A stretch of DNA of 64,000 bases from a bacterium. GTDB taxonomy: Bacteria > SAR324 > NAC60-12. A program made the translations under genes and the position numbers. The stretch is taken from positions 288,001 to 352,000 of the forward strand of contig CBDBHR010000029.1 of NCBI GenBank assembly GCA_965205865.1. Reading direction: 5' to 3'. The notes beneath the pieces were generated by a model that made no database searches, was not told the origin of the DNA, and saw nothing but the letters and a program-made list of their open reading frames with translations. Positions 1-64,000 of the stretch are shown here, piece after piece (the stretch's first letter is position 1; every line of letters starts with the position of its first letter).

Positions 1-109
1 CGAATACGTATGCGGGCATATCCTGAAGATACGTCGAGCACGTTTTTCGAGCAAAACTTTGTCAAGAAGGTATCGTACTCTCGTTTCAAGAACTGGATGC
101 GATTTCTTA

Positions 110-304
110 TCAGTTTTGTGGTTGCCATGTATTAATTATAATATATTCACTAAAAATTGCAAAATATAAGTGAACATATTGGAAAATTTGGTTCAATTTG
201 ACTAAACAATCGCGTTTAACTGTGTTTGAGCCTTTCAAGTTCATCGGCGCAGACGTCGGGAAAACATCGCATACCTCACCGATGCGCTTCATTTCCCAAC
301 TCAT
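110..304 (-). pseudogene. hsdS: Type I R-M specificity subunit, N-terminal remnant
   Basis: Starts MSWEMKRIGEVCDVF, typical of HsdS N-termini, then runs into unrelated AT-rich sequence. Lies downstream of an hsdM C-terminal remnant. Confidence 0.5.
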
Positions 305-374
305 TCCTACAGCCCCTTAAATCAGCCTGCAAGTTCATTTTGTTCATTTCCTGATTCGAGCAGCAACTCACTGA

Positions 375-578
375 CTATTTCTCCTGTTCTTCCCCGTACA
401 TCTTGGGATCCGGATCAATCTCGATGACCTCGCCATCTCGTAGAACCACCACCCCGGTTTTGTGCTGATGCGCAACTTTATGAGCACGCTTGACGGCACG
501 GTGTAACGCGTTAAGGATGTCCTGCGTTTCCTTGTCGCCATGTTGCGAGGTGGGGATATCTCGATTTCGTTCAGTCAC
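375..578 (-). CDS. Small hypothetical protein, partner of the zeta-like ATPase
   Basis: 67 aa; start overlaps the stop of the upstream ATPase; ALHRAVKRAHKVAHQHKTGVVVLRDGEVIEI resembles small partners of COG4185 ATPases. Confidence 0.6.
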   Translation of the reverse strand: MTERNRDIPTSQHGDKETQDILNALHRAVKRAHKVAHQHKTGVVVLRDGEVIEIDPDPKMYGEEQEK

Positions 579-1099
579 GGGTTTTCTCCCTTTTCAATTA
601 ATGTGGGAATACGGCCGCTAGTATCGAACCACTGCCAATAATCGACGATGTGACGGTACTTTTTCTGAAAATTCTTCAAACCGCTTGCAAAGCGGCGGCG
701 AATGACATCCGGTGGGACATAGTGGCCGCCTTGCCTTACGCGCGATTCGACCCGCTTGATCGCTTCTTCCGGATTTGCCAGCGACAGAAATATCAGCTTG
801 ACCGTGTAACCGTCACTGCGCCAGCGCGGGATCATTCTGGCATAGGTGAGACCGGACAAGGAAGTTTCAAAGGCAAAACTCCTTCGCTGCTGCACGTGTT
901 TTTTAATTTCCTCCAACATCAACCGGGCAGCTCGAAAAAGAGCGGCTTCCGGCTGAAAGGGGGACAGGCCCGCTCCGATCAGGTCAGCGTTGACAAAGGA
1001 TGGACATTTTGCCTCGTGCGGTAAATGCTCCAGTGCGAAAGTTGTCTTTCCAGCGCCGTTGGGTCCGGCGATGATAATGATTTTCCGGTCGACGTCCAT
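575..1099 (-). CDS. Zeta-toxin-like / AAA_33 P-loop kinase-ATPase (COG4185)
   Basis: IIAGPNGAGKTT Walker A, FVNADLI, SFAFETSL and RVRQGGH motifs; GAGGAG RBS before ATG at 1099. Confidence 0.85.
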   Translation of the reverse strand: MDVDRKIIIIAGPNGAGKTTFALEHLPHEAKCPSFVNADLIGAGLSPFQPEAALFRAARLMLEEIKKHVQQRRSFAFETSLSGLTYARMIPRWRSDGYTVKLIFLSLANPEEAIKRVESRVRQGGHYVPPDVIRRRFASGLKNFQKKYRHIVDYWQWFDTSGRIPTLIEKGENP

Positions 1100-1103
1100 C
1101 TCC

Positions 1104-1372
1104 TCATGTCCCCAACGCCTCAAAGTTTTTCTCAATGGTCACCGCCAGCGTCGCCGCCTCTGCGTTCATTTCGTCCATTTCCTCGTGAATCACGCGCAGG
1201 GACTCCCTGAAATCGAAGTTCTCGTCCTCCACTTCGGGAGCGACGCCTACGTAGCAGCCCGGCGTCAAGCTCCAGTCATTGGTTGCCAATTCCGTTTTTT
1301 CGACCAGCTTCGCCAGCCCTTCGACAATGCGAAGTTCCGCATCGGGAAAGCGTTTTTGCAGCCAGCGCGCCT
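1104..1372 (-). pseudogene. hsdM: Type I R-M methyltransferase, C-terminal remnant
   Basis: Frame reads ARWLQKRFPDAELRIVEGLAKLVEKTELATNDWSLTPGCYVGVAPEVEDENFDF, a characteristic HsdM C-terminus; the N-terminal part is absent. Confidence 0.75.
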
Positions 1373-1813
1373 GTCACCAGATAAAACATTGCATTAAAAC
1401 CAGATGCGAGACTAGCTTAGACATTGTGAATAGTCAACGCGCCTCGAGTTGGGAATCGTCGATTTCAGGGAGCTGTGTCCGGGCTTCCAACTAAGGCGAG
1501 ATGTTAAATTGAGAGTGGAAGAATCCAAACGTTTTACTTGGATTGGACCTGCATAACCCCCTTTGGATAAAGTCGGTCCGGTTGAAGGCGGAAACAAAAA
1601 TGCGCTTGATTCCACTACCAGCATGCGGTAATTGTCTTTCGACCTGCTTACGTACCAGACACTCATGACGGTGAAGAAAAAAGTCGCGGTCATCTTTGCA
1701 ATTACGAAGGGCAGCCCGCGGGTACAATCGACACTGGCTGTTTGGTGGGGTTGACTGGACAGCCTGTTTAGAAATCAAATCAGGAAGAAATTTCCAATGA
1801 AAGGAAGGAGATT

Positions 1814-2209
1814 ATGGATCTAGGCGTATTTTCGATCAGTCTTGCAGTCAAGGATATTACCAAATCGCGGGATTTTTATGAAAAACTCGACTTCAAGGTC
1901 ATCGGCGGAGATTTAGCAGAGAATTGGCTTATCCTACAGAACGGCACGAGCACGATTGGGCTCTTTCAGGGGATGTTCGATACGAACACGTTAACCTTCA
2001 ATCCTGGTTGGTGCGCCTCGGGCAACCACCCGTCGGAATTCGACGACGTGCGTGACATCCAAGGCATGCTCAAGGAGCGCGGAATTGAGATCGTGCAAGA
2101 GGCTGATGAAACGGGGACTGGCGTGGCGCACTTGTTCTTCATGGACCCCGACGGAAACCCTATCCTGATCGATCAACACGTCCCGCGACCGGGTGATTCC
2201 GAAGAATAA
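1814..2209 (+). CDS. VOC/glyoxalase family protein
   Basis: MDLGVFSISLAVKDI...TLTFNPGW...DPDGNPILIDQH; strong AGGAAGGAG RBS. Confidence 0.9.
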   Translation: MDLGVFSISLAVKDITKSRDFYEKLDFKVIGGDLAENWLILQNGTSTIGLFQGMFDTNTLTFNPGWCASGNHPSEFDDVRDIQGMLKERGIEIVQEADETGTGVAHLFFMDPDGNPILIDQHVPRPGDSEE

Positions 2210-2521
2210 ACAGGAATGCAAGCTGGGGCGACTCGATCGAGACGGATTACCCTGACCGATGTCGAGCGTAGAAAGTTCGGGGACTTAACCGGGTTCTTCC
2301 CACTTGAGAGTCTCTTCCAGCTTTTTGACGCCCTCGGTCTCCTCTGCAGTGCGCACTTGGTTCTGCTCGCCTTGCGGTGAGTTTCCGTTGTGCGCTCGAC
2401 TTCCAACGCGTTGGATTCGTCGACATTCACGGCGCCGGCTACTCCGCCAGGTTTCCGTTCAGAAGACGAACAATGCTCATGGGGTTGAAAGGACACTGCA
2501 CTTAGGGCTGTCGTTGAATGT

Positions 2522-3706
2522 TTATGCGGTTTGGGACGCAGTGTCAAAAGAAAGTGTAGCAAGAGCCCCCGCTACTAAGCGTGCCGCGTGCTCGATATCC
2601 TCGTAGGAGGTGAAGCGGCCAAAGCTGAAGCGAATGGAAGAATCGCTCTGAGTTGAGCTCAATCCGAGTGCGCGAAGTACATGCGATGGTTCGGGAATAC
2701 CAGACGCGCAAGCAGCGCCTGTGGATGCGGCAAGTCGTGGCTGAAGGACACCGAGGATGTCCTGCGCATGGAAGCCGTCAAAGCGGATGTTGGCGTTACC
2801 CGGATGACGTCGTGGGCCAATTGTTCCGTTGACGGTGATCGGAGAATTTCCGGCTTGTAGCAAGTGAACAAACGAATCACGCTGCTGAGCGACCCGTGTG
2901 CGTTCCTCGATCGATTTTTCGTCAGCCATGATCCCGGCTGCCGTCGCCATACCCACGCAAAGCGGCATCGGGACGGTGCCGGAACGCAGACCCTCTTGCT
3001 GCCCACCACCATAAATCAATGGCTCGACCGACTCTTTGAGATCACGGCGAACGTACAACGCGCCGATGCCTTGTGGCCCATACATTTTGTGCGCTGAAAG
3101 GCTGATCAAGTCTGTATGCGTGGCAAGATCACCAACTTCCATTCCACAGGGAGCTTGCGCCGCATCACAATGAAACAGGATACCATAGGGCGTGAGCAGT
3201 TTGGCAATCCTTGGGATGTCCTGAATTGTCCCGACTTCGTTGTTCACCGCCATTAGTGAAAGAAGGAGAACATCTCTATCTACGCGTTCTTCCAACACAT
3301 CAAAGTCAACAAATCCTTCGCTGTCGACTGCAATAGTCTCGACGGTGATTCCTTCACGTTCGGACAGCGCCCGCGCTGCCCCTAAGACGCACTTGTGCTC
3401 GATTGCGCTGACCAAAATCCGGCGACGGCCGCCCGGTGCTCGTCGTGCAAGACCGAGTAATGCGAGATTGTTGGCTTCTGTGGCTCCGGAGGTGAAGACC
3501 ACCTCATCGGCATCGGCTCCTATCAAGGCCGCTACGGATGCCGCCGCTTCGCGAACGGCTTCCTCAGCTCGCCACCCGATGACGTGATCGCTCGAGTGAG
3601 GATTGCCGAATGAATTCTCCCAACAGGGAGTCATCTTTTTCAAGACCCGCGGATCAACCGGCGTGGTCGCCTGATAATCCGCGTAAATGGTCTTTCGGTT
3701 GTCCAT
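2522..3706 (-). CDS. Group I cysteine desulfurase (IscS/DndA/SspA-like)
   Basis: YADYQATTP, FTSGATEANN, SAHKMYGPQG (PLP lysine) and STGAACAS (catalytic Cys). Divergent from the DUF4007 operon. Confidence 0.92.
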   Translation of the reverse strand: MDNRKTIYADYQATTPVDPRVLKKMTPCWENSFGNPHSSDHVIGWRAEEAVREAAASVAALIGADADEVVFTSGATEANNLALLGLARRAPGGRRRILVSAIEHKCVLGAARALSEREGITVETIAVDSEGFVDFDVLEERVDRDVLLLSLMAVNNEVGTIQDIPRIAKLLTPYGILFHCDAAQAPCGMEVGDLATHTDLISLSAHKMYGPQGIGALYVRRDLKESVEPLIYGGGQQEGLRSGTVPMPLCVGMATAAGIMADEKSIEERTRVAQQRDSFVHLLQAGNSPITVNGTIGPRRHPGNANIRFDGFHAQDILGVLQPRLAASTGAACASGIPEPSHVLRALGLSSTQSDSSIRFSFGRFTSYEDIEHAARLVAGALATLSFDTASQTA

Positions 3707-3739
3707 GCGTTGCTCCTGGGAATTGCCGTAAGTTTGTCA

Positions 3740-3771
3740 TTGACACTACGAAAATATATCCGTATTGTCAA
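3740..3771. promoter_or_regulatory. Palindromic bidirectional sigma70-type promoter, possible operator
   Basis: TTGACA-17bp-TATTGT on + (3740-3768) and TTGACA-17bp-TAGTGT on - (3771-3743); arms TTGACACTACG / CGTATTGTCAA are 10/11 complementary. Confidence 0.7.
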
Positions 3772-3799
3772 ATTGGACGTTTTAACTGATGGAGAGACA

Positions 3800-4735
3800 A
3801 TGCTGCGAGGTCCCCTCTACAAAGACAACTACCAACCACAGCTGTCGGGGCACGAGACGTTTCCGCTCAGATACGGATGGCTCAAGAAAGCCTTCGACGC
3901 CGTTCGAGAAACCGAAAGCGACCAGAACAACAAATCGGTTTTCTCGGCAGACGATGCCATCGCACGGTTCGGCGTCGGTAAGAACATGGTGGCCTCTATC
4001 CGGCATTGGGCGATTGCGACAGGCGTCATCAAGGATGCGTCGGGTGGAACGGTCACCACGTCAATTGGCCGATGCTTATTTGCTGAAGGTGGTCTCGACC
4101 CTTACATGGAGCACCCGGACACTGCATGGCTCATTCACTGGCAACTCTGCGGCCAACCGCACAAGACCACGTGGTTTTGGGCATTCAATTATTTTCCAGC
4201 ACCATCATTCGATCGCGAGATGCTTGCCAGGAGCTTGCAAAAACTTGCGAAAGATCGTGGATGGCCACGCACGTCTACCGCTACGATTAAAAAGGACGTT
4301 GCATGTTTTGTGCGCACCTATGTATCGTCTTTACCATCAGCAAAGACGAGTTACGAAGATACTTTGGAGTCCCCACTCACGGAACTCGGTTTGATCAAAC
4401 CTATCGGGAAGCGAGACGGATTCCGCTTCATTCGAGGGCGTAAGCCTTCACTCGGGCCTGGCGTGTTTTGCCACGCAGTCACCCATTTCTGGTCACGTTA
4501 TTCGAAAGCGCGAACCCTCTCCTTCGAGGCGCTTGCCCATGAGCCCGGATCTCCGGGAAGGGTTTTTCTGCTGGACGAGAACGACTTGATGGATCGTCTT
4601 TCTACGCTCGAAAGCGTTAGTAACGCCCTTTACAGGTGGTCGGAAACGAGTGGGCTGAAGCAACTTATACGAAACCGCGATTTGGATGATAAAGACACAA
4701 TCCGCTTGATTGAGGGGGACTATGTTGGAGCATGA
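3800..4735 (+). CDS. DUF4007 family protein (SspB-like)
   Basis: SGHETFPLRYGWLKK, FGVGKNMVASIRHW, DPYME, ESPLTELGL and PGSPGRVFLLDE motifs; GGAG RBS before ATG at 3800. Confidence 0.88.
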   Translation: MLRGPLYKDNYQPQLSGHETFPLRYGWLKKAFDAVRETESDQNNKSVFSADDAIARFGVGKNMVASIRHWAIATGVIKDASGGTVTTSIGRCLFAEGGLDPYMEHPDTAWLIHWQLCGQPHKTTWFWAFNYFPAPSFDREMLARSLQKLAKDRGWPRTSTATIKKDVACFVRTYVSSLPSAKTSYEDTLESPLTELGLIKPIGKRDGFRFIRGRKPSLGPGVFCHAVTHFWSRYSKARTLSFEALAHEPGSPGRVFLLDENDLMDRLSTLESVSNALYRWSETSGLKQLIRNRDLDDKDTIRLIEGDYVGA

Positions 4736-4753
4736 CGGAAAGGACAAAACCTG

Positions 4754-7700
4754 ATGGCGCTCGCCGACCGAATCCGGATCACCCGGCGTTTTCAACGCGC
4801 GGTCCGCATAGATAGTGATCTTGGTAATCCTGCGACTTTGGATGGATTTATCTGTCCTCGATCCTCCGCCGAGGTTCTCGAGACAATGGCGCGGCATGTA
4901 GCTGAGAACGGCCAGGGCGCATTCACATGGACGGGTCCCTACGGCAGCGGAAAATCAAGTTTAGCCATTGCCCTGTGCGCCCTGCTCAATGGAGACAAGA
5001 AGCTCGCGCGCAATGCGGAATCGGTTCTGGGGCGGGAAACGGCATCGATCATATGGGAGGCATTACCGCCCAGGACGAGAGGCTGGCATTTTCTGCCTGT
5101 GGTTGGCCGGCGGGATCGTCCCGCGCAAGTTATGGGTGAAGCCATTATCGATTACGATTTCCTGACAGGTCGGCGACCCAAGTCCTGGACCGACAAGCGC
5201 GTTCTCGACACCATTGACGAGATTGAGGCGCGCAATCCACATAGCAGCGGTGGTTTGCTGATGTTCATCGATGAGATGGGTAAATTCCTGGAAGCCACGG
5301 CGAACGACGGATCGGATATATACTTCTTTCAAGAACTCGCGGAGCGGGCTTCGCGTAGTGACAAGCGACTCATTTTAGTTGGTATCCTCCATCAAGCTTT
5401 CGAGGAGTACGCCCATCGTTTGTCACGTGAAATGCGAGACGAATGGTCGAAGATCCAGGGTCGTTTCGTGGACCTTGCCGTCAACACTGGCGGAGATGAG
5501 CAAATCGACGTGATCGGACGTGCAATCGAAAGCGATCACGGTCTGGAAATACCGGGTCCGTTGGCCGAAAACGTGGCTCGACAAACGCAACGAAAGACCT
5601 CTCCTCACTTTGCAGACATGTTGGAAGATTGCTGGCCGCTTCACCCGATCGTCGCCTGTCTGCTGGGTCCTGTTTCACGACGCCGGTTCGGTCAGAACCA
5701 ACGGAGTATTTTCGGATTCCTCAACTCGGCCGAGCCGCAGGGGTTCCAGGATTTTCTCAGACACGCCAGTGACGATGACATTTATGCTCCCGATCGCCTG
5801 TGGGATTACCTGCGGATCAACCTGGAACCGTCTATCCTGGCCTCCCCTGACGGGCACCGCTGGGCGTTGGCTATGGAAGTTCTGCAGCGATGCGAAGCTA
5901 TGGGTGGGGAGGATATACATCTCCGGCTGCTCAAGGTAATTGCAGTGGTCGATATGTTCAAGGACCGCTCCGGCCTTGGAGCGAGTCACGATCTGTTGAA
6001 ACTCGCCTTTCCAGGCTATGATTTTGAAGATATCGGGCGTGCTTTGGATGATTTGCAACGTCGGTCGTTCATTATCTATCGGAAGTTTGTCGATGCATAC
6101 TCGATCTTCGAAGGCAGTGACTTCAATATCGACCACGCGGTAGAACAGGCAATGGGGAGCAAGGATGAGTTGGACTTCACCGCGCTCAACGCGCTGTCCG
6201 GCTTCCAGCCCATCTTGGCGAAGCGACATTATCATGAAACAGGCGCGATGCGCTGGTTCGACGTCGTTGTTGTTCCCCTGGCGGAGATCGAAAATGTAGC
6301 AGCCGACTATGCACCGCTCCATGGTGCTATTGGGAGTTTCTTTCTCACGATTCCCACACAGGGTGAATCGGAAGAGGTGGCGGTGGAAATATGCAGTCGG
6401 GTTGCGCAGATGAGTAGTAATTGGGATATTGTAATTGGCCTGTCGCAGCGAGTCTGGGGAATTCAGGATCTGGTACGTGAACTGTTGGCGCTGGGCAGGT
6501 GCGCGATGAAACTCCGGAGCTACAAGGTGATAGAATTGCCCGCATTGAGGTCCATGCGCGCATCGGTGTGATACAAGAGCAATTGGAGGGTGAGTTCAGT
6601 CGAGCCTTCAACAGCGCGTTCTGGTATCACAAACGATTTAAATCCAAGTTACTTCCGCATGCGGAACTCAATCGTCTGGCCTCCGACATCGCCGATGCTC
6701 GGTTTGGGAGCGCGCCACGGCTCCACAATGAGCTTCTGGGACACGTAAAGCCTTCAAGCAATGCAGTCGCCGCGCGAAATGCTCTCCTGCGACTGATGGT
6801 GCTCAATGAAGGGGAGACACGTCTCGGCATCAAGGGATTTCCTGCCGAAGGCGGTCTCTTCGCATCGTTGTTGCAGGCAACCGGGTTGTACCGCGAAACA
6901 GAGGAGGGATGGCGTTTCATGGCTCCCGAACCAGGGGCGAATGATCCCCGCGACCTGGAACCTACCTGGCAGGCGGCCATGGATTTGCTGAAAGTCAACT
7001 CGCACCGAGCTGTTCCGGTCGCTGAGATTTACGATGTCTGGCGCCAAGCACCGTTCGGGATAAAGGACGGTCTGCTTCCGGTATTGGCAGTGGCGTTTCT
7101 GCTATCGCAGCGTACGAAACTGGCCTTCTACCGTCAGGGGATTTTTCAGGCAAGCGTGTCTGATCTGGATATGGACTATCTCGCCAGGGATCCGGCCGAC
7201 ATTCAGCTTCGATGGATGAACCTCACTGAGACCTCGCGCCAACTCTTGTCCGAAATGGCCGATATCGTGCGTGAATTGCAAGAAGACAATACATTGGCTC
7301 ACATGGAGCCGATAGACGTTGCTAAAGGTTTAGTGGCGATTTATGACCAGCTGCCAGCTTGGGTCAGACGAACGCAGTGCCTTTCAGGCAATTCCAAGCG
7401 TATTCGTCAACTGTTCAAGCAAGCCAACGATCCGAACAGGTTGATCTTCGACGATATCCCGGAAGTGATAAAAGACTGTCCGGTTGCTGGTGAATCAGTA
7501 GCCATACAGCAGGTTGCGAACTACGTTCGCGAGGGTTTGACGGAGCTACAACAGGCCTATCCCACGATGCTCAACCGTATGAGAGATTCACTGCTCACCG
7601 AACTACAGGTACCGAATACCTCACCATCGATAATGGCCGAGTTGCGCGCTCGCGCCAGCAACGTCCGCGATCTTGGTGGAGATTATCGTCTGGAGGCGTT

Positions 7701-8145
7701 TATCATGCGTCTCTCGCAATTTGAAGGACAAGCAAAAGAAATAGAGGATTTGGCCAGCATGTCTGTCAACAAACCACCACGGGACTGGATCGATCCGGAT
7801 ATCGATCGCGCGATGGTGGAACTTGCCGAACTTGCCCAAAAGTTTCTACGCGCCGAGGCATTCGCCCACGTCAAGGGACGCAAAGACAAGAGACACGCCA
7901 TGGCAGTGGTGATAGGCATAGGTGGCCGGCCGACGCCGGCTCATGACGAGTTCGATATCACCGATCCGGAACGCGAGGAGGTGAATGCGCTGATTGACCA
8001 GATAGACACAGTTCTGAAACACAGCGGTGAAAAGCGGCGTAACGTAATCCTGGCTGCCCTGGCTGAGTTGAGTGCCCGCCATCTTCGTGACACGGACATA
8101 GTCAAACCTGAAAAGCTCGGTGGTAAGAAATGGAACGCATGGTGA
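4754..8145 (+). CDS. Large P-loop ATPase (SspC-like), about 1130 aa, split by a 1-nt frameshift near 6493-6495
   Basis: Walker A GPYGSGKS, Walker B LMFIDE, WPLHP and FGQNQRSIFGFL motifs. ORFs 4754-6571 and 6499-8145 join into one frame if one base is added at the GGG run. Confidence 0.85.
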
Positions 8146-8156
8146 GGAACGCAGGC

Positions 8157-8984
8157 ATGGAACGACATGTGTTGGGGCTCTCCGGTGGTCGCGACAGCGC
8201 GGCGTTAGCCGTTTACGTGCGCCAGATTCATCCCGAACTGGATATCGACTACTTCTTTACGGATACCGGCAAAGAGCTACCGGAGGTCTATGAATTTCTG
8301 GTCAAGCTCGAAGGGTTTCTGGGTAAACCCATCGTGCGGTTGAATCCCGACCGGAATTTTGACTATTGGCTGAAGCAGTACAACAACTTTCTGCCGTCGC
8401 CACAGGCACGTTGGTGTACAAGGCAGCTGAAATTGCGACCATTTGAGCAATGGATTCGGCCAATTCTCGATAGTGGCAAAACCGTTTACAGCTACGTCGC
8501 CATTCGCGCGGACGAAGAGTACCGTGAAGGTTACGCGTCCAAACACGACGCTCTCGTCGTGCAGCTCCCTTTCAAAGATGCCGGCATCGACAAAGCAGGT
8601 GTTCTGGAAATTCTGGAAGGCGCGGGATTGGGGTTGCCGAAATACTATGAGTGGCGCACTCGTAGTGGATGCACCTTTTGCTTCTTCCAGCAGAAAATCG
8701 AATGGGTGCGTCTCAAAGAAAAGCACCCGGACTATTTTGAAGAAGCCAAGGCTTATGAAAAAGACGCTGTGGAGCACGGATCGCCTTTCACATGGAGCCA
8801 AGGCGAGTCATTAGCGGAGTTGGAGCAGTCGGAGCGCATCGAGCAGATCAGACAAGATCATGAAAGACGACTCGCTCGCATGCGTTCGAAAGTAAAACCC
8901 AACCCGCTGAGACCAGATAGTGACCCTCTTGATATAGATGACCTGTATGGCCAAGCGAAGGTTTGCTTGGTGTGCCATAAATAG
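8157..8984 (+). CDS. PAPS reductase family protein (SspD/DndC-like)
   Basis: PP-loop LSGGRDS, FTDTG, RWCTRQLK, RSGCTFCFFQ and C-terminal CLVCH. Confidence 0.9.
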   Translation: MERHVLGLSGGRDSAALAVYVRQIHPELDIDYFFTDTGKELPEVYEFLVKLEGFLGKPIVRLNPDRNFDYWLKQYNNFLPSPQARWCTRQLKLRPFEQWIRPILDSGKTVYSYVAIRADEEYREGYASKHDALVVQLPFKDAGIDKAGVLEILEGAGLGLPKYYEWRTRSGCTFCFFQQKIEWVRLKEKHPDYFEEAKAYEKDAVEHGSPFTWSQGESLAELEQSERIEQIRQDHERRLARMRSKVKPNPLRPDSDPLDIDDLYGQAKVCLVCHK

Positions 8985-9008
8985 AAACAGGAAAATCAAG
9001 ACAGTTCA

Positions 9009-9500
9009 ATGACAAAAAACGAATCAAGGCAGTCTTCGCCGGTGGATATGGTGGCAGCACAAGATGAATACTGGACTCACGTTTGGGATATATGCCTGTG
9101 GCCACGACAGTGGCTGACTTGCAACCCGGATCTAAGTTTGTCATGGCAAAGCGTTGAACTCAACAATAGTCAGAGAAGCGAAGTCCCTCAGTATGCCGGT
9201 GTCTATTCGCTGGTGATTCAACCTGGAATTGCTGGTCACCCAGCTTGTTCTTATCTCATGTATCTCGGCAAAGCCAAAGACCTTCGTCAGCGTTTTATTG
9301 ATTATTTGACTGTCGAACGTAACAAGCGTCCAAAAATCGTACGGCTTCTCGAAAAGTATCGCGGTTACATACAGTTCTTCTATTCCGGTATTGACGAAAG
9401 GAAGCTTGATAAGATGGAAGAACAGTTGATTAATGCTTTCGTTCCTCACTGTAATTCAAGGTTCACCGGGGAGATAAACATGATAGTTGGAGCATTCTGA
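9009..9500 (+). CDS. GIY-YIG nuclease family protein
   Basis: GVYSL...YLMYLGKAKDLRQRF...EEQLINAFVPHCN matches the GIY-YIG Y, G, R, E, N signature. Confidence 0.75.
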   Translation: MTKNESRQSSPVDMVAAQDEYWTHVWDICLWPRQWLTCNPDLSLSWQSVELNNSQRSEVPQYAGVYSLVIQPGIAGHPACSYLMYLGKAKDLRQRFIDYLTVERNKRPKIVRLLEKYRGYIQFFYSGIDERKLDKMEEQLINAFVPHCNSRFTGEINMIVGAF

Positions 9501-10798
9501 TGACCACCAACCGAAATCCGCTGTTTCTACCTGCCCTACGCGCAAAAATGGGGGATTGGATCTACTACATAGCTTTCATTAGTATGAAGGAAGTCGCCTC
9601 CCGAGTCAGCGTCGTCGATGATATCCATACAAGTACGTCACTCAAGGAAATGCTACAGAGAATGCTCACGAATGATTCTAAAAAGATTACCGAGTATTTG
9701 CTTGGCCAAGAACAGAGGTTTTTCAATGCGATCGTAATTGGCAGTTACAGCGGCAGTCCGAACTGGCACGACCTGTCCGTCAAGGGAAGAGAGGGAGTTG
9801 CCGACGTTCCGGTACACCCTGAAGGCTCCATAGGCTTTCTCGAACTCAGTGGGGACGAAACGTTGTTCGCGATTGACGGACAGCATCGTGTACAGGGGAT
9901 AAAGGAAGCCGTAGTGCAAAACAGCTCACTCGAAGAAGAAGAGGTGTGCGCAATCTTTGTTAAAGGAGTCACGGCCAGTGAACGCGATAAGGACCCTGAC
10001 GGCTTTGAGCGCACACGGCGCCTTTTTTCGACACTGAACCGGTATGCCAGGCCTGTAAATAAGCGGGATATCATCGCGCTCGACGAAGACGATGTCGTTG
10101 CTGTTGTCACGCGGAGGCTCTTGGAAGAGCATCCCCTGTTACGCAACAAGGTAGACACGGGTCCGAAGAACTCCATCAAGGCCGATGACCGTACCAATTT
10201 GACAACAATTGCAACGTTGTATGACACGATGGACGTTGTCTTGCGCGATCGAAAAAACGGTTGGAACGACTACAAACGTTGGCGTCCGCCTGATGAAGAA
10301 GTCGACGAATTTTACTCGAAGGCCGTGCAGTTTTGGGATGGCTTGAGTAGTCAGGCTCCACCGCTTAAGGAATTACAGGAAAGCTCCGCAGAAGAAGAAA
10401 TTGCGGGCAAGTACCGGGGCTCCTATGGCGGGCATTTACTGTTTCGACCGGTCGGTCTGCTTATGGTCACCCGCGTTGCTATGGACCTTCGTTCCAGTAT
10501 GGACCTGAACGATAACTCTGCTTTGGAACGGATTTGTCACACTCCCACTGAATTATCGGAATATCCATGGACAGGTCTGCTTTGGGACTGCACCAACAAG
10601 CGGATGATAACTGCGAAAGAGAATCAGAAAGTCGCCCGCCGATTGCTCTTCAACGCACTGGGAGGTGACCTGACCAAATATCCTTACAGAACAACAGCGG
10701 AAGATTTGAGAAAGGAACTCGCAGGGATAATGAATCGGGAATTGAGTGATGTCAATCTACCCAGCTACCAACTAAGCATGAAAGACGACATCAAGTAA
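9500..10798 (+). CDS. DndB-like DGQHR domain (ParB-like NTPase) protein
   Basis: PALRAKMGDWIYY, LQR, RFFNAIVIG, LFAIDGQHR and LFSTLNRYARPV motifs; TGATG overlap with the upstream gene. Confidence 0.85.
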   Translation: MTTNRNPLFLPALRAKMGDWIYYIAFISMKEVASRVSVVDDIHTSTSLKEMLQRMLTNDSKKITEYLLGQEQRFFNAIVIGSYSGSPNWHDLSVKGREGVADVPVHPEGSIGFLELSGDETLFAIDGQHRVQGIKEAVVQNSSLEEEEVCAIFVKGVTASERDKDPDGFERTRRLFSTLNRYARPVNKRDIIALDEDDVVAVVTRRLLEEHPLLRNKVDTGPKNSIKADDRTNLTTIATLYDTMDVVLRDRKNGWNDYKRWRPPDEEVDEFYSKAVQFWDGLSSQAPPLKELQESSAEEEIAGKYRGSYGGHLLFRPVGLLMVTRVAMDLRSSMDLNDNSALERICHTPTELSEYPWTGLLWDCTNKRMITAKENQKVARRLLFNALGGDLTKYPYRTTAEDLRKELAGIMNRELSDVNLPSYQLSMKDDIK

Positions 10799-10824
10799 CC
10801 CGCCGAGTTCGCTGTATCGCTATC

Positions 10825-11667
10825 CTACGCATCCAGCGCCGCGACTAGTTCCTGCGTATCAAAGTTGAGGAGGAATTGCGCGTAGAACGTTTGGAAAAGA
10901 TCGGCGATATACTCCGTTATCTCAACGTTACATTCCCCCTCAGGTTCACGCTCCCCCTTGATACTGTATTGGAAAGAAGGAATTTGTTGGTCAACAATCA
11001 GGTATTCGTACCAAGTCGCTTTCTTCCTTTTTTCTTCATCATGCGTAAGGGAGTGGCGACGAATCAAGGTGTATCCGAAAGACGCGCTATTCTCGAACCG
11101 CTTGGAACCGATAAGTTGGTATCGTTTCTTACCACAGAACGCCACCGCACCGGCTCCACCCATGTTGTATTTGCCATGAACGAAGTGAATCTCGTTTTTG
11201 TTGCCGTGCAAGATTGAGAGAAACGTCTTCTCGAAGTCCTCGGGTGACTGTCCTTCTCCGTCGTCATAGACTATCAATGAGGTGTTCATTTTTGGTCCGT
11301 CTGCCAGAATCTGCAGTCGCTCAGCTTGAACTCTCCGCATCGTTCCCAAGTCCCAGTTTTTATTGTCCGGGAAAAAGCGACCAACGGCAGTCTCGATCGA
11401 TCTCGGAGCTTCTTCGGACCGAGGGTCGGTACCCTCTTCGAGACACCTGCGCATGAGAATAGCGTCGATACCGTTGGTGATCTTTTCAATCAGTGCAGGA
11501 ATCGGAGAGGCCTGCTGGTTTTCAACCACGCTGAAGTTGCTCTCGTTCTGCCCATAGGGTCGCCAGTTCGATGAACTGTTCAGGAGTAAATAACGTTCAA
11601 GGATCTTTTCGACTTCTGCTTCCACGGGTGCTCTGTAAAGATCCCAGAAAAGTTGTTCGATGTTCAT
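10825..11667 (-). pseudogene. Probably truncated GHKL (MORC-like) ATPase
   Basis: EKITNGIDA, YDDGEGQ and GKYNMGG are GHKL motifs. At 280 aa it has little sequence beyond the ATPase domain. Confidence 0.6.
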
Positions 11668-11864
11668 TTTACGACCCTACTTAACAAATGAGTACGCTTG
11701 TCCTGGCGATTCGGATTCTCGTCCAGGAAAACGAATCTAACAAAAAAACACATGAGACTGCAAGGCAAAATTTGTGAACGGAGGAGGCCAGCACTATTGC
11801 CGGTATCCACTGCCCCCAAAGGAAGAATTCGAGGGAAACGTACCTTGCATTCAGTCTTTTTTAT

Positions 11865-11880
11865 GGTCTGAATTCAGATC
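11865..11880. promoter_or_regulatory. Palindromic operator candidate of the TA locus
   Basis: GGTCTGAATTCAGATC with perfect 12-bp core TCTGAATTCAGA, 16 bp upstream of the antitoxin ATG and downstream of TTGCAT. Confidence 0.55.
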
Positions 11881-11896
11881 AATCTGGGGAAGGTTC

Positions 11897-12168
11897 ATGA
11901 AATTATCAAGTCAGATGAAGCCGATCAGTTATCTCAAAGCGCACGCCGCGAAAATCGTGCGCACGCTCTGTGAACAACATGAGCCCTTGATAATTACCCG
12001 GAACAGGGAAGCCAAGGTGGTCATTCAGGATATCGACGCCTACGAGCAAACGCAGGAGACAGTTGCGCTACTGAAGATTCTCGCGCTTGGCAGCCACCAA
12101 ATTGAAGTGAGTCACAACCGGCCGACAACGTCATCGCAAGACTCCGGCAGGGTCGCAGGACTTGCTGA
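11897..12168 (+). pseudogene. Phd/YefM antitoxin, frameshifted near 12110
   Basis: MKLSSQMKPISYLKAHAAKIV...PLIITRNREAKVVIQD. The natural tail QPADNVIARLRQGRRTC* is in another frame and ends in TGATG. Confidence 0.75.
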
Positions 12169-12275
12169 TGCCCTTCCTGGTTCAACTGACAGATGACGCG
12201 ACAGGCGACTTGGACGAAATCTACGATTTTATCGAACGCATCAATTCCGAAACCACGTTTGTATCTGTAAGGTAA
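12168..12275 (+). pseudogene. RelE/ParE toxin, N-terminal remnant
   Basis: MPFLVQLTDDATGDLDEIYDFIER followed by an early stop at 35 aa. Confidence 0.7.
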
Positions 12276-12343
12276 AAAGGCCTAATCCATGAGCGAAGCA
12301 GTGGTCTGCCGGACGAGATTGTCTTCGGTATAGGGTGAAAGGT

Positions 12344-13837
12344 TCATGGAGTCTTCTTCAAACGATTCTGCAACTCGCCACCTTTGTCCGTCAGCTGGTA
12401 TTTCTGCTTGCTGCTGGTCGGCTTGTCCGGGACCGTCATTTCCAGCCATCCGCTATCAAGCAGAGGTTGGAGGTAGTTTCCTCGGAAAGTCTTCCAGTGC
12501 TTCAAGCCTAGCAGGGCCATGATTTCCTTCGCCGGCCGGGGCACGCGGCAATACCAGACAACTTGCGCAGTAACTTGTGCGGTAACTTGTGTGGTCAGGT
12601 CCTCCAAGCTGTTCTCGAGTTGCTGCAGCATGCTGTTCGATAAGGCTTCAGAGTCTTCCTGAGATTTTCTTCCAGTTGGAGCGGTGCCCTGGTCCCGACT
12701 GAGTCCCGACTTGGTCCCGACTTGCGCAGTCTGTCTGGGAAACGTGGTTGTAACCCACGACTCCGACACCGCGATCACCGGCTCGGCGACCCCGTGCTCG
12801 CGGCACAGATCACGAATGCGCCGGATACCGGAACCAATTCTCTCGACCGCCTCCATCCGGTGCAGGATGCCAAACAACAGCGGGTTGCGTGGAATGCTCT
12901 TGAAACCAAGGTCCGCTTCAGTCATATCGGCGGGCAACCCACCCGGGCTGGTAATTTCAAGCCGGTCCGTGAAAAGGCATATCTGCGCATTCGCGGTGGA
13001 GCGGTAGTCACGATGGGCCAAGGCGTTGACGACCGCTTCGCGAATAGCTTCTTCCGGCAGTTCCGGCCACTCCTCCCGCCTCAGGCGCTTGATGATGTAC
13101 TCGACGTTGATCTTGGAGAGAATCCAGACCATCACCTCCTCCATCATCGAATAGACGTCGCCGTGGAAATCACGCCTATCGAGAATGCGCACCTTGTCGG
13201 TTCCCATAAACAGAGCGCAGGCAACATCGGCGCTAATATTGAACTTGCGGATGTCCCGGGCCAGCAACCAGGCGCCTGCATGTGTCATCCGGTCGTCCTC
13301 ACCGATCAGGTGCAGGTTGCGTAGTGCGATCGTCGGTTTCATCTCGGTGGGAATTTTGGCGCGGCGCTGAAACAGGGACCAGTTCTCTTCATTGAGGTCT
13401 ATCTCCAATGAAAATTTGTCGCACGCGGTTTCGTCGAAGTGGATCAGCCCTTCCGCGTAGAAGAACTCACGGATCTCCTCACGCGACATCTGCTGGCTGC
13501 TCGACCCCTCGCGGATGAAGAACTTGCCCCCGAACGAGTAGGGCTTGCTCTGCTGGGCCGGCACTCTCACGCAGAGCACTCCATCAATGCTTTCGATCTC
13601 CACCGCGATTGGAGGATCGGCGGAACGGGCGATGGACTGCACCTCGGATTTCAACCGATTATGGTTGGCAACCCCGCATACCTGTCCGTCATCCGTCACG
13701 CCAAGCAGAATCGTCCCCCCCGTGGCGTTGGCAAAGGCGCATATCTCACGCCCGAGCCCGGACGTACCGGAGCGCTTGAAATCCGTCGTGAAACCTTCGC
13801 CGAGGGAGAGGAGGTCGGAGAGTGTCTTTTTGTTCAT
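12344..13837 (-). CDS. AlbA_2 (Schlafen-like) + HATPase_c_4 + C-terminal HTH protein
   Basis: GEGFTTDFK, ICAFANATGGTILLGV, REAVVNALAHRDY, LEITSPGGL, RNPLL, ERIGSGI and PDKPTSSKQKY motifs. Confidence 0.85.
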   Translation of the reverse strand: MNKKTLSDLLSLGEGFTTDFKRSGTSGLGREICAFANATGGTILLGVTDDGQVCGVANHNRLKSEVQSIARSADPPIAVEIESIDGVLCVRVPAQQSKPYSFGGKFFIREGSSSQQMSREEIREFFYAEGLIHFDETACDKFSLEIDLNEENWSLFQRRAKIPTEMKPTIALRNLHLIGEDDRMTHAGAWLLARDIRKFNISADVACALFMGTDKVRILDRRDFHGDVYSMMEEVMVWILSKINVEYIIKRLRREEWPELPEEAIREAVVNALAHRDYRSTANAQICLFTDRLEITSPGGLPADMTEADLGFKSIPRNPLLFGILHRMEAVERIGSGIRRIRDLCREHGVAEPVIAVSESWVTTTFPRQTAQVGTKSGLSRDQGTAPTGRKSQEDSEALSNSMLQQLENSLEDLTTQVTAQVTAQVVWYCRVPRPAKEIMALLGLKHWKTFRGNYLQPLLDSGWLEMTVPDKPTSSKQKYQLTDKGGELQNRLKKTP

Positions 13838-13884
13838 ACTGCTATTTATCTTCTCATCTACCAATTCAGAATTCATTTTGCTCT

Positions 13885-14220
13885 TCAAGAAAAACGGAGT
13901 GGATATTTACCAATCTCCACAAGAATTTCCGGTTTCCCGATCTTTTGCGCAAAGATGTTACAAGTTGTCGCTTCCTTGACAGACCGCATAGTGGTTCGAC
14001 CAAGCTTGCTTATACTATTCAGATTCTTTCGTGCCGCTTCAAATCCATTGATAACCATCAACTTTATGCAGTACTCGGTCGCCTTGTCTGTGTCCAACCC
14101 CGATTGCTCGAGCTTCTCCTTGGAAGGGATGTAGAAAATCTCCACACAATTCGGTTGGCACTTCTTCAAGACGAGCTTGCCGTGACGATATTCATCGATA
14201 TTTTCGTATATGCGAGCCAT
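13885..14220 (-). pseudogene. Hypothetical fragment, possibly an internally deleted N-terminus of a Shedu (DUF4263)-type protein
   Basis: 111 aa next to ISAzo13. Resemblance is from memory only; no nuclease domain is present. Confidence 0.3.
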
Positions 14221-14254
14221 AAATGTTTACTACCTATTATTCGACCATTGCTTA

Positions 14255-15541
14255 GGGCTTGTTACAAAATAAGTTGAACATCTTTGAGTTTCATATAGGG
14301 TGAATGGTGTAGTTCCATTGAGGAAACTTTTTTGCAAATTTTAGATTTATGTTATCAAATTCTTCGTCGGATACTTTCACACCAGTTTTGTATTGCTTGC
14401 GATCAAGTCGAGCCTTGATATTTAGACCGTTTTTGGTCGTAGTCGAGGCGATCAATCTCACCACGGACTCATAGTTTTCTAGTGGCCTGCCTTTCCAATT
14501 CATGCTGATGAATGAAAACATACGATGCTCAATCTTGTTCCACTTGCTTGTCCCTAGTGGATAATGCGCGACTGTAATTGGTATCCCAAGCTTGTTTGCT
14601 AATTCTTGTAAGTAAAACTTCCATGCCCGAGCTCTACTGCCATTGCTCCCTCCGCCATCGGCACACACAAGAATCTCAGTTGCGTTGGGATAGCGCTTTT
14701 TTCCAAAGTGTCTCCACCACTGCCAAAGGCTATTGACAGCAAACTCAGAGGTATCTGAGGACATGCCAACGTTTACAAAACCTTCGTTGCGATTTATGTC
14801 ATATGTCCCATAAGGTATCGCCTTCCCCTCTCCGTAAGATTTGAAATCATGATCAAGAACTTTCTTGTCTTCCTTTGACCACACTCGACCCTCATTCTTG
14901 AAATTTCCGACAAGCTCCTTTTTTTTCGTATCAACCGATACCACTGGATTTCCGTATCTTGAAAACCGATGGACGGATCGATTAATGTGTCTGAATTGCT
15001 TGTCGCGGTTTGGGTGATTTATTCCTGAAAGCATCTTTTTGTTCGATCTCAGGGAATAGCCAAGCTCCTTTAAAAGCCTCATTACCGTGACATAAGATAC
15101 ATCAAATCCGGATTTTCTTAGCTGATCTGCGATAGATCTGGTCGATTTGCATGTCCACCGTAAGCGGCTCATCGGATCTCCTGCAGAAGACTCTTCAAGA
15201 ATGCCCTCAATTGCTTTGAGCAGCTCAGGACTCTTGTGCGTCAAGTACTTTCGTCCTCCACCCTCACGACGGAGACGATCGCTGTCAAGTGATAACGATC
15301 CGTCTTCTTCTAAATCACGGAGGCCCTGAGTTACCGTCGTTCTGGATAGTCCGGTCGTGCGACTTACTTGTGAAACACCTCCGTAGCCAAGCTCTTTTGC
15401 TTTTACTGCTGCAAACCACCTTTTCTGTGGCTCGTTGAGGTAGCCGAACGCCTTAATCCACTCTTTACTGATCTCATGGTTAGTCATGAAATCAGTAGAT
15501 CACAAAAGATCTAGTTGTTCAACTTATTTTGTAACAAGCCC
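14255..15541 (-). mobile_element. ISAzo13 family insertion sequence, complete
   Basis: Perfect 26-bp IRs GGGCTTGTTACAAAATAAGTTGAACA (14255-14280, 15516-15541), with TTA duplicated on both sides. Confidence 0.93.
14291..15487 (-). CDS. ISAzo13 family transposase
   Basis: GDPMSRLRWT, HPNRDKQF, SVDTKKKELVG, ADGGGSN and TSKWNKIEHRMFS motifs. Confidence 0.93.
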   Translation of the reverse strand: MTNHEISKEWIKAFGYLNEPQKRWFAAVKAKELGYGGVSQVSRTTGLSRTTVTQGLRDLEEDGSLSLDSDRLRREGGGRKYLTHKSPELLKAIEGILEESSAGDPMSRLRWTCKSTRSIADQLRKSGFDVSYVTVMRLLKELGYSLRSNKKMLSGINHPNRDKQFRHINRSVHRFSRYGNPVVSVDTKKKELVGNFKNEGRVWSKEDKKVLDHDFKSYGEGKAIPYGTYDINRNEGFVNVGMSSDTSEFAVNSLWQWWRHFGKKRYPNATEILVCADGGGSNGSRARAWKFYLQELANKLGIPITVAHYPLGTSKWNKIEHRMFSFISMNWKGRPLENYESVVRLIASTTTKNGLNIKARLDRKQYKTGVKVSDEEFDNINLKFAKKFPQWNYTIHPI

Positions 15542-15586
15542 TTAGGAACAAACCTTAAATAACCTGTAATTCTTCCAATGGTGTGA

Positions 15587-15660
15587 GCAAAATTGGGGGA
15601 CATGTACAGCGGCATCCCAACTCTACTGTTTTCCTGCTGTTACCTGTCCCCTAATTTTGC
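15587..15660. repeat. Imperfect inverted repeat of about 24 bp (REP-like hairpin)
   Basis: GCAAAATTGGGGGACATGTACAGC versus GCTGTTACCTGTCCCCTAATTTTGC, 25-nt spacer. Confidence 0.7.
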
Positions 15661-15672
15661 GTATCCATACTT

Positions 15673-15866
15673 CTCGACTTTGAACATTTTATTCAACTTT
15701 TGGGTTTAATAAAATCAATGTCTTACGAATCTGTATTGGAATTAATACAGGTCGTATCATCAAAAATGTAAAACAGTAACCTGTATTAATTTTTAACAGA
15801 ATTTCAACTAATTGATATTATTGAATAATGAAAATTAAAAGAATAAATCGAATGTCCAAAGTCCAG
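15673..15866. mobile_element. Putative 194-bp MITE
   Basis: Terminal IRs CTCGACTTTGAACATT / AATGTCCAAAGTCCAG (14/16), flanking direct repeat CATACTT, internal perfect IR AATTAATACAGGT / ACCTGTATTAATT, no ORF. Confidence 0.65.
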
Positions 15867-15899
15867 CATACTTCTAACTTATTTAAATTTCATTCCTTA

Positions 15900-17078
15900 G
15901 TGTATTGCCTGTTTAATACATTGTATTATTGGTCATTTGGTAGACAGGTTTGAGTTTGTTGATAATTTCTTCGGCAGTTTTAGTCCAGACATAGGGTTTT
16001 GGGTTGCGATTGTGTGTCTCGATGTAACTATGGATGGCTTCGGTCAACTCGAGCACGCTTTTGAAGGCGCCTCGTCGAATCCGTTCTGCAGTGATCTTGC
16101 CAAAAAAGCGTTCCACCATGTTCAGCCATGAGGAGGAAGTAGGAATGAAATGCGGGTGAAATCGCGGGTGTTTTTTGAGCCATTCTTTCACCTTAAGATG
16201 TTTGTGGGTGGCGTAATTGTCCAGGATCAAGTGTACCTGCAGTTGCTTCGAGGTAGTCTTGTCAATAAGACGCAGGAAGCGCAGATACTCTTGGTGTCGG
16301 TGCCGTTTTTCACAGCGAGCGAGCACTTCCCCTGTCTGCGTATTCAAAGCAGTAAACAGACAGCAGGTGCCATGACGGATATAATCATGAGTTCTGGTGC
16401 CATTGCGCCCTGGTTTCAGTGGCAGACCTGGCTGGGTGCGATCGAGTGCCTGGATTTGTGATTTCTCATCGACGCTCAAGACCAGCGCTTTCTCAGGAGG
16501 ATTCATGTACAAACCGATGACATCTTTCAGTTTCGCAGTGAAATGCTTATCATGCGACAACTTAAATGTTTTTTCCAGATGAGGCTTGAGGCGATGGGCC
16601 TTCCATACTTTACCGACGGTTGTCTTGCCTACGCCAACTGCCTTGGCCATCGATCGCGTGCTCCAATGGGTACGGTCCTCAGGCTTCTCTTCAATGGTTT
16701 TCTTCACAATCTCCTCGATTTTATCCGCTCCATAAATGCGTGTCCTGCCAGGCCGCGGATCATCATTGAGACCTGTTATTCCTTTTTCAACAAAGCGCCG
16801 TCGCCACTTTCCAACGGCATTACCGCTGGTTCCAAGCGTTTTGGCAATTTCTTGATTCTTAAGGCCATCAGCAGCCAACAGGATGATGCGCGCACGACGA
16901 GTGTCTCGCATCGCTCCGGTATGACGGCGTGCGGTTTTGCCCAATTCATCCCGTTCTTCCCGGGTCAGTTTTATACTTGGTGCTTTTCTCATGCTGTCTC
17001 CATATATGCAAAAAAAAGGACAGCTCGTAGTATAGCAAACCAAGGATTTTTTTACACATTAATAAAAGAGCGACACAT
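15900..17078 (-). mobile_element. IS630 family insertion sequence
   Basis: Flanked by TA (15898-15899, 17079-17080) with imperfect terminal IRs; encloses the transposase. Confidence 0.75.
15913..16992 (-). CDS. IS630 family transposase
   Basis: VDEKSQIQALDR, THDYIRHGT, LDNYATHK and PTSSSWLNMVERFF motifs. Confidence 0.93.
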   Translation of the reverse strand: MRKAPSIKLTREERDELGKTARRHTGAMRDTRRARIILLAADGLKNQEIAKTLGTSGNAVGKWRRRFVEKGITGLNDDPRPGRTRIYGADKIEEIVKKTIEEKPEDRTHWSTRSMAKAVGVGKTTVGKVWKAHRLKPHLEKTFKLSHDKHFTAKLKDVIGLYMNPPEKALVLSVDEKSQIQALDRTQPGLPLKPGRNGTRTHDYIRHGTCCLFTALNTQTGEVLARCEKRHRHQEYLRFLRLIDKTTSKQLQVHLILDNYATHKHLKVKEWLKKHPRFHPHFIPTSSSWLNMVERFFGKITAERIRRGAFKSVLELTEAIHSYIETHNRNPKPYVWTKTAEEIINKLKPVYQMTNNTMY

Positions 17079-18565
17079 TAGCGTGTCCCCAATCCGGCGA
17101 GAACCTCACGGAAGCTGTTGAGTCCGGCTTCGAGGTTTTCGATTATCTCTTCGGCGAGGTCTTCAGGTTCGGGCAGGTTGTCCAGGTCCGTCAGGCTCTT
17201 GTCTTTGAGCCAGAAGATGTCGAGGCTGGTTTTGTCCCGCGCCTTGATCTCGTCATAGCTGTAGCTGCGCCAACGTCCTTCCGGAGTGTTCCGCTCATCC
17301 CACGTCGCCTTACGTTTGTAACGGTTTTGCGGGTTATAGCAATTGACAAAGTCCGTCATATCCTCGAAACGCATCGGCTTTTTCTTGAGCGTGTGGTGAA
17401 TATTGGTGCGGTAGTCGTAATACCAGACCTGCTTGCTCCAGGGATACGGACTGGCTTCGCGATTATCGAAAAAGATTACGTTGGCTTTGACTCCTTGCGC
17501 GTAGAAAACGCCGGTCGGCAATCGCAGGATGGTGTGCAGGTCTGTACTGTCCAGCAGCTTTTTACGGATCGTCTCACCAGCGCCACCTTCGAATAGCACG
17601 TTATCCGGTACAACAACGGCAGCGCGTCCGGTGGTTTTCAGCATCGTGCGAATATGCTGAACGAAATTGAGTTGCTTGTTCGAGGTGGTCGCCCAGAAGT
17701 CCTGCCGGTTGTAGGTCAGGTCGTCGGTTTCATGTTCACCCTTCTCGTTCGTGAAGTTCATGGAACTCTTCTTACCAAAAGGCGGATTAGCGAGCACATA
17801 GTCAAAGCGCTTACCGGCATCAGCTACGAGCGAATCATTAGGCGATATGGAAACGCCCCCGTCGATCTCACCGATGTTGTGCAAAAACATGTTCATCAGG
17901 CACAAGCGGCGCGTGTTGGCGACGATTTCGCTGCCGTGAAACGCTTTGTGCTTCAGGAACGTCTTTTGACTCTTATCGAGACTGAAGTTGACCGGGTTGG
18001 TGATGAAGTCGTAAGCAGCCAAAAAGAAACCGCCCGTTCCACAGGCCGGGTCGGCGATGAGGGTGCCCGGTTCGGGCCGTACGCATTCGACCATAGCGCG
18101 GATGAGGGCGCGCGGCGTGAAATACTGGCCCGCGCCCGACTTGGTATCTTCGGCGTTTTTCTCGAGAAGTCCTTCGTAGATGTCCCCCTTTACGTCGGCA
18201 CCCATGGTGACCCATTCGGTGTCGTCCACCATGTCGATGAGGCGAAACAGCTTTGCCGGGTCCTGGATTTTGTTCTGGGACTTGGTAAAGATCTGACCCA
18301 ACATGCCCGCCTTGCTCCCGAGCTCACGTAGCAATGTGACGTAATGGCCTTCGAGGTCTGCGCCTTTTTTAGACTTCAGGTTCTGCCAGTTGAATTCGAC
18401 CGGGATACCAACATCGCGGTTGTAGGGCGGTTTGGCATATTCATCCGCCATCTTGAGGAAAATCAGATAGGTGAGTTGCTCCAGGTAGTCGCCATAGCTC
18501 ACCCCGTCATCGCGCAGGGTGGTGCAGAAGCTCCAGACTCTGGAGACGATGGGGGCAGTGTTCAT
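17078..18565 (-). CDS. hsdM: Type I R-M methyltransferase
   Basis: GAGQYFTPR, DPACGTGGF and NPPF (m6A MTase) motifs. Confidence 0.95.
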   Translation of the reverse strand: MNTAPIVSRVWSFCTTLRDDGVSYGDYLEQLTYLIFLKMADEYAKPPYNRDVGIPVEFNWQNLKSKKGADLEGHYVTLLRELGSKAGMLGQIFTKSQNKIQDPAKLFRLIDMVDDTEWVTMGADVKGDIYEGLLEKNAEDTKSGAGQYFTPRALIRAMVECVRPEPGTLIADPACGTGGFFLAAYDFITNPVNFSLDKSQKTFLKHKAFHGSEIVANTRRLCLMNMFLHNIGEIDGGVSISPNDSLVADAGKRFDYVLANPPFGKKSSMNFTNEKGEHETDDLTYNRQDFWATTSNKQLNFVQHIRTMLKTTGRAAVVVPDNVLFEGGAGETIRKKLLDSTDLHTILRLPTGVFYAQGVKANVIFFDNREASPYPWSKQVWYYDYRTNIHHTLKKKPMRFEDMTDFVNCYNPQNRYKRKATWDERNTPEGRWRSYSYDEIKARDKTSLDIFWLKDKSLTDLDNLPEPEDLAEEIIENLEAGLNSFREVLAGLGTR

Positions 18566-20085
18566 ACGGCTGTCTTTCTCTTTTTTGTTTTCTTGGAGTA
18601 GTTGAACTGCATCGCTTTCTCTCTTTCGATCCTGATCCGGTCCAGAAGAATTGAGGCGGGTTCATCATGCGAGTCCTGCACGACAAGCTTCCCGGAAAAA
18701 GCCTTCTTGAGGATTGACTGACGCAATATCTCCGCTTGCTCCAATGCCGAGTCGATTCCCCGCTCCTGCTGCTCGACCGCCACGAATCGTCTTTCCAACA
18801 GACGAACAATTTCCTGCTGTTCAGTCAAGGTGCAGAGAATGAACGGCAATTCTTCGAACTTAGATTTATTCAAGATCGGAAGAGTTGTCGCAGACGCCTC
18901 AGATTTCACCTTGGAATTAAAGAAAGGCGCCAGCGCCTGGAGATAGACAAATTTAGAATCGAACCCGGCGTCGGGACTAACCGAATTGATCTGCTGGTTG
19001 GTTGCACAACTCAATCTTGTAAATCCCGTTTTGCCGATGGTCGCACCTATACATGTCACCAAAATCGAGTCGGCAGGAAGGACACGTGCAGATTCGGCAC
19101 CTATTTCGGAAAGATACTCGCGTGCGGTTTGAACATTGTCTCCTTGGTCCAAATCCGTCGGTTTAAAAAATGGAAGCTTTCCTCCGTAGTTTCCAGGATA
19201 CTTCGTTGACGGTGTCGTACCTGTTTCAATCCTTCCAATTTGCTTCAAGCGAACCCATACCCAACGATCCGTGATTGTAGGCAACTTCTTGCATAACACT
19301 TCTTCAATTGACTCTACTGGGTTTGACTCCCTTGGTCTCACAGGCTTCTTACCTTTCTTCTCGTTTTTCTCCCATTCTTTGACGGCCGTTTCCCACTCCC
19401 TGAGTTGCCTTTGGTAGCTCACCGCCCGCTCCTGCTTGATGCGAGTTAGCAATTGTTCGGGTTTCTCGAGTTTGTCGTTGTTTTCTTCGCGCCATTGCGT
19501 CGTGAGCTTGCCTTCGAAGGCGTGCTTGAGCACGGTCTGACGGTAGACATTGAGCTTCGCCCGCGCCGTCTTCAGGCTTTCGACGCCCTTGTCCAGTTCG
19601 GAAAACAGTTCCTCGATCTTGGCGACGATACGACGTTGTTCGTTCTGAGGGGCAATAGGAACTTTACTTTTCTTGAGAAATGCGTAATGCCTTGAATACC
19701 CTCTATCCGGTATGTGTAATACCTTACATGCGTAGTACGCAAAACGCTCGTCGACGATAATCGGCTTGAGTACCTTTACTCCGTCTGCGCCTGGTGCGAA
19801 TAAAAAACTGACCAGCTTGAAGCATTTCGTATGATCACCAAAAACTATCAGGATACGATCTGATTGAATGCTCTTTGATAAGTCATTCGTAAATCCTCCA
19901 ATTAAATTGGCTCCTTGATCAACTATCGGGATCGTGCCCGAGGAAAGGTAATCCTTTTGTGGCACCTTGAGATGTGCGAGAGAAATGATCTCGAACACAT
20001 CTTCGAAGTCTACTTGCTCCCAATGCGGTGGGATATTCAGAGGCGGTGGTGTCCATTCATCTATGCCGAAAGAAGCACTATTCAT
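18562..20085 (-). CDS. hsdS: Type I R-M specificity subunit
   Basis: Two TRDs with conserved EQRRIVAKIEELFS and LRQSILKKAFSGKL spacers. Confidence 0.93.
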   Translation of the reverse strand: MNSASFGIDEWTPPPLNIPPHWEQVDFEDVFEIISLAHLKVPQKDYLSSGTIPIVDQGANLIGGFTNDLSKSIQSDRILIVFGDHTKCFKLVSFLFAPGADGVKVLKPIIVDERFAYYACKVLHIPDRGYSRHYAFLKKSKVPIAPQNEQRRIVAKIEELFSELDKGVESLKTARAKLNVYRQTVLKHAFEGKLTTQWREENNDKLEKPEQLLTRIKQERAVSYQRQLREWETAVKEWEKNEKKGKKPVRPRESNPVESIEEVLCKKLPTITDRWVWVRLKQIGRIETGTTPSTKYPGNYGGKLPFFKPTDLDQGDNVQTAREYLSEIGAESARVLPADSILVTCIGATIGKTGFTRLSCATNQQINSVSPDAGFDSKFVYLQALAPFFNSKVKSEASATTLPILNKSKFEELPFILCTLTEQQEIVRLLERRFVAVEQQERGIDSALEQAEILRQSILKKAFSGKLVVQDSHDEPASILLDRIRIEREKAMQFNYSKKTKKRKTAV

Positions 20086-20086
20086 G

Positions 20087-22852
20087 TTATGCTACTAAAG
20101 CTTCATTCAGTTCGTAAATAACTCTATCCATCCTATCACCAAATAGCTTGTACATCCGCCCAAGTCCGCCTTTACCATCGAAGGGAGCCATGTCCAGGTC
20201 GTCTCGCTCCAGATGAAAGGAGGTGATGATGTGGTCACGAATCATGCGCAGCCACTCCATCTGCTCCTCATTGAATTTCTCTCCGCTGCCACTGTGGCGC
20301 GTCATGATCCAATTCTGAAAGTTGCGGCGCACAGTTTGCGAATAGGACGAGAGTTTCCTGTCAATTCCGCAGACGCGACGGATCAATGCCACGAGCGCAG
20401 TCAATTCACCAACGGGTTTGGCGCCTTTGTATTCATCAAGCAGTTTATACGCCTGCCAGACCTGCAAGGGAGACAGGCGTGGTTTGTCGTTTTTCAGTCT
20501 GTCGAATACCTCCCGGATCATCGCATAAGTCAACTCGCTGCGCCTGTGCGGTTGAGCGAAGAAGATAGTCAAGGCTTCGATCTCGTCTCGGTTGGCTTCC
20601 AGATATTGCCGGAAGTCCAGCACCATAGCCTCCGCATTTTCATGCGCGTCACCTTCCCATCCGGCTTGGAGCACGGTGTCCAGGCTGTCATGGTCGATGG
20701 TTTGTTCCTTGTCACGGCGAATCGAGTCGATCAGTTCAATCAGTTCACCGTTGAAGACGCCAGCTGCGTCACGGACTAATCGCTCCTGAACCTTTTCACA
20801 GGCTTCAGGTGACGGTTCGGCCCCATCAGTCACAGACTCGGTCTCGCGGGCCTTCGCTTCGACCCGGTCCGAATCGATGGCTGCCAACAGATTACCAGCA
20901 ATGCTGGTGAGTTCGATCCCTCCTGTCTGTTCTTTGATACGCGCTCGCTCCTGGGGGTTAAGTTGCCGGTTGAGACGAGCGAGGCGTCCGGCAAGAGAAC
21001 TCACCGTGTCTTCGTCGTGGGCACCCATCATCACTCCCATGGCGAGGTCTTTTAACGGAATGGAGGGTTTAATGATGAGCGGTTGGCTATCAGTCTTGAG
21101 GGATTTCGTGACGGCGACGGCATCCACGATCACGTAATGGGTCTTCGCGCTGACGGCGGAGGGTGAAACTTTTTTGAGATCATCATAGTCGAGGGTGCGG
21201 GTACCGCGGCCTTTCATCTGCTCGAAATAGTTACGGCTTTTTACGTCGCGCATGAAGAGCAGGCATTCGAGCGGTTTGACGTCGGTGCCCGTAGAAATCA
21301 TATCCACGGTCACGGCGATACGTGGGTAATAGTCATTGCGGAACTGAGCGAGGACGGATTTCGGGTCTTCATCGACCTTGTAGGTGATCTTCTTACAGAA
21401 TTCATTGCCCTCGGCGAATTCCTCGCGTATGGTCTGGATGACGTCGTCGGCATGGCTGTCGGTCTTGGCAAAAACCAGCGTCTTCGGCACTTCCTCGCGA
21501 CCGGGGAATATCTCCTGCAGCTTGTCGCGGAAGGTGCGTACGACCGTGCGAATCTGGTCGGGATTTACGACGGAACGGTCCAGTTCCCATCCGGTATAAG
21601 TGAGGTCTTCGTCCTGGATATCCCAACGCTTGCGACGCGTCAGACTCTGTCGCTTCTCGACCTGCTGGTGGGCTTTGAGTTGACCACCATGCCGCGTTCT
21701 TTCAGTTTCTATGACGTAGATTTCGTTGCCGACGTTGACACCATCGGCAACGGCTTGCTCATGGTTGTATTCACTGACGACGTTCTTTTTGAAGAATCCA
21801 AAAGTGCGTTTGTCCGGCGTGGCCGTGAGACCGACGAGATAGGCGTCGAAATATTCCAGCACTTGGCGCCAGAGGTTGTAAATCGAGCGGTGGCATTCGT
21901 CGATGATGATAAAGTCAAAGAACTCGGGTGGAATTTTGCCGTTGTAGACGACCGGCACCGGTTGTCTGGATTGTAGTATCTCCTCCGGATTAATCTCCTC
22001 AGCGGCTTCGTCCAATTCCTGACCCTTCAGGAGCGAGTACATGCGCTGGATGGTACTGATGCAGACCTGGCTGTCCTTGGCGACGAAGGACGATTTGAGG
22101 CGCTGGACGTTATAGAGTTCGGTGAATTTGCGGTTGTCATCACTGGGTACGTAGGTCATGAACTCCTGCTCGGCCTGTTCACCCAGATTCCTGGTGTCCA
22201 CGAGAAAGAGGATGCGCTTGGCGTCCGCATATTTGAGCAAGCGGTATATCGAGGTGATGGCGGCATAGGTCTTTCCTGAGCCGGTAGCCATCTGAATGAG
22301 AGCACGTGGGCGATCATCTTTGAAGGATGCTTCGAGCTTCTCGATGGCGTTGATCTGACACGCTCTCAGACCCGTCGGATCCAAATTCGGAAGCCATTGG
22401 AGCCTCGATCGAAGCGATGCGGGCTGGGAAAGCCACTCCTGCATCGTCTCCGGATGAGGAAAGTTGAACACTTCGCGGGAACGGGGTTTTGGATCGCGTG
22501 CGTCGGTGAAGCGCGTGAGTACCCCGGTACTCTCATAAACGAATGGCAGAGGATTTATATTGTTCAACCACTTGAGTTTGGCAACGGCATACTCTGCAGA
22601 TTGCTCTTCGACCGTCGTGATGTTCTGGCCCCGCTCCTTTGGCTTGGCCTCCACCACGCCGACTGGTTTCTTGTCAATGAAAAGAACGTAGTCGGCCGGA
22701 CCGACATCGGTCTGGTATTCACGAATGGCAATTCCAAGGCCGGCGCTGAAGTCGATCTTCTTTTTTGATTGCACCTTCCAGCCGGCTTGATCCAACAACG
22801 CATCGATGTTGTCGCGCGCTTCCTGTTCCGGAGTGCGGTGCGCAAAAGCCAT
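20087..22852 (-). CDS. hsdR: Type I R-M restriction subunit (EcoEI/EcoAI-like)
   Basis: ADY...VEAK nuclease motif, MATGSGKT, DECHRS, GLTATP, QMKGRGTR and an EcoEI_R_C-like tail. Confidence 0.95.
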   Translation of the reverse strand: MAFAHRTPEQEARDNIDALLDQAGWKVQSKKKIDFSAGLGIAIREYQTDVGPADYVLFIDKKPVGVVEAKPKERGQNITTVEEQSAEYAVAKLKWLNNINPLPFVYESTGVLTRFTDARDPKPRSREVFNFPHPETMQEWLSQPASLRSRLQWLPNLDPTGLRACQINAIEKLEASFKDDRPRALIQMATGSGKTYAAITSIYRLLKYADAKRILFLVDTRNLGEQAEQEFMTYVPSDDNRKFTELYNVQRLKSSFVAKDSQVCISTIQRMYSLLKGQELDEAAEEINPEEILQSRQPVPVVYNGKIPPEFFDFIIIDECHRSIYNLWRQVLEYFDAYLVGLTATPDKRTFGFFKKNVVSEYNHEQAVADGVNVGNEIYVIETERTRHGGQLKAHQQVEKRQSLTRRKRWDIQDEDLTYTGWELDRSVVNPDQIRTVVRTFRDKLQEIFPGREEVPKTLVFAKTDSHADDVIQTIREEFAEGNEFCKKITYKVDEDPKSVLAQFRNDYYPRIAVTVDMISTGTDVKPLECLLFMRDVKSRNYFEQMKGRGTRTLDYDDLKKVSPSAVSAKTHYVIVDAVAVTKSLKTDSQPLIIKPSIPLKDLAMGVMMGAHDEDTVSSLAGRLARLNRQLNPQERARIKEQTGGIELTSIAGNLLAAIDSDRVEAKARETESVTDGAEPSPEACEKVQERLVRDAAGVFNGELIELIDSIRRDKEQTIDHDSLDTVLQAGWEGDAHENAEAMVLDFRQYLEANRDEIEALTIFFAQPHRRSELTYAMIREVFDRLKNDKPRLSPLQVWQAYKLLDEYKGAKPVGELTALVALIRRVCGIDRKLSSYSQTVRRNFQNWIMTRHSGSGEKFNEEQMEWLRMIRDHIITSFHLERDDLDMAPFDGKGGLGRMYKLFGDRMDRVIYELNEALVA

Positions 22853-23131
22853 AGCCTCAATCCTTTATATCAATTCGCCAGTCTCTACCTGTCCAGTTTT
22901 CTTTAGTAGCCATCTACCACTCGCCTTTCTTCCATGAAAAACAAGAAAATACCAAAAGAATATATGAAAAAAAGACTATTCCATCAACTTCAAGCAGTTT
23001 GTTGGGTAGTCTAAACCTCGATGATTTGGAAGAAACAAGTGGTTCATAGTTATCCACTTCTTATTCTAATAATTTCGAAACCATCAGAGATTGGTAGGGT
23101 CCTTGTCGATCCCTGTGTTCTCTTGATTATT

Positions 23132-24202
23132 TCAATTCGCTGCTGTTCTTCTATTCAAAACAGCTTGAAGTTTATACTTTAGATTTCGGATTTTAACAGA
23201 CCACAGTTTTTCTTTTGGATACGCCCCGGTATCTGACATTCGTAGTAAATCACTCTCGGTTGGATGTCGATAACCTGAAGAATTGCAATGATCATTAAGC
23301 CAAACCTGCGTTTCTTGAACAAATGTATTTAACTGATCACATTTGTAGTGACCATCAACACTTTTCCACCACAATATAGTTAAAGCAGAGATTCTTCGTT
23401 GAATATCGTCAAGATACTCTTGTTTAGTAGGAGCTATGGTTGCAATGATATGCTCAGTGATTTGATGAGTGTAAAAAAGTAAATATGGCAAGCGACTGTA
23501 AAGATAATGCCACTGTGTATTTTTTGAGTACGAATCAGAGAAAATAAAATTTATATTTAAATTCTCAGTGCGGATAGCCATATGTTCGGTGAATAAATGC
23601 ATTGCCTTATTACACACCCCATCGAAACTATCATACTCATTTTTATCATACCTGAGTTGTGCAATATAACTTGCATCAAGACGCGAGGTTTCACCAATAA
23701 CATCTAGAACTTTTTGTATCCTTTTTCTATGGTTCTCTACATCTCCTGTGTTTTTTGGGCGAAGCTTGAGAGGATCAGCAGCCAGTTTATTTGAAAAATC
23801 AAGTTCATCAAGCACTATAGACTCAATCAGGTATAGGTTCTCTTGTAAAGGCTTTCGTATAAGCATGTAGGAGATACCGAGCTTTGCTTTTCTTGAGTTT
23901 TCCAAACATGCAAACACAGAATGCATCATGTCTGACAAAACAGCAGGAAAAACCAAATTTTTTACAACCTGCGCTCGATCTTGCAAACGTTCTTTGTTTT
24001 CAAGCCATGTAAAAACATCATCGGTTTTTTCTAAGGAGGAATAATCGTCATCATTCATCGTGATAGTTGTAGTAAAGAACTGCCCTTCTTCTCCAGATTT
24101 TATCATTTGCACCATAATATCATGAATCACAAAACATAGCTTATGGGCTATTTCAAACGCTTCAGGCAATAATTTTCTATATTTAGACTTTGGACGCATC
24201 AA
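23132..24202 (-). CDS. Hypothetical protein, 356 aa, AT-rich
   Basis: Long ORF co-oriented with the upstream gene after a 9-bp gap; no family recognised. Confidence 0.7.
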   Translation of the reverse strand: MMRPKSKYRKLLPEAFEIAHKLCFVIHDIMVQMIKSGEEGQFFTTTITMNDDDYSSLEKTDDVFTWLENKERLQDRAQVVKNLVFPAVLSDMMHSVFACLENSRKAKLGISYMLIRKPLQENLYLIESIVLDELDFSNKLAADPLKLRPKNTGDVENHRKRIQKVLDVIGETSRLDASYIAQLRYDKNEYDSFDGVCNKAMHLFTEHMAIRTENLNINFIFSDSYSKNTQWHYLYSRLPYLLFYTHQITEHIIATIAPTKQEYLDDIQRRISALTILWWKSVDGHYKCDQLNTFVQETQVWLNDHCNSSGYRHPTESDLLRMSDTGAYPKEKLWSVKIRNLKYKLQAVLNRRTAAN

Positions 24203-24211
24203 TTTTTAAAT

Positions 24212-24859
24212 TCATTTTGTTCGCGCGTGCACCTCAGTCTTTAGTTTTATGGACTGCATATGTGTGACTTGGACATCTCCATCACTTTGAGTTTGCATCA
24301 AAACCGCGAGTGCAATTTGGTCAGAAATATGAATCCAGTGATGATTTAGAAGTCGCACTGTTTTCTTGTGATAGTCCATAATTTTCTCGAAGTGACTTTC
24401 AATACACCCAATATATACATTTTGTCGACTTGCATGAAGATATTTTCCACAAATCTTGTCATACAGTGTGCAAAAATCAGATTCTGTCAGGTAGCCATGG
24501 CTAATTTTGTCTACCTTTCTGATACCGTCTGGATAACCCAAATCCTCGACTGGTTCCGGATAGTATTTGGGATTTATGCGTTGGATTTGTCGGAGAATTT
24601 TCGAGGCACTGAACTCTTTGTCTTGCAAGTGCTTGCTCAACTTAATCGCGAACGCACTATGTGCTGTAACTGCCGAAAACATAATTAGCTCAAGAATCTT
24701 CCTAAACTGCAAATAACAGAGTTCTATGTCGGTTTCCCGATAGCCTGTTACAGAACCGCCGGCTACGTAAGTATCAATACACTTGGAGATTACAGCGGTA
24801 CGGTACTTTATCTGCCTCATATTATCACGATATCGTGCGATGGCTGTTTCGACTTTCAT
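24212..24859 (-). CDS. Hypothetical protein, 215 aa, AT-rich
   Basis: Long ORF with ELCYLQFRKILELI and CGKYLH segments; no firm family. Confidence 0.7.
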   Translation of the reverse strand: MKVETAIARYRDNMRQIKYRTAVISKCIDTYVAGGSVTGYRETDIELCYLQFRKILELIMFSAVTAHSAFAIKLSKHLQDKEFSASKILRQIQRINPKYYPEPVEDLGYPDGIRKVDKISHGYLTESDFCTLYDKICGKYLHASRQNVYIGCIESHFEKIMDYHKKTVRLLNHHWIHISDQIALAVLMQTQSDGDVQVTHMQSIKLKTEVHARTK

Positions 24860-25374
24860 TTGCCAATTGCTTCAAACAATGACATCAAACAATGCTTTGT
24901 ATAAGTTCGGTTTCCGCTTTGTTAAATTTTGGATTCTCGTCCTTTTGAAATAAGTAAAAATTTAGTAGACAGGCAATCATTTTACAAAACAATTTTATTG
25001 ATGCACAATTTTTTCCGGGATCAAGTGGTAGCCCAGTTTTTGCTGTTTGGGACAGTAAGTATGCATTACTTGGTGTTGTTTCTCTTACAATGATTCGACA
25101 TTCACTGATTCAAACTTGATCTGCGAATGTGCCACCGATTGAAGTCGAATAGATATTTGTTCTTGGAACTATAGCAAAGCAGAAATTTGTATAGGAGCTT
25201 ATAGATAATACTGTTAATGAGGTTTTACGAAGTGTATCTCCAAGGTCATAATTATTGGATCTTCTAGTGAAATTGACTAAAACGTATCTCATAAACATCT
25301 ATCGGTTTGATCACAAAGGAGGAAAGGTAGAATAGATTTGAAGGAAGGTTTTTAATGGACATCGGGAGGAAGAT

Positions 25375-25450
<76 letters not shown>

Positions 25451-25679
25451 GTGTCTTGGTAGGTTGATTGCAAGCCTATCGAAAAAAAGGGTCATTTCAA
25501 GAAAAAATTATGACTCTTTGTCGGTTTCGTAAAATTCTGGTCAATTTCATGCGCATGCCGTTTTGATCTTCTCTTGTAAACGCCGGATCCACTTCCAATT
25601 CGTGGTTATTTCGCGTCTGACCGAACCCCCTTTCCTCCTTCAGCAAAAAGGAGCTCGTGTATTGCTCGGTAAATACATT

Positions 25680-25900
25680 TCTAAGTTGAGCGATTTATAA
25701 TAATAATAGCTCTCAACCTTTTGGAAAAAGTGTGATATTTCAGTGTGTAACGCTAAAAATATCCACAATTTCCAACACGACCCAACAGGTAGAGAGATTC
25801 ATGGAAAAAGATACAACAATTCAGGGAAAAAATAAACAGAAAATTGATGTAATTGAGCCAAGCGATGAACACTTGACAAGTCGTACCGGATTGGCCGGGT
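25680..25900 (+). mobile_element. Possible IS1380-like left-end remnant
   Basis: ATG 25801 gives MEKDTTIQGKNKQKIDVIEPSDEHLTSRTGLAG (compare LTAQAGL of the IS1380 transposase in this window), then breaks off. Confidence 0.35.
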
Positions 25901-26186
25901 TCCCCGGCTGAGTAAGTCACCTCCTCTTGCATAATTTCCTCTACTACCGTCTGTTTCAATGGAATCAGTGGTTGGATCTATAACAGCCGAATGAAAAACA
26001 CAAACTCACTGGAATGTAATCCTTTACTCGTTCTTTCGCATTGCTTCTTTTCAGGGGTTTGCTTACCCTTTCCACGACCTTCCTTCGTCGGGTCGGGTTT
26101 TGTGTGGTCAATGAAACCACAACATATCGGATGGGAGGCCATCTTTCAATTTTCAACTGATTTTAGGACATTTCTGGGGAAACACC

Positions 26187-26618
26187 ATGAATATCACTAA
26201 TATCAAAGTAGAATTATTCAAGTTTATATCCGAACCGTGGAAATTGGGATCCAAGCTGGCGTTTGGTCAGACCATTCCTGGAATGGTGACGGCAGATACC
26301 GGTAAATGGGTCAGCAGCAATGCGTTCCCTGGATTTTCCCATGCGGGCGCAAACCAATTTATTCCAAGGCTGATCGAGTTCATAAAACCCGGAATCTTGG
26401 GATGCGATCCCCTGGATATTGGCAAAGTCCGGGAGGAACTGTGGAAGCTAAATCGGTGGGTATCCACGGATACCATTGGGGCTAGCGACATCTGCCTGTG
26501 GGATATCAACTGCAAGCTTGCAGGACGACCCATACACAGGTTAACCGGGACTTGTAAAGACGCAGTCCGGGTCTACTCGCTTTCAGAGGTGCTGACCCGC
26601 GCATTCGGAGTACGATAA
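26187..26618 (+). pseudogene. Mandelate racemase/enolase superfamily, N-terminal fragment
   Basis: IKPGILGCDPLDIGKVREELW...IGASDICLWDINCKLAGRPIHRLTG; the TIM-barrel domain is missing. Confidence 0.7.
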
Positions 26619-29539
26619 TGTCTGCGTCCGCCCTGAATCGACGTGCACGCCTAGAATTTCGCAGTTGGCGTTTCGTAGTCGCCGGATTCGTGCTGGCCCT
26701 ATTTGTGTGCGGAATCGAGGGTTCACCCGTTGTCGCTCACGAAAACCCGCCCGTCGACCATTTGGTCGACGACCACGTCCACTGGGACGGGACAGTCGAG
26801 GTGAGACCCGCTTCGTTGACCCTAACTAAGGGTAAAAGTGTCACCTACGAATTGAGGTTGACCGAGCCACCCGAAAACCATGGCGTACTGGAAGACGGAT
26901 GGTGGGTCATGATAAGGGTCAACGTCGAATACGAAGGTATCAGTTGGGTGCCATCTGTCGGGAGGGAGTTCAATCAGAAAAAATGGGATACGTGGCGGAG
27001 CGTCACCATCTATGCGGACCGCGATACGAATGTGAAAGATATCGTTATTTCCCACGAAGTTTGGGCCAACAACACATATTGCCCTGTACACGATGTGGGT
27101 AAAGTGAAGGTGACAATTGCGGACAATGGTGACGGGAATGGCAACGGCGATAGAGATGGAAATGGCAACGGGAATGGCGACGGTGATGGCGACGGAAATG
27201 GAGATGGCAACGGCGATGGAAATGGAGATGGCAACGGCGATGGAAATGGAGATGGCAACGGCGATGGAAATGGAGATGGAGATGGAAATGGCAACGGAAA
27301 TGGAGATGGCGACGGGAATGGAAACGGTGACGTGGATGGAGATGACGACGGGGACGGGATGGGGGACAGCGATGACGGTCTGCCGACCCTTCGCATCAAT
27401 GATGTGGCAGTGTCCGAGGTCAACGAGCACGCAGTGTTCACGGTGAAATTGAGTAGACCGAGCAAGATGGATGTGAAGGTGGGCTACGCGACGTCCAACG
27501 GGACGGCTCGGGCAGGACAAGACTACACGGGCACGAGGGGGACGCTGACTATCGCCTCCGGCGACACCGCGGGAACGATTCCTGTTCGGGTGTTGGACGA
27601 TGACCTGGGTGAAGGCGACGAGACGTTCATCATGACGTTGAGTGCAGCGGCCAACGCGACGATTTCGGATGCCAGGGGAATCGGCACCATCAAGGACGAT
27701 GAATTCCCTCAGGTCAGGGTGTCCTACGGCTCGGCGTCATACACCGTCAGAGAGGCTGAGTTCGTTGAAGTGAGCGTGGTTCTCAACACGCTTCCAGGTC
27801 GCCCGATCACGATTCCACTGACTCACACAGGCTCCGGCGGCGCAGTTGAGACGGATTATTCGGGGATTCCCGACAGCGTGCATTTCGACGCTACCGAGAT
27901 GCGGGAAACTTTCCGGGTATTGGCCCGTCGGGATTTAGAGCAAGACGACGGAGAGCGAGTCATTCTTGGATTCGGGACACTCACCGCAGGCGTGACGACA
28001 GCCTCTCCCGATTCATCTACGGTGACAATCCAAGACGTCCGTATCTTGAGACGCCAGGCGCCAAAACGCTGGCTCCAGAGATTCGCAGAAACGGCGATGG
28101 TACACCTGTTGGAAGCGATCGACGAACGGATACGGTGTGCGCCAGTTCATCGACTCGTTCCGGGACGCCTGGAATCCCAGCCAACCCGCCGGGGGTGCGA
28201 TCCGCGGCTTGAGGAGCATCTGTCATATTTGGTTTCCGTTCGCCGGTTTCCGGCCATGCAAGCCACGTTCGATGGGACCGCGCTGTCGCTTCCGGTCGAT
28301 GGGTCCGCCAGTGCACGGCCGATCGATCAGACTTTCAGCAGTTTGGAACCACTCGAACCTCGCAGCTTTTCTGCCAGGGAGGCACTGGCCCGGAGCGCTT
28401 TCCGGGTCTCGTCTCAGGTACGCGAATACGGACAGAGGATCAGTTTCTGGGGACGAGGAGCTCTTTCCCTCTTCAACGAGGATGATAACGGATACGACCT
28501 CGACGGTGACGTCGCGAGCGCGATCTTCGGCATGGACTATGCTGACCATCGCGTATTAGCAGGAATCGCGTTGTCACAAAGCCGGGGAGACGGATCGTAC
28601 TTCGACCACGGCCACGACGGCGAGGCGGAGGCGATCCTGACCGGACTCTATCCGTACGTGTACCTCGGTGTAAACGAACGTATTTCTGTCTGGGGTGCGG
28701 CGGGGCTCGGCTCCGGAACACTCAATCTCAGATTGTCGGACCTGGAACCGGTCACTAATATCGCAACGAGAATGGGAGTCATCGGCACGCGTATTGAAAT
28801 TCTACACCCTGAAGAGACATGGGGCGTCTCGCTGGCGCTCAAGGCCGATGCGATGCTCATGCGGATCACTTCCAATGAAACCCTCGACCTGTTTGCCGCT
28901 CGGGCGACGACAAGTCGGCAACGCCTTGCGCTTGAACTCTCGCAGGAATTTACCTTCATGCCGGGAGAGTGGGTCACCCCGTTCGTAGCGATCGGCGCGC
29001 GGCGTGATGATGGCGACGGCGAGACCACATTCGCAGCGGAGGTCGGCGGCGGATTCCGCTTCGAGAGCTCCGCGCTCGGTTTGACGACGGAACTCAACGC
29101 GCGTGGAATAATTCCGCACGCTGCCGGTGACTTCGAGGAGTACGGTGTGTCGGGATCTCTGCGATACGACTCGATAACTAATTCAACCCTGGGACCATAC
29201 GCGACGTTGTCCATCGTCGATGGCTTCGCAAGATGGGCCGAGTCCGATTCGCTGTGGGGATACGACGTTTTGAGCAACCGGGAATCGAATGATGGCGACC
29301 CATTCGGGACGCGCATCAATGCCGGGTTCGGCTACGGATTCCCAGTCTCGCATGGCACCGGCGTAGGGACTCCGTGGGTCGGCGCGTCGTTGTCCGAACG
29401 ATGGCGGGACTGGCGTCTCGGTTACCGACTCCGATTCGGTCCGGCATTGAGTCTGGGCATCGATGGCTCACTCCGTGAGCGATTCGACGTTGACCCGACT
29501 CCAGACCACTCGATCATGCTGCGCCTCTCGCTACGATGA
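26618..29539 (+). CDS. Secreted Calx-beta domain protein with Gly-Asn/Asp linker and autotransporter-like beta-barrel C-terminus
   Basis: Signal-like N-terminus; [16 protein letters not shown]...[13 protein letters not shown]alx-beta motif; C-terminal WGRG, GMDY and LYPY barrel strands. Confidence 0.8.
27125..27378 (+). repeat. Low-complexity (GNGD)n coding tandem repeat
   Basis: Repeated 24-nt unit GGAAATGGAGATGGCAACGGCGAT and variants. Confidence 0.9.
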
Positions 29540-29790
29540 TGAAGCTGCTTGTAAATTATGAAAGATTTTTTCTGCCAAACACTAATTTGGACTGTTCTCA
29601 TGTAATTCAATGTGGAAGTTAAATGTTCATTGCAGTATTGACTTATATATACTGGAGCGCCATATAACTTGCATTCTTGAGCAAGTTATAAAGTTTTGGG
29701 AAACTGCGAACGTGGGAAGTATATCCGTATTGTTTGCGAAGTCTTGCTTGTTGGAACGAGAGAATCATGGTGTGATAAGTAAGTGAATTT

Positions 29791-29848
29791 TGGCATGGCG
29801 TTTGATGGTCTTTTTTTTAACCTTTTGTCGGCCGTCAGCGTCATGCCA
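29791..29848. terminator. Hairpin between convergent genes
   Basis: TGGCATGGCGTTTGATGGTC / GGCCGTCAGCGTCATGCCA imperfect IR followed by TTTT. Confidence 0.4.
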
Positions 29849-29943
29849 TTTTGTAATGGTTCACCAGGTTGTACTCCAGGATGAAGTATGATGGGGATAG
29901 TGTTTTGATCCAGGTACGCTTTAATCGGATGAACCCGAAAAAA

Positions 29944-31026
29944 CTATGATTCCCTGGTTTTTTCACGCAAAAGCCGGATCAATTTAACATGGGCGGATGG
30001 GAAAGAAAACTGATCCAGTTGGTCCAAAGCGACCCATTTGATAGATGCAGACTCTTCAGGTGGGTCATAGTCGTTGCAAACGCATAAAAAGCAGTGCAGG
30101 GTCACTTTGAAGGAGGTGTAGCCATGTTTGATGGTCGACAAGCGTCGCTCGATGGTGATGCCAACCTGGTGCTGCTTTCGCATGCCGGTGATCAAGGTCT
30201 GTTGCATATCCCGCTTTCCATTCAGACGGATATTGGGGAATTCCCACAATCCTGCCATCAATCCTTCTGCAGGACGTTTACGAATCAAAAACCGCTTCTC
30301 TTTTTGAATGACTGCCAGGGCGGTGGTGATGGACTGCAAAGGACGGCGTTGGATCTTGACGGGGACTTGTTCTGAGGTACCATGCCGGAATGCATGACAA
30401 AAATTTTGCAGCGGACACAACAGGCAGTTGGGAGATTGCGGAAGACAGATCAAGGCACCCAACTCCATCAACGCCTGGTTGAAGAAACGCGCCTGCCCCC
30501 GGGGAATCCAGGATTCAGCGAGGTGCCATAAAGTTTTTCGCATTGCAGCGGACTTGGGGTTCTCCCGGAAATTCATCAAACGGCATATCACTCGTTCCAC
30601 GTTGCCATCGACGACGGGTTTGTCTTGATTGAAAGCGACGCTGGCAATGGCTCCTGCAGTGTATCGTCCGATGCCGGGAAGCGCCAGTATTTCCTCGAAG
30701 TCAGTAGGAAAATTGCCTTGGTGCTGCTTGCGGATCCGTTGCGCGGCTTTCCGAATGTTTTGCGCGCGAGAGTAATATCCCAATCCTTCCCAAAGCTTGA
30801 GAATCGTTTCTTCAGACGCTTCCGCCACCGTCTCAATGGTGGGAAGCGTTGTCATCCATCGTGAAAAATAAGGCAAGACGGTGGTCACTTGAGTCTGCTG
30901 CAGCATGATTTCGGAAATCCACACCGCATAGGGATCGTACGACCGGCGCCAGGGCAAATCCCGTTGATGCCGGGCAAACCAATGCAAGAGTTTTTCTTGG
31001 AATGCAGGAAGATCGGAAGGAAGCAT
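29944..31026 (-). CDS. mutY: A/G-specific adenine glycosylase
   Basis: RDLPWR, SEIMLQQTQV, WEGLGYYSRA, LPGIGRYTA, VDGNV, Fe-S Cys motif and NUDIX-like tail. Confidence 0.95.
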   Translation of the reverse strand: MLPSDLPAFQEKLLHWFARHQRDLPWRRSYDPYAVWISEIMLQQTQVTTVLPYFSRWMTTLPTIETVAEASEETILKLWEGLGYYSRAQNIRKAAQRIRKQHQGNFPTDFEEILALPGIGRYTAGAIASVAFNQDKPVVDGNVERVICRLMNFRENPKSAAMRKTLWHLAESWIPRGQARFFNQALMELGALICLPQSPNCLLCPLQNFCHAFRHGTSEQVPVKIQRRPLQSITTALAVIQKEKRFLIRKRPAEGLMAGLWEFPNIRLNGKRDMQQTLITGMRKQHQVGITIERRLSTIKHGYTSFKVTLHCFLCVCNDYDPPEESASIKWVALDQLDQFSFPSAHVKLIRLLREKTRES

Positions 31027-31090
31027 GGAAGCGTTCGCCACAGTAAAAGTGATAAGAAATGAGATGCTTTGGCATGCCAATATATGCCTT

Positions 31091-31275
31091 GCTTCGATCT
31101 CGTCGCGGTTGGCTTCCAGATATTGCCGGAAGTCCAGCGCCATGGCTTCCGCATTCTCGTGAGCATCGCCCTCCCAGTCTGCGCGGAGCACGGTGTCCAG
31201 GCCGTCATGGTCGATGGTTTGTTCCTTACCACGGCGAATGGAGTCGATCAGCTCGATCAGCTCACCGTTGAAGAC
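31091..31275 (-). pseudogene. hsdR: 185-bp internal fragment of a second hsdR allele
   Basis: Colinear diverged copy of 20574-20758, same orientation, mostly synonymous differences. Confidence 0.9.
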
Positions 31276-31556
31276 ACTGGTGAAGAAGCCCGGCGAATTT
31301 TAGAAAAATTAGAGATTAACTACACGCCGAAGCATGCCAGTTGGTTAAACACGGCTGAAATTGAACTGAGTGTTTTAAGCAGACAGCGCCTCGATCGTCA
31401 GATACCCGATCAAGAAACTTTGAAAAAAGAAGTTCAGTCCTGGATGGAAAAACGGAATAACTACTCTTCCCCGATGAATTGGCGTTTTACAACAAAGAAT
31501 GCCCGGATCAAACTCAAAAAACTTTACCCGACATTAGTTGAGTGACAAGGTTCTAG
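31276..31556 (+). mobile_element. IS630 family 3' remnant
   Basis: EEARRILEKLEINYTPKHASWLNTAEIELSVLSRQ...WRFTTKNARIKLKKLYP*, followed shortly by TA. Confidence 0.85.
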
Positions 31557-31908
31557 TCCTTGCCTACAGGATGGGGGACTGCTTCAGCGGTCACCCGTCT
31601 TCTCTCTCGAAACTTCCATCTTGAAGGCTTGCTTTGTAGACCACGCGTAACTCACTGCGTTCACGGCGACGCAAGAAAACTTCTCCGCTTCCACCCCGAC
31701 CTGGACGAATAGACATAGGCTTTTAAATGGATAATTGGTTAATCATGCTTTACACAAAACATATATGCTTGACGGTGAGGAAGATGTCAAGTAAATGTAG
31801 TGATTAACTCGGATGGGGGCAGGACAGTTTTCTCTAATTTAACCTGAGTTCGAGATAAGAATTTAATAAATTCAATATGTTATGGAATCTTCATATCTTA
31901 GAGAAACC

Positions 31909-33333
31909 TCAAGCAGGGAATTTAATCATTGTGAGGGTGATGCCTAAATAAATCATTATGCCGAGGACATCATTGGTTGTTGTGATGAAGGGACCCGTTG
32001 CAATGGCAGGATCAATGTTAATTCGCTTGAGCAGAATTGGAATCACCGAACCGACTGTGGCAGCCATACTGACCACTGCCAGCAATGCTATTCCTGCAAT
32101 AAGACCCATTTTGACATCGGTCGTAATGAAGTAAACCATTGCAAAAAAAATCAATGCGCAAACAGGGCCGTTCAATAAACTTACCCGAATCTCTTTCCAA
32201 AGTCGCTGGAGCAAATCGGAGGAATGAATTTCTCCGGTACCTAATCCTCTGACGACGATGGAAGAAGATTGAATAGCAATGTTTCCACCTAGTGCCGCCA
32301 CCAAAGGAATGAAATACATCACCTGAGGTAATTGAGTCAACATTCCTTCATATCGGCTCATGGCGAATGCGGCAATAAAACCACCACCCAATCCCAAAAC
32401 CAGCCACGGGAGGCGGTCTTTGGAAGAGCGTAAAATTGAAGTATCCAATACCTCTTCATTACCAGTACCTGCAAATTGCGCTAAGTCTTCCTGGTATTCT
32501 TCTTGAAGAACGTCCATCAAATCGTCCACTGTAATACGTCCGATGAGTTTCAAATATTTATCGATCACCGGAATAACCACTAGATCGTACTCTTGTGCGA
32601 TCCTTGCAACGGCTTCCTGGTCCATGTCCACATCGACTGCCACCACATCGGGATTCATCAATTGCGCAATGCGGACATGCGAATCTGCCAATAGAAGTTT
32701 ATTCGGGGACACGATGCCAATTAAATGTTGATATTCATCGACCACATACACTGCATAGAATGTTTCAATCTCTTCCAGGGCAATATATTCGCGAATCCTC
32801 TGAATGGCTCCAAAAACTGTTTGATCATTTATCACAGAAACCACGTTGGGATCCATGATCCCTCCGGCACTCTCCTCATCGTATTTCATCAAAGTGGTGA
32901 TTTCGTCACGATCTTTGCTGGACAACGTCTCTAATACCTCTTGGGCTTTGTTGTCGTCTAAAATCGCTACCATATCTACCGCGTCATCGCCATCCATCTC
33001 CTCAATTATTTCCCCCAACTGTTCCGTATTCATTTCACTGATGATACCTGAAAGCACCGGAGAATGTTGTTGCAGATGATTGAGGACATCAGAAGCTGTT
33101 TCTTTACTGATCCCGTCCAGCACAACTAGCTGATGTTTCAGCTTGAGTTGCAGGAGACTGTTCGCAATCTCCACACTGTCGAGTTCGTTTAACAGACCAC
33201 GCAACCCTTCCAACTTCTCGGCATTGATCAGTTTTTTGATGAGCTTATATGCGGCCATAAAAAAACTTTCGATTGGAATTTTGTTTGTTTCCGGAACTTT
33301 ATTTCCGACGATCCCGTGCCAACTCGATGGCAA
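31909..33333 (-). CDS. mgtE: Magnesium transporter
   Basis: YDEESAGGIM, CBS pair, RLPWL, GGNIAIQS and DPAIATGPFITTTND motifs. Start position uncertain. Confidence 0.93.
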   Translation of the reverse strand: MPSSWHGIVGNKVPETNKIPIESFFMAAYKLIKKLINAEKLEGLRGLLNELDSVEIANSLLQLKLKHQLVVLDGISKETASDVLNHLQQHSPVLSGIISEMNTEQLGEIIEEMDGDDAVDMVAILDDNKAQEVLETLSSKDRDEITTLMKYDEESAGGIMDPNVVSVINDQTVFGAIQRIREYIALEEIETFYAVYVVDEYQHLIGIVSPNKLLLADSHVRIAQLMNPDVVAVDVDMDQEAVARIAQEYDLVVIPVIDKYLKLIGRITVDDLMDVLQEEYQEDLAQFAGTGNEEVLDTSILRSSKDRLPWLVLGLGGGFIAAFAMSRYEGMLTQLPQVMYFIPLVAALGGNIAIQSSSIVVRGLGTGEIHSSDLLQRLWKEIRVSLLNGPVCALIFFAMVYFITTDVKMGLIAGIALLAVVSMAATVGSVIPILLKRINIDPAIATGPFITTTNDVLGIMIYLGITLTMIKFPA

Positions 33334-33789
33334 TGATGATACCGGATACGATTAAGGACACTATACAGAATACAAACAGGACAGTCTCCATTAAATATTC
33401 CTTATATTAAATCCCTCCATTCCCTGAATGGACAGAATATATTAATCAAAAAGGTATCTGAACATTGTTTTGTCAAAGCAGGAAATAGACCACTTCTCCA
33501 GCTTTCTCCACTATGAATAAAAAGAAAGTCGCAATCTTGTGGTATGCAAAAAAATTTGTGTGAAATCTCTAAAGGTCAAGATTTTAGTACAATTGCCGCC
33601 AAAATGATGCGACGACTGTCGTAAGTCAGGCCAATTTGGCCCAAGAATTGCTGTCACAAAACAACTACGGTTTTCCGGATGGTGGAAGATGCTGTTCGTC
33701 CCCTGTTATGAGAGTTTTTGAGATAATCAAAAATTGATCCGAATAAGATTTTCGGATGAAATCTTTGCAATTCACCATGGAGGGTGAAG

Positions 33790-34023
33790 ATGCTGATATT
33801 GACAAGAAAACCTGGTGAAAGTATCACCATTGGTGATGACATCAAGATCCAGGTCATTGAAATCAAGGGCAAACAAGTTCGTTTGGGAATTGATGCCCCT
33901 AAGAGTTACGTGATTCATCGCGAAGAAGTTTATATCCGGATTCAGGAAGAAAACAAACAAGCTGTTGAAAAGCCCCCTGTTGCTTTGAAAAACATAACGG
34001 ATTTTTTAAAAAAGAAAAAGTAG
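33790..34023 (+). CDS. csrA: Carbon storage regulator
   Basis: [18 protein letters not shown]...VRLGIDAPK...IHREEVY. Confidence 0.95.
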
Positions 34024-34037
34024 GCGGTTTTTCAAAT

Positions 34038-34691
34038 TCAATTTGAATTCATTTTCTGCAGCATTGCATGGGCCATTTCATCCAAATGATCAAGCGCATG
34101 TTGCACTTGCGAGCAAGCTTGTTCGACAGGAGTGTTTTCCATCTTGATGGGATTGTCCATCAACAAGACCACCCTACTAAAAGGGTAAGGAAAGCGCATG
34201 CCTGTGGAGGAGGAAAGGATGAAACTCGAAGGCATGGAACAACTGACAGGAAGGATTTTTTTTTGCTGAATTTGCGCCAATTTCACGAGTTGTAGGATAG
34301 AGAATCCCTGCAAGGAGGCATCATGTACAGGAACCCAAAGTTGCGGTACTTTGAATTGTTGACCAGAAATACTGTCCCACTCTTCGGATGTCGGATCTTC
34401 GGGAGTCTGCCTCAGGCGATATCCCAACTTTTCTATAAAACCCACTTCCGAATCCCAGCTAAAATTCCCTGCCACCGGAATCTTGTGTTTTTGGAAGGCA
34501 AACAAACAATACAAGATCTGAGGCCACCGGCAAGTGACTAGAAAAGAGGCTTGTTGCCGTCGCATTTCTTCAAGAATTCCCCAGTTGATCCGTAAAGGGC
34601 GTACACTGGCGTGGATGGCATAGAATCCATAAAACAGAGCCAAGGCTCGAATCGTGCGTGTCGAGGAGTGGAGGCGGGAAAATTCCGTCAT
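34038..34691 (-). CDS. Hypothetical protein, divergent DUF374/acyltransferase-like
   Basis: LVKLAQ...ILPV...FPYPFSRVVLLMDNPI resembles the DUF374 C-terminus. Confidence 0.5.
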   Translation of the reverse strand: MTEFSRLHSSTRTIRALALFYGFYAIHASVRPLRINWGILEEMRRQQASFLVTCRWPQILYCLFAFQKHKIPVAGNFSWDSEVGFIEKLGYRLRQTPEDPTSEEWDSISGQQFKVPQLWVPVHDASLQGFSILQLVKLAQIQQKKILPVSCSMPSSFILSSSTGMRFPYPFSRVVLLMDNPIKMENTPVEQACSQVQHALDHLDEMAHAMLQKMNSN

Positions 34692-35190
34692 TGCTTATTG
34701 CGAAAGAGGTAAATCTGAGAGAGAAGGGGCACTCCCTCTTCCTCGAGCCACCGATTTCTAAATTATTCTATTCAGCAGTATGGCTGACTAGTTCATTGAC
34801 CCAAAGTCTGAACTTCCTGTATACTGGTTTTGTTTTCGGGAGTTACATAGTGCCAAGTAATTTCTGAAAGATCAAAATTCTCTTGCCTCTTGTTTATAAT
34901 CAAAGGCGTGATATTGTAGCTGGACTGGAATTTGCATAGAAGTAATTTCAAGTAATTTGGAGTATGACAATTATGGAGATCGTTTTTCAATTTTTGAAAC
35001 AGTTTGACCTTGCATTGAGTTGGTATATTGTTTTCGGCGTGGTTTTCTTCAGTTTCATCTTGTGTCCCAGCGCCGTCTTTCTCTATCATTGGGGACGCAT
35101 CAAAAAAAGCAAGTAAGTTTTGGTTTATTTTATCTTCCGGGAAGAGAGCGATTCTCTTCAGGGAGTGTCACATTCATAAGGAGATGAATT

Positions 35191-36705
35191 ATGTTACGTC
35201 TGATAAAAATACAGGGATTCGTATTTCTAACCATTTTTCTTTTCAGTATTTCTTTCAAATTGGCAGAGGCGCGCGAGCAATTGGTGGTCGCGTTGACTGC
35301 CATGCCGAAAACCCTGGATCCACGTTTTGCAGTGGATACCAATGGATGGGGTATGAATCTGCAGTTGGTCTATGGGGCGCTTGTCCAATTGGATTATAAT
35401 CTGAAGGTTGTTCCGGATCTCGCTGAGAGTTGGGAACGACCCGATGCCACCAGTTATGTCTTTCATCTGAGAAAAAATGCTCGTTTTTCCAATGGAGACC
35501 TCCTCACGGCAAGCGATGTGAAATACACATTCGATTCCGTGATGGATGAGCAAACCAAATCACCCTTCATTGGTATCAAGTCTTCAATCAAAGGGGTGGA
35601 AGTCCTTGATTCCCACACCATCCGCTTTGAAGCTCCGGAAAATATGCCGGAAGTCACCTATCTGCTCAATCTGTTCATCCCTGTTTTTCAAAAACCGGCG
35701 ACAGGCGAGGATCTGTTATTGTTGGGTGCAGGCCCTTATCAATTGCAAGAGAAACAAGTTTCGGAAATCGTGCTCACCCCCAATCCGCATTATTACGGAG
35801 AAAAACCCGCTTTGCAGCAAGTCATTTTCAAAGTGATCAAAGATGACAATACCCGTTTCTTGAAATTCATGAAAGGAGACGTTGACTTTGCTCTTAATGC
35901 TTTGCCTACTGATAAAATCATGCAATTTGAAGAAGGGGAACTGGCCGAAATGTATCAAGTCCTGGAAGGGCCGGCGCTACGTTATCAATACCTGGGATTC
36001 AACACGGAACATCCGGTTTTGAAACACGCTGCCGTCCGGCAGGCCTTTGCTCATGCAATCAATCGAGACGAACTGGTTGAATTTTTAATGCGCAATCACG
36101 CGGCTAAAGCAGACAGCCTGCTTACTCCCCAAAACATATTCCACGCGAGCGATCTCCCACAGTATGAGTACGATCCTGAAAAGGCAGCCGCCCTGCTCGA
36201 TGAGGCGGGATTTCCCCTCAAAGATGGAAAACGGTTCACAATCGAATATAAAACTTCCACCAATAAAATGCGCCAGCGTTTGGGTCGTATCATCAAAGAG
36301 CAATTGAAACAAGTCGGTATTGAAATCGAGGTGCGCTCATTTGAATGGGGAACTTTTTTTGGGGACGTCAAAGCAGGGAATTTTGAATTGTATTCCCTGG
36401 CTTGGAGTGGTGTATCGGATCCTGATTTTTTCTACAGCGCCTTCCATTCCACTCAATTCCCCCCGGGACGAAATCGGGTTCGATATGTCAATGCGGAACT
36501 GGATCGTTTGGTTGAAGCGGGAAGAGTCGAGAATGATTTGGAAAAGCGAAAAGGTATTTACAACGAAGTCCAACAATTGCTGGGTAGGGAACTTCCCTAT
36601 TTAGGACTTTGGTATGCCAACAATCTAGCGATTCTCAAAAAAGATATCAAAGGCTATCGTCTTCATCCCACTGGCGGCTTTCATTCGTTTCGCGAGATCC
36701 ATTGA
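35191..36705 (+). CDS. ABC transporter substrate-binding protein, family 5 (peptide/nickel)
   Basis: TLDPR, PDLAESWE, FHLRKNARFSNG and VRQAFAHAINR motifs. Confidence 0.93.
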   Translation: MLRLIKIQGFVFLTIFLFSISFKLAEAREQLVVALTAMPKTLDPRFAVDTNGWGMNLQLVYGALVQLDYNLKVVPDLAESWERPDATSYVFHLRKNARFSNGDLLTASDVKYTFDSVMDEQTKSPFIGIKSSIKGVEVLDSHTIRFEAPENMPEVTYLLNLFIPVFQKPATGEDLLLLGAGPYQLQEKQVSEIVLTPNPHYYGEKPALQQVIFKVIKDDNTRFLKFMKGDVDFALNALPTDKIMQFEEGELAEMYQVLEGPALRYQYLGFNTEHPVLKHAAVRQAFAHAINRDELVEFLMRNHAAKADSLLTPQNIFHASDLPQYEYDPEKAAALLDEAGFPLKDGKRFTIEYKTSTNKMRQRLGRIIKEQLKQVGIEIEVRSFEWGTFFGDVKAGNFELYSLAWSGVSDPDFFYSAFHSTQFPPGRNRVRYVNAELDRLVEAGRVENDLEKRKGIYNEVQQLLGRELPYLGLWYANNLAILKKDIKGYRLHPTGGFHSFREIH

Positions 36706-36965
36706 TTCCCCTTATGCCGTGCCTCGTCCCTGCTGTTAAATTCCGGGCACGGCCACTCTGTAAAAATTTGTGTGCCTTTTGACTGACTGGAGCAATTAAT
36801 TGCCGAATTGGAATGGTTAGCTTTTTCCATACGCCTACCGGCATGTCCTCCCATCTTTCCAGCTACCTTTCCTGACATTCTATTCTAATTCTTCCTGCTT
36901 TCGGCAGCCAGCGCTTCCGGTGAGGCCGCACGAAGGATCATCCAGGAATATTGTTGAAACCGGCT

Positions 36966-37574
36966 TTATGAATCCCATTGCCAATCGGGGAGATCTTTGC
37001 CTGCTTCCCATAGCACTTCTGTTTCTCCAAGTGTTGTACTGACCCAGCGGCCAAAGACAAACAATGCGTCAGAGAGACGGTTTAGATAGGGAACGACAGC
37101 ATCTCCGATTACTTCTTGCTGGCGAAGACGGAGCACCTCTCGTTCGGCCCGCCGGCACACCGTGCGAGCCTGATGCAGGAAAGCATTGAGGGGACTGCCC
37201 CCTGGCAGAATAAAACTGGTCAACGGTGAGAGTTCGGCATTCATGGCATCAATGACTGTTTCGAGCCATTCAATGTCTTGCCGCTTTACCTGGACTTGAC
37301 CTTCATATTCGTCGCCAGGTAAGGTTGCCAGCTGTGAGCCTATATCAAAAAGTTTTTGTTGGATCGCCTGTAAAATGACCTCAAACTTCTTCCTGCGTTC
37401 GGATGACTCTTTTTGGCTATTGAAACTACGGACAATGCCAATCACACTCATCAACTCATCAATGGTGCCGTAAGCTTCTATGCGGGGATGAGTCTTCGGA
37501 ACTCGTCTTCCACTCACCAACCCGGTTTCTCCACTATCCCCTGTCTTAGTATATACTTTTGTGATACGAACCAT
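36966..37574 (-). CDS. PduO-type cob(I)alamin adenosyltransferase
   Basis: VYTKTGDSGETGL, AYGTIDEL, FILPGG, RRAER and YLNRLSD motifs. Confidence 0.93.
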   Translation of the reverse strand: MVRITKVYTKTGDSGETGLVSGRRVPKTHPRIEAYGTIDELMSVIGIVRSFNSQKESSERRKKFEVILQAIQQKLFDIGSQLATLPGDEYEGQVQVKRQDIEWLETVIDAMNAELSPLTSFILPGGSPLNAFLHQARTVCRRAEREVLRLRQQEVIGDAVVPYLNRLSDALFVFGRWVSTTLGETEVLWEAGKDLPDWQWDS

Positions 37575-37768
37575 ATGTTTTTTCCATCGTGTATGTCAAA
37601 TATGATTTGATTGATAGGCTAAAAAAATGTCTAGTACAGAATGTTGCTGATAAAAAAAAGCTAATACCAGCCATATTTTGCAATGTGCCATTCGCAATAC
37701 TCAGAATATCAGAGATGCGAAAAAACTTTGTCTTCTCTGTTTTTCCACAATCAGACATTTAAAAGCAA

Positions 37769-38812
37769 ATGAAAATCATCATCCGCACTCCAAACTGGCT
37801 TGGGGATTTGATGATGTCCACTGCTTTTATCCATGCCGTGATGGAACAACACCCACAAGCTCGCGTTGATTTGATCGTCAAAGCCGGATATGAACACATT
37901 CCCCTTCCTCACCGGGGACAAATCCTGGTCTACGACAAAAAGCGGCAATCTGCAGGGCTTTTTGGCTTTTCCTTAAAAAAAGAAGGTTATGACCGTTTTT
38001 ATATCTTGCCCCGCAGTTTCTCTTCAGCATGGATGGCATTTTGCAGCAAGGTTCCGGAACGCATTGGCTATCGCGGGAATTTCCGCGGCGCATTGTTGCA
38101 TCCCGTGCAGTCTTATCGCTATCCTCCACGCACTCGGCATCTCATCCAGGAATACTTGGATCTATTAAAACAGCCGGTTGCTACGGCAACCTTGCCTATC
38201 AATCAAGTTCTTCCTTTGCTGAATGTCTCTCCGGAATGGATTGAAATACAGCTGGATGAGATTCTTGAAGAATTACCTGAAAACTATGTTGCTCTGGCTA
38301 CCGGAGCGATATACGGACCTGCTAAGCGATGGCCTTTGGAATATTATCGCGCACTCGCCAAACAATTGGTGGACGCCGGACTATCGGTTTTGCTCCTTGG
38401 CACACAAGCGGATCATGAAGATGGCGAAAAAATCCGCGAGGGAAGCAGCTCCATCCATAATTGGTGTGGTAAAACCTCCTTAAGCGAACTCATTGCACTG
38501 CTCGCAAGGGCTCGATTGTTGATCTGTAACGATTCGGGAAGCATGCACATCATGACGGCCCTGCAACGCCCACTCATTGCAATTTTTGGTTCCACCAGCC
38601 CAACCTGGACTGGTCCGTTGAACGTTAAGGCAAGAGTCATCTATCAAGATTTGGACTGCTCACCCTGTTTTCAGCGTCAATGCCGCTTTGGCCATTACCA
38701 TTGTCTGCGATATATCACCCCTGGGGAAATTTTCCAAAACGCGCATCACCTATTGCGTACTGAGGACTGCAAATCAAAAAAATTCGCCGTGGTTCATCAG
38801 AAATACCTTTGA
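37769..38812 (+). CDS. waaF: LPS heptosyltransferase II
   Basis: PNWLGDLMM, YGPAKRWP, NDSGSMH and CSPCFQRQC motifs. Confidence 0.9.
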   Translation: MKIIIRTPNWLGDLMMSTAFIHAVMEQHPQARVDLIVKAGYEHIPLPHRGQILVYDKKRQSAGLFGFSLKKEGYDRFYILPRSFSSAWMAFCSKVPERIGYRGNFRGALLHPVQSYRYPPRTRHLIQEYLDLLKQPVATATLPINQVLPLLNVSPEWIEIQLDEILEELPENYVALATGAIYGPAKRWPLEYYRALAKQLVDAGLSVLLLGTQADHEDGEKIREGSSSIHNWCGKTSLSELIALLARARLLICNDSGSMHIMTALQRPLIAIFGSTSPTWTGPLNVKARVIYQDLDCSPCFQRQCRFGHYHCLRYITPGEIFQNAHHLLRTEDCKSKKFAVVHQKYL

Positions 38813-39495
38813 AAAAAAGTGTGGGCATGTTGCCGAAATTGAATGGCGCCACCATTGGCCGGATGACGCGCAATATGACAATCCACTCGCATTTTTTCCA
38901 AGAGTGACGCGCATTTCTTGCCAATTGCCAAAATCATGCAATTGGGGAACAGATTCAGAAAAACCTGTAAAAAAGGAACCGCATATTCTAGTTCTGACAA
39001 AGTAGGAGTGCGGTTGCTGAGCAGTTTTTTTGGGTGTCGAGGGTCGTATGGATGCCAGGGAATGGCATTCCACAAGACAAAGGAATAAGGATCGATGCCA
39101 AAATTCAAAAGACTGCTCCACACAATTGTAGCGGTCGGTTCACTCAAACCTCGAGGCCACTTCTCGACACTGCTGGTCTGTTGGGGACATTGTCTCATAA
39201 ATACCTGAGAAGGATGAATATTTTTATGTCGTGAATGACCAAGTAAAATGCGTTCCGACGTCATCGCAATGCCACTGAAATGAGCCCCCTGATAACCAAC
39301 TGCTTCGGCAATTAATAAATAACGAGCGCTGCTCAAACGTTGCTGTAAATAGAGATTGAGATGCCTCCTGCGGATTTGTGGTCCCCTGAAATTTTGGTCA
39401 TTTTCAGGATCTGTTTCATACCATGGATTGAACATGGGATCGGTGGAAGGAGAATGCCTGAGGGATTTGATAAAACTTTCAATCGTGCAGGTCAT
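38797..39495 (-). CDS. Uracil-DNA glycosylase superfamily protein
   Basis: AEAVGYQGAHFSG, EPTATIVW, WNAIPWHP, NRTP and RHPANGG motifs. Confidence 0.85.
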   Translation of the reverse strand: MTCTIESFIKSLRHSPSTDPMFNPWYETDPENDQNFRGPQIRRRHLNLYLQQRLSSARYLLIAEAVGYQGAHFSGIAMTSERILLGHSRHKNIHPSQVFMRQCPQQTSSVEKWPRGLSEPTATIVWSSLLNFGIDPYSFVLWNAIPWHPYDPRHPKKLLSNRTPTLSELEYAVPFLQVFLNLFPNCMILAIGKKCASLLEKMRVDCHIARHPANGGAIQFRQHAHTFFQRYF

Positions 39496-39622
39496 TTTTT
39501 AGAACCTCAGTGGAATTCTTGCACTGCAATATGTAATTTTTTCTTCGTCCATCTACGCAAAGTGGACCTCAACTTCACAATTTGATCAAGAAGAATACAG
39601 AGTTTTTGGCCAAATGAGAAAG

Positions 39623-39663
39623 GTGCAAACAGACATGGGTGACCGTCCCATTGTCCGTTGCAC
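39623..39663 (-). terminator. Putative intrinsic terminator after the HU gene
   Basis: GTGCAA...GACATGGG / CCCATTGTC...TTGCAC hairpin followed by a pyrimidine run on the - strand. Confidence 0.5.
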
Positions 39664-39688
39664 TGTATCAAGGGGTGAGTGGTTGTTT

Positions 39689-39967
39689 TTACTTAGAATT
39701 GACTGCCGCTTTCAATTTGCTTCCTGCACTGAATTTTACCGATTGGGAAGCGGCAATTTTGATGGATTCCCCGGTTTGAGGGTTACGTCCCGGTCGGGCA
39801 GCACGTTTTGAAATGGAGAAAGTGCCAAAACCAATCAAAGGAATCGTTTCTCCTTTTTCCAAACTTTTTTGAATCACATCCAGTGTTGCATTCAAAAACA
39901 GTTCTGCATCCACTTTTGCTCTTCCTGTCTGGTCTGCAACCGCTGCAATCAGGTCTGATTTATTCAT
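39689..39967 (-). CDS. hup: HU DNA-binding protein
   Basis: MNKSDLI...GFGTF...RPGRNPQTGE. Confidence 0.95.
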   Translation of the reverse strand: MNKSDLIAAVADQTGRAKVDAELFLNATLDVIQKSLEKGETIPLIGFGTFSISKRAARPGRNPQTGESIKIAASQSVKFSAGSKLKAAVNSK

Positions 39968-40542
39968 AATTTTTCCCTTCCAATTAATTAGATTAGTGAT
40001 GAGACAACCATTTTCCAGTTTCTTTTCCTGAAAAGGCCATCAAACCGATAAAGATAGATACAAACAGGTAGGCAATCCAAGCTTCCTACCCTTACTACAA
40101 TCTTCAGCAGAGTGAGCGACTTGCCAAGGAACAGGGATTGAGTCACTTTCTCTACGAATTTGATTTTCTGGAGTACCATGGAAATTGAATACATGGCTTA
40201 AAATCCATTAAACTAAAGACATTCCAGCATCGTTTACCTCCCTTCGATATAGAAGTCAAGTTCTCCCTTTTTTTTCTTCAAGTGTCAATTGTTTGTAAAA
40301 CATCGCATAAAGGTAAAAACAATGATATTTTATAAAGACTGCTCCAGAAACTATTTTTACTATGAAAACGGTACGATAATTGTAAGTTTATTAAGCGTAC
40401 CAATCGAACAATTGCTGCAGTTACGCCAAATACTGTTTCAAACGGGTCATTGAAAAACTGGTGGTTCACAATAATCCGTATCCCCAGATGCTCAAACGAT
40501 GGCATTTGACACTTATCACATAAACTGTTAAGGGTACGACAG

Positions 40543-43500
40543 GTGAATGAAATCATGGATAACAATTTAGAAAAGGAACGGGGATTTTCGTATTTTGTCG
40601 GGACCTCGGTCATCCTTCACATTGTGGGGTTGTTCCTGATTCTCATCATCACTACGCCAACTGAGAAAAAAATTCAAAAATCTGGCGTACGAGTCGGAAT
40701 AAAATTTGCTCCTAAACATGTTGTAAGCGATTCCATAGCGCCTCCTTCTGATTCGCATGTGGAAGAAGTAGACGTGCAAGGTGAGATTTCAAAAGATGAT
40801 TCCGCGCAAAGCGCAGTTGCTTCTGAAAAACCCGCCTCTGAAATAGAGTTGGTTGAAACTGCAAAAAATAAGGATTCCCCCAAAAAGGAAAAGTTAACTG
40901 CACCGTCTAAAAAGAAACCATTGTTCGAAGAGGAGCAGCTTGCTCAATCTCCTGAAAAGCCTGCAATTCCTGAAAAGGAGCAAGTCGCTCAAGCTCCTGA
41001 AAAGCCCGCATCACCTGAAAAGGAGCAAGTCGCTCAAGCTCCGGAAAAGCCTGCAATTCCTGAAAAGGAGCAAGTCGCTCAAGCTCCGGAAAAACTTGCA
41101 ATTCCCGAAAAGGAGGTGGCCGCCATTCCTGAAAAGCCCGCATCACCTGAAAAGGAGGTTGCTACAATTTCTAAAGAACAGATCTCTCCTGAAAAAGAGA
41201 AATTGACTGCCCCTTCTAAAAAGCCCGCACCACTCGAAAAACAACAAATCGCTGAAACACTTGAAAAACCCTTGACAAGTGAAAAAGAGGTGGCGGCAAC
41301 TCCTGAAAAGAAGAAACTGGATTCAACACCTGAAAGGAATACGCCTTCCGAGCAGGAACAAGTCGTTCAAGCTGCAAAAAAATCTGCATCTCCTGAAAAA
41401 GAACAAGTCATTCAGGCACCGGAAAAGTCCGAACCAACCAGGAAGGAGCCGGTCGTACAAACTCCCGAAAAAATTACCCAGCCCAAGAACGAAGTGGTTA
41501 CAACTCCTGAAAAACCCGTAACTCCACAAAAACAAGTCGTTCAAGCTCCAAAAAAATCTGCATCTCCTGAAAAAGAACAAGTCATTCAGGCACCGGAAAA
41601 GCCCGAACAAACCAGGAAGGAGCCGGTCGTACAAACTCCCGAAAAAATTACCCAGCCCATGAACGAAGTGGTTACAACTCCTGAAAAACCCGTAACTCCA
41701 AAAAAACAAGTCGTTCAAGCTCCAAAAAAACCGAAGCCCATTGCAGAGGAAAATATTGTCAAAAATCCTAAAAAACAAGCACGTCCTGGGGAAGTGGCTC
41801 AAGCAGAACCGGTTTTTCCAAAAAAGGCAAAACCAATCGACCCTGTTGAATTGAGCCTAAAGCCCGAAGTAAAGCAATCGTCTCATCTTCCAGCCAAGCA
41901 ATTGGCGAAAAAAACAACTGAACCGCTTTTGTCTAAATTGAAACCCAAGACTCTGGCCAAGTCACTTTCCGAGCCAAAACGAACTCGAGCTTTGCTTGCC
42001 AGAAAATCAACAGCGACTCCGCAAACCCCCAATGTCACCGTGGAATCTTTGTCAGAATTGCCCTCAAGACCCAAAGATGAAACCATTGCCACACGCCTGA
42101 AATTGGATCCTTTGAAGCCCGCTCCGGATTTGTTAGATCAAGTCATCACCGAAACACCGGATTTGGAACCATTGGAACCCGCCTCGGGTCTCTCGGATGA
42201 AACCATTGCAACGAGCTTGAAATTGGATCCTTTGGAACCCACCCCGGATGTCACGGATGAGGCCATCACGGAAACTCCGCAATTGGAACTCGTAGAAACC
42301 GCATCTGTTCTCAAGGATGAAGCCATTGCAAACCTGGAACTGGACATAGAACCTGCTCCGGAAGTGTCGAATGAAGTCATTAGAGCAACTCCAAAATTAG
42401 AACCTGCAGAACCCGCTCCGGATCTTTCGGATGAAACCATTGCGGCGAGCTTGAAATTGGAACCCTTGGAGCCCGCCCCGGATGTATCCCATCAAACCGT
42501 TAGCGAAACTCCGAAATTAAAACCTACGGAATTCGCACCTGAGCTCTTGGAAGAAACCATTGTTGAAAACTTGGAGTTGGACTTGAAACCTGTCGATAGC
42601 GTGTCGCATGAAGCGATCACGACAACTCCGAAATTAGAGCTTGCAGAGCCCGCGCCTGGTCTCTCGGATGAAATCATTGCCAATCCGGAGTTGGAACCCT
42701 TGGAACCCGCACCGAATGTATCCCATCAAGCCGTTACCGTAACTCCGAAATTAAAACCTGCGGAATCTTCAGCGGAGCTCTTGGAAGAAACCATTGTTGA
42801 AAACTTGGAGTTGGACTTGAAACCTGTCGATAGCGTGTCGCATGAAGCGATCACTACAACTCCGAATTTAGAACCTGAGGAACCGGCGCCTAGCCTCTCG
42901 GATGAAACCTTCGCCAGCCTGGAGTTGGAACCATTGGAACCGGCTCCGGATGTGTCGCATGAAGTCGTCACTGCAACACCGAAATTAAAACCTACGAAAT
43001 TCGCGCCTGAACTCTTGGAAGAAACCATTGTTGAAAATTTGGACTTGGACTTGAAACCTGTCGATAGCGAGTCGCATGAAGCGATCACTACAACTCCGAA
43101 ATTAGAGCTTGCTGAGCCCGCGTCTGGTCTCTCGGATGAAACCATTGCCAATCCGGAGTTGGAACCCTTGGAACCCGCCCCGAATGTATCCCATCAAGCC
43201 GTTACCGTAACTCCGAAATTAAAACCTGCGGAATCTTCAGCGGAGCTCTTGGAAGAAACCATTGTTGAAAACTTGGAGTTGGACTTGAAACCTGTCGATA
43301 GCGTGTCGCATGAAGCGATCACTACAACTCCGAATTTAGAACCTGAGGAACCGGCGCCTAGCCTCTCGGATGAAACCTTTGCCAGCCTGGATTTGGAACC
43401 ATTGGAACCATCCGAATGTGTCGCATGAAGTCGTCACTGCAACACCGAAATTAAAACCTGCGGAACGGAGCTCTTGGAAGAAACCATTGTTGAAAACTTG

Positions 43501-45237
43501 GAGTTGGACTTGAAACCTGTCGATAGCGTGTCGCATGAAGCGATCACTACAACTCCGAATTTAGAACCTGAGGAACCGGCGCCTAGCCTCTCGGATGAAA
43601 CCTTTGCCAGCCTGGAGTTGGAACCATTGGAACCGGCTCCGGATGTGTCGCATGAAGTCGTCACTGCAACACCGAAATTAGAACCTGAGGAACCGGCGCC
43701 CAGTCTCTCGGATGAAACCATCGCGAGCCTGGATTTGGAGCCATTGGGACCGGCTCCGGATGTGTCGCATGAAGTCGTCACTGCAACACCGAAATTAAAG
43801 CATGCTGAACCCACTCCTGGTCTTTCGAAAGAAACCGTCGCCGCGAGTTTGAAATTGGAAACCTTGGAACCCACTCCGGATGTGTCGCATGAAGTCATCA
43901 CCGAGACTCCGAAGTTAGAGTCCTCAGAACCCACGACTGAACTCTTGGATGAAACCGTTGTCACTAATCTGGAACTGGACTTGGAACCCTCTGCGGAAGT
44001 GTCACCGGAAGCCATCACCACAACTCCGGAACTTGGGCCATCGGAACCTGCTCCTGGTCTTTCGGATGAAACCATTGCCACCAACCTGGAATTGGACTTG
44101 GAACCCTCCCCTGATGTTGCAGATGAAGCCATTGCCACTCTCCCAAAATTGGAAATGGAACCTGCACCTGATTTACCGGAAGATGCCATCACCACCCTGG
44201 AGTTGGAACCCCTGGAACCCTCCCCTGATGTTGCAGATGAAGCCATCACCGCAACTCCGGATTTGGAACCGGTGGAACCAGTTTCGGGGGCATCAGAGGA
44301 AGCCATCAATGCAAGCCTGGAATTGGAATTAGAACCCGTCCCCACTGTCTCGGATGAAGCCATCACTGCAATTCCGGATCTGGAACCGACGGAACCGGTT
44401 TCTGGGGCATCGGAGGAAGCCATCGACACAAGCCTGGAACTGGACTTAGAACCTGTCCCTGAAGTCTTGGATGAAGCCATTACGGAAACGCCGGAGTTGA
44501 ACTCGAAACCCGCGCCCAATCTATCGGGCGAAGCTATTGCCGATCTGGAGTCAGAACCCTTGAAACCGGCACCTAAAGTGTCGGATGAAGCTATCACGGA
44601 AACACCGGAGTTGGATTTGAAACCGGCACCAAAGTTGTCGGATAAAGCTATCGCCGCCCTGGAGTTGAAACCTTTAGTACCCGCCCCGGCTGTCACGGAC
44701 AAAGCCATTACAACAGTACTGGAATTGCAGACTAACGAAGCTGTCCCTGATATCGTAGAGATCTCTCTGAACGTAGAACCGGAGCCTGGCAACACGCAGG
44801 TTGATGGAAAAATAGGGTCGCAAGATTTCGAATTTAAAAAAGGGAGTAGTTCCCAAACTGTTGTCAAGGCTGGCTCCCCAAATTTGAAACCTCTAAAAGC
44901 AAGTTCCCAAGCTGAACAAGGTGCGGGCAATGTAGCTTTTGGCCCATCGTATCAATTACGTGTGGAACGTGAGCAATACAATAGGTTAATTGTAGTCGCT
45001 GTCCAGCAAGAGTTTGAGGCGCCGGATCTTCACAAAGATAAAAAACTTGTTGTTTTTATTGAGGTCATGATTGGGGCTAAGGGGCAACTTGTTGAGCATA
45101 AGCTGCAACGAAGCAGCAGGGTCGGAGAATTTGATTTTGCCGCCATCACTGCGGTAAAAACAGCACAATTCCCAAGGCTTCCCGAACACTTGTCAAAGGA
45201 CCCTCCTTATGTCGTGGTATTGAGAATTTCACCTTAA
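40543..45237 (+). CDS. Giant TolA/TonB-like protein, about 1560 aa, interrupted by two compensating deletions at 43410-43466
   Basis: N-terminal TM with SVILH, long Pro/Glu/Lys repeats, TonB/TolA-type C-terminus (RSSRVGEFDFAAITAV), directly upstream of tolB. Both ORFs are in the same frame. Confidence 0.75.
40951..41160 (+). repeat. 45-bp coding tandem repeats
   Basis: Units start at 40951, 40996, 41041 and 41086 (PEKPAIPEKEQVAQA). Confidence 0.85.
41359..41730 (+). repeat. 174-bp tandem duplication
   Basis: CAAGTCGTTCAAGCT recurs at 41359, 41533 and 41707. Confidence 0.85.
42400..44700 (+). repeat. Acidic repeat array with 234-bp units and degenerate subunits
   Basis: GAAGAAACCATTGTTGAAAA at 42550, 42784, 43018, 43252 and 43477. 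Confidence 0.85.
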
Positions 45238-45330
45238 CTTATCAATTCGTCACTATTTGAATTGCTGAAACTCGAGAACTCCGGTATGATAAAAACTGCG
45301 CAAACAAAATTTAAACGCAAAGGATTAGAG

Positions 45331-46596
45331 ATGTTACGAATGATTGTGATTGGATTTTTATGTTGGATTCTTCCTTATTTTGCTTTAGGACAGACACGTT
45401 CTCCAGATGTCGTATCGATTCAAGGACTCAAATTTTCTCGCTTTATACTTTCCGTTAAAACACCAGCCAATTTTTCAGCGCATCCCAAATCAGAAAGGTG
45501 GTTGCGCCTTTTGGAGAAAAACCTTTGCTGGAGTGGAGTTTTTAAGTTGTTTGATTCGGTCAACAACTACTGCCGGGTTTCCAGTGGGCAATTGGATTTG
45601 CAATTGCATGTGGGAATCAAACAAAGTGGCAGGCCAGTAGTAACACTGACTGTTACAGACTCGGACGGAGCTGCCTTGTTTGAGGAGCAGATCCCCCTGG
45701 TCCAGAATCGGCTTAGGGAAACGGATGTGATGGAAGTGGTCAACCAAATCACTGAGAAACTCACCGTGCAACCGGGTATTCTGGGCTCCACCATCGCCTT
45801 TAGCTTCAAACAACCTGGTTATGAAAGTGTGATTGCCCGAGTCAATACTCACGGGCAACACTTGGCAGCGGTTTCCCGCAACCAGTTTATCAGCATTATA
45901 CCGGAATGGAATCCCACTGGAACTTCCATTGTTTATACGGTGGTTAGCCGTTCCGGAACTTCGGTCTACCATGATGATCTCAGGGGAAATATTCAACAAT
46001 TGGTTGAACAAGGTGGCGTCAATACGGGAGGGACCTGGAGTAAGAATGGCAAGTCCCTCATTTTCTCCTATAGCAGAAAAGGCAATGCAGATCTTTATAT
46101 GTATCATTTGGAAACCCAAAAACTTACTCGATTGACCACGCATCCGCGCATCGACACGTCTCCTTCTTTGTCGCCAGATGGGCAATATCTCCTGTTTGTT
46201 TCAGACCGTGCAGGCAGTCCACAAATATACCTCATGCAATTGCCAACCAAAGATGTGTATCGCGTGACCTTTACCGACACCCGCAATACAGACCCTGTTT
46301 GGAGCCCGGACGGCTCTATGATTGCTTTTACTAAATTCACCCGGGGAAGGGATCAAATTTATATAATGGACAGTGTAGGAGAAAATGCCCGTCCTCTCAT
46401 CCAAAGTCCATATCCTTCTGAACAACCGGCGTGGTCTCCGGATAATAGGCAGATCATCTTTTCGTCCAAACGCGGAAAAGACTTTAAACTATATGCGGTT
46501 TTTCTAGATGGAAAAGGACTACGCCGATTGACCCGCACACCGGAAGGATTTAAAGAGAATTCCCCTTCTTGGACACTTCGCCGTCTGGATTTTTAG
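45331..46596 (+). CDS. tolB: Tol-Pal beta-propeller protein
   Basis: PD40 repeats (SPSLSPDG, FVSDRAGSPQIY, PVWSPDG, PAWSPD) after a signal peptide. Confidence 0.88.
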   Translation: MLRMIVIGFLCWILPYFALGQTRSPDVVSIQGLKFSRFILSVKTPANFSAHPKSERWLRLLEKNLCWSGVFKLFDSVNNYCRVSSGQLDLQLHVGIKQSGRPVVTLTVTDSDGAALFEEQIPLVQNRLRETDVMEVVNQITEKLTVQPGILGSTIAFSFKQPGYESVIARVNTHGQHLAAVSRNQFISIIPEWNPTGTSIVYTVVSRSGTSVYHDDLRGNIQQLVEQGGVNTGGTWSKNGKSLIFSYSRKGNADLYMYHLETQKLTRLTTHPRIDTSPSLSPDGQYLLFVSDRAGSPQIYLMQLPTKDVYRVTFTDTRNTDPVWSPDGSMIAFTKFTRGRDQIYIMDSVGENARPLIQSPYPSEQPAWSPDNRQIIFSSKRGKDFKLYAVFLDGKGLRRLTRTPEGFKENSPSWTLRRLDF

Positions 46597-46605
46597 GATT
46601 GACTT

Positions 46606-47520
46606 ATGACAACCCGCAGTGCTTCTTTGGCAGAGACCGCCTGCAATCGTCTTTGGTTTTACGGATTGATGGTGGTAAGTGGGATTTTAGTTGGCTGTTC
46701 CCCTCCACCGAACCCTGCGCAAACTGCTGCTACTACCCAGTCCAGTGTACTCACGAAGATCGAAACACGAATCCGGAGCCTGGAGCGCCAATCCATTGTG
46801 CTCGATCAAATGCAAAAGGAATTGAACAGTGTTCAACAAAGAATTGAGGAATTGGAAAAACTCCAAGAGAATATTCAGGAAATCAAACAGTTGGAACGAA
46901 ATCAGAATCAGTTGTTGCTGGAATATCAGGAAGAGTTTGAAGACCGGATGACTCGGCTAGAAACTAATCTGGAACGAAATACTCGACGATTCCGCCAATT
47001 GACAGGAAAAGAACAGCTTCAGGATGGAGCAAGTTCCCCCAGCGAGCAAATGGATTCCAAGACCGGTTCAGTGCAAGAATTGGATTCCTCCAGGTCAGGA
47101 GACTCTGCAGTTTTCCAAGAACCTCCAGCCCCTCCCCCCAGTGTTGAACAGCAATTTGAAACAGCGTGGGAATTGTATAACACCAAACAATTTTTTAAAG
47201 CTATCGAACTTTTGAGGGAATTCAGAGTGAAACATCCCGATCATCCCAGTACAGTGGACGCTCATTATTTATTAGGAGACGCCTATTACTCTATGCAGGA
47301 TTATCCCTCCGCTGCCATCGAGCTTTACGAATTTGTCGAACAAAACTCCCATCATCCTAGTGCTTCTGACGCACGGTGGAAGCTTGCGCAATCCCTTGAG
47401 AAATCCGGAGAAATTGGATTGGCCTTGAGTATCTATCAGGAATTGGCGAGTCAGGACGATTCTCCCTATCGAAAACGGGCGCAGGAAAAGTTGGCAGCGT
47501 ATGAAAATCAACAAAAATGA
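46606..47520 (+). CDS. CpoB/YbgF-like coiled-coil + TPR lipoprotein
   Basis: Lipobox ILVGC, coiled coil, C-terminal TPRs (AHYLLGDAYY); follows tolB. Confidence 0.75.
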   Translation: MTTRSASLAETACNRLWFYGLMVVSGILVGCSPPPNPAQTAATTQSSVLTKIETRIRSLERQSIVLDQMQKELNSVQQRIEELEKLQENIQEIKQLERNQNQLLLEYQEEFEDRMTRLETNLERNTRRFRQLTGKEQLQDGASSPSEQMDSKTGSVQELDSSRSGDSAVFQEPPAPPPSVEQQFETAWELYNTKQFFKAIELLREFRVKHPDHPSTVDAHYLLGDAYYSMQDYPSAAIELYEFVEQNSHHPSASDARWKLAQSLEKSGEIGLALSIYQELASQDDSPYRKRAQEKLAAYENQQK

Positions 47521-47824
47521 TTTTTTTATTCCTGACCTCTGCCAAACACCGGATCCTGAAGAAATTGCCAGGGAAAAACGCAAAGCTCAAATGTTGCGCA
47601 GATCACAATGGTGGAAAAACAAACGCGGAAAAAATCGATGTTACTATTGCCAAAAGAATTTTTCCGCCAAAGAACTGACCATGGACCATCGGATTCCCTT
47701 GACAAGAGGTGGAAAAAGCAGCAAATCCAATATTGTGCCCTGTTGCAAGGAATGCAACAACAATAAAAAATACTTGCTACCTTCTGAATGGGAATCATAC
47801 TTGGCGCAATTGCAAAGGATCTGA
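47501..47824 (+). CDS. HNH endonuclease
   Basis: CYYC...TMDHRIPLTRGGKS...NIVPCCKECNNNK. Confidence 0.9.
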   Translation: MKINKNDFFIPDLCQTPDPEEIAREKRKAQMLRRSQWWKNKRGKNRCYYCQKNFSAKELTMDHRIPLTRGGKSSKSNIVPCCKECNNNKKYLLPSEWESYLAQLQRI

Positions 47825-47896
47825 TGTCCGTTCGAATAGAATAGCTCTCGTTGAAAGATGTCGCAGCCTCTTGGATTGCAAGAAAACTTGGTTCTA

Positions 47897-48955
47897 TCAT
47901 TGAACCGAGTTGGGCAAAGGAAACTGCTCGATCTCTCCCTTTTCGCCTGCTTTGACTGCCAGGGAATTTTTTTCCAAAACCCGTTTGTATTTGAGATACC
48001 CAATGCCATGCTGGACCGTTCCCCGAACAATTCGACTCAAGCTAGTGATTTTTCCAATTTTCTCTTGATCGTGAAACAGTGATTGCCCTGTCTGTAGTTG
48101 TAAAGCGCATGGGACGACGAGACCGACAGACTGCCAATTGGGATGTCCGCGATGATACATACGCGCATGCGTTTCTTGTCCAATATAGCACCCTTTTTGA
48201 TAGGAGATATGATCCATCAGTGCAGCTTCCTGAGGAAAATTGTCCTGAGTATAATCCACCCCAAAGCGTGGAATTCCAGCATCAACCCTGATATGATCAT
48301 ATGCGTCGAAACCAGTGAGTCGAAGACCATGCTGACTGGTTAACAACTCACTGAGAAAGTCTGTAAAAACAACATGTGGGACGATGTTGATAAAATGCGG
48401 AAATTCCCCAAGCATCGAGAAGTAAGAGAGCATGCCGTGATTCTGAAAACGCCAATCCAATTCACCGGCATAACCCAATTCGTAAAGGGATTCAGCAGAG
48501 CAGGGACCCAACAGGTCGCAACGCAGGTAATCAGGGATCAGCAGTTTCATTTCCAGAACCTCTTGAATATGAAAATGATCCAAATAACCTTCCACATAAG
48601 GTCCCTCCCCAGGATTTGTCAACAGAAAGTATTCATCCTCTGAAGCGCGTAGTATTTTGACTTCATACAAAATCCGGCCCTTGTGATTCGATAAGAGATT
48701 GGGCTGAAGCTGCCCGATTTGGATCTGCTTGACATCATTACTAACCATGCCCTGCAGGAATTGCGCGGCCTCAATTCCTTTCAGGGAAATCATGTGGAAA
48801 GATTTGAAGTCTAAAATACCGGAGGCTGTTTGTATAGTCCGAATGTCCTGGTCGACTCCAATTGCATAACGCAGGGGAAGATTGATTCCCTCAATTTCTA
48901 CAAATTCGGCCGCCTGTTTTTCGTGGAAAGCATCAATTTCAGAAAAAATACTCAT
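47897..48955 (-). CDS. YgfZ/GcvT-like folate-binding protein
   Basis: FLQGMVSND and KGCYIGQE signature. Confidence 0.88.
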   Translation of the reverse strand: MSIFSEIDAFHEKQAAEFVEIEGINLPLRYAIGVDQDIRTIQTASGILDFKSFHMISLKGIEAAQFLQGMVSNDVKQIQIGQLQPNLLSNHKGRILYEVKILRASEDEYFLLTNPGEGPYVEGYLDHFHIQEVLEMKLLIPDYLRCDLLGPCSAESLYELGYAGELDWRFQNHGMLSYFSMLGEFPHFINIVPHVVFTDFLSELLTSQHGLRLTGFDAYDHIRVDAGIPRFGVDYTQDNFPQEAALMDHISYQKGCYIGQETHARMYHRGHPNWQSVGLVVPCALQLQTGQSLFHDQEKIGKITSLSRIVRGTVQHGIGYLKYKRVLEKNSLAVKAGEKGEIEQFPLPNSVQ

Positions 48956-49240
48956 CACCTGTGGAATGCATATCTGGTTTAAAGAATGAAGCGAAAGTGC
49001 CTTCATTCAAATGGCAAAACGATTGTGATTTCAGCCTCGCTTCATGTTTGCAGAGGAGGTAAGCAGGTTGGAAAATTTTATCCTTGGAAAGATTATCTAA
49101 ATAATTTTATTGTAACGAAAAATTTGTAAAAATCAACTTTCGTAAGCCAACTACCGGCTCTTAGCAAATTCGGTTTTCAATAGATGGACGACACTCTGAG
49201 AAATGCTCAGTCCGTGTCCGGCTTCTCTCGAAACGAACTT

Positions 49241-50080
49241 TCAAGGAGTCACCATTAATTTTTTCAGAAAGGCTATTCGGTCATCGGCCATCATGGCGGC
49301 ATTGCCGATTAAGATGGCATCATACGGTAAAGGAACAAGCTGTTCAACATGTTCGGGCGCACTGATGCAACTGGCACTGATGAGTATTTTACCAGGTTGG
49401 GCTTTCCATTCCCGCAAGGCTATCCAATTTTTCCACCAATTCAGACTCACTTCCACGCTCCCTTGGTTATAGTTCTGACTAGGGTCCGCAGGAATGGAAG
49501 CAATCGGACGGTTGTTGATCAGAAGGATATCCGGATTGACATTCAGGGCGCGAGGCAACTCTTCTACCAAGGAACATTCCACTACGGCTTGCAGACCAAT
49601 CAGTCTGGAATGTTCCAGGATTGTTTTTAATTCAGCTTCCCTGAAATAATAAACCAGGATGAGTGCGGCACTCGCGCCACGTACCCGCCCTTGTAGGAGT
49701 TGGTAAGGATGGAGGATGAATTCTTTGTGCAGTAAAGGCAGGACCGTCCTTTGACGGACTCTTGCCAGAGTCTCCAAGGAGCCCCCGAAATACTTTTTGT
49801 CCGTTAAAACAGAAACAGCCTTGGCGCCTCCCGCTTCGTAATCCTCAACAACACGCTCCGGATCAAGATTTTTTACATTTTCCCGACTCGGTGCTTTTGC
49901 TTTCACTTCAGCAATGATAGAAAGTGGTTGCTGGAGAGACCTTTGGATCGCTCCGGCAAATGAGAGGGGGGGATCGAGAGCTTCAATTTGTTCCCACAAT
50001 GCTTTTTCCGGAACTTCATATTGATCTGCCGCAATTTCCCGTAGTTTCTCTTGACGAACTTTATCTAGAAAAGTTTTCAA
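49241..50080 (-). CDS. trpC: Indole-3-glycerol-phosphate synthase
   Basis: IIAEVKAKAPS, SVLTDKKYFGGS, LPLLHKEFI and INNR motifs; somewhat divergent. Confidence 0.8.
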   Translation of the reverse strand: MKTFLDKVRQEKLREIAADQYEVPEKALWEQIEALDPPLSFAGAIQRSLQQPLSIIAEVKAKAPSRENVKNLDPERVVEDYEAGGAKAVSVLTDKKYFGGSLETLARVRQRTVLPLLHKEFILHPYQLLQGRVRGASAALILVYYFREAELKTILEHSRLIGLQAVVECSLVEELPRALNVNPDILLINNRPIASIPADPSQNYNQGSVEVSLNWWKNWIALREWKAQPGKILISASCISAPEHVEQLVPLPYDAILIGNAAMMADDRIAFLKKLMVTP

Positions 50081-50129
50081 AAATTCTCCAAAACATATTA
50101 TGAAATATCAATGAGTTTCCTTTTTTCTG

Positions 50130-50915
50130 TCACCTAGATTTTTCAGATTGATTGCGGGGCGCAACCAGTATTGAAACAAAAATACTGATCTCATAGAGCA
50201 GAATCAGCGGCACGGCCATCAAGGCTTGCGTGAAAATATCAGGTGGCGTTAAAATGGCTGCCACGATGAAGGTCGCGATGATCGCATATTTGCGATTTTT
50301 ACGAAGCCATGCTGCGTCAATGACCCCCAAACGGGTGAGAAACACAGCGATGATTGGCAACTCAAAAATCAATCCGAAAACAAAGAGAATGCGAATGGTC
50401 AATGAAAAATAAGCCCCCATTCTCAAGGAAGGTTCAGTAAAAACGTTCTGAAAACTGAGAAAAAAGTCATAGCCCAGCGGAAGCACGACAAAATAGCCAA
50501 ACAATCCTCCTCCTACAAAAAGTGGATATGATAAAAACAAAAACGGCCAAAATAAGCGTCTCTCTTTTGGATAGAGTGCAGGTCGGGCAAAAAGCCAAAC
50601 TTGTCCCAGGGTAATCGGAAGGGTAAAAAATAAACTGGTATACAAACCAACCCGTAGATAAGTAAAAAAAGGTTCGGTTAATTCATCAAAGACCAGTGGG
50701 ATATTACGAGCGTCCAGGGGCTTACGAAACAAAGTCAGAATGGGTTGTTCAAGTTCGATTTCAATCATCGCTGCTATAACGAATCCTGCGAAAATGAAAG
50801 CTCCTGAAATCACAATGCGTTTCCTCAATTCAGACAGGTGCTCCGTCAAGGGCATGGGAGGATCATGAAGACTTTCTTCCGAGGAGGTCGAGTTTTTCTT
50901 TTTAGTCATTGCCAT
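50130..50915 (-). CDS. tatC: Twin-arginine translocase subunit
   Basis: EHLSELRKR, FARPALY, FELP and AAILTPPD motifs. Confidence 0.95.
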   Translation of the reverse strand: MAMTKKKNSTSSEESLHDPPMPLTEHLSELRKRIVISGAFIFAGFVIAAMIEIELEQPILTLFRKPLDARNIPLVFDELTEPFFTYLRVGLYTSLFFTLPITLGQVWLFARPALYPKERRLFWPFLFLSYPLFVGGGLFGYFVVLPLGYDFFLSFQNVFTEPSLRMGAYFSLTIRILFVFGLIFELPIIAVFLTRLGVIDAAWLRKNRKYAIIATFIVAAILTPPDIFTQALMAVPLILLYEISIFVSILVAPRNQSEKSR

Positions 50916-51319
50916 CTTTGCTAATCACTAATGAGTTTGGCAGAAGGAATGTGTTATACTGAATGGTCATTTTCCTGCTATGTCATTCTTGCAATAAAAT
51001 CATCGGCAGCCATTGAGTCCGGACATTTGATGATAAATTCTCAATATCCATTTATACAATGCCTATTGAGGGGGTAAACACGGATATTTCACTTAGTATA
51101 AGCGTCGGATTAATCCGGTGCAATTTAAAAGATAAAGCTGAAAAACATTTTTGACCTTGGAAAATTTTAGCAAATGATGCTGCTGAGCATTCATATCGTT
51201 TCGATCACAATCCTCATTGCTGTGGTAGGGAGTATCGCCTATCAGATGGGAAAGAAAGAGGGCATCCGAGTCAGCCGGACTGAATGCGAAGACCTTCCCC
51301 AATGACGAAGTAGTACTTC

Positions 51320-53326
51320 CTATAGAATCAAACGAGAGCGATACGAAGGATAAAGCTCATCCTTATCATTGGGGGTAGTCACGAGGGAGACCAATTCCAG
51401 GGGACATTCCTCAATAAATCGAGAACGGACAGCAAAATCACTTTCCCCGAATTTGTTACTGACAATGGGGGCGGTGAGGTTTAAAAAGCGGCGAGCACGT
51501 GTTATTGCTACATAAAAAAGACGTCTTTCCTCCTCCAAGAGAGCTATTGGTTCCAGGGATCGCTGATGGGGAAACTGCCCTTCTGTGAGACCAATCACAA
51601 ACACCGCATCCCATTCCAGTCCTTTAGCCTGATGAATGGTACTGAGCGTCAAACATTCGTCTTCCTGAAATTGATCTGCTTCATAATCCTTGATGACCGT
51701 AGGTCCCACTAATGAAAGTTCATTGAGGAGTCGTTCCAAGGACTTGTATTTGCCGGCAAATTCTTCGAGATACTGGATGTCGACTTCTCGCTGTATCGCG
51801 TTTTCATAATTGACCATCAAATAATCCGCATAGATCATTTGATAGGCAGTTCTGATCATTTGGGTGGGAGTTGTTCCTTCTTCCAGAATCTTTTTGAAGC
51901 AGAGAAGAATCTGATCCCATTGCGACCGTGCCTTTTTGGGAATTTGATTTTGTAACTCCCTGTTATCTGCCGTGAGACGAACAGCTTTTTGCTCGAGGAA
52001 GATGTTGAAGATTTTTTGTGCCGTCATATTCCCAATGCCAGGAATCAATTTCAGGACCCGCATCCAAGCAATTTCATCCAAAGGATTGAAAACAATTTTA
52101 AGAAACGAGAGGATGTCTTTCATATGGGCTTGTTCAAAAAACTGAACTCCGGAGCGGATCATAAAGGGAATACCTCGTTGAGTCAACACCAACTGCAGGG
52201 TTGCCGATTGCACATGATTGCGGTACAGGACACTGATTTCATTCAAGCTGATGTCTTGGTCTTTCAGTTTTAGAATTTGCTCAACAACAACTTCTGCTTC
52301 ATCCAGCGTGTCATAAAGTGCGTGCAAAGTAGGTTTGACCAATTGAGGATGGATGGAATAGAGATCTTTTCGAAATTGTTCCTTATTCATGTTGATACTA
52401 CTATTAGCCAATGCCAAGATTTCCGGAGTGCTCCGGTAATTTTGCTCGAGGCGATAAACAGTCGCTTTATATTTATCAGGAAAATCGAGAATGTTTTTGA
52501 AATTGGCGCCTCTCCAACTGTAAATCGACTGAGCATCGTCACCCACAACCATCAAATTTCCGTGAGTTTGAGCCAGGTGGTCAAGAACGCTGGCCTGCAC
52601 TTTATTCGTATCTTGATACTCATCAACAAGAATAAACCGGATGTGCTGAAGCCATGGTAATTTTTCGAAATTTTTCAGTAAGAGATCCAACCAATTTTCA
52701 AGCAAATCATCAAAATCCATGGCATTATTCCGCCGTTTTTTCCGACGATAGGTGCGATACACTTGTAAGATTTCAGGAATGAGTGGATAAAATCGGGGAT
52801 ACTTGCTTTCGAGCAATTGTTCCAGGCCAAAATCACGGTCGGGATAAGAATTGCGTTGTAAGGAGATTTCATCACAATTCAAATTAAAGGCTAGAGAATA
52901 AATATCCTGCAACAGCGCCGATTTTGGAAAGTGCTTTCCTGTTGATCCCAACGCATCGGCCGCTGCTGCTTTTAGCAAATCCCGAGAATCCGAATTGTCT
53001 AAGATTGAATAATTATTCTCATATTGCAAAAGCGGAGCATGGCGACGTAGAAAGCGATTGGCCAGGCTGTGAAATGTCCCATGGATCAAAGCGCTTGCAA
53101 TTTTTTTCTGATCAATGGAGTCAGCGACCCGCAGGGCCATTTCCTGTGCTGCTTTGTTGGTAAATGTGACCAGCATGATGCTTGATGGATTTACACCCGA
53201 CCGGACAAGTTCTGCCGCACGATGGACAATTACCCGGGTTTTGCCACTTCCGGCACCCGCAATCACCAAAACAGGACCGTTGCGGTGATTGACAATTTGT
53301 TTCTGAGTAGGATTTAAAACCTCCAT
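51320..53326 (-). CDS. UvrD/PcrA-family helicase
   Basis: AGAGSGKT, VDEYQD, VGDDAQSIYSWRGA, NYRS, TIHQAKGLEW and YVAITRAR motifs. Confidence 0.93.
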   Translation of the reverse strand: MEVLNPTQKQIVNHRNGPVLVIAGAGSGKTRVIVHRAAELVRSGVNPSSIMLVTFTNKAAQEMALRVADSIDQKKIASALIHGTFHSLANRFLRRHAPLLQYENNYSILDNSDSRDLLKAAAADALGSTGKHFPKSALLQDIYSLAFNLNCDEISLQRNSYPDRDFGLEQLLESKYPRFYPLIPEILQVYRTYRRKKRRNNAMDFDDLLENWLDLLLKNFEKLPWLQHIRFILVDEYQDTNKVQASVLDHLAQTHGNLMVVGDDAQSIYSWRGANFKNILDFPDKYKATVYRLEQNYRSTPEILALANSSINMNKEQFRKDLYSIHPQLVKPTLHALYDTLDEAEVVVEQILKLKDQDISLNEISVLYRNHVQSATLQLVLTQRGIPFMIRSGVQFFEQAHMKDILSFLKIVFNPLDEIAWMRVLKLIPGIGNMTAQKIFNIFLEQKAVRLTADNRELQNQIPKKARSQWDQILLCFKKILEEGTTPTQMIRTAYQMIYADYLMVNYENAIQREVDIQYLEEFAGKYKSLERLLNELSLVGPTVIKDYEADQFQEDECLTLSTIHQAKGLEWDAVFVIGLTEGQFPHQRSLEPIALLEEERRLFYVAITRARRFLNLTAPIVSNKFGESDFAVRSRFIEECPLELVSLVTTPNDKDELYPSYRSRLIL

Positions 53327-53447
53327 GGTATGAAAAGCAATTGGTCGTTAACAGAGAATTTGTTTACTTCCTTTTTTTTCGAAACTATAACGGAATCCTT
53401 GTCGGATGAAAAGGATTTTTCCGTCCTCACTAAAGTAGCAAACCACC

Positions 53448-54791
53448 ATGAATCAAAATTCCTTAGCAGACGCCATCAACCAATTCCTCAATCAGTATTT
53501 CAACACGCAAATTCGGGCAGAAGCCATCCCTTATCTCCTGGCCGGATTAGCTCTGATCTTGCTGCTTGGAATATTCTTGCTCATTTCCGTTTATCGGACC
53601 ACTGCGTCCCATAAAAAAGAGAAACAGAAGCTTTCCGAAAAAGCGGCAGAGAAAAAACTGGCTCAGCTGGAAAAAACCCAACTCAAACAACAAAAAGCAG
53701 ATGAGAAAAAACGTCTGCGAATTGAAAAACAAAAACAGGAAAAAAAGCTGACCAAAATCGAGGAAAAAACACGTCACATTCAGGAGGAATTGCAGAGAAA
53801 AGAAAAAGAGCAACACCATATTCAAACTCTGCAAAAAGAGTGGCCTTCTCCTCCTCGAGTAGCCATTTCTTCAGACACAGGCAGCTTTCTGGAACGCTTG
53901 AGAAAAGGAATGGAGAAAACTCGTAACAATATGATGCAGGGGCTGGGCAACGTTGCTTTAGGAAAAAAAGAAATCGACGGGGAACTTCTGGATGAATTGG
54001 AAGAGTTATTGATTGTGGCCGATATTGGTCCTGCGACCACTCATCGTATCCTCAATGCCGTTGCTGAAAAAGCGGAACGGGAACAATTGAAAGACCCTCG
54101 ATTTTTAAGGGAAATGCTTCAAAGCGAAATCGTTTCGATCATGGAAAAAACATATGATACAGCCACAACGGAAGACAAAAAACCGTTGGTGCTCTTATTT
54201 ATCGGAGTCAACGGGGTTGGAAAAACCACCACCATTGGCAAGGTGGCTGCGCAATACCAAAACGAAGGAAAAAAGGTTCTCATGGGAGCCGGAGATACCT
54301 TCAGGGCGGCTGCTATCGAGCAGTTGACAAAATGGAGTGAGCAGGCCGGTTGTGACATCGTTGTCAAAAAAGCTCAAAGTGATCCCGCTTCAGTGATGTA
54401 TGAAACGCTCCAAAAAGCCCTCGATGATCAGTACGATGTAGTGATTTGTGATACGGCAGGACGATTACACACAAAAAAGAACCTCATGGAAGAGTTGAAA
54501 AAAATGGTGCGTGTCATGAAAAAGCTGATTCCGGATGCGCCACACGAAATTTTTCTGGTTCTGGATGCCACTACCGGGCAAAATGCAATATTCCAAGTGC
54601 GCGAATTTAGCGAAATCGCCACATTGACGGGATTGGTGATCACCAAACTAGACGGGACAGCCAAAGGAGGTGTGGTAATTGGCATCGTCAATGAATTCGA
54701 CGTTCCCGTTCGCTATATAGGGGTGGGAGAAGGTATTAATGATCTGCGTCCCTTCAATGCGGCCGATTTCACGCAAACTCTTTTTTCCTGA
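53448..54791 (+). CDS. ftsY: SRP receptor with N-terminal TM anchor
   Basis: GVNGVGKTTT, DTFRAAA, DTAGR and TKLDGTAKGG motifs. Confidence 0.95.
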   Translation: MNQNSLADAINQFLNQYFNTQIRAEAIPYLLAGLALILLLGIFLLISVYRTTASHKKEKQKLSEKAAEKKLAQLEKTQLKQQKADEKKRLRIEKQKQEKKLTKIEEKTRHIQEELQRKEKEQHHIQTLQKEWPSPPRVAISSDTGSFLERLRKGMEKTRNNMMQGLGNVALGKKEIDGELLDELEELLIVADIGPATTHRILNAVAEKAEREQLKDPRFLREMLQSEIVSIMEKTYDTATTEDKKPLVLLFIGVNGVGKTTTIGKVAAQYQNEGKKVLMGAGDTFRAAAIEQLTKWSEQAGCDIVVKKAQSDPASVMYETLQKALDDQYDVVICDTAGRLHTKKNLMEELKKMVRVMKKLIPDAPHEIFLVLDATTGQNAIFQVREFSEIATLTGLVITKLDGTAKGGVVIGIVNEFDVPVRYIGVGEGINDLRPFNAADFTQTLFS

Positions 54792-54822
54792 AGAATGGGA
54801 AGAGATGTTTGATTCAGTCATT

Positions 54823-55773
54823 TTACTCCGCGAGAGTCCGGATCAGTTGACGAAAATCAACAGGAATGGGTGAGGCGAAATGTTGATATTGACCAGTAAC
54901 AGGATGGGTAAAACCCAGCTCTCGCGCATGCAAAGCTTGCCTTTTGAATTGGAGGAGAACCGTCTGCAGCGTTGAAGACGTCAACCGCAGATGCTTGGGT
55001 TGACTCCGTCCATATTGCAGGTCTCCCCAAATTGGCATATTTTGAGAGCTGAGATGGACTCGGATTTGGTGAGTCCGCCCCGTTTCCAGACGGCATTCCA
55101 AATGAGCAAAAGGCGGGAAGCGGGCAATTACTCTCCAATGAGTGATCGCCGGTTTGCCGTTCACTACAATTGCTTTTTTTTTTCGATTTCGAGGATGCCT
55201 GCCGATAGCACCTTCAATCGTACCCTGATCTTGCAAAGGATTTCCCCAAACCAAGGCCTCATAGACACGATGGATGGTATGTTCTTGAAACTGACGGGAG
55301 AGGTGCGTGTGAGTCTTATCGTTTTTGGCAACAACGAGCACTCCCGAAGTTTCTTTATCCAGACGGTGCACGATGCCAGGGCGTAAAATCCCTCCGATGC
55401 CGGAAAGATCCTGACAATGGTGTAACAGTAAATTTACGAGGGTTCCAGTGAAGTGACCCGGAGCGGGATGGACTACCAAACCTGGCGGTTTATTGGTGAC
55501 AATCAGGTCAGTGTCTTCATAAATAATATCCAAATTTCCTGCTTCCGGTACGACAGGTAAAGGTTCGGGTTTCAGCAGTGAAAAACGAATATAGTCTCCA
55601 GCGGACACTTTATATGAAGGAGAAACGGCCCGTCCATTGACTTCTGCCATCCCTTTCTTCAACAACCGTTGAGCCAGGGAGCGAGAATTCACCTCGCAAT
55701 AGGTACTGAGCAAAACGTCAATGCGCCGTTTGGCATCGGCCTCACTCACCGTATAAGAAAATGCTTTCTCCAT
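54823..55773 (-). CDS. rluD: RluA-family 23S rRNA pseudouridine synthase
   Basis: S4 domain, RPGIVHRLDKETSG, LETGRTHQIRVH and RQALHA motifs. Confidence 0.9.
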   Translation of the reverse strand: MEKAFSYTVSEADAKRRIDVLLSTYCEVNSRSLAQRLLKKGMAEVNGRAVSPSYKVSAGDYIRFSLLKPEPLPVVPEAGNLDIIYEDTDLIVTNKPPGLVVHPAPGHFTGTLVNLLLHHCQDLSGIGGILRPGIVHRLDKETSGVLVVAKNDKTHTHLSRQFQEHTIHRVYEALVWGNPLQDQGTIEGAIGRHPRNRKKKAIVVNGKPAITHWRVIARFPPFAHLECRLETGRTHQIRVHLSSQNMPIWGDLQYGRSQPKHLRLTSSTLQTVLLQFKRQALHARELGFTHPVTGQYQHFASPIPVDFRQLIRTLAE

Positions 55774-55790
55774 TGCTATCGAAAATGAAA

Positions 55791-57272
55791 TTAATACTCA
55801 TACAACTCAAACTGCTCATGATGGAGTGAGTTGGAAGTTTTAATAACGACTTTCTGCCCCAACTCTTTTTCAATTTCCTGCAAGGTGGGAATTTCTGCTT
55901 CCAAATATTCATAGACATCCGGATGCACATGGACCACAAAGGAACCATTGCGGTGTTTTGGTCGGGTGCGATATAGTTCTCTGAATATTTCATAACTGAC
56001 CGTGGACACGGATTTCAATCGCCCCTTACCTTCACAGTAAGGGCAGGGGTCACAAAGGTAACGAGTCAGGTTTTCACGATCTCGTTTTCGCGTCATCTCC
56101 ACCAGCCCCATTTCACTGATTTGCAAAATCTTGCTTCTCATTTTGTCATATTTCAATTGTTCTTTGAGGGCGTTATAGACTTTCTGTCGATGCTCCGGCA
56201 ATTCCATGTCGATGAAGTCGATAATGATAATTCCCCCAATATTGCGCAATTGTAGTTGATAGACCAACTCTTCAACTGCTTCCAAGTTTGTTTTAAGAAT
56301 AGTCTGCTCACGACTCTCCTGCCCCACGAAACGCCCAGTGTTCACATCGATGGCTGTCAGGGCTTCGGTTTGATCAATCATCAGATAGCCTCTGGATTTG
56401 AGCCAAACTTTCTGCCCCAATGCCCGTTCTATTTCCGCTTCAATGCCATAATGGTCAAAAATCGGCACATCTTTGGTGAAGTACTCCAGTATCGACCGGT
56501 AGCGTGGCAGGTAGCTGTTCAGGAATTTTTTGACATTCTTGAATTCATTCTTATTGTCAATGATCACTCTGCGGATTTCCGGAGAGAGGATATCTCGAAT
56601 CGAACGAAACACGACATGCAAATCACTATGCAATAATACGGGGGCCTCCCTTTCCTGATAACGGCTCAAGACATCATCCCAGATGGATACCAAGTAATTC
56701 AAATCGGACCGCAGATCATCTTCAGAACGCCCTTCTGCAACGGTTCGAATGATAAATCCTGATTTTTCGGGACGAAGGCGGTTGACAGTTTCTTTGAGAC
56801 GAAGGCGTTCCTCTTGAGAGGTGATTTGACGAGATACTCCCAATGTCTTCACGGTTGGCATATAAACCAGATTGCGTCCGGGGATGGAAACATGGCTGGT
56901 GATACGGGCGCCTTTCGTACCAATAGGTCCTTTGGAAACCTGCACCAGAATGTCTTGCCTTTCCGTGAGCAAGTGTTCGATTTTGATTTTTTCGTTACGC
57001 TTTACAGGAGATGGTTTTTCCTCGTCATCAAAAATGACATTCTCCGGAAGCACATCATCGATATATAAAAAAGCGGCGCGTTCGACGCCAATGTCTACAA
57101 AAGCGGCTTCCATGCTCGGCAAAACTCTCAAAACTCTGCCTTTGTAAATGTTGCCAACTATTCCTTTCTCCTTGAGTCTTTCATAATATAGCTCTGAGAC
57201 GAGTCCACTGCTTTCCATGACAGCGACTCTTGCTTCATGAGGTGAATAATTGATGATTATATCTTTTGGCAT
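55791..57272 (-). CDS. rng: Ribonuclease G (Rne/Rng family)
   Basis: GNIYKGRV, AAFVDIG, IDVNTG and GGIIIIDFIDM motifs. Confidence 0.9.
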   Translation of the reverse strand: MPKDIIINYSPHEARVAVMESSGLVSELYYERLKEKGIVGNIYKGRVLRVLPSMEAAFVDIGVERAAFLYIDDVLPENVIFDDEEKPSPVKRNEKIKIEHLLTERQDILVQVSKGPIGTKGARITSHVSIPGRNLVYMPTVKTLGVSRQITSQEERLRLKETVNRLRPEKSGFIIRTVAEGRSEDDLRSDLNYLVSIWDDVLSRYQEREAPVLLHSDLHVVFRSIRDILSPEIRRVIIDNKNEFKNVKKFLNSYLPRYRSILEYFTKDVPIFDHYGIEAEIERALGQKVWLKSRGYLMIDQTEALTAIDVNTGRFVGQESREQTILKTNLEAVEELVYQLQLRNIGGIIIIDFIDMELPEHRQKVYNALKEQLKYDKMRSKILQISEMGLVEMTRKRDRENLTRYLCDPCPYCEGKGRLKSVSTVSYEIFRELYRTRPKHRNGSFVVHVHPDVYEYLEAEIPTLQEIEKELGQKVVIKTSNSLHHEQFELYEY

Positions 57273-57314
57273 AACAACTTTCCGTATAATAAGGGTGATC
57301 TTTGAACGCCTCAA

Positions 57315-58250
57315 TCATTGTGGCTCAGGCGACAATTTTGTAGGCTTCACCCACAATGAAATTTTTGGCCATTGTTGCAACAAAGAAATCCCTTCCGGAA
57401 GGACCGCCTCGGGTTGCACCCAATAGCTTCCCGGTTTGTATTCCACGAGATCAATAGTTCCATAGATTTGGGAGAGCTCTAAATTGTTCACCAATTCTTC
57501 GGGTCCTTCCACGTATAGATTGAATTCTGTGGGATTGGTGACCGACACGTAATTTTGGTTCAGCAAATGAATTGCCACGTTATCAAAGCGCTTGCGGACC
57601 GGCAAACTGGAAACCATTACATTGGCAATATACGATTCAATTCCGTCATTCAGGAACTGTAAACTGGAATCTGGTAAATCCAGGCTTACAATCATCTCGA
57701 TCGAACGATTAATATTTTGCAAATCAATTTCATTGGTAAAGACCGAATCAATGGTCTGCAAAACCGATTGGGGACCTTGCACTTTGACTGTATCAGGTGA
57801 AATTTTGATTCCCTGCAATATTTTACCCGATTGTAATTGCCCTTGGTAGCGGGCACGAATCGTCAATTGCTTTTCTACAATTTCTTCAATCATCAATTCA
57901 ATTTGAACAGGAATGATGCGCGCCACGGAAATGCTCTCCAAAATCGGAATATTCTGCTCAGTCAAAGTATATTGGAAATGACCGGAATTAGCGTTGGTCA
58001 AATCAACCGTGGCCTGCAGGGCTGAGGGATTGAAGTTATTGCTGTATCGACGTAGGATGCGTCCCGAAACACTGACGACGGAAGGAACGTCAGAGGTGAT
58101 TTGCATGTGGGCGGGCAGATTGATGAAAACCAAGGGAACAAAAAAACTGATTTCAACAGACTCCGCCCCCTGTTTTGCTAAATACCAAACAAACGATGCC
58201 AACAAAAAAGAAAGGAGGGCAAATGGCAGTATTTTTTTTATCTTCAGCAC
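57315..58250 (-). CDS. cdaR: YbbR-domain CdaR-like regulator
   Basis: N-terminal TM and YbbR-like repeats (ISPDTVKVQGP); follows cdaA. Confidence 0.8.
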   Translation of the reverse strand: MLKIKKILPFALLSFLLASFVWYLAKQGAESVEISFFVPLVFINLPAHMQITSDVPSVVSVSGRILRRYSNNFNPSALQATVDLTNANSGHFQYTLTEQNIPILESISVARIIPVQIELMIEEIVEKQLTIRARYQGQLQSGKILQGIKISPDTVKVQGPQSVLQTIDSVFTNEIDLQNINRSIEMIVSLDLPDSSLQFLNDGIESYIANVMVSSLPVRKRFDNVAIHLLNQNYVSVTNPTEFNLYVEGPEELVNNLELSQIYGTIDLVEYKPGSYWVQPEAVLPEGISLLQQWPKISLWVKPTKLSPEPQ

Positions 58251-58320
58251 AATTGACCACTTGAAGTGGAAAGAAGCGATACTGAAGCTAAAGTGTTTTT
58301 GGAATCAAATTCGTTTTGGA

Positions 58321-59163
58321 TCAAACCGTCGCCGTTGCTGACTTTTTATCCTTTTTTTCAACTTCAATGATTTCAGGTAAGGATTCTTTATTTTTGGACA
58401 AATCCTGTGTTTCCACATTCATCAAGTCAAACAAGAGCTTTTTGATATTGTGATCGGAAGATTCCCGGAATAATTCCCCTTTATAACTCAAGCTGATTTC
58501 ACTTCGTTCTTCAGAAACAGTAAGCACCACAGCGTCAGTTTCTTCAGTCAGTCCAATGGCTGCACGATGACGGGTGCCTAAAATTGGACTGACATTCACA
58601 TTTGTGGTGATCGGTAATAAACAACAGGCTGCAGCCAAACGACCTTTGCGATCAACAATGACCGCCCCATCATGGAGTGGGGAGGTGGAGCGAAAAATAC
58701 TGATCAACAATTCCTTGCTGCACACCGCATCCAGGGTCGTTCCTTTTTCAATATAGTTGCGCAATCCCACGTCACGCTCAAAAACAACCAGCGCTCCAAT
58801 ACTCTCCCGCGCCATCATTTGTGTTCCCTGAATTACTTCATCAATCATCCCTTTCTTGAACTGATTCCCGCCTGTAAAAAAAGTGATTAGACCAAATTGA
58901 GCCAGCGCGTTGCGTATTTCAGACTGGAAAAGGATCACCAATACCAAAACCAGTGAATTGGCCAAATTATCCAAAAGCAGCCCAAGCGCTTCCAGATGAA
59001 AAATGCGGGTCAGCAGATATAATGCTAAAACCAAGGAAAAGCCGACCAGGATAGGCATCGTCCGGGTTTCTTTGACCAGGGTGAAAAGACGATAAAAAAT
59101 AAAGGTCAGCAACAGGATGTCAACCACATCCTGCCATCCTATGTTTTGAACAATGGATTCCAT
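58321..59163 (-). CDS. cdaA: Diadenylate cyclase
   Basis: Three TMs, PLHDGA, LGTRHRAA and VSEE motifs. Confidence 0.93.
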   Translation of the reverse strand: MESIVQNIGWQDVVDILLLTFIFYRLFTLVKETRTMPILVGFSLVLALYLLTRIFHLEALGLLLDNLANSLVLVLVILFQSEIRNALAQFGLITFFTGGNQFKKGMIDEVIQGTQMMARESIGALVVFERDVGLRNYIEKGTTLDAVCSKELLISIFRSTSPLHDGAVIVDRKGRLAAACCLLPITTNVNVSPILGTRHRAAIGLTEETDAVVLTVSEERSEISLSYKGELFRESSDHNIKKLLFDLMNVETQDLSKNKESLPEIIEVEKKDKKSATATV

Positions 59164-59180
59164 AAGTCATTCCACACAAA

Positions 59181-59340
59181 GCGACCTATCCGACACGCGC
59201 CCGGTGGATGGGGCAACCAGAGGTCCGCGTCAAGTGACACGCCTTCAAAGGCTCCGGATTAGGACGAAACGGCTTTTCACGGTACCATGTATCCGGGGAG
59301 AGTTGTTGCGCAATTGAAGATCGAAGACCTGATAGGATGC
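59181..59340 (-). ncRNA. 6S RNA candidate
   Basis: Ends pair (CCTATC/GATAGG), central CCGGAT/ATCCGG stem, GAGCCTTTGAAGG...CACTTGA in the 3' half. Confidence 0.4.
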
Positions 59341-59357
59341 AAAGGCAATTGTCTTCA

Positions 59358-61160
59358 TCAATTGACCACTGGAGTAAAGCGTTGAATGGCACGCTGGACT
59401 TCTTCTCCATCCAATGTTTCTTTTTCCATCAACAGTTTTGCTAAATATTCCAATGCTTGACGGTGCATGACCAATATGTCTCGTGCTCTTGTATAACATT
59501 TGGTAATCAGTTCTTTCACTTCCAAATCAACCAGTTGCGCAGTTTCATTGCTGTATGCCTTGTGCATCAACAAGTCCTTCCCCAAAAAAACCTGGTCCCC
59601 GTCATCTGCGCAAGTCAAAGGTCCCAGTTTTTCATTCATCCCCCACTGGCAGACCATTTTGCGAGCCAAATCCGTCGCTTTTTTCAGGTCGTCACTGGCA
59701 CCGGTCGTGAATCGATTGAACACTAAATGTTCTGCAGCGCGTCCTCCCATAGTCATGGCAATATGTCCCAGCAATCCTTGTTGGGTATGACTATGACGAT
59801 CTTCCGTAGGCAGCAACTGGGTTATCCCCAGGGCGCGTCCTCTCGGAATAATGGTCACTTTGTGTACGGGATCGACCTCCGGAATGCTCGCCGCCACCAA
59901 CGCGTGTCCGGCTTCGTGGTAAGCAGTGGTTTTTTTTTCGTCTTCACTGATAAGCAGGCTTTTTCGTTCTGCCCCCATCAGCACTTTATCCTTGGCATAT
60001 TCAAAATCACTTATATCCACAACCGATTTGTCTTGCCGTGCCGCCCATAATGCAGCTTCATTGCATAAATTTGCCAGATCAGCTCCTGTGAAACCGGGAG
60101 TACCACGGGCAATCACACGCAAATCGACGGTTTCTTCCAATTCGATGGCGCGGGTGTGCACGGACAAAATAGCTTCTCTGCCGTTGATATCAGGAAGGGG
60201 TACATTGATATGCCGATCAAAACGACCTGGTCGCAGCAAAGCAGGATCCAACACGTCAGGACGATTGGTGGCAGCCACGATAATCACGCCATTGTTGGTA
60301 TCGAATCCGTCCATCTCCACAAGCAACTGATTGAGCGTTTGTTCGCGCTCGTCATTGCCACCTCCCAGTCCAGCGCCTCGACTGCGTCCCACTGCGTCGA
60401 TTTCATCAATAAAAATAATACAAGGGGCCGCTTTTTTTCCTTGTTCGAACAAATCACGAACCCGGCTTGCTCCTACTCCTACAAACATCTCGACAAAATC
60501 GGAACCACTGATGCTGAAGAAGGGCACTCCCGCCTCTCCCGCAATGGCTTTTGCCAGCAATGTCTTTCCTGTTCCAGGATTGCCTACCAACAAGACGCCT
60601 CGTGGGATCTCGCCTCCCAATGCTTCAAATTTTTGTGGATCAGCAAGAAATTCCACGATTTCCCCCAGTTCTTCCCGGGCTTCATCAATACCGGCCACAT
60701 CCTTGAAAGTCACCGCGTGGTTGCTTCCCTCTGTCACTCGTGAACGGATCTTTCCAAATCCCAAAGTTTTATTGCTTCCTCCTTGAAGCTGACGCATGAA
60801 GATAATCCAAATGCCGATGATCAACAGCATAGGTAGCCAACTGTTCAAGATGGTCCAGAAAATCCCTCCTCTGGAATCCGATTCCACCCGAATTCCAACT
60901 TCATGTTGTTCCAGAAAATCGATCAGTTGAGGATATTCCGGCACCGAGGTTTGAAAGGATCCATAATCTTGATTGATTCCATAAATTTCGCTGCCTCTGA
61001 TGACCACTTCATTGATGTTTCCGGCTTCCACTTGAGACATAAAATCTGAAAATGAGATTGTGCGATCACCGGAAGATCGGCTGCCCATGAAATTGAACAG
61101 GATCAGGATCACGAAACCGATGATCAACCATATTCCGATGTTTTTTATGAATGCATTCAA
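59358..61160 (-). CDS. ftsH: ATP-dependent zinc metalloprotease
   Basis: Two TMs, [23 protein letters not shown] and HEAGH motifs. Confidence 0.96.
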
Positions 61161-61597
61161 TGCTACCTCATGAGAGAATCAAGATGTGTTACTAAGAAAG
61201 CAGTACTGATCAACATTTAAGTTACTCTTAAGAGCAATTATCGTATTTTTCGTAAAATTTAATATAATATGATTTCTCAATTTTCACAAGCTATCTACCT
61301 GTCAGGGGAGAATTTTCAAATTTCTTTGCAAGCTAGACCCTAGCCGAAAAGGGTTTCGAAAATAGTAAATGTAACCAATTTGATTCTATTGGATTCTCTA
61401 TTTAATTCAATATGACGAGAAAACGATTTATTTTTGTTTTTTATTCGCCCACGGCACAGTTTTTATAGGGGAAAAATCTTTTTTGGACATACTTTCCTCG
61501 CCCCTGCTCATATTTCACACTCCCCCATTGAATATTCAGGCCGCTTGTTTGAGTTGTCTTTTTTTCAACTCAATCATTTTGCAAAAATTATAGGTTA

Positions 61598-63292
61598 CCT
61601 AAATCCTGCAATTGAATATTTTGATTGAGTTTCCCCCCACTCTTTGAGAGGTTTTTTTAAAAAAAGGATTTGAGAGTTGAATTTCCATCAGTCCTTGCTC
61701 ATAAAGGTTTTTCCGCCCTCCATTAGATCGTCATATTTTGTGATGATCTGATACCCGCTTTCGCGGGCACAAGATTCAAGACGTACTTCTCCCTGGATTT
61801 GGGAATTTACATCTCAGCAAAATGTATCCACTGGAGTGAAACAAAGGTTCCAGGTCTCTCCAACAGCGACCCATGCATCCCATTGAGCATTGTAAAGTGT
61901 TCTTTCCGGAACTCTCAGTTTTTGTTGACGAGCGCCACTCGTCCATTTTCCTGCCATTCGGACAAGATAGGTGCGCATGGTGGCCGGTTCCCAACGGCGC
62001 AGTATTGCGTTACCACTACAAAGGGCCATCCAGCGCAGCGTGTTGTAAGCGAGTATCGCGCATTGGAACAAGGCACTGTTGGCCCAAAAATCGTCGGTTT
62101 TAATCTGAGCCAGCGCAGTTTGATTTTTTGCTTCCTCAATCCATGTCTCAGCGACCGCCCTTTGGCCATACTCTTTGTGAGCCTGCCAGGGAGTGAGCGC
62201 GTCAGTGAGAACATAACAAAAATAATCGTACTCCTTCATCTCAAAGAGGGTGGCCATCCCTTTGAGTTCCTCCTCTTTCTCCCTGCGTACGGCCATGAAT
62301 TTTCTTGACCTCCTCCAAGTTTCACATTGGTGGGAAAACTCACACCCTTCCCAAGCGGGCTGCCCCTTCACTTTTTGCCATTTTTGGGTTTCCAACAACG
62401 AGACAAGCCCCTTGAGTTTGACCTTGATCAGATAGCCATGGCCTCGTTCTTCGAGGAAATCCAGCAAATCCCCCACAAAAAAACCACTGTCTCCACGAAA
62501 CAGAGTGCGAGTCCGATTTGGAAGGTGAGCGAGAAGTTGCCGCATGAATTCAACGACTCCATTGCTGGTATAGGCACTCCCATCACGAAGCCAACCCTGA
62601 AGAATCTCCTTTGTCTCTGCGCAAAATGCCAGCAGAGGATGATACGAAGCTGCACCGCGTTTGTGGGGATTATATCCGACAGACACTCCTTGCTGCTTGC
62701 CGTAGGCCGTTTTCACAGTGGAGTCCACGTCAATCACAAGACAGTGTAACACCCCAACGATGCTTGTCCCACTTCGAAGCGCCTTACGCCAGATACCGGC
62801 TCGAATCCGATGGTTCAAGCTCTCCATCTCATTGATGTTTTTCTGTGTGAAAGTACGCAGTATCCGGCCGAATGTGGTTTCATCCGGAATCCTCAGCCAA
62901 CCGGCCACACGACTCAAAACACGGTCGTTCCAAACTGTCACAATCGAACGAATCGAACGGGCGCCACCAACAATGCCGACCACCGACAAAATGACCATGT
63001 CCACCGCGTCATAAAGACCCGTGGCGCCACGCCGATGATCTACGGTCTGCTCTGTCTTTGAAACAATCCCTTCTTTGTGAAAAAATTTGACAACCGGAAT
63101 CAAGCCTGCTTGCGCGGTCAGGTCTCTGCCTCCCTGGCTGATATGGATGTTTTTTGCTGTCGTTCTTGCCGATCTTGCGCTACCTTTGTTTTTCATGGTA
63201 ATGGTGATCTCTTAAAATGTTGATTCTGCTGTTAACTATTTGAGTATATTACCATTTCCATGTTTGATTGTCATCTAATTGCAGGATTTAGG
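61598..63292 (-). mobile_element. IS1380 family insertion sequence, complete
   Basis: Perfect 16-bp IRs CCTAAATCCTGCAATT (61598-61613, 63277-63292) and 5-bp target duplication GGTTA. Confidence 0.92.
61814..63196 (-). CDS. IS1380 family transposase
   Basis: IDVDST, YHPLLAF, RGDSGF, YGQRAVAETWIEEAK motifs. Confidence 0.92.
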   Translation of the reverse strand: MKNKGSARSARTTAKNIHISQGGRDLTAQAGLIPVVKFFHKEGIVSKTEQTVDHRRGATGLYDAVDMVILSVVGIVGGARSIRSIVTVWNDRVLSRVAGWLRIPDETTFGRILRTFTQKNINEMESLNHRIRAGIWRKALRSGTSIVGVLHCLVIDVDSTVKTAYGKQQGVSVGYNPHKRGAASYHPLLAFCAETKEILQGWLRDGSAYTSNGVVEFMRQLLAHLPNRTRTLFRGDSGFFVGDLLDFLEERGHGYLIKVKLKGLVSLLETQKWQKVKGQPAWEGCEFSHQCETWRRSRKFMAVRREKEEELKGMATLFEMKEYDYFCYVLTDALTPWQAHKEYGQRAVAETWIEEAKNQTALAQIKTDDFWANSALFQCAILAYNTLRWMALCSGNAILRRWEPATMRTYLVRMAGKWTSGARQQKLRVPERTLYNAQWDAWVAVGETWNLCFTPVDTFC

Positions 63293-64000
63293 GGTTAATG
63301 CTTTTTCCAGCAACTCTGCCCGAACGTTTTCAATCCCTCTGCGCATAACTTGTCCGAAATGGAAACGATGCTTAAGATGAAACATCAACGACTCTGCAGC
63401 AGATCTTCCATTTCGTGATTCCAAATAGATTTCACTTTCCCATTCTTCAATCGGGGTCATCTTTTTTCCCTTTGCCCCACTAATACTAAAAACCTTAACG
63501 CCTTTGCCCATCCACTTTTCTCTGATCGCCTGATTGGCATATCCATCATCAAGGCTCACTTCAGAGGGAATGGTGATGGTGCATCGCAAATGTTCAACAA
63601 GGGCAGGGTCGAGTTGCCCTGAATCAGCAGCATTGCCCTCCGGAGTAATTAACACGGAAATAAAACCATTTCCGCTCCTTCCTAATTGAGGCTTATATCC
63701 GATAAGCGCTTCTCGATCTCCCTTTTGAATATAAGCCGAGCTCTGATCGGAAAGACTCAATACTTTCTCAGTAGAAGGAACCTTCTTTTCTTCAAAAACT
63801 CTTTGATGACAGTAGATGATTACCCGTTGCAAATTAGAAATATCTTCATTCATCATTTCAATGAGGCGAATCAAACGCGTTTTCCGAGAAGGGGGGAGAA
63901 GAGCTTTTTGGGCACGGATATCCACCTTTGCCATTTCTTTTAAAAATTTCCCATGAGCGCTTTGAGCTTTCTTCAATAGGGTTTTGTAATGTTTTTTTCG

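Follow-up and report, generated by a model that had tools for sequence, protein, structure and literature searches.

The stretch of DNA analyzed here (64,000 nt; the window) carries a clustered gene set for an SspABCD phosphorothioate (PT) writer, with PADLOC matches to SspA, SspB, SspC and SspD. The sspA gene is divergent from an sspB-sspC-sspD operon, downstream of which lie a GIY-YIG gene and then a DGQHR gene. All six genes of the original prediction were recovered at their predicted positions, and its description of the locus as an Ssp writer with a non-canonical downstream module was borne out. The following features were identified:

2522..3706, minus strand: sspA, cysteine desulfurase of 394 aa, oriented away from the operon (PADLOC SspA 421.6 bits, E 8e-127; DndA E 1.1e-123; Pfam Aminotran_5 E 6.3e-76)
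3710..4735, plus strand: sspB, DUF4007 protein, longest ORF 341 aa (Pfam DUF4007 E 4.4e-88, residues 45–328; PADLOC SspB PDLC02769 352 bits)
4754..6571, plus strand: sspC, N-terminal piece (PADLOC SspC PDLC02780 770.6 bits, profile positions 1–584 of 1045)
6499..8145, plus strand: sspC, C-terminal piece, ORF of 548 aa (PADLOC SspC PDLC02780 518.1 bits, profile positions 586–1044)
8130..8984, plus strand: sspD, PAPS-reductase-family protein, 284 aa (PADLOC SspD 454 bits, E 5.4e-137; Pfam PAPS_reduct E 3.5e-07)
9009..9500, plus strand: P0001, predicted GIY-YIG nuclease gene, 163 aa, first gene of the pair (fold model and conserved residues)
9500..10798, plus strand: P0002, DGQHR/DndB-superfamily gene, 432 aa, second gene of the pair (TIGR03187 109.5 bits)
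10825..11667, minus strand: remnant of a GHKL (HATPase_c_3-like) gene for a protein of ∼818 aa, in convergent orientation to the pair (tblastn with the 817-aa protein of locus L024)

The true start of sspB is probably located further downstream than that of the longest ORF, because the family match begins only at residue 44–45.

The ∼1130-aa ATPase of the original prediction does show SspC homology, but it is a single protein only if a frameshift between two ORFs is read through; a full-length SspC in one frame (∼1050–1130 aa) is not present in the window. Residues 1–580 of the N-terminal piece correspond to SspC and are followed by out-of-register sequence up to the stop. Frame comparison with the intact SspC of loci L022, L041, L018, L076 and L086 placed the break in a GGG run at 6492..6494 (plus strand), which is one base short compared to these relatives and thus represents a 1-nt deletion. 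The broken allele is common to contigs from three runs of three studies (X2, X3 and X1), in which the site is bridged without a gap. An open-frame allele was found in run X7 only, where a ∼3% divergent strain carries an extra G behind position 6492 (one contig, depth 10.3 of 10.3) that restores the sspC frame. The deletion is genuine, and since it disrupts a writer gene, the Ssp system as it stands in the window lineage may be inactive. PT marking is probably off in this lineage, with the close strain retaining the open frame, and PT-dependent defense is therefore probably off as well. Despite the broken sspC, the GIY-YIG and DGQHR genes are intact, which speaks against an effector directed at unmarked self DNA and is compatible with either activation of the effector by PT or a mutation that arose recently.

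In the window, the stop codon of the GIY-YIG gene overlaps the start codon of the DGQHR gene (TGATG), and the cassette made up of these genes is translationally coupled. Among 80 loci fetched using the DGQHR family, 73 have a GIY-YIG homolog directly upstream on the same strand; stop and start codons overlap by 1 or 4 nt in 51 of 74 pairs, and the intergenic gap is zero or negative in 62 of them. A PAPS-reductase writer gene is present in 65 of the 80 loci. Where at least 9 kb of sequence is available on both sides of the pair (47 loci), an Ssp or Dnd writer is located within 10 kb in 43 cases (37 with SspC and SspD, five with DndC and one by phmmer alone). This co-occurrence of the downstream module with its writer, on which the original prediction had made itself dependent, is far beyond chance. 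The order sspD-GIY-DGQHR within 100 nt is found in 24 loci, and the cassette occurs in many phyla of bacteria and archaea beside both Ssp and Dnd writers. The arrangement is a recurrent cassette and not a one-off hybrid, and it is portable, joining different Ssp lineages and also Dnd writers. A literature search for a GIY-YIG and DGQHR pair returned no paper, and the PADLOC run proposed with the original prediction gave no model for either gene.

The same survey bears on the idea that the pair is a PT-independent stand-alone defense or addiction module which merely gathers in Ssp/Dnd defense islands. The pair is mobile, being carried by plasmids and an ICE, no writer is located within 10 kb in four of the 47 full-flank loci, and the window is itself a defense island. 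We nevertheless consider this explanation improbable, as 43 of 47 is far above the expectation from the ∼10% genome frequency of PT systems given in PMC12914056, and as the two writer types to which the pair is linked are unrelated and have only the PT mark in common.

Further genes recur around the pair, so that it could also be a sub-part of a larger effector, either a helicase/GHKL ATPase/PLD nuclease trio, a Pbe-like helicase/DndD-like ATPase set or the 818-aa GHKL ATPase, and an orphaned fragment in the window. A helicase family, as part of a module that could be the real effector, is present in 24 of 73 pair loci; a helicase with HATPase_c_3 and PLD-like genes is found in 10 loci, a helicase with a PbeC/DndD-like gene in 14, and a full-length 818-aa GHKL gene directly upstream of the GIY-YIG gene in eight of 80. 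The window retains an internally deleted GHKL gene adjoining the pair, of which only residues 1–230 (62% identity) and 768–816 (31% identity) are left. However, 15 of the 43 full-flank loci with pair and writer contain none of these modules or any other recurrent one, and the modules vary from locus to locus, on either side and either strand, like independent defense-island cassettes, leaving the GIY-DGQHR coupling as the sole constant. A larger effector is hence rather unlikely in our view, if slightly less so than a stand-alone module.

A genome of the same genus, G038, carries sspA-B-C-D with 84% nucleotide identity to window positions 2550–8988 and a right flank with 91% identity to positions 11607–12238. 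Between them, at the position of the pair in the window, lies a full SspE (851 bits), and a search with P0002 as query found no homolog in G038. Thus, the same slot holds the pair here and SspE in G038, indicating a cassette swap. The original prediction had allowed for the true sspE lying elsewhere; in the 91.9%-complete genome to which the window belongs, the SspE model gave only a 41-bit N-terminal match, compared to 851 bits in G038 as positive control, and all five DUF262 proteins best match other families. The SspE domain set is not hidden in the pair either, since P0001 and P0002 gave no match to PF03235, PF07510 or PADLOC SspE. SspE and the pair rarely occur together, in only two of the 80 loci, in line with their sharing a slot. 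These two loci, both from Poribacteria (L024 and L029), nevertheless show that the pair does not always stand in for SspE.

PADLOC scans of 12 ORFs in the first 14 kb and of 24 ORFs (220 aa or longer) between 17 and 64 kb upheld the reported lack of sspE, sspFGH, dndFGH, pglZ and brxL in the window. With regard to BREX type 4, neither PglZ nor BrxL was matched among these 36 ORFs, and matches to BrxC/BrxP were weak and secondary to those to SspC/SspD. Searches of the genome for SspF (two models) and SspG (one model), run without a positive control, gave no match. The window is a defense island that also harbors a Type I R-M system, TA genes and IS elements.

P0001 matches Pfam GIY-YIG (PF01541) with 17 bits (E 0.0072), which is below the gathering cut-off of 22.6. 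Its structure model (pLDDT 77.3) is similar to the GIY-YIG domain of UvrC in Foldseek searches (1yd2/1yd5, E 1.2e-4 to 1.4e-4, probability 1.00, TM 0.70–0.73 on the target; for 1yd2, E 1.2e-4 and TM 0.70), and the fold also resembles T4 EndoII and PD-T4-3. G64, Y66, Y85, G87 and R95 are found in all 75 aligned family members, Y99 and E137 in 74, R107 in 73 and N149 in 53. We take Y66, Y85, R95 and E137, along with N149, to be the catalytic residues of GIY-YIG enzymes (two Tyr, one Arg and one Glu, along with an Asn). Because this set is nearly invariant and the modeled fold matches those of UvrC, T4 EndoII and PD-T4-3, the predicted nuclease looks active.

P0002 belongs to the DGQHR-domain proteins, with 109.5 bits to TIGR03187 at a cut-off of 58.85. 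In its structure model (pLDDT 83.2), residues ∼16–185 adopt a ParB/Srx fold, for which the ParB-like proteins PadC (6ryk, Z 6.4) and KorB (8qa8, Z 6.4) rank first and sulfiredoxin next; pNOB8 ParB-N (5k5d) reaches Z 6.3 and SspE (6jiv) Z 3.9. Of the eponymous motif, all 82 sequences have D126, G127, Q128 and R130, and 80 of them have H129. Likeness of the family to SspE is confined to this motif (hhalign, 17 columns, E 0.059, probability 0.93%).

P0002 also matches Pfam DndB (PF14072, E 3e-24) and PADLOC DndB (E 1e-14), and DndB has been characterized as a negative regulator (PMC4507180; PMC3632139). This raises the question of whether the role of the pair lies in regulating or editing PT marks and not in restriction, with the DGQHR protein as a DndB-like, ATP-modulated repressor limiting PT density and the GIY-YIG protein serving marking or turnover, e.g., through the nicking or removal of faulty marks. 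No counterpart of DndB is known from Ssp operons, the pair usually follows straight after sspD, and it tolerates a broken writer in the window. On the other hand, P0002 is far below the cut-off of the DndB equivalog TIGR03233 (55.5 vs. 328 bits), and the pair coexists with a genuine dndB in loci L045, L055, L073, L080, L083 and L084 and in Salmonella Infantis SARB27, indicating that its function is not that of DndB. The assignment of the DGQHR protein as a Dnd-type component in the original prediction does not hold for the same reasons. Moreover, a regulatory role does not account for why the partner is obligatory and has an intact nuclease active site, and the slot is occupied by a restriction effector in G038. 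We therefore regard this role as unlikely, albeit as the strongest of the three alternatives. P0002 shares the PF14072 domain, the motif and a ParB-like N-domain with DndB, but sits after sspD and not first in a dnd operon, and its family is partnered by a GIY-YIG nuclease. It also differs from TIGR04172 (“DNA phosphorothioation-associated DGQHR protein 1”), another DGQHR-domain family, reaching 17.9 bits at a cut-off of 450. TIGR04172 is reported as strictly linked to dnd genomes (7/7), and no nuclease partner is named for it in the text available from that source (Basu et al. 2011, PMC3226654).

We lean towards a different interpretation, in which an SspABCD PT writer is combined with a two-gene effector cassette in the usual SspE slot, a two-protein analog of the fused ParB-like/HNH effectors SspE and DndI. 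Both are described as DUF262(DGQQR)-HNH proteins whose NTPase and nickase activities are regulated by PT (PMC11662687), and DUF262 is reported to be homologous to the DGQHR domain (PMC4619093). The DGQHR protein would act as an NTPase with a ParB/Srx fold, binding DNA and sensing its PT state in the manner of the DUF262 (DGQQR) domains in SspE and DndI, and would control the separately encoded GIY-YIG nuclease, which would nick or cut invading DNA. Here we infer NTPase activity, PT sensing, complex formation, nuclease control and an anti-phage effect alike. The pair would thus be a split form of the fused sensor-nuclease effectors, with GIY-YIG replacing HNH.

The PT-sensing SspE (PMC8092258, PMC11662687), a DUF262/GmrSD_N and DUF1524/HNH protein of SspABCD-SspE systems (PDB 6JIV, 7DRS), likewise follows sspBCD and combines a ParB-superfamily, NTPase-type domain carrying a DGQxR motif with a nuclease. 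It is, however, one polypeptide instead of two, with an HNH instead of a GIY-YIG nuclease and a sensor of the DUF262 (PF03235) instead of the DGQHR/DndB (PF14072) family, and the similarity in profile and structure comparisons is weak. DndI of IscS-DndBCDE-DndI (PDB 9JFL), in which a ParB-like DGQQR ATPase controlled by PT is reported to be coupled to a nickase (PMC11662687), also works with a PT writer, and the pair adjoins dnd clusters in some loci; DndI is a DUF262-HNH fusion, whereas the activity of the two-protein pair is a predicted one. The type IV enzymes GmrSD/BrxU (DUF262 and DUF1524), reported to couple a ParB-like NTPase domain to a nuclease responding to DNA modification (PMC4619093), share the logic proposed for the pair, but are fused, HNH-type, target modified bases and are not known to be linked to PT writers.

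Wang et al. (2021, PMC8092258) reported that 2,211 of 2,678 sspBCD clusters lack both sspE and sspFGH and proposed further restriction partners, for which the GIY-YIG and DGQHR cassette is a concrete and widespread candidate. If the cassette acts in the way we suggest, the sensor-nuclease logic of SspE and DndI arose at least twice, from different parts, and a separate sensor protein would provide a handle on how the PT backbone mark is read. More tentatively, and with doubts outweighing our confidence, the pair could be a portable reader-cutter that senses the backbone mark itself independently of sequence context and plugs into PT writers of every kind, whether Ssp (single-strand) or Dnd (double-strand) and whether from bacteria or archaea. 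It would then join the DUF262-HNH fusions (SspE and DndI) and the multi-subunit machines (DndFGH, SspFGH and Pbe) as a third class of effector for PT-dependent restriction, and may explain some of the sspBCD clusters that lack a known partner, which are reported to make up ∼84%. Ready natural comparisons are provided by the SspE/pair swap between congeneric genomes and by the broken and open-frame sspC alleles. Carriers among cultured strains include Phaeovulum veldkampii DSM 11550 (L077) and Roseobacter litoralis B14 (L088), whose plasmid pROLI83 shows the sspD-GIY-DGQHR order with the pair annotated merely as “hypothetical protein” and “DGQHR domain-containing protein”.

The locus carries the six genes of the original prediction, a desulfurase gene divergent from genes for a DUF4007 protein, an ATPase, a PAPS reductase, a GIY-YIG protein and a DGQHR protein, and spans positions 2522–10798 of the window:

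2522–3706, minus strand: sspA
3710–4735, plus strand: sspB (DUF4007)
4754–6571 and 6499–8145, plus strand: sspC, in two pieces
8130–8984, plus strand: sspD
9009–9500, plus strand: GIY-YIG gene, 163-aa ORF (protein P0001)
9500–10798, plus strand: DGQHR gene, 432-aa ORF (protein P0002)

In the window ORFs, PADLOC recognized SspA (421.6 bits), SspB (352 bits), SspD (454 bits) and two pieces of SspC (770.6 and 518.1 bits), which match positions 1–584 and 586–1044 of profile PDLC02780. A scan of 36 window ORFs gave no match to any SspE, SspFGH, DndFGH, PglZ or BrxL model, which bears out the predicted absence of these partners from the window. The Ssp models cover sspA to sspD, and the six-gene arrangement does not correspond to a described model in that PADLOC 2.0.0 has none for either of the last two genes, for which NCBIfam names just the DGQHR domain. 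The stop codon of the GIY-YIG gene overlaps the start of the DGQHR gene (TGATG). A search of open-access main texts found no report of a GIY-YIG and DGQHR pairing. Basu et al. 2011 (PMC3226654) treat a different DGQHR subfamily, TIGR04172, confined to dnd genomes, and Wang et al. 2021 (PMC8092258) give 83.9% of sspBCD clusters as having no known partner. We rate the locus as a predicted phosphorothioate (PT)-based defence system with a new effector architecture.

In a genome of the same genus (G038), made up of one contig, sspC is intact; sspA, sspB, sspC and sspD together are 84% identical in nucleotide sequence to window 2550–8988, and the right flank is 91% identical to window 11607–12238. 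Between these flanks lies a single gene, convergent on sspD, for an 807-aa SspE (851 bits, PADLOC PDLC02786) with 52% identity to a Poribacteria SspE; a search of G038 with P0002 as query found no relative. The same interval of the window holds the GIY-YIG and DGQHR genes and one further ORF:

10825–11667, minus strand: GHKL/HATPase_c_3-like remnant, 280 aa, of an internally deleted and inverted ∼818-aa gene (residues 1–230 and 768–816 kept)

The swap breakpoints lie just past the sspD stop on the left and ∼18 codons into the remnant ORF on the right; these first ∼18 codons and the region upstream of them are common to G038, where SspE follows instead. The possibility that the true partner sspE lies elsewhere found no support, as the window's genome has no SspE and its 5 DUF262 proteins belong to other families, namely HEC-06/Orf5, HEC-05-like (two) and NsnA (two). 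Since the pair sits between the flanks that hold SspE in G038, and its own genome lacks SspE, the pair occupies the SspE slot.

Databases contain more than 4,000 relatives of P0002. Sampling one genome per species, we found 205 loci and kept the best 80. These 80 come from bacteria of many phyla and from three archaeal MAGs, and sponge-symbiont lineages are numerous among them. In 73 of the best 80 of 205 loci the DGQHR gene is immediately preceded, on the same strand, by a GIY homolog, and stop and start overlap by 1 or 4 nt in 51 of 74 pairs. The seven loci without the GIY gene comprise two truncated near a contig end (L019, L053), one decayed (L007) and four others (L010, L016, L017, L070). 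L007 (9709–11272) and L010, from two Entotheonella MAGs, hold the closest DGQHR relatives among the best 80 (82% and 78% identity), and both are decayed versions of the cassette; in L007, just short fragments of sspD (residues 2–44) and of the GIY gene (residues 131–163) precede the DGQHR gene, beside an HNH_2 protein.

Of the best 80 of 205 loci, 65 include a PAPS-reductase writer (51 SspD cluster, 9 DndC cluster, 5 by phmmer only). At least 9 kb of sequence flanks both sides in 52 of these 80, and 47 of the 52 contain the pair. If the pair were an island module that acts independently of PT, loci without a writer would be expected, and four of the 47 (L039, L048, L064, L078) have none within 10 kb; a writer lies within that distance in the other 43, 37 with SspC and SspD, 5 with DndC and 1 found by phmmer alone. 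We give this explanation a low probability. The last two genes do co-occur with sspBCD, and the survey of gene order recovered the window's order sspD-GIY-DGQHR, with a sspD-GIY gap of at most 100 nt, in 24 of the best 80 loci. All six genes recur on plasmid pROLI83 of Roseobacter litoralis B14 (L088, with the pair at 8471–10251 of the locus), where RefSeq labels them desulfurase, DUF4007, ATP-binding, PAPS reductase, hypothetical (the nuclease gene) and DGQHR domain-containing. Phaeovulum veldkampii DSM 11550 (L077) is another carrier that is in culture. On a Dehalococcoidia chromosome (L071), two GIY-DGQHR pairs lie in opposite orientation, one on each side of a single sspA/sspBCD cluster. 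Among 88 genomes of the window's phylum, a true GIY member was found in the window's genome only, with 6 further matches that are weak and lie within larger frames, which leaves no basis for a co-occurrence statistic in this phylum. In a phage collection the single record matched by P0002 was not a phage but a contig from Salmonella that bears a dnd cluster on an ICE.

The cassette travels independently of the writer, as sequence identities show. Loci with an SspD 77–84% identical to that of the window (e.g., L086, L041, L018, L076) have DGQHR proteins just 38–50% identical, but the closest complete pairs among the best 80 of 205 (L008, L009) show 65–66% identity in DGQHR and 63% in GIY, with SspD at 46–48% and SspC at ∼25%.

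P0001 had no PADLOC match, and its Pfam GIY-YIG match is below threshold (E 0.0072, 17 bits vs. 22.6). A structural model built from 22 homologs (pLDDT 77.3) matched the UvrC GIY-YIG domain (1yd2/1yd5; E 1.2e-4 to 1.4e-4, prob 1.00, TM 0.70–0.73 on target), followed by T4 EndoII, PD-T4-3, R.Eco29kI and Hpy188I. All 75 aligned members have G64, Y66, Y85, G87 and R95; Y99 and E137 are kept in 74 and R107 in 73. Fold and conservation make it likely that P0001 is an active nuclease.

P0002 passes the NCBIfam model TIGR03187 “DGQHR domain” (109.5 bits, cut-off 58.85). All 82 sequences compared have D126, G127, Q128 and R130, and 80 have H129; the segments “ERTRRLFSTLN” and “LDEDD” are near-invariant in the same set. 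An active HEPN motif in the C-domain found no support: of the 82 sequences, 81 have R306 but just 52 have H312. In the structural model (pLDDT 83.2), the N-domain (∼residues 16–185) has a ParB/Srx fold that was seen solely in a wide VIA search and at modest Z scores of ∼6: PadC 6ryk 6.4, KorB 8qa8 6.4, pNOB8 ParB-N 5k5d 6.3 (181 residues aligned), sulfiredoxin 5.2 and SspE 6jiv 3.9. Searched as a profile against solved structures, the DGQHR family alignment gave no match at E up to 1, and Foldseek against the PDB gave none at E ≤0.001, the best being a ParB-N domain (E 0.037).

P0002 also matches Pfam DndB (E 3e-24), and a DndB-like regulatory role for the pair would account for this match. 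The designation as a Dnd-type component did not hold, however: P0002 fails the DndB equivalog (55.5 vs. 328 bits), and in dnd clusters the pair coexists with a genuine dndB. Together with the nuclease of the pair, whose active site is always intact, this weakens the regulator explanation.

The two sspC ORFs of the window meet at 6493/6499. Across the break point, intact relatives read “LAL-x-QVRDETPELQGDRIAR”, and compared with them the window is short of one base in the GGG run at 6492–6494; an extra base in this run is required for an intact reading, which indicates a 1-nt deletion. We compared Logan contigs from four metagenome runs of four studies with window 2500–11700. Contigs of three runs span the site with no gap: those of X2, which may be the source sample, of X3, with 7 differences over 539 bases, and of X1, with none over 227 bases. 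The frameshift is therefore a real allele of the lineage and not an assembly artefact. A strain in X7 that differs at 34 of 1092 bases (∼3%) has an extra G behind 6492 and an open sspC frame. In the GIY-YIG and DGQHR genes of X3 and X7, the sole indel listed adds 3 nt at 10751 and keeps the frame. Phase variation via a long homopolymer was rejected: the break sits in a G3/G4 run, window sspC has no run of ≥6 G/C or ≥8 A/T, and none of 51 related loci has a run of ≥8 G/C or ≥9 A/T in its sspC span.

In all four runs, summed contig depth over window 8640–8946, the 3′ end of sspD, reaches 69.8–225, ∼6–70 times that of neighboring bins; a near-identical sspD 3′ end seems to be common to many co-resident organisms. 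One X1 contig (side 47, depth 28.4) links 8812 to 10825 and omits the pair. It probably derives from another organism, since its depth far exceeds that of the strain there and the sspD 3′ end is strongly conserved; it was left out of account.

SspE and DndI, both partners of PT writers, are described in PMC11662687 and PMC8092258 as fusions of a ParB-superfamily DUF262 domain (DGQQR; an NTPase under PT-DNA control) to an HNH nickase, and in PMC4619093 DUF262 is reported as homologous to the DGQHR domain. In our proposal the DGQHR protein would sense PT-DNA and gate the GIY-YIG nuclease. As the same two functions would thus reside on two coupled polypeptides, with a GIY-YIG in place of an HNH nuclease, we infer that the pair may be a split analog of SspE and DndI. 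The likeness of the DGQHR protein to SspE is weak in structure (Z 3.9) and in sequence, where hhalign of its family against the G038 SspE aligned a 17-column motif region only (E 0.059). Uncontrolled predictions of a complex of the two proteins, with scores of 0.16 and 0.11 where the mark is 0.32, speak neither for binding nor against it. Because the pair is intact beside a broken writer, a PT-activated, SspE-like mode would fit better than one that cuts unmarked DNA, unless the sspC mutation is recent.

Three gene sets recur beside the pair in the best 80 of 205 loci: an SF2 helicase with a HATPase_c_3 protein and a PLD-like protein (10 loci), a helicase with a PbeC/DndD-like ATPase, in many cases also with a ∼153-aa small protein (14 loci), and an 818-aa GHKL ATPase directly upstream of the GIY gene (8 loci, two of which, L024 and L029, also carry SspE). 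The window's remnant ORF at 10825–11667 derives from the gene for this 818-aa protein. Such company is what membership of the pair in a larger helicase/ATPase machine would lead one to expect; 15 of the 43 full-flank loci with pair and writer have none of the three sets, and we regard this explanation as conceivable though improbable.

Further genes of the window, the last three of them defence-like, are the following:

575–1135, minus strand: Zeta-toxin/AAA_33-like kinase ORF
11774–12196, plus strand: Phd/YefM-family antitoxin ORF
12344–13888, minus strand: Schlafen AlbA_2, HATPase_c_4 and Fic-like_C gene (domain matches)
14291–15487: ISAzo13-family transposase, after the Schlafen AlbA_2 gene
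15913–17043: IS630-family transposase, in a low-GC stretch (0.40–0.47) with the ISAzo13-family transposase
17078–22852, minus strand: complete Type I restriction-modification set (hsdM 17078–18565, hsdS 18562–20085, hsdR 20087–22852)
29944–31191, minus strand: type II nicking-endonuclease-like protein with a PDC-S07-like C-terminus
51320–53326, minus strand: UvrD/GajB-like helicase (PADLOC RTasHel 314 bits, GajB 300 bits)
59358–61160, minus strand: IetA-like ATPase

The block 12238–17083 is absent from the syntenic region of G038. The Type I set (PADLOC MTase_I 642.7, Specificity_I 209.8 and REase_I 167.1 bits) is syntenic there, at ∼91% nucleotide identity.
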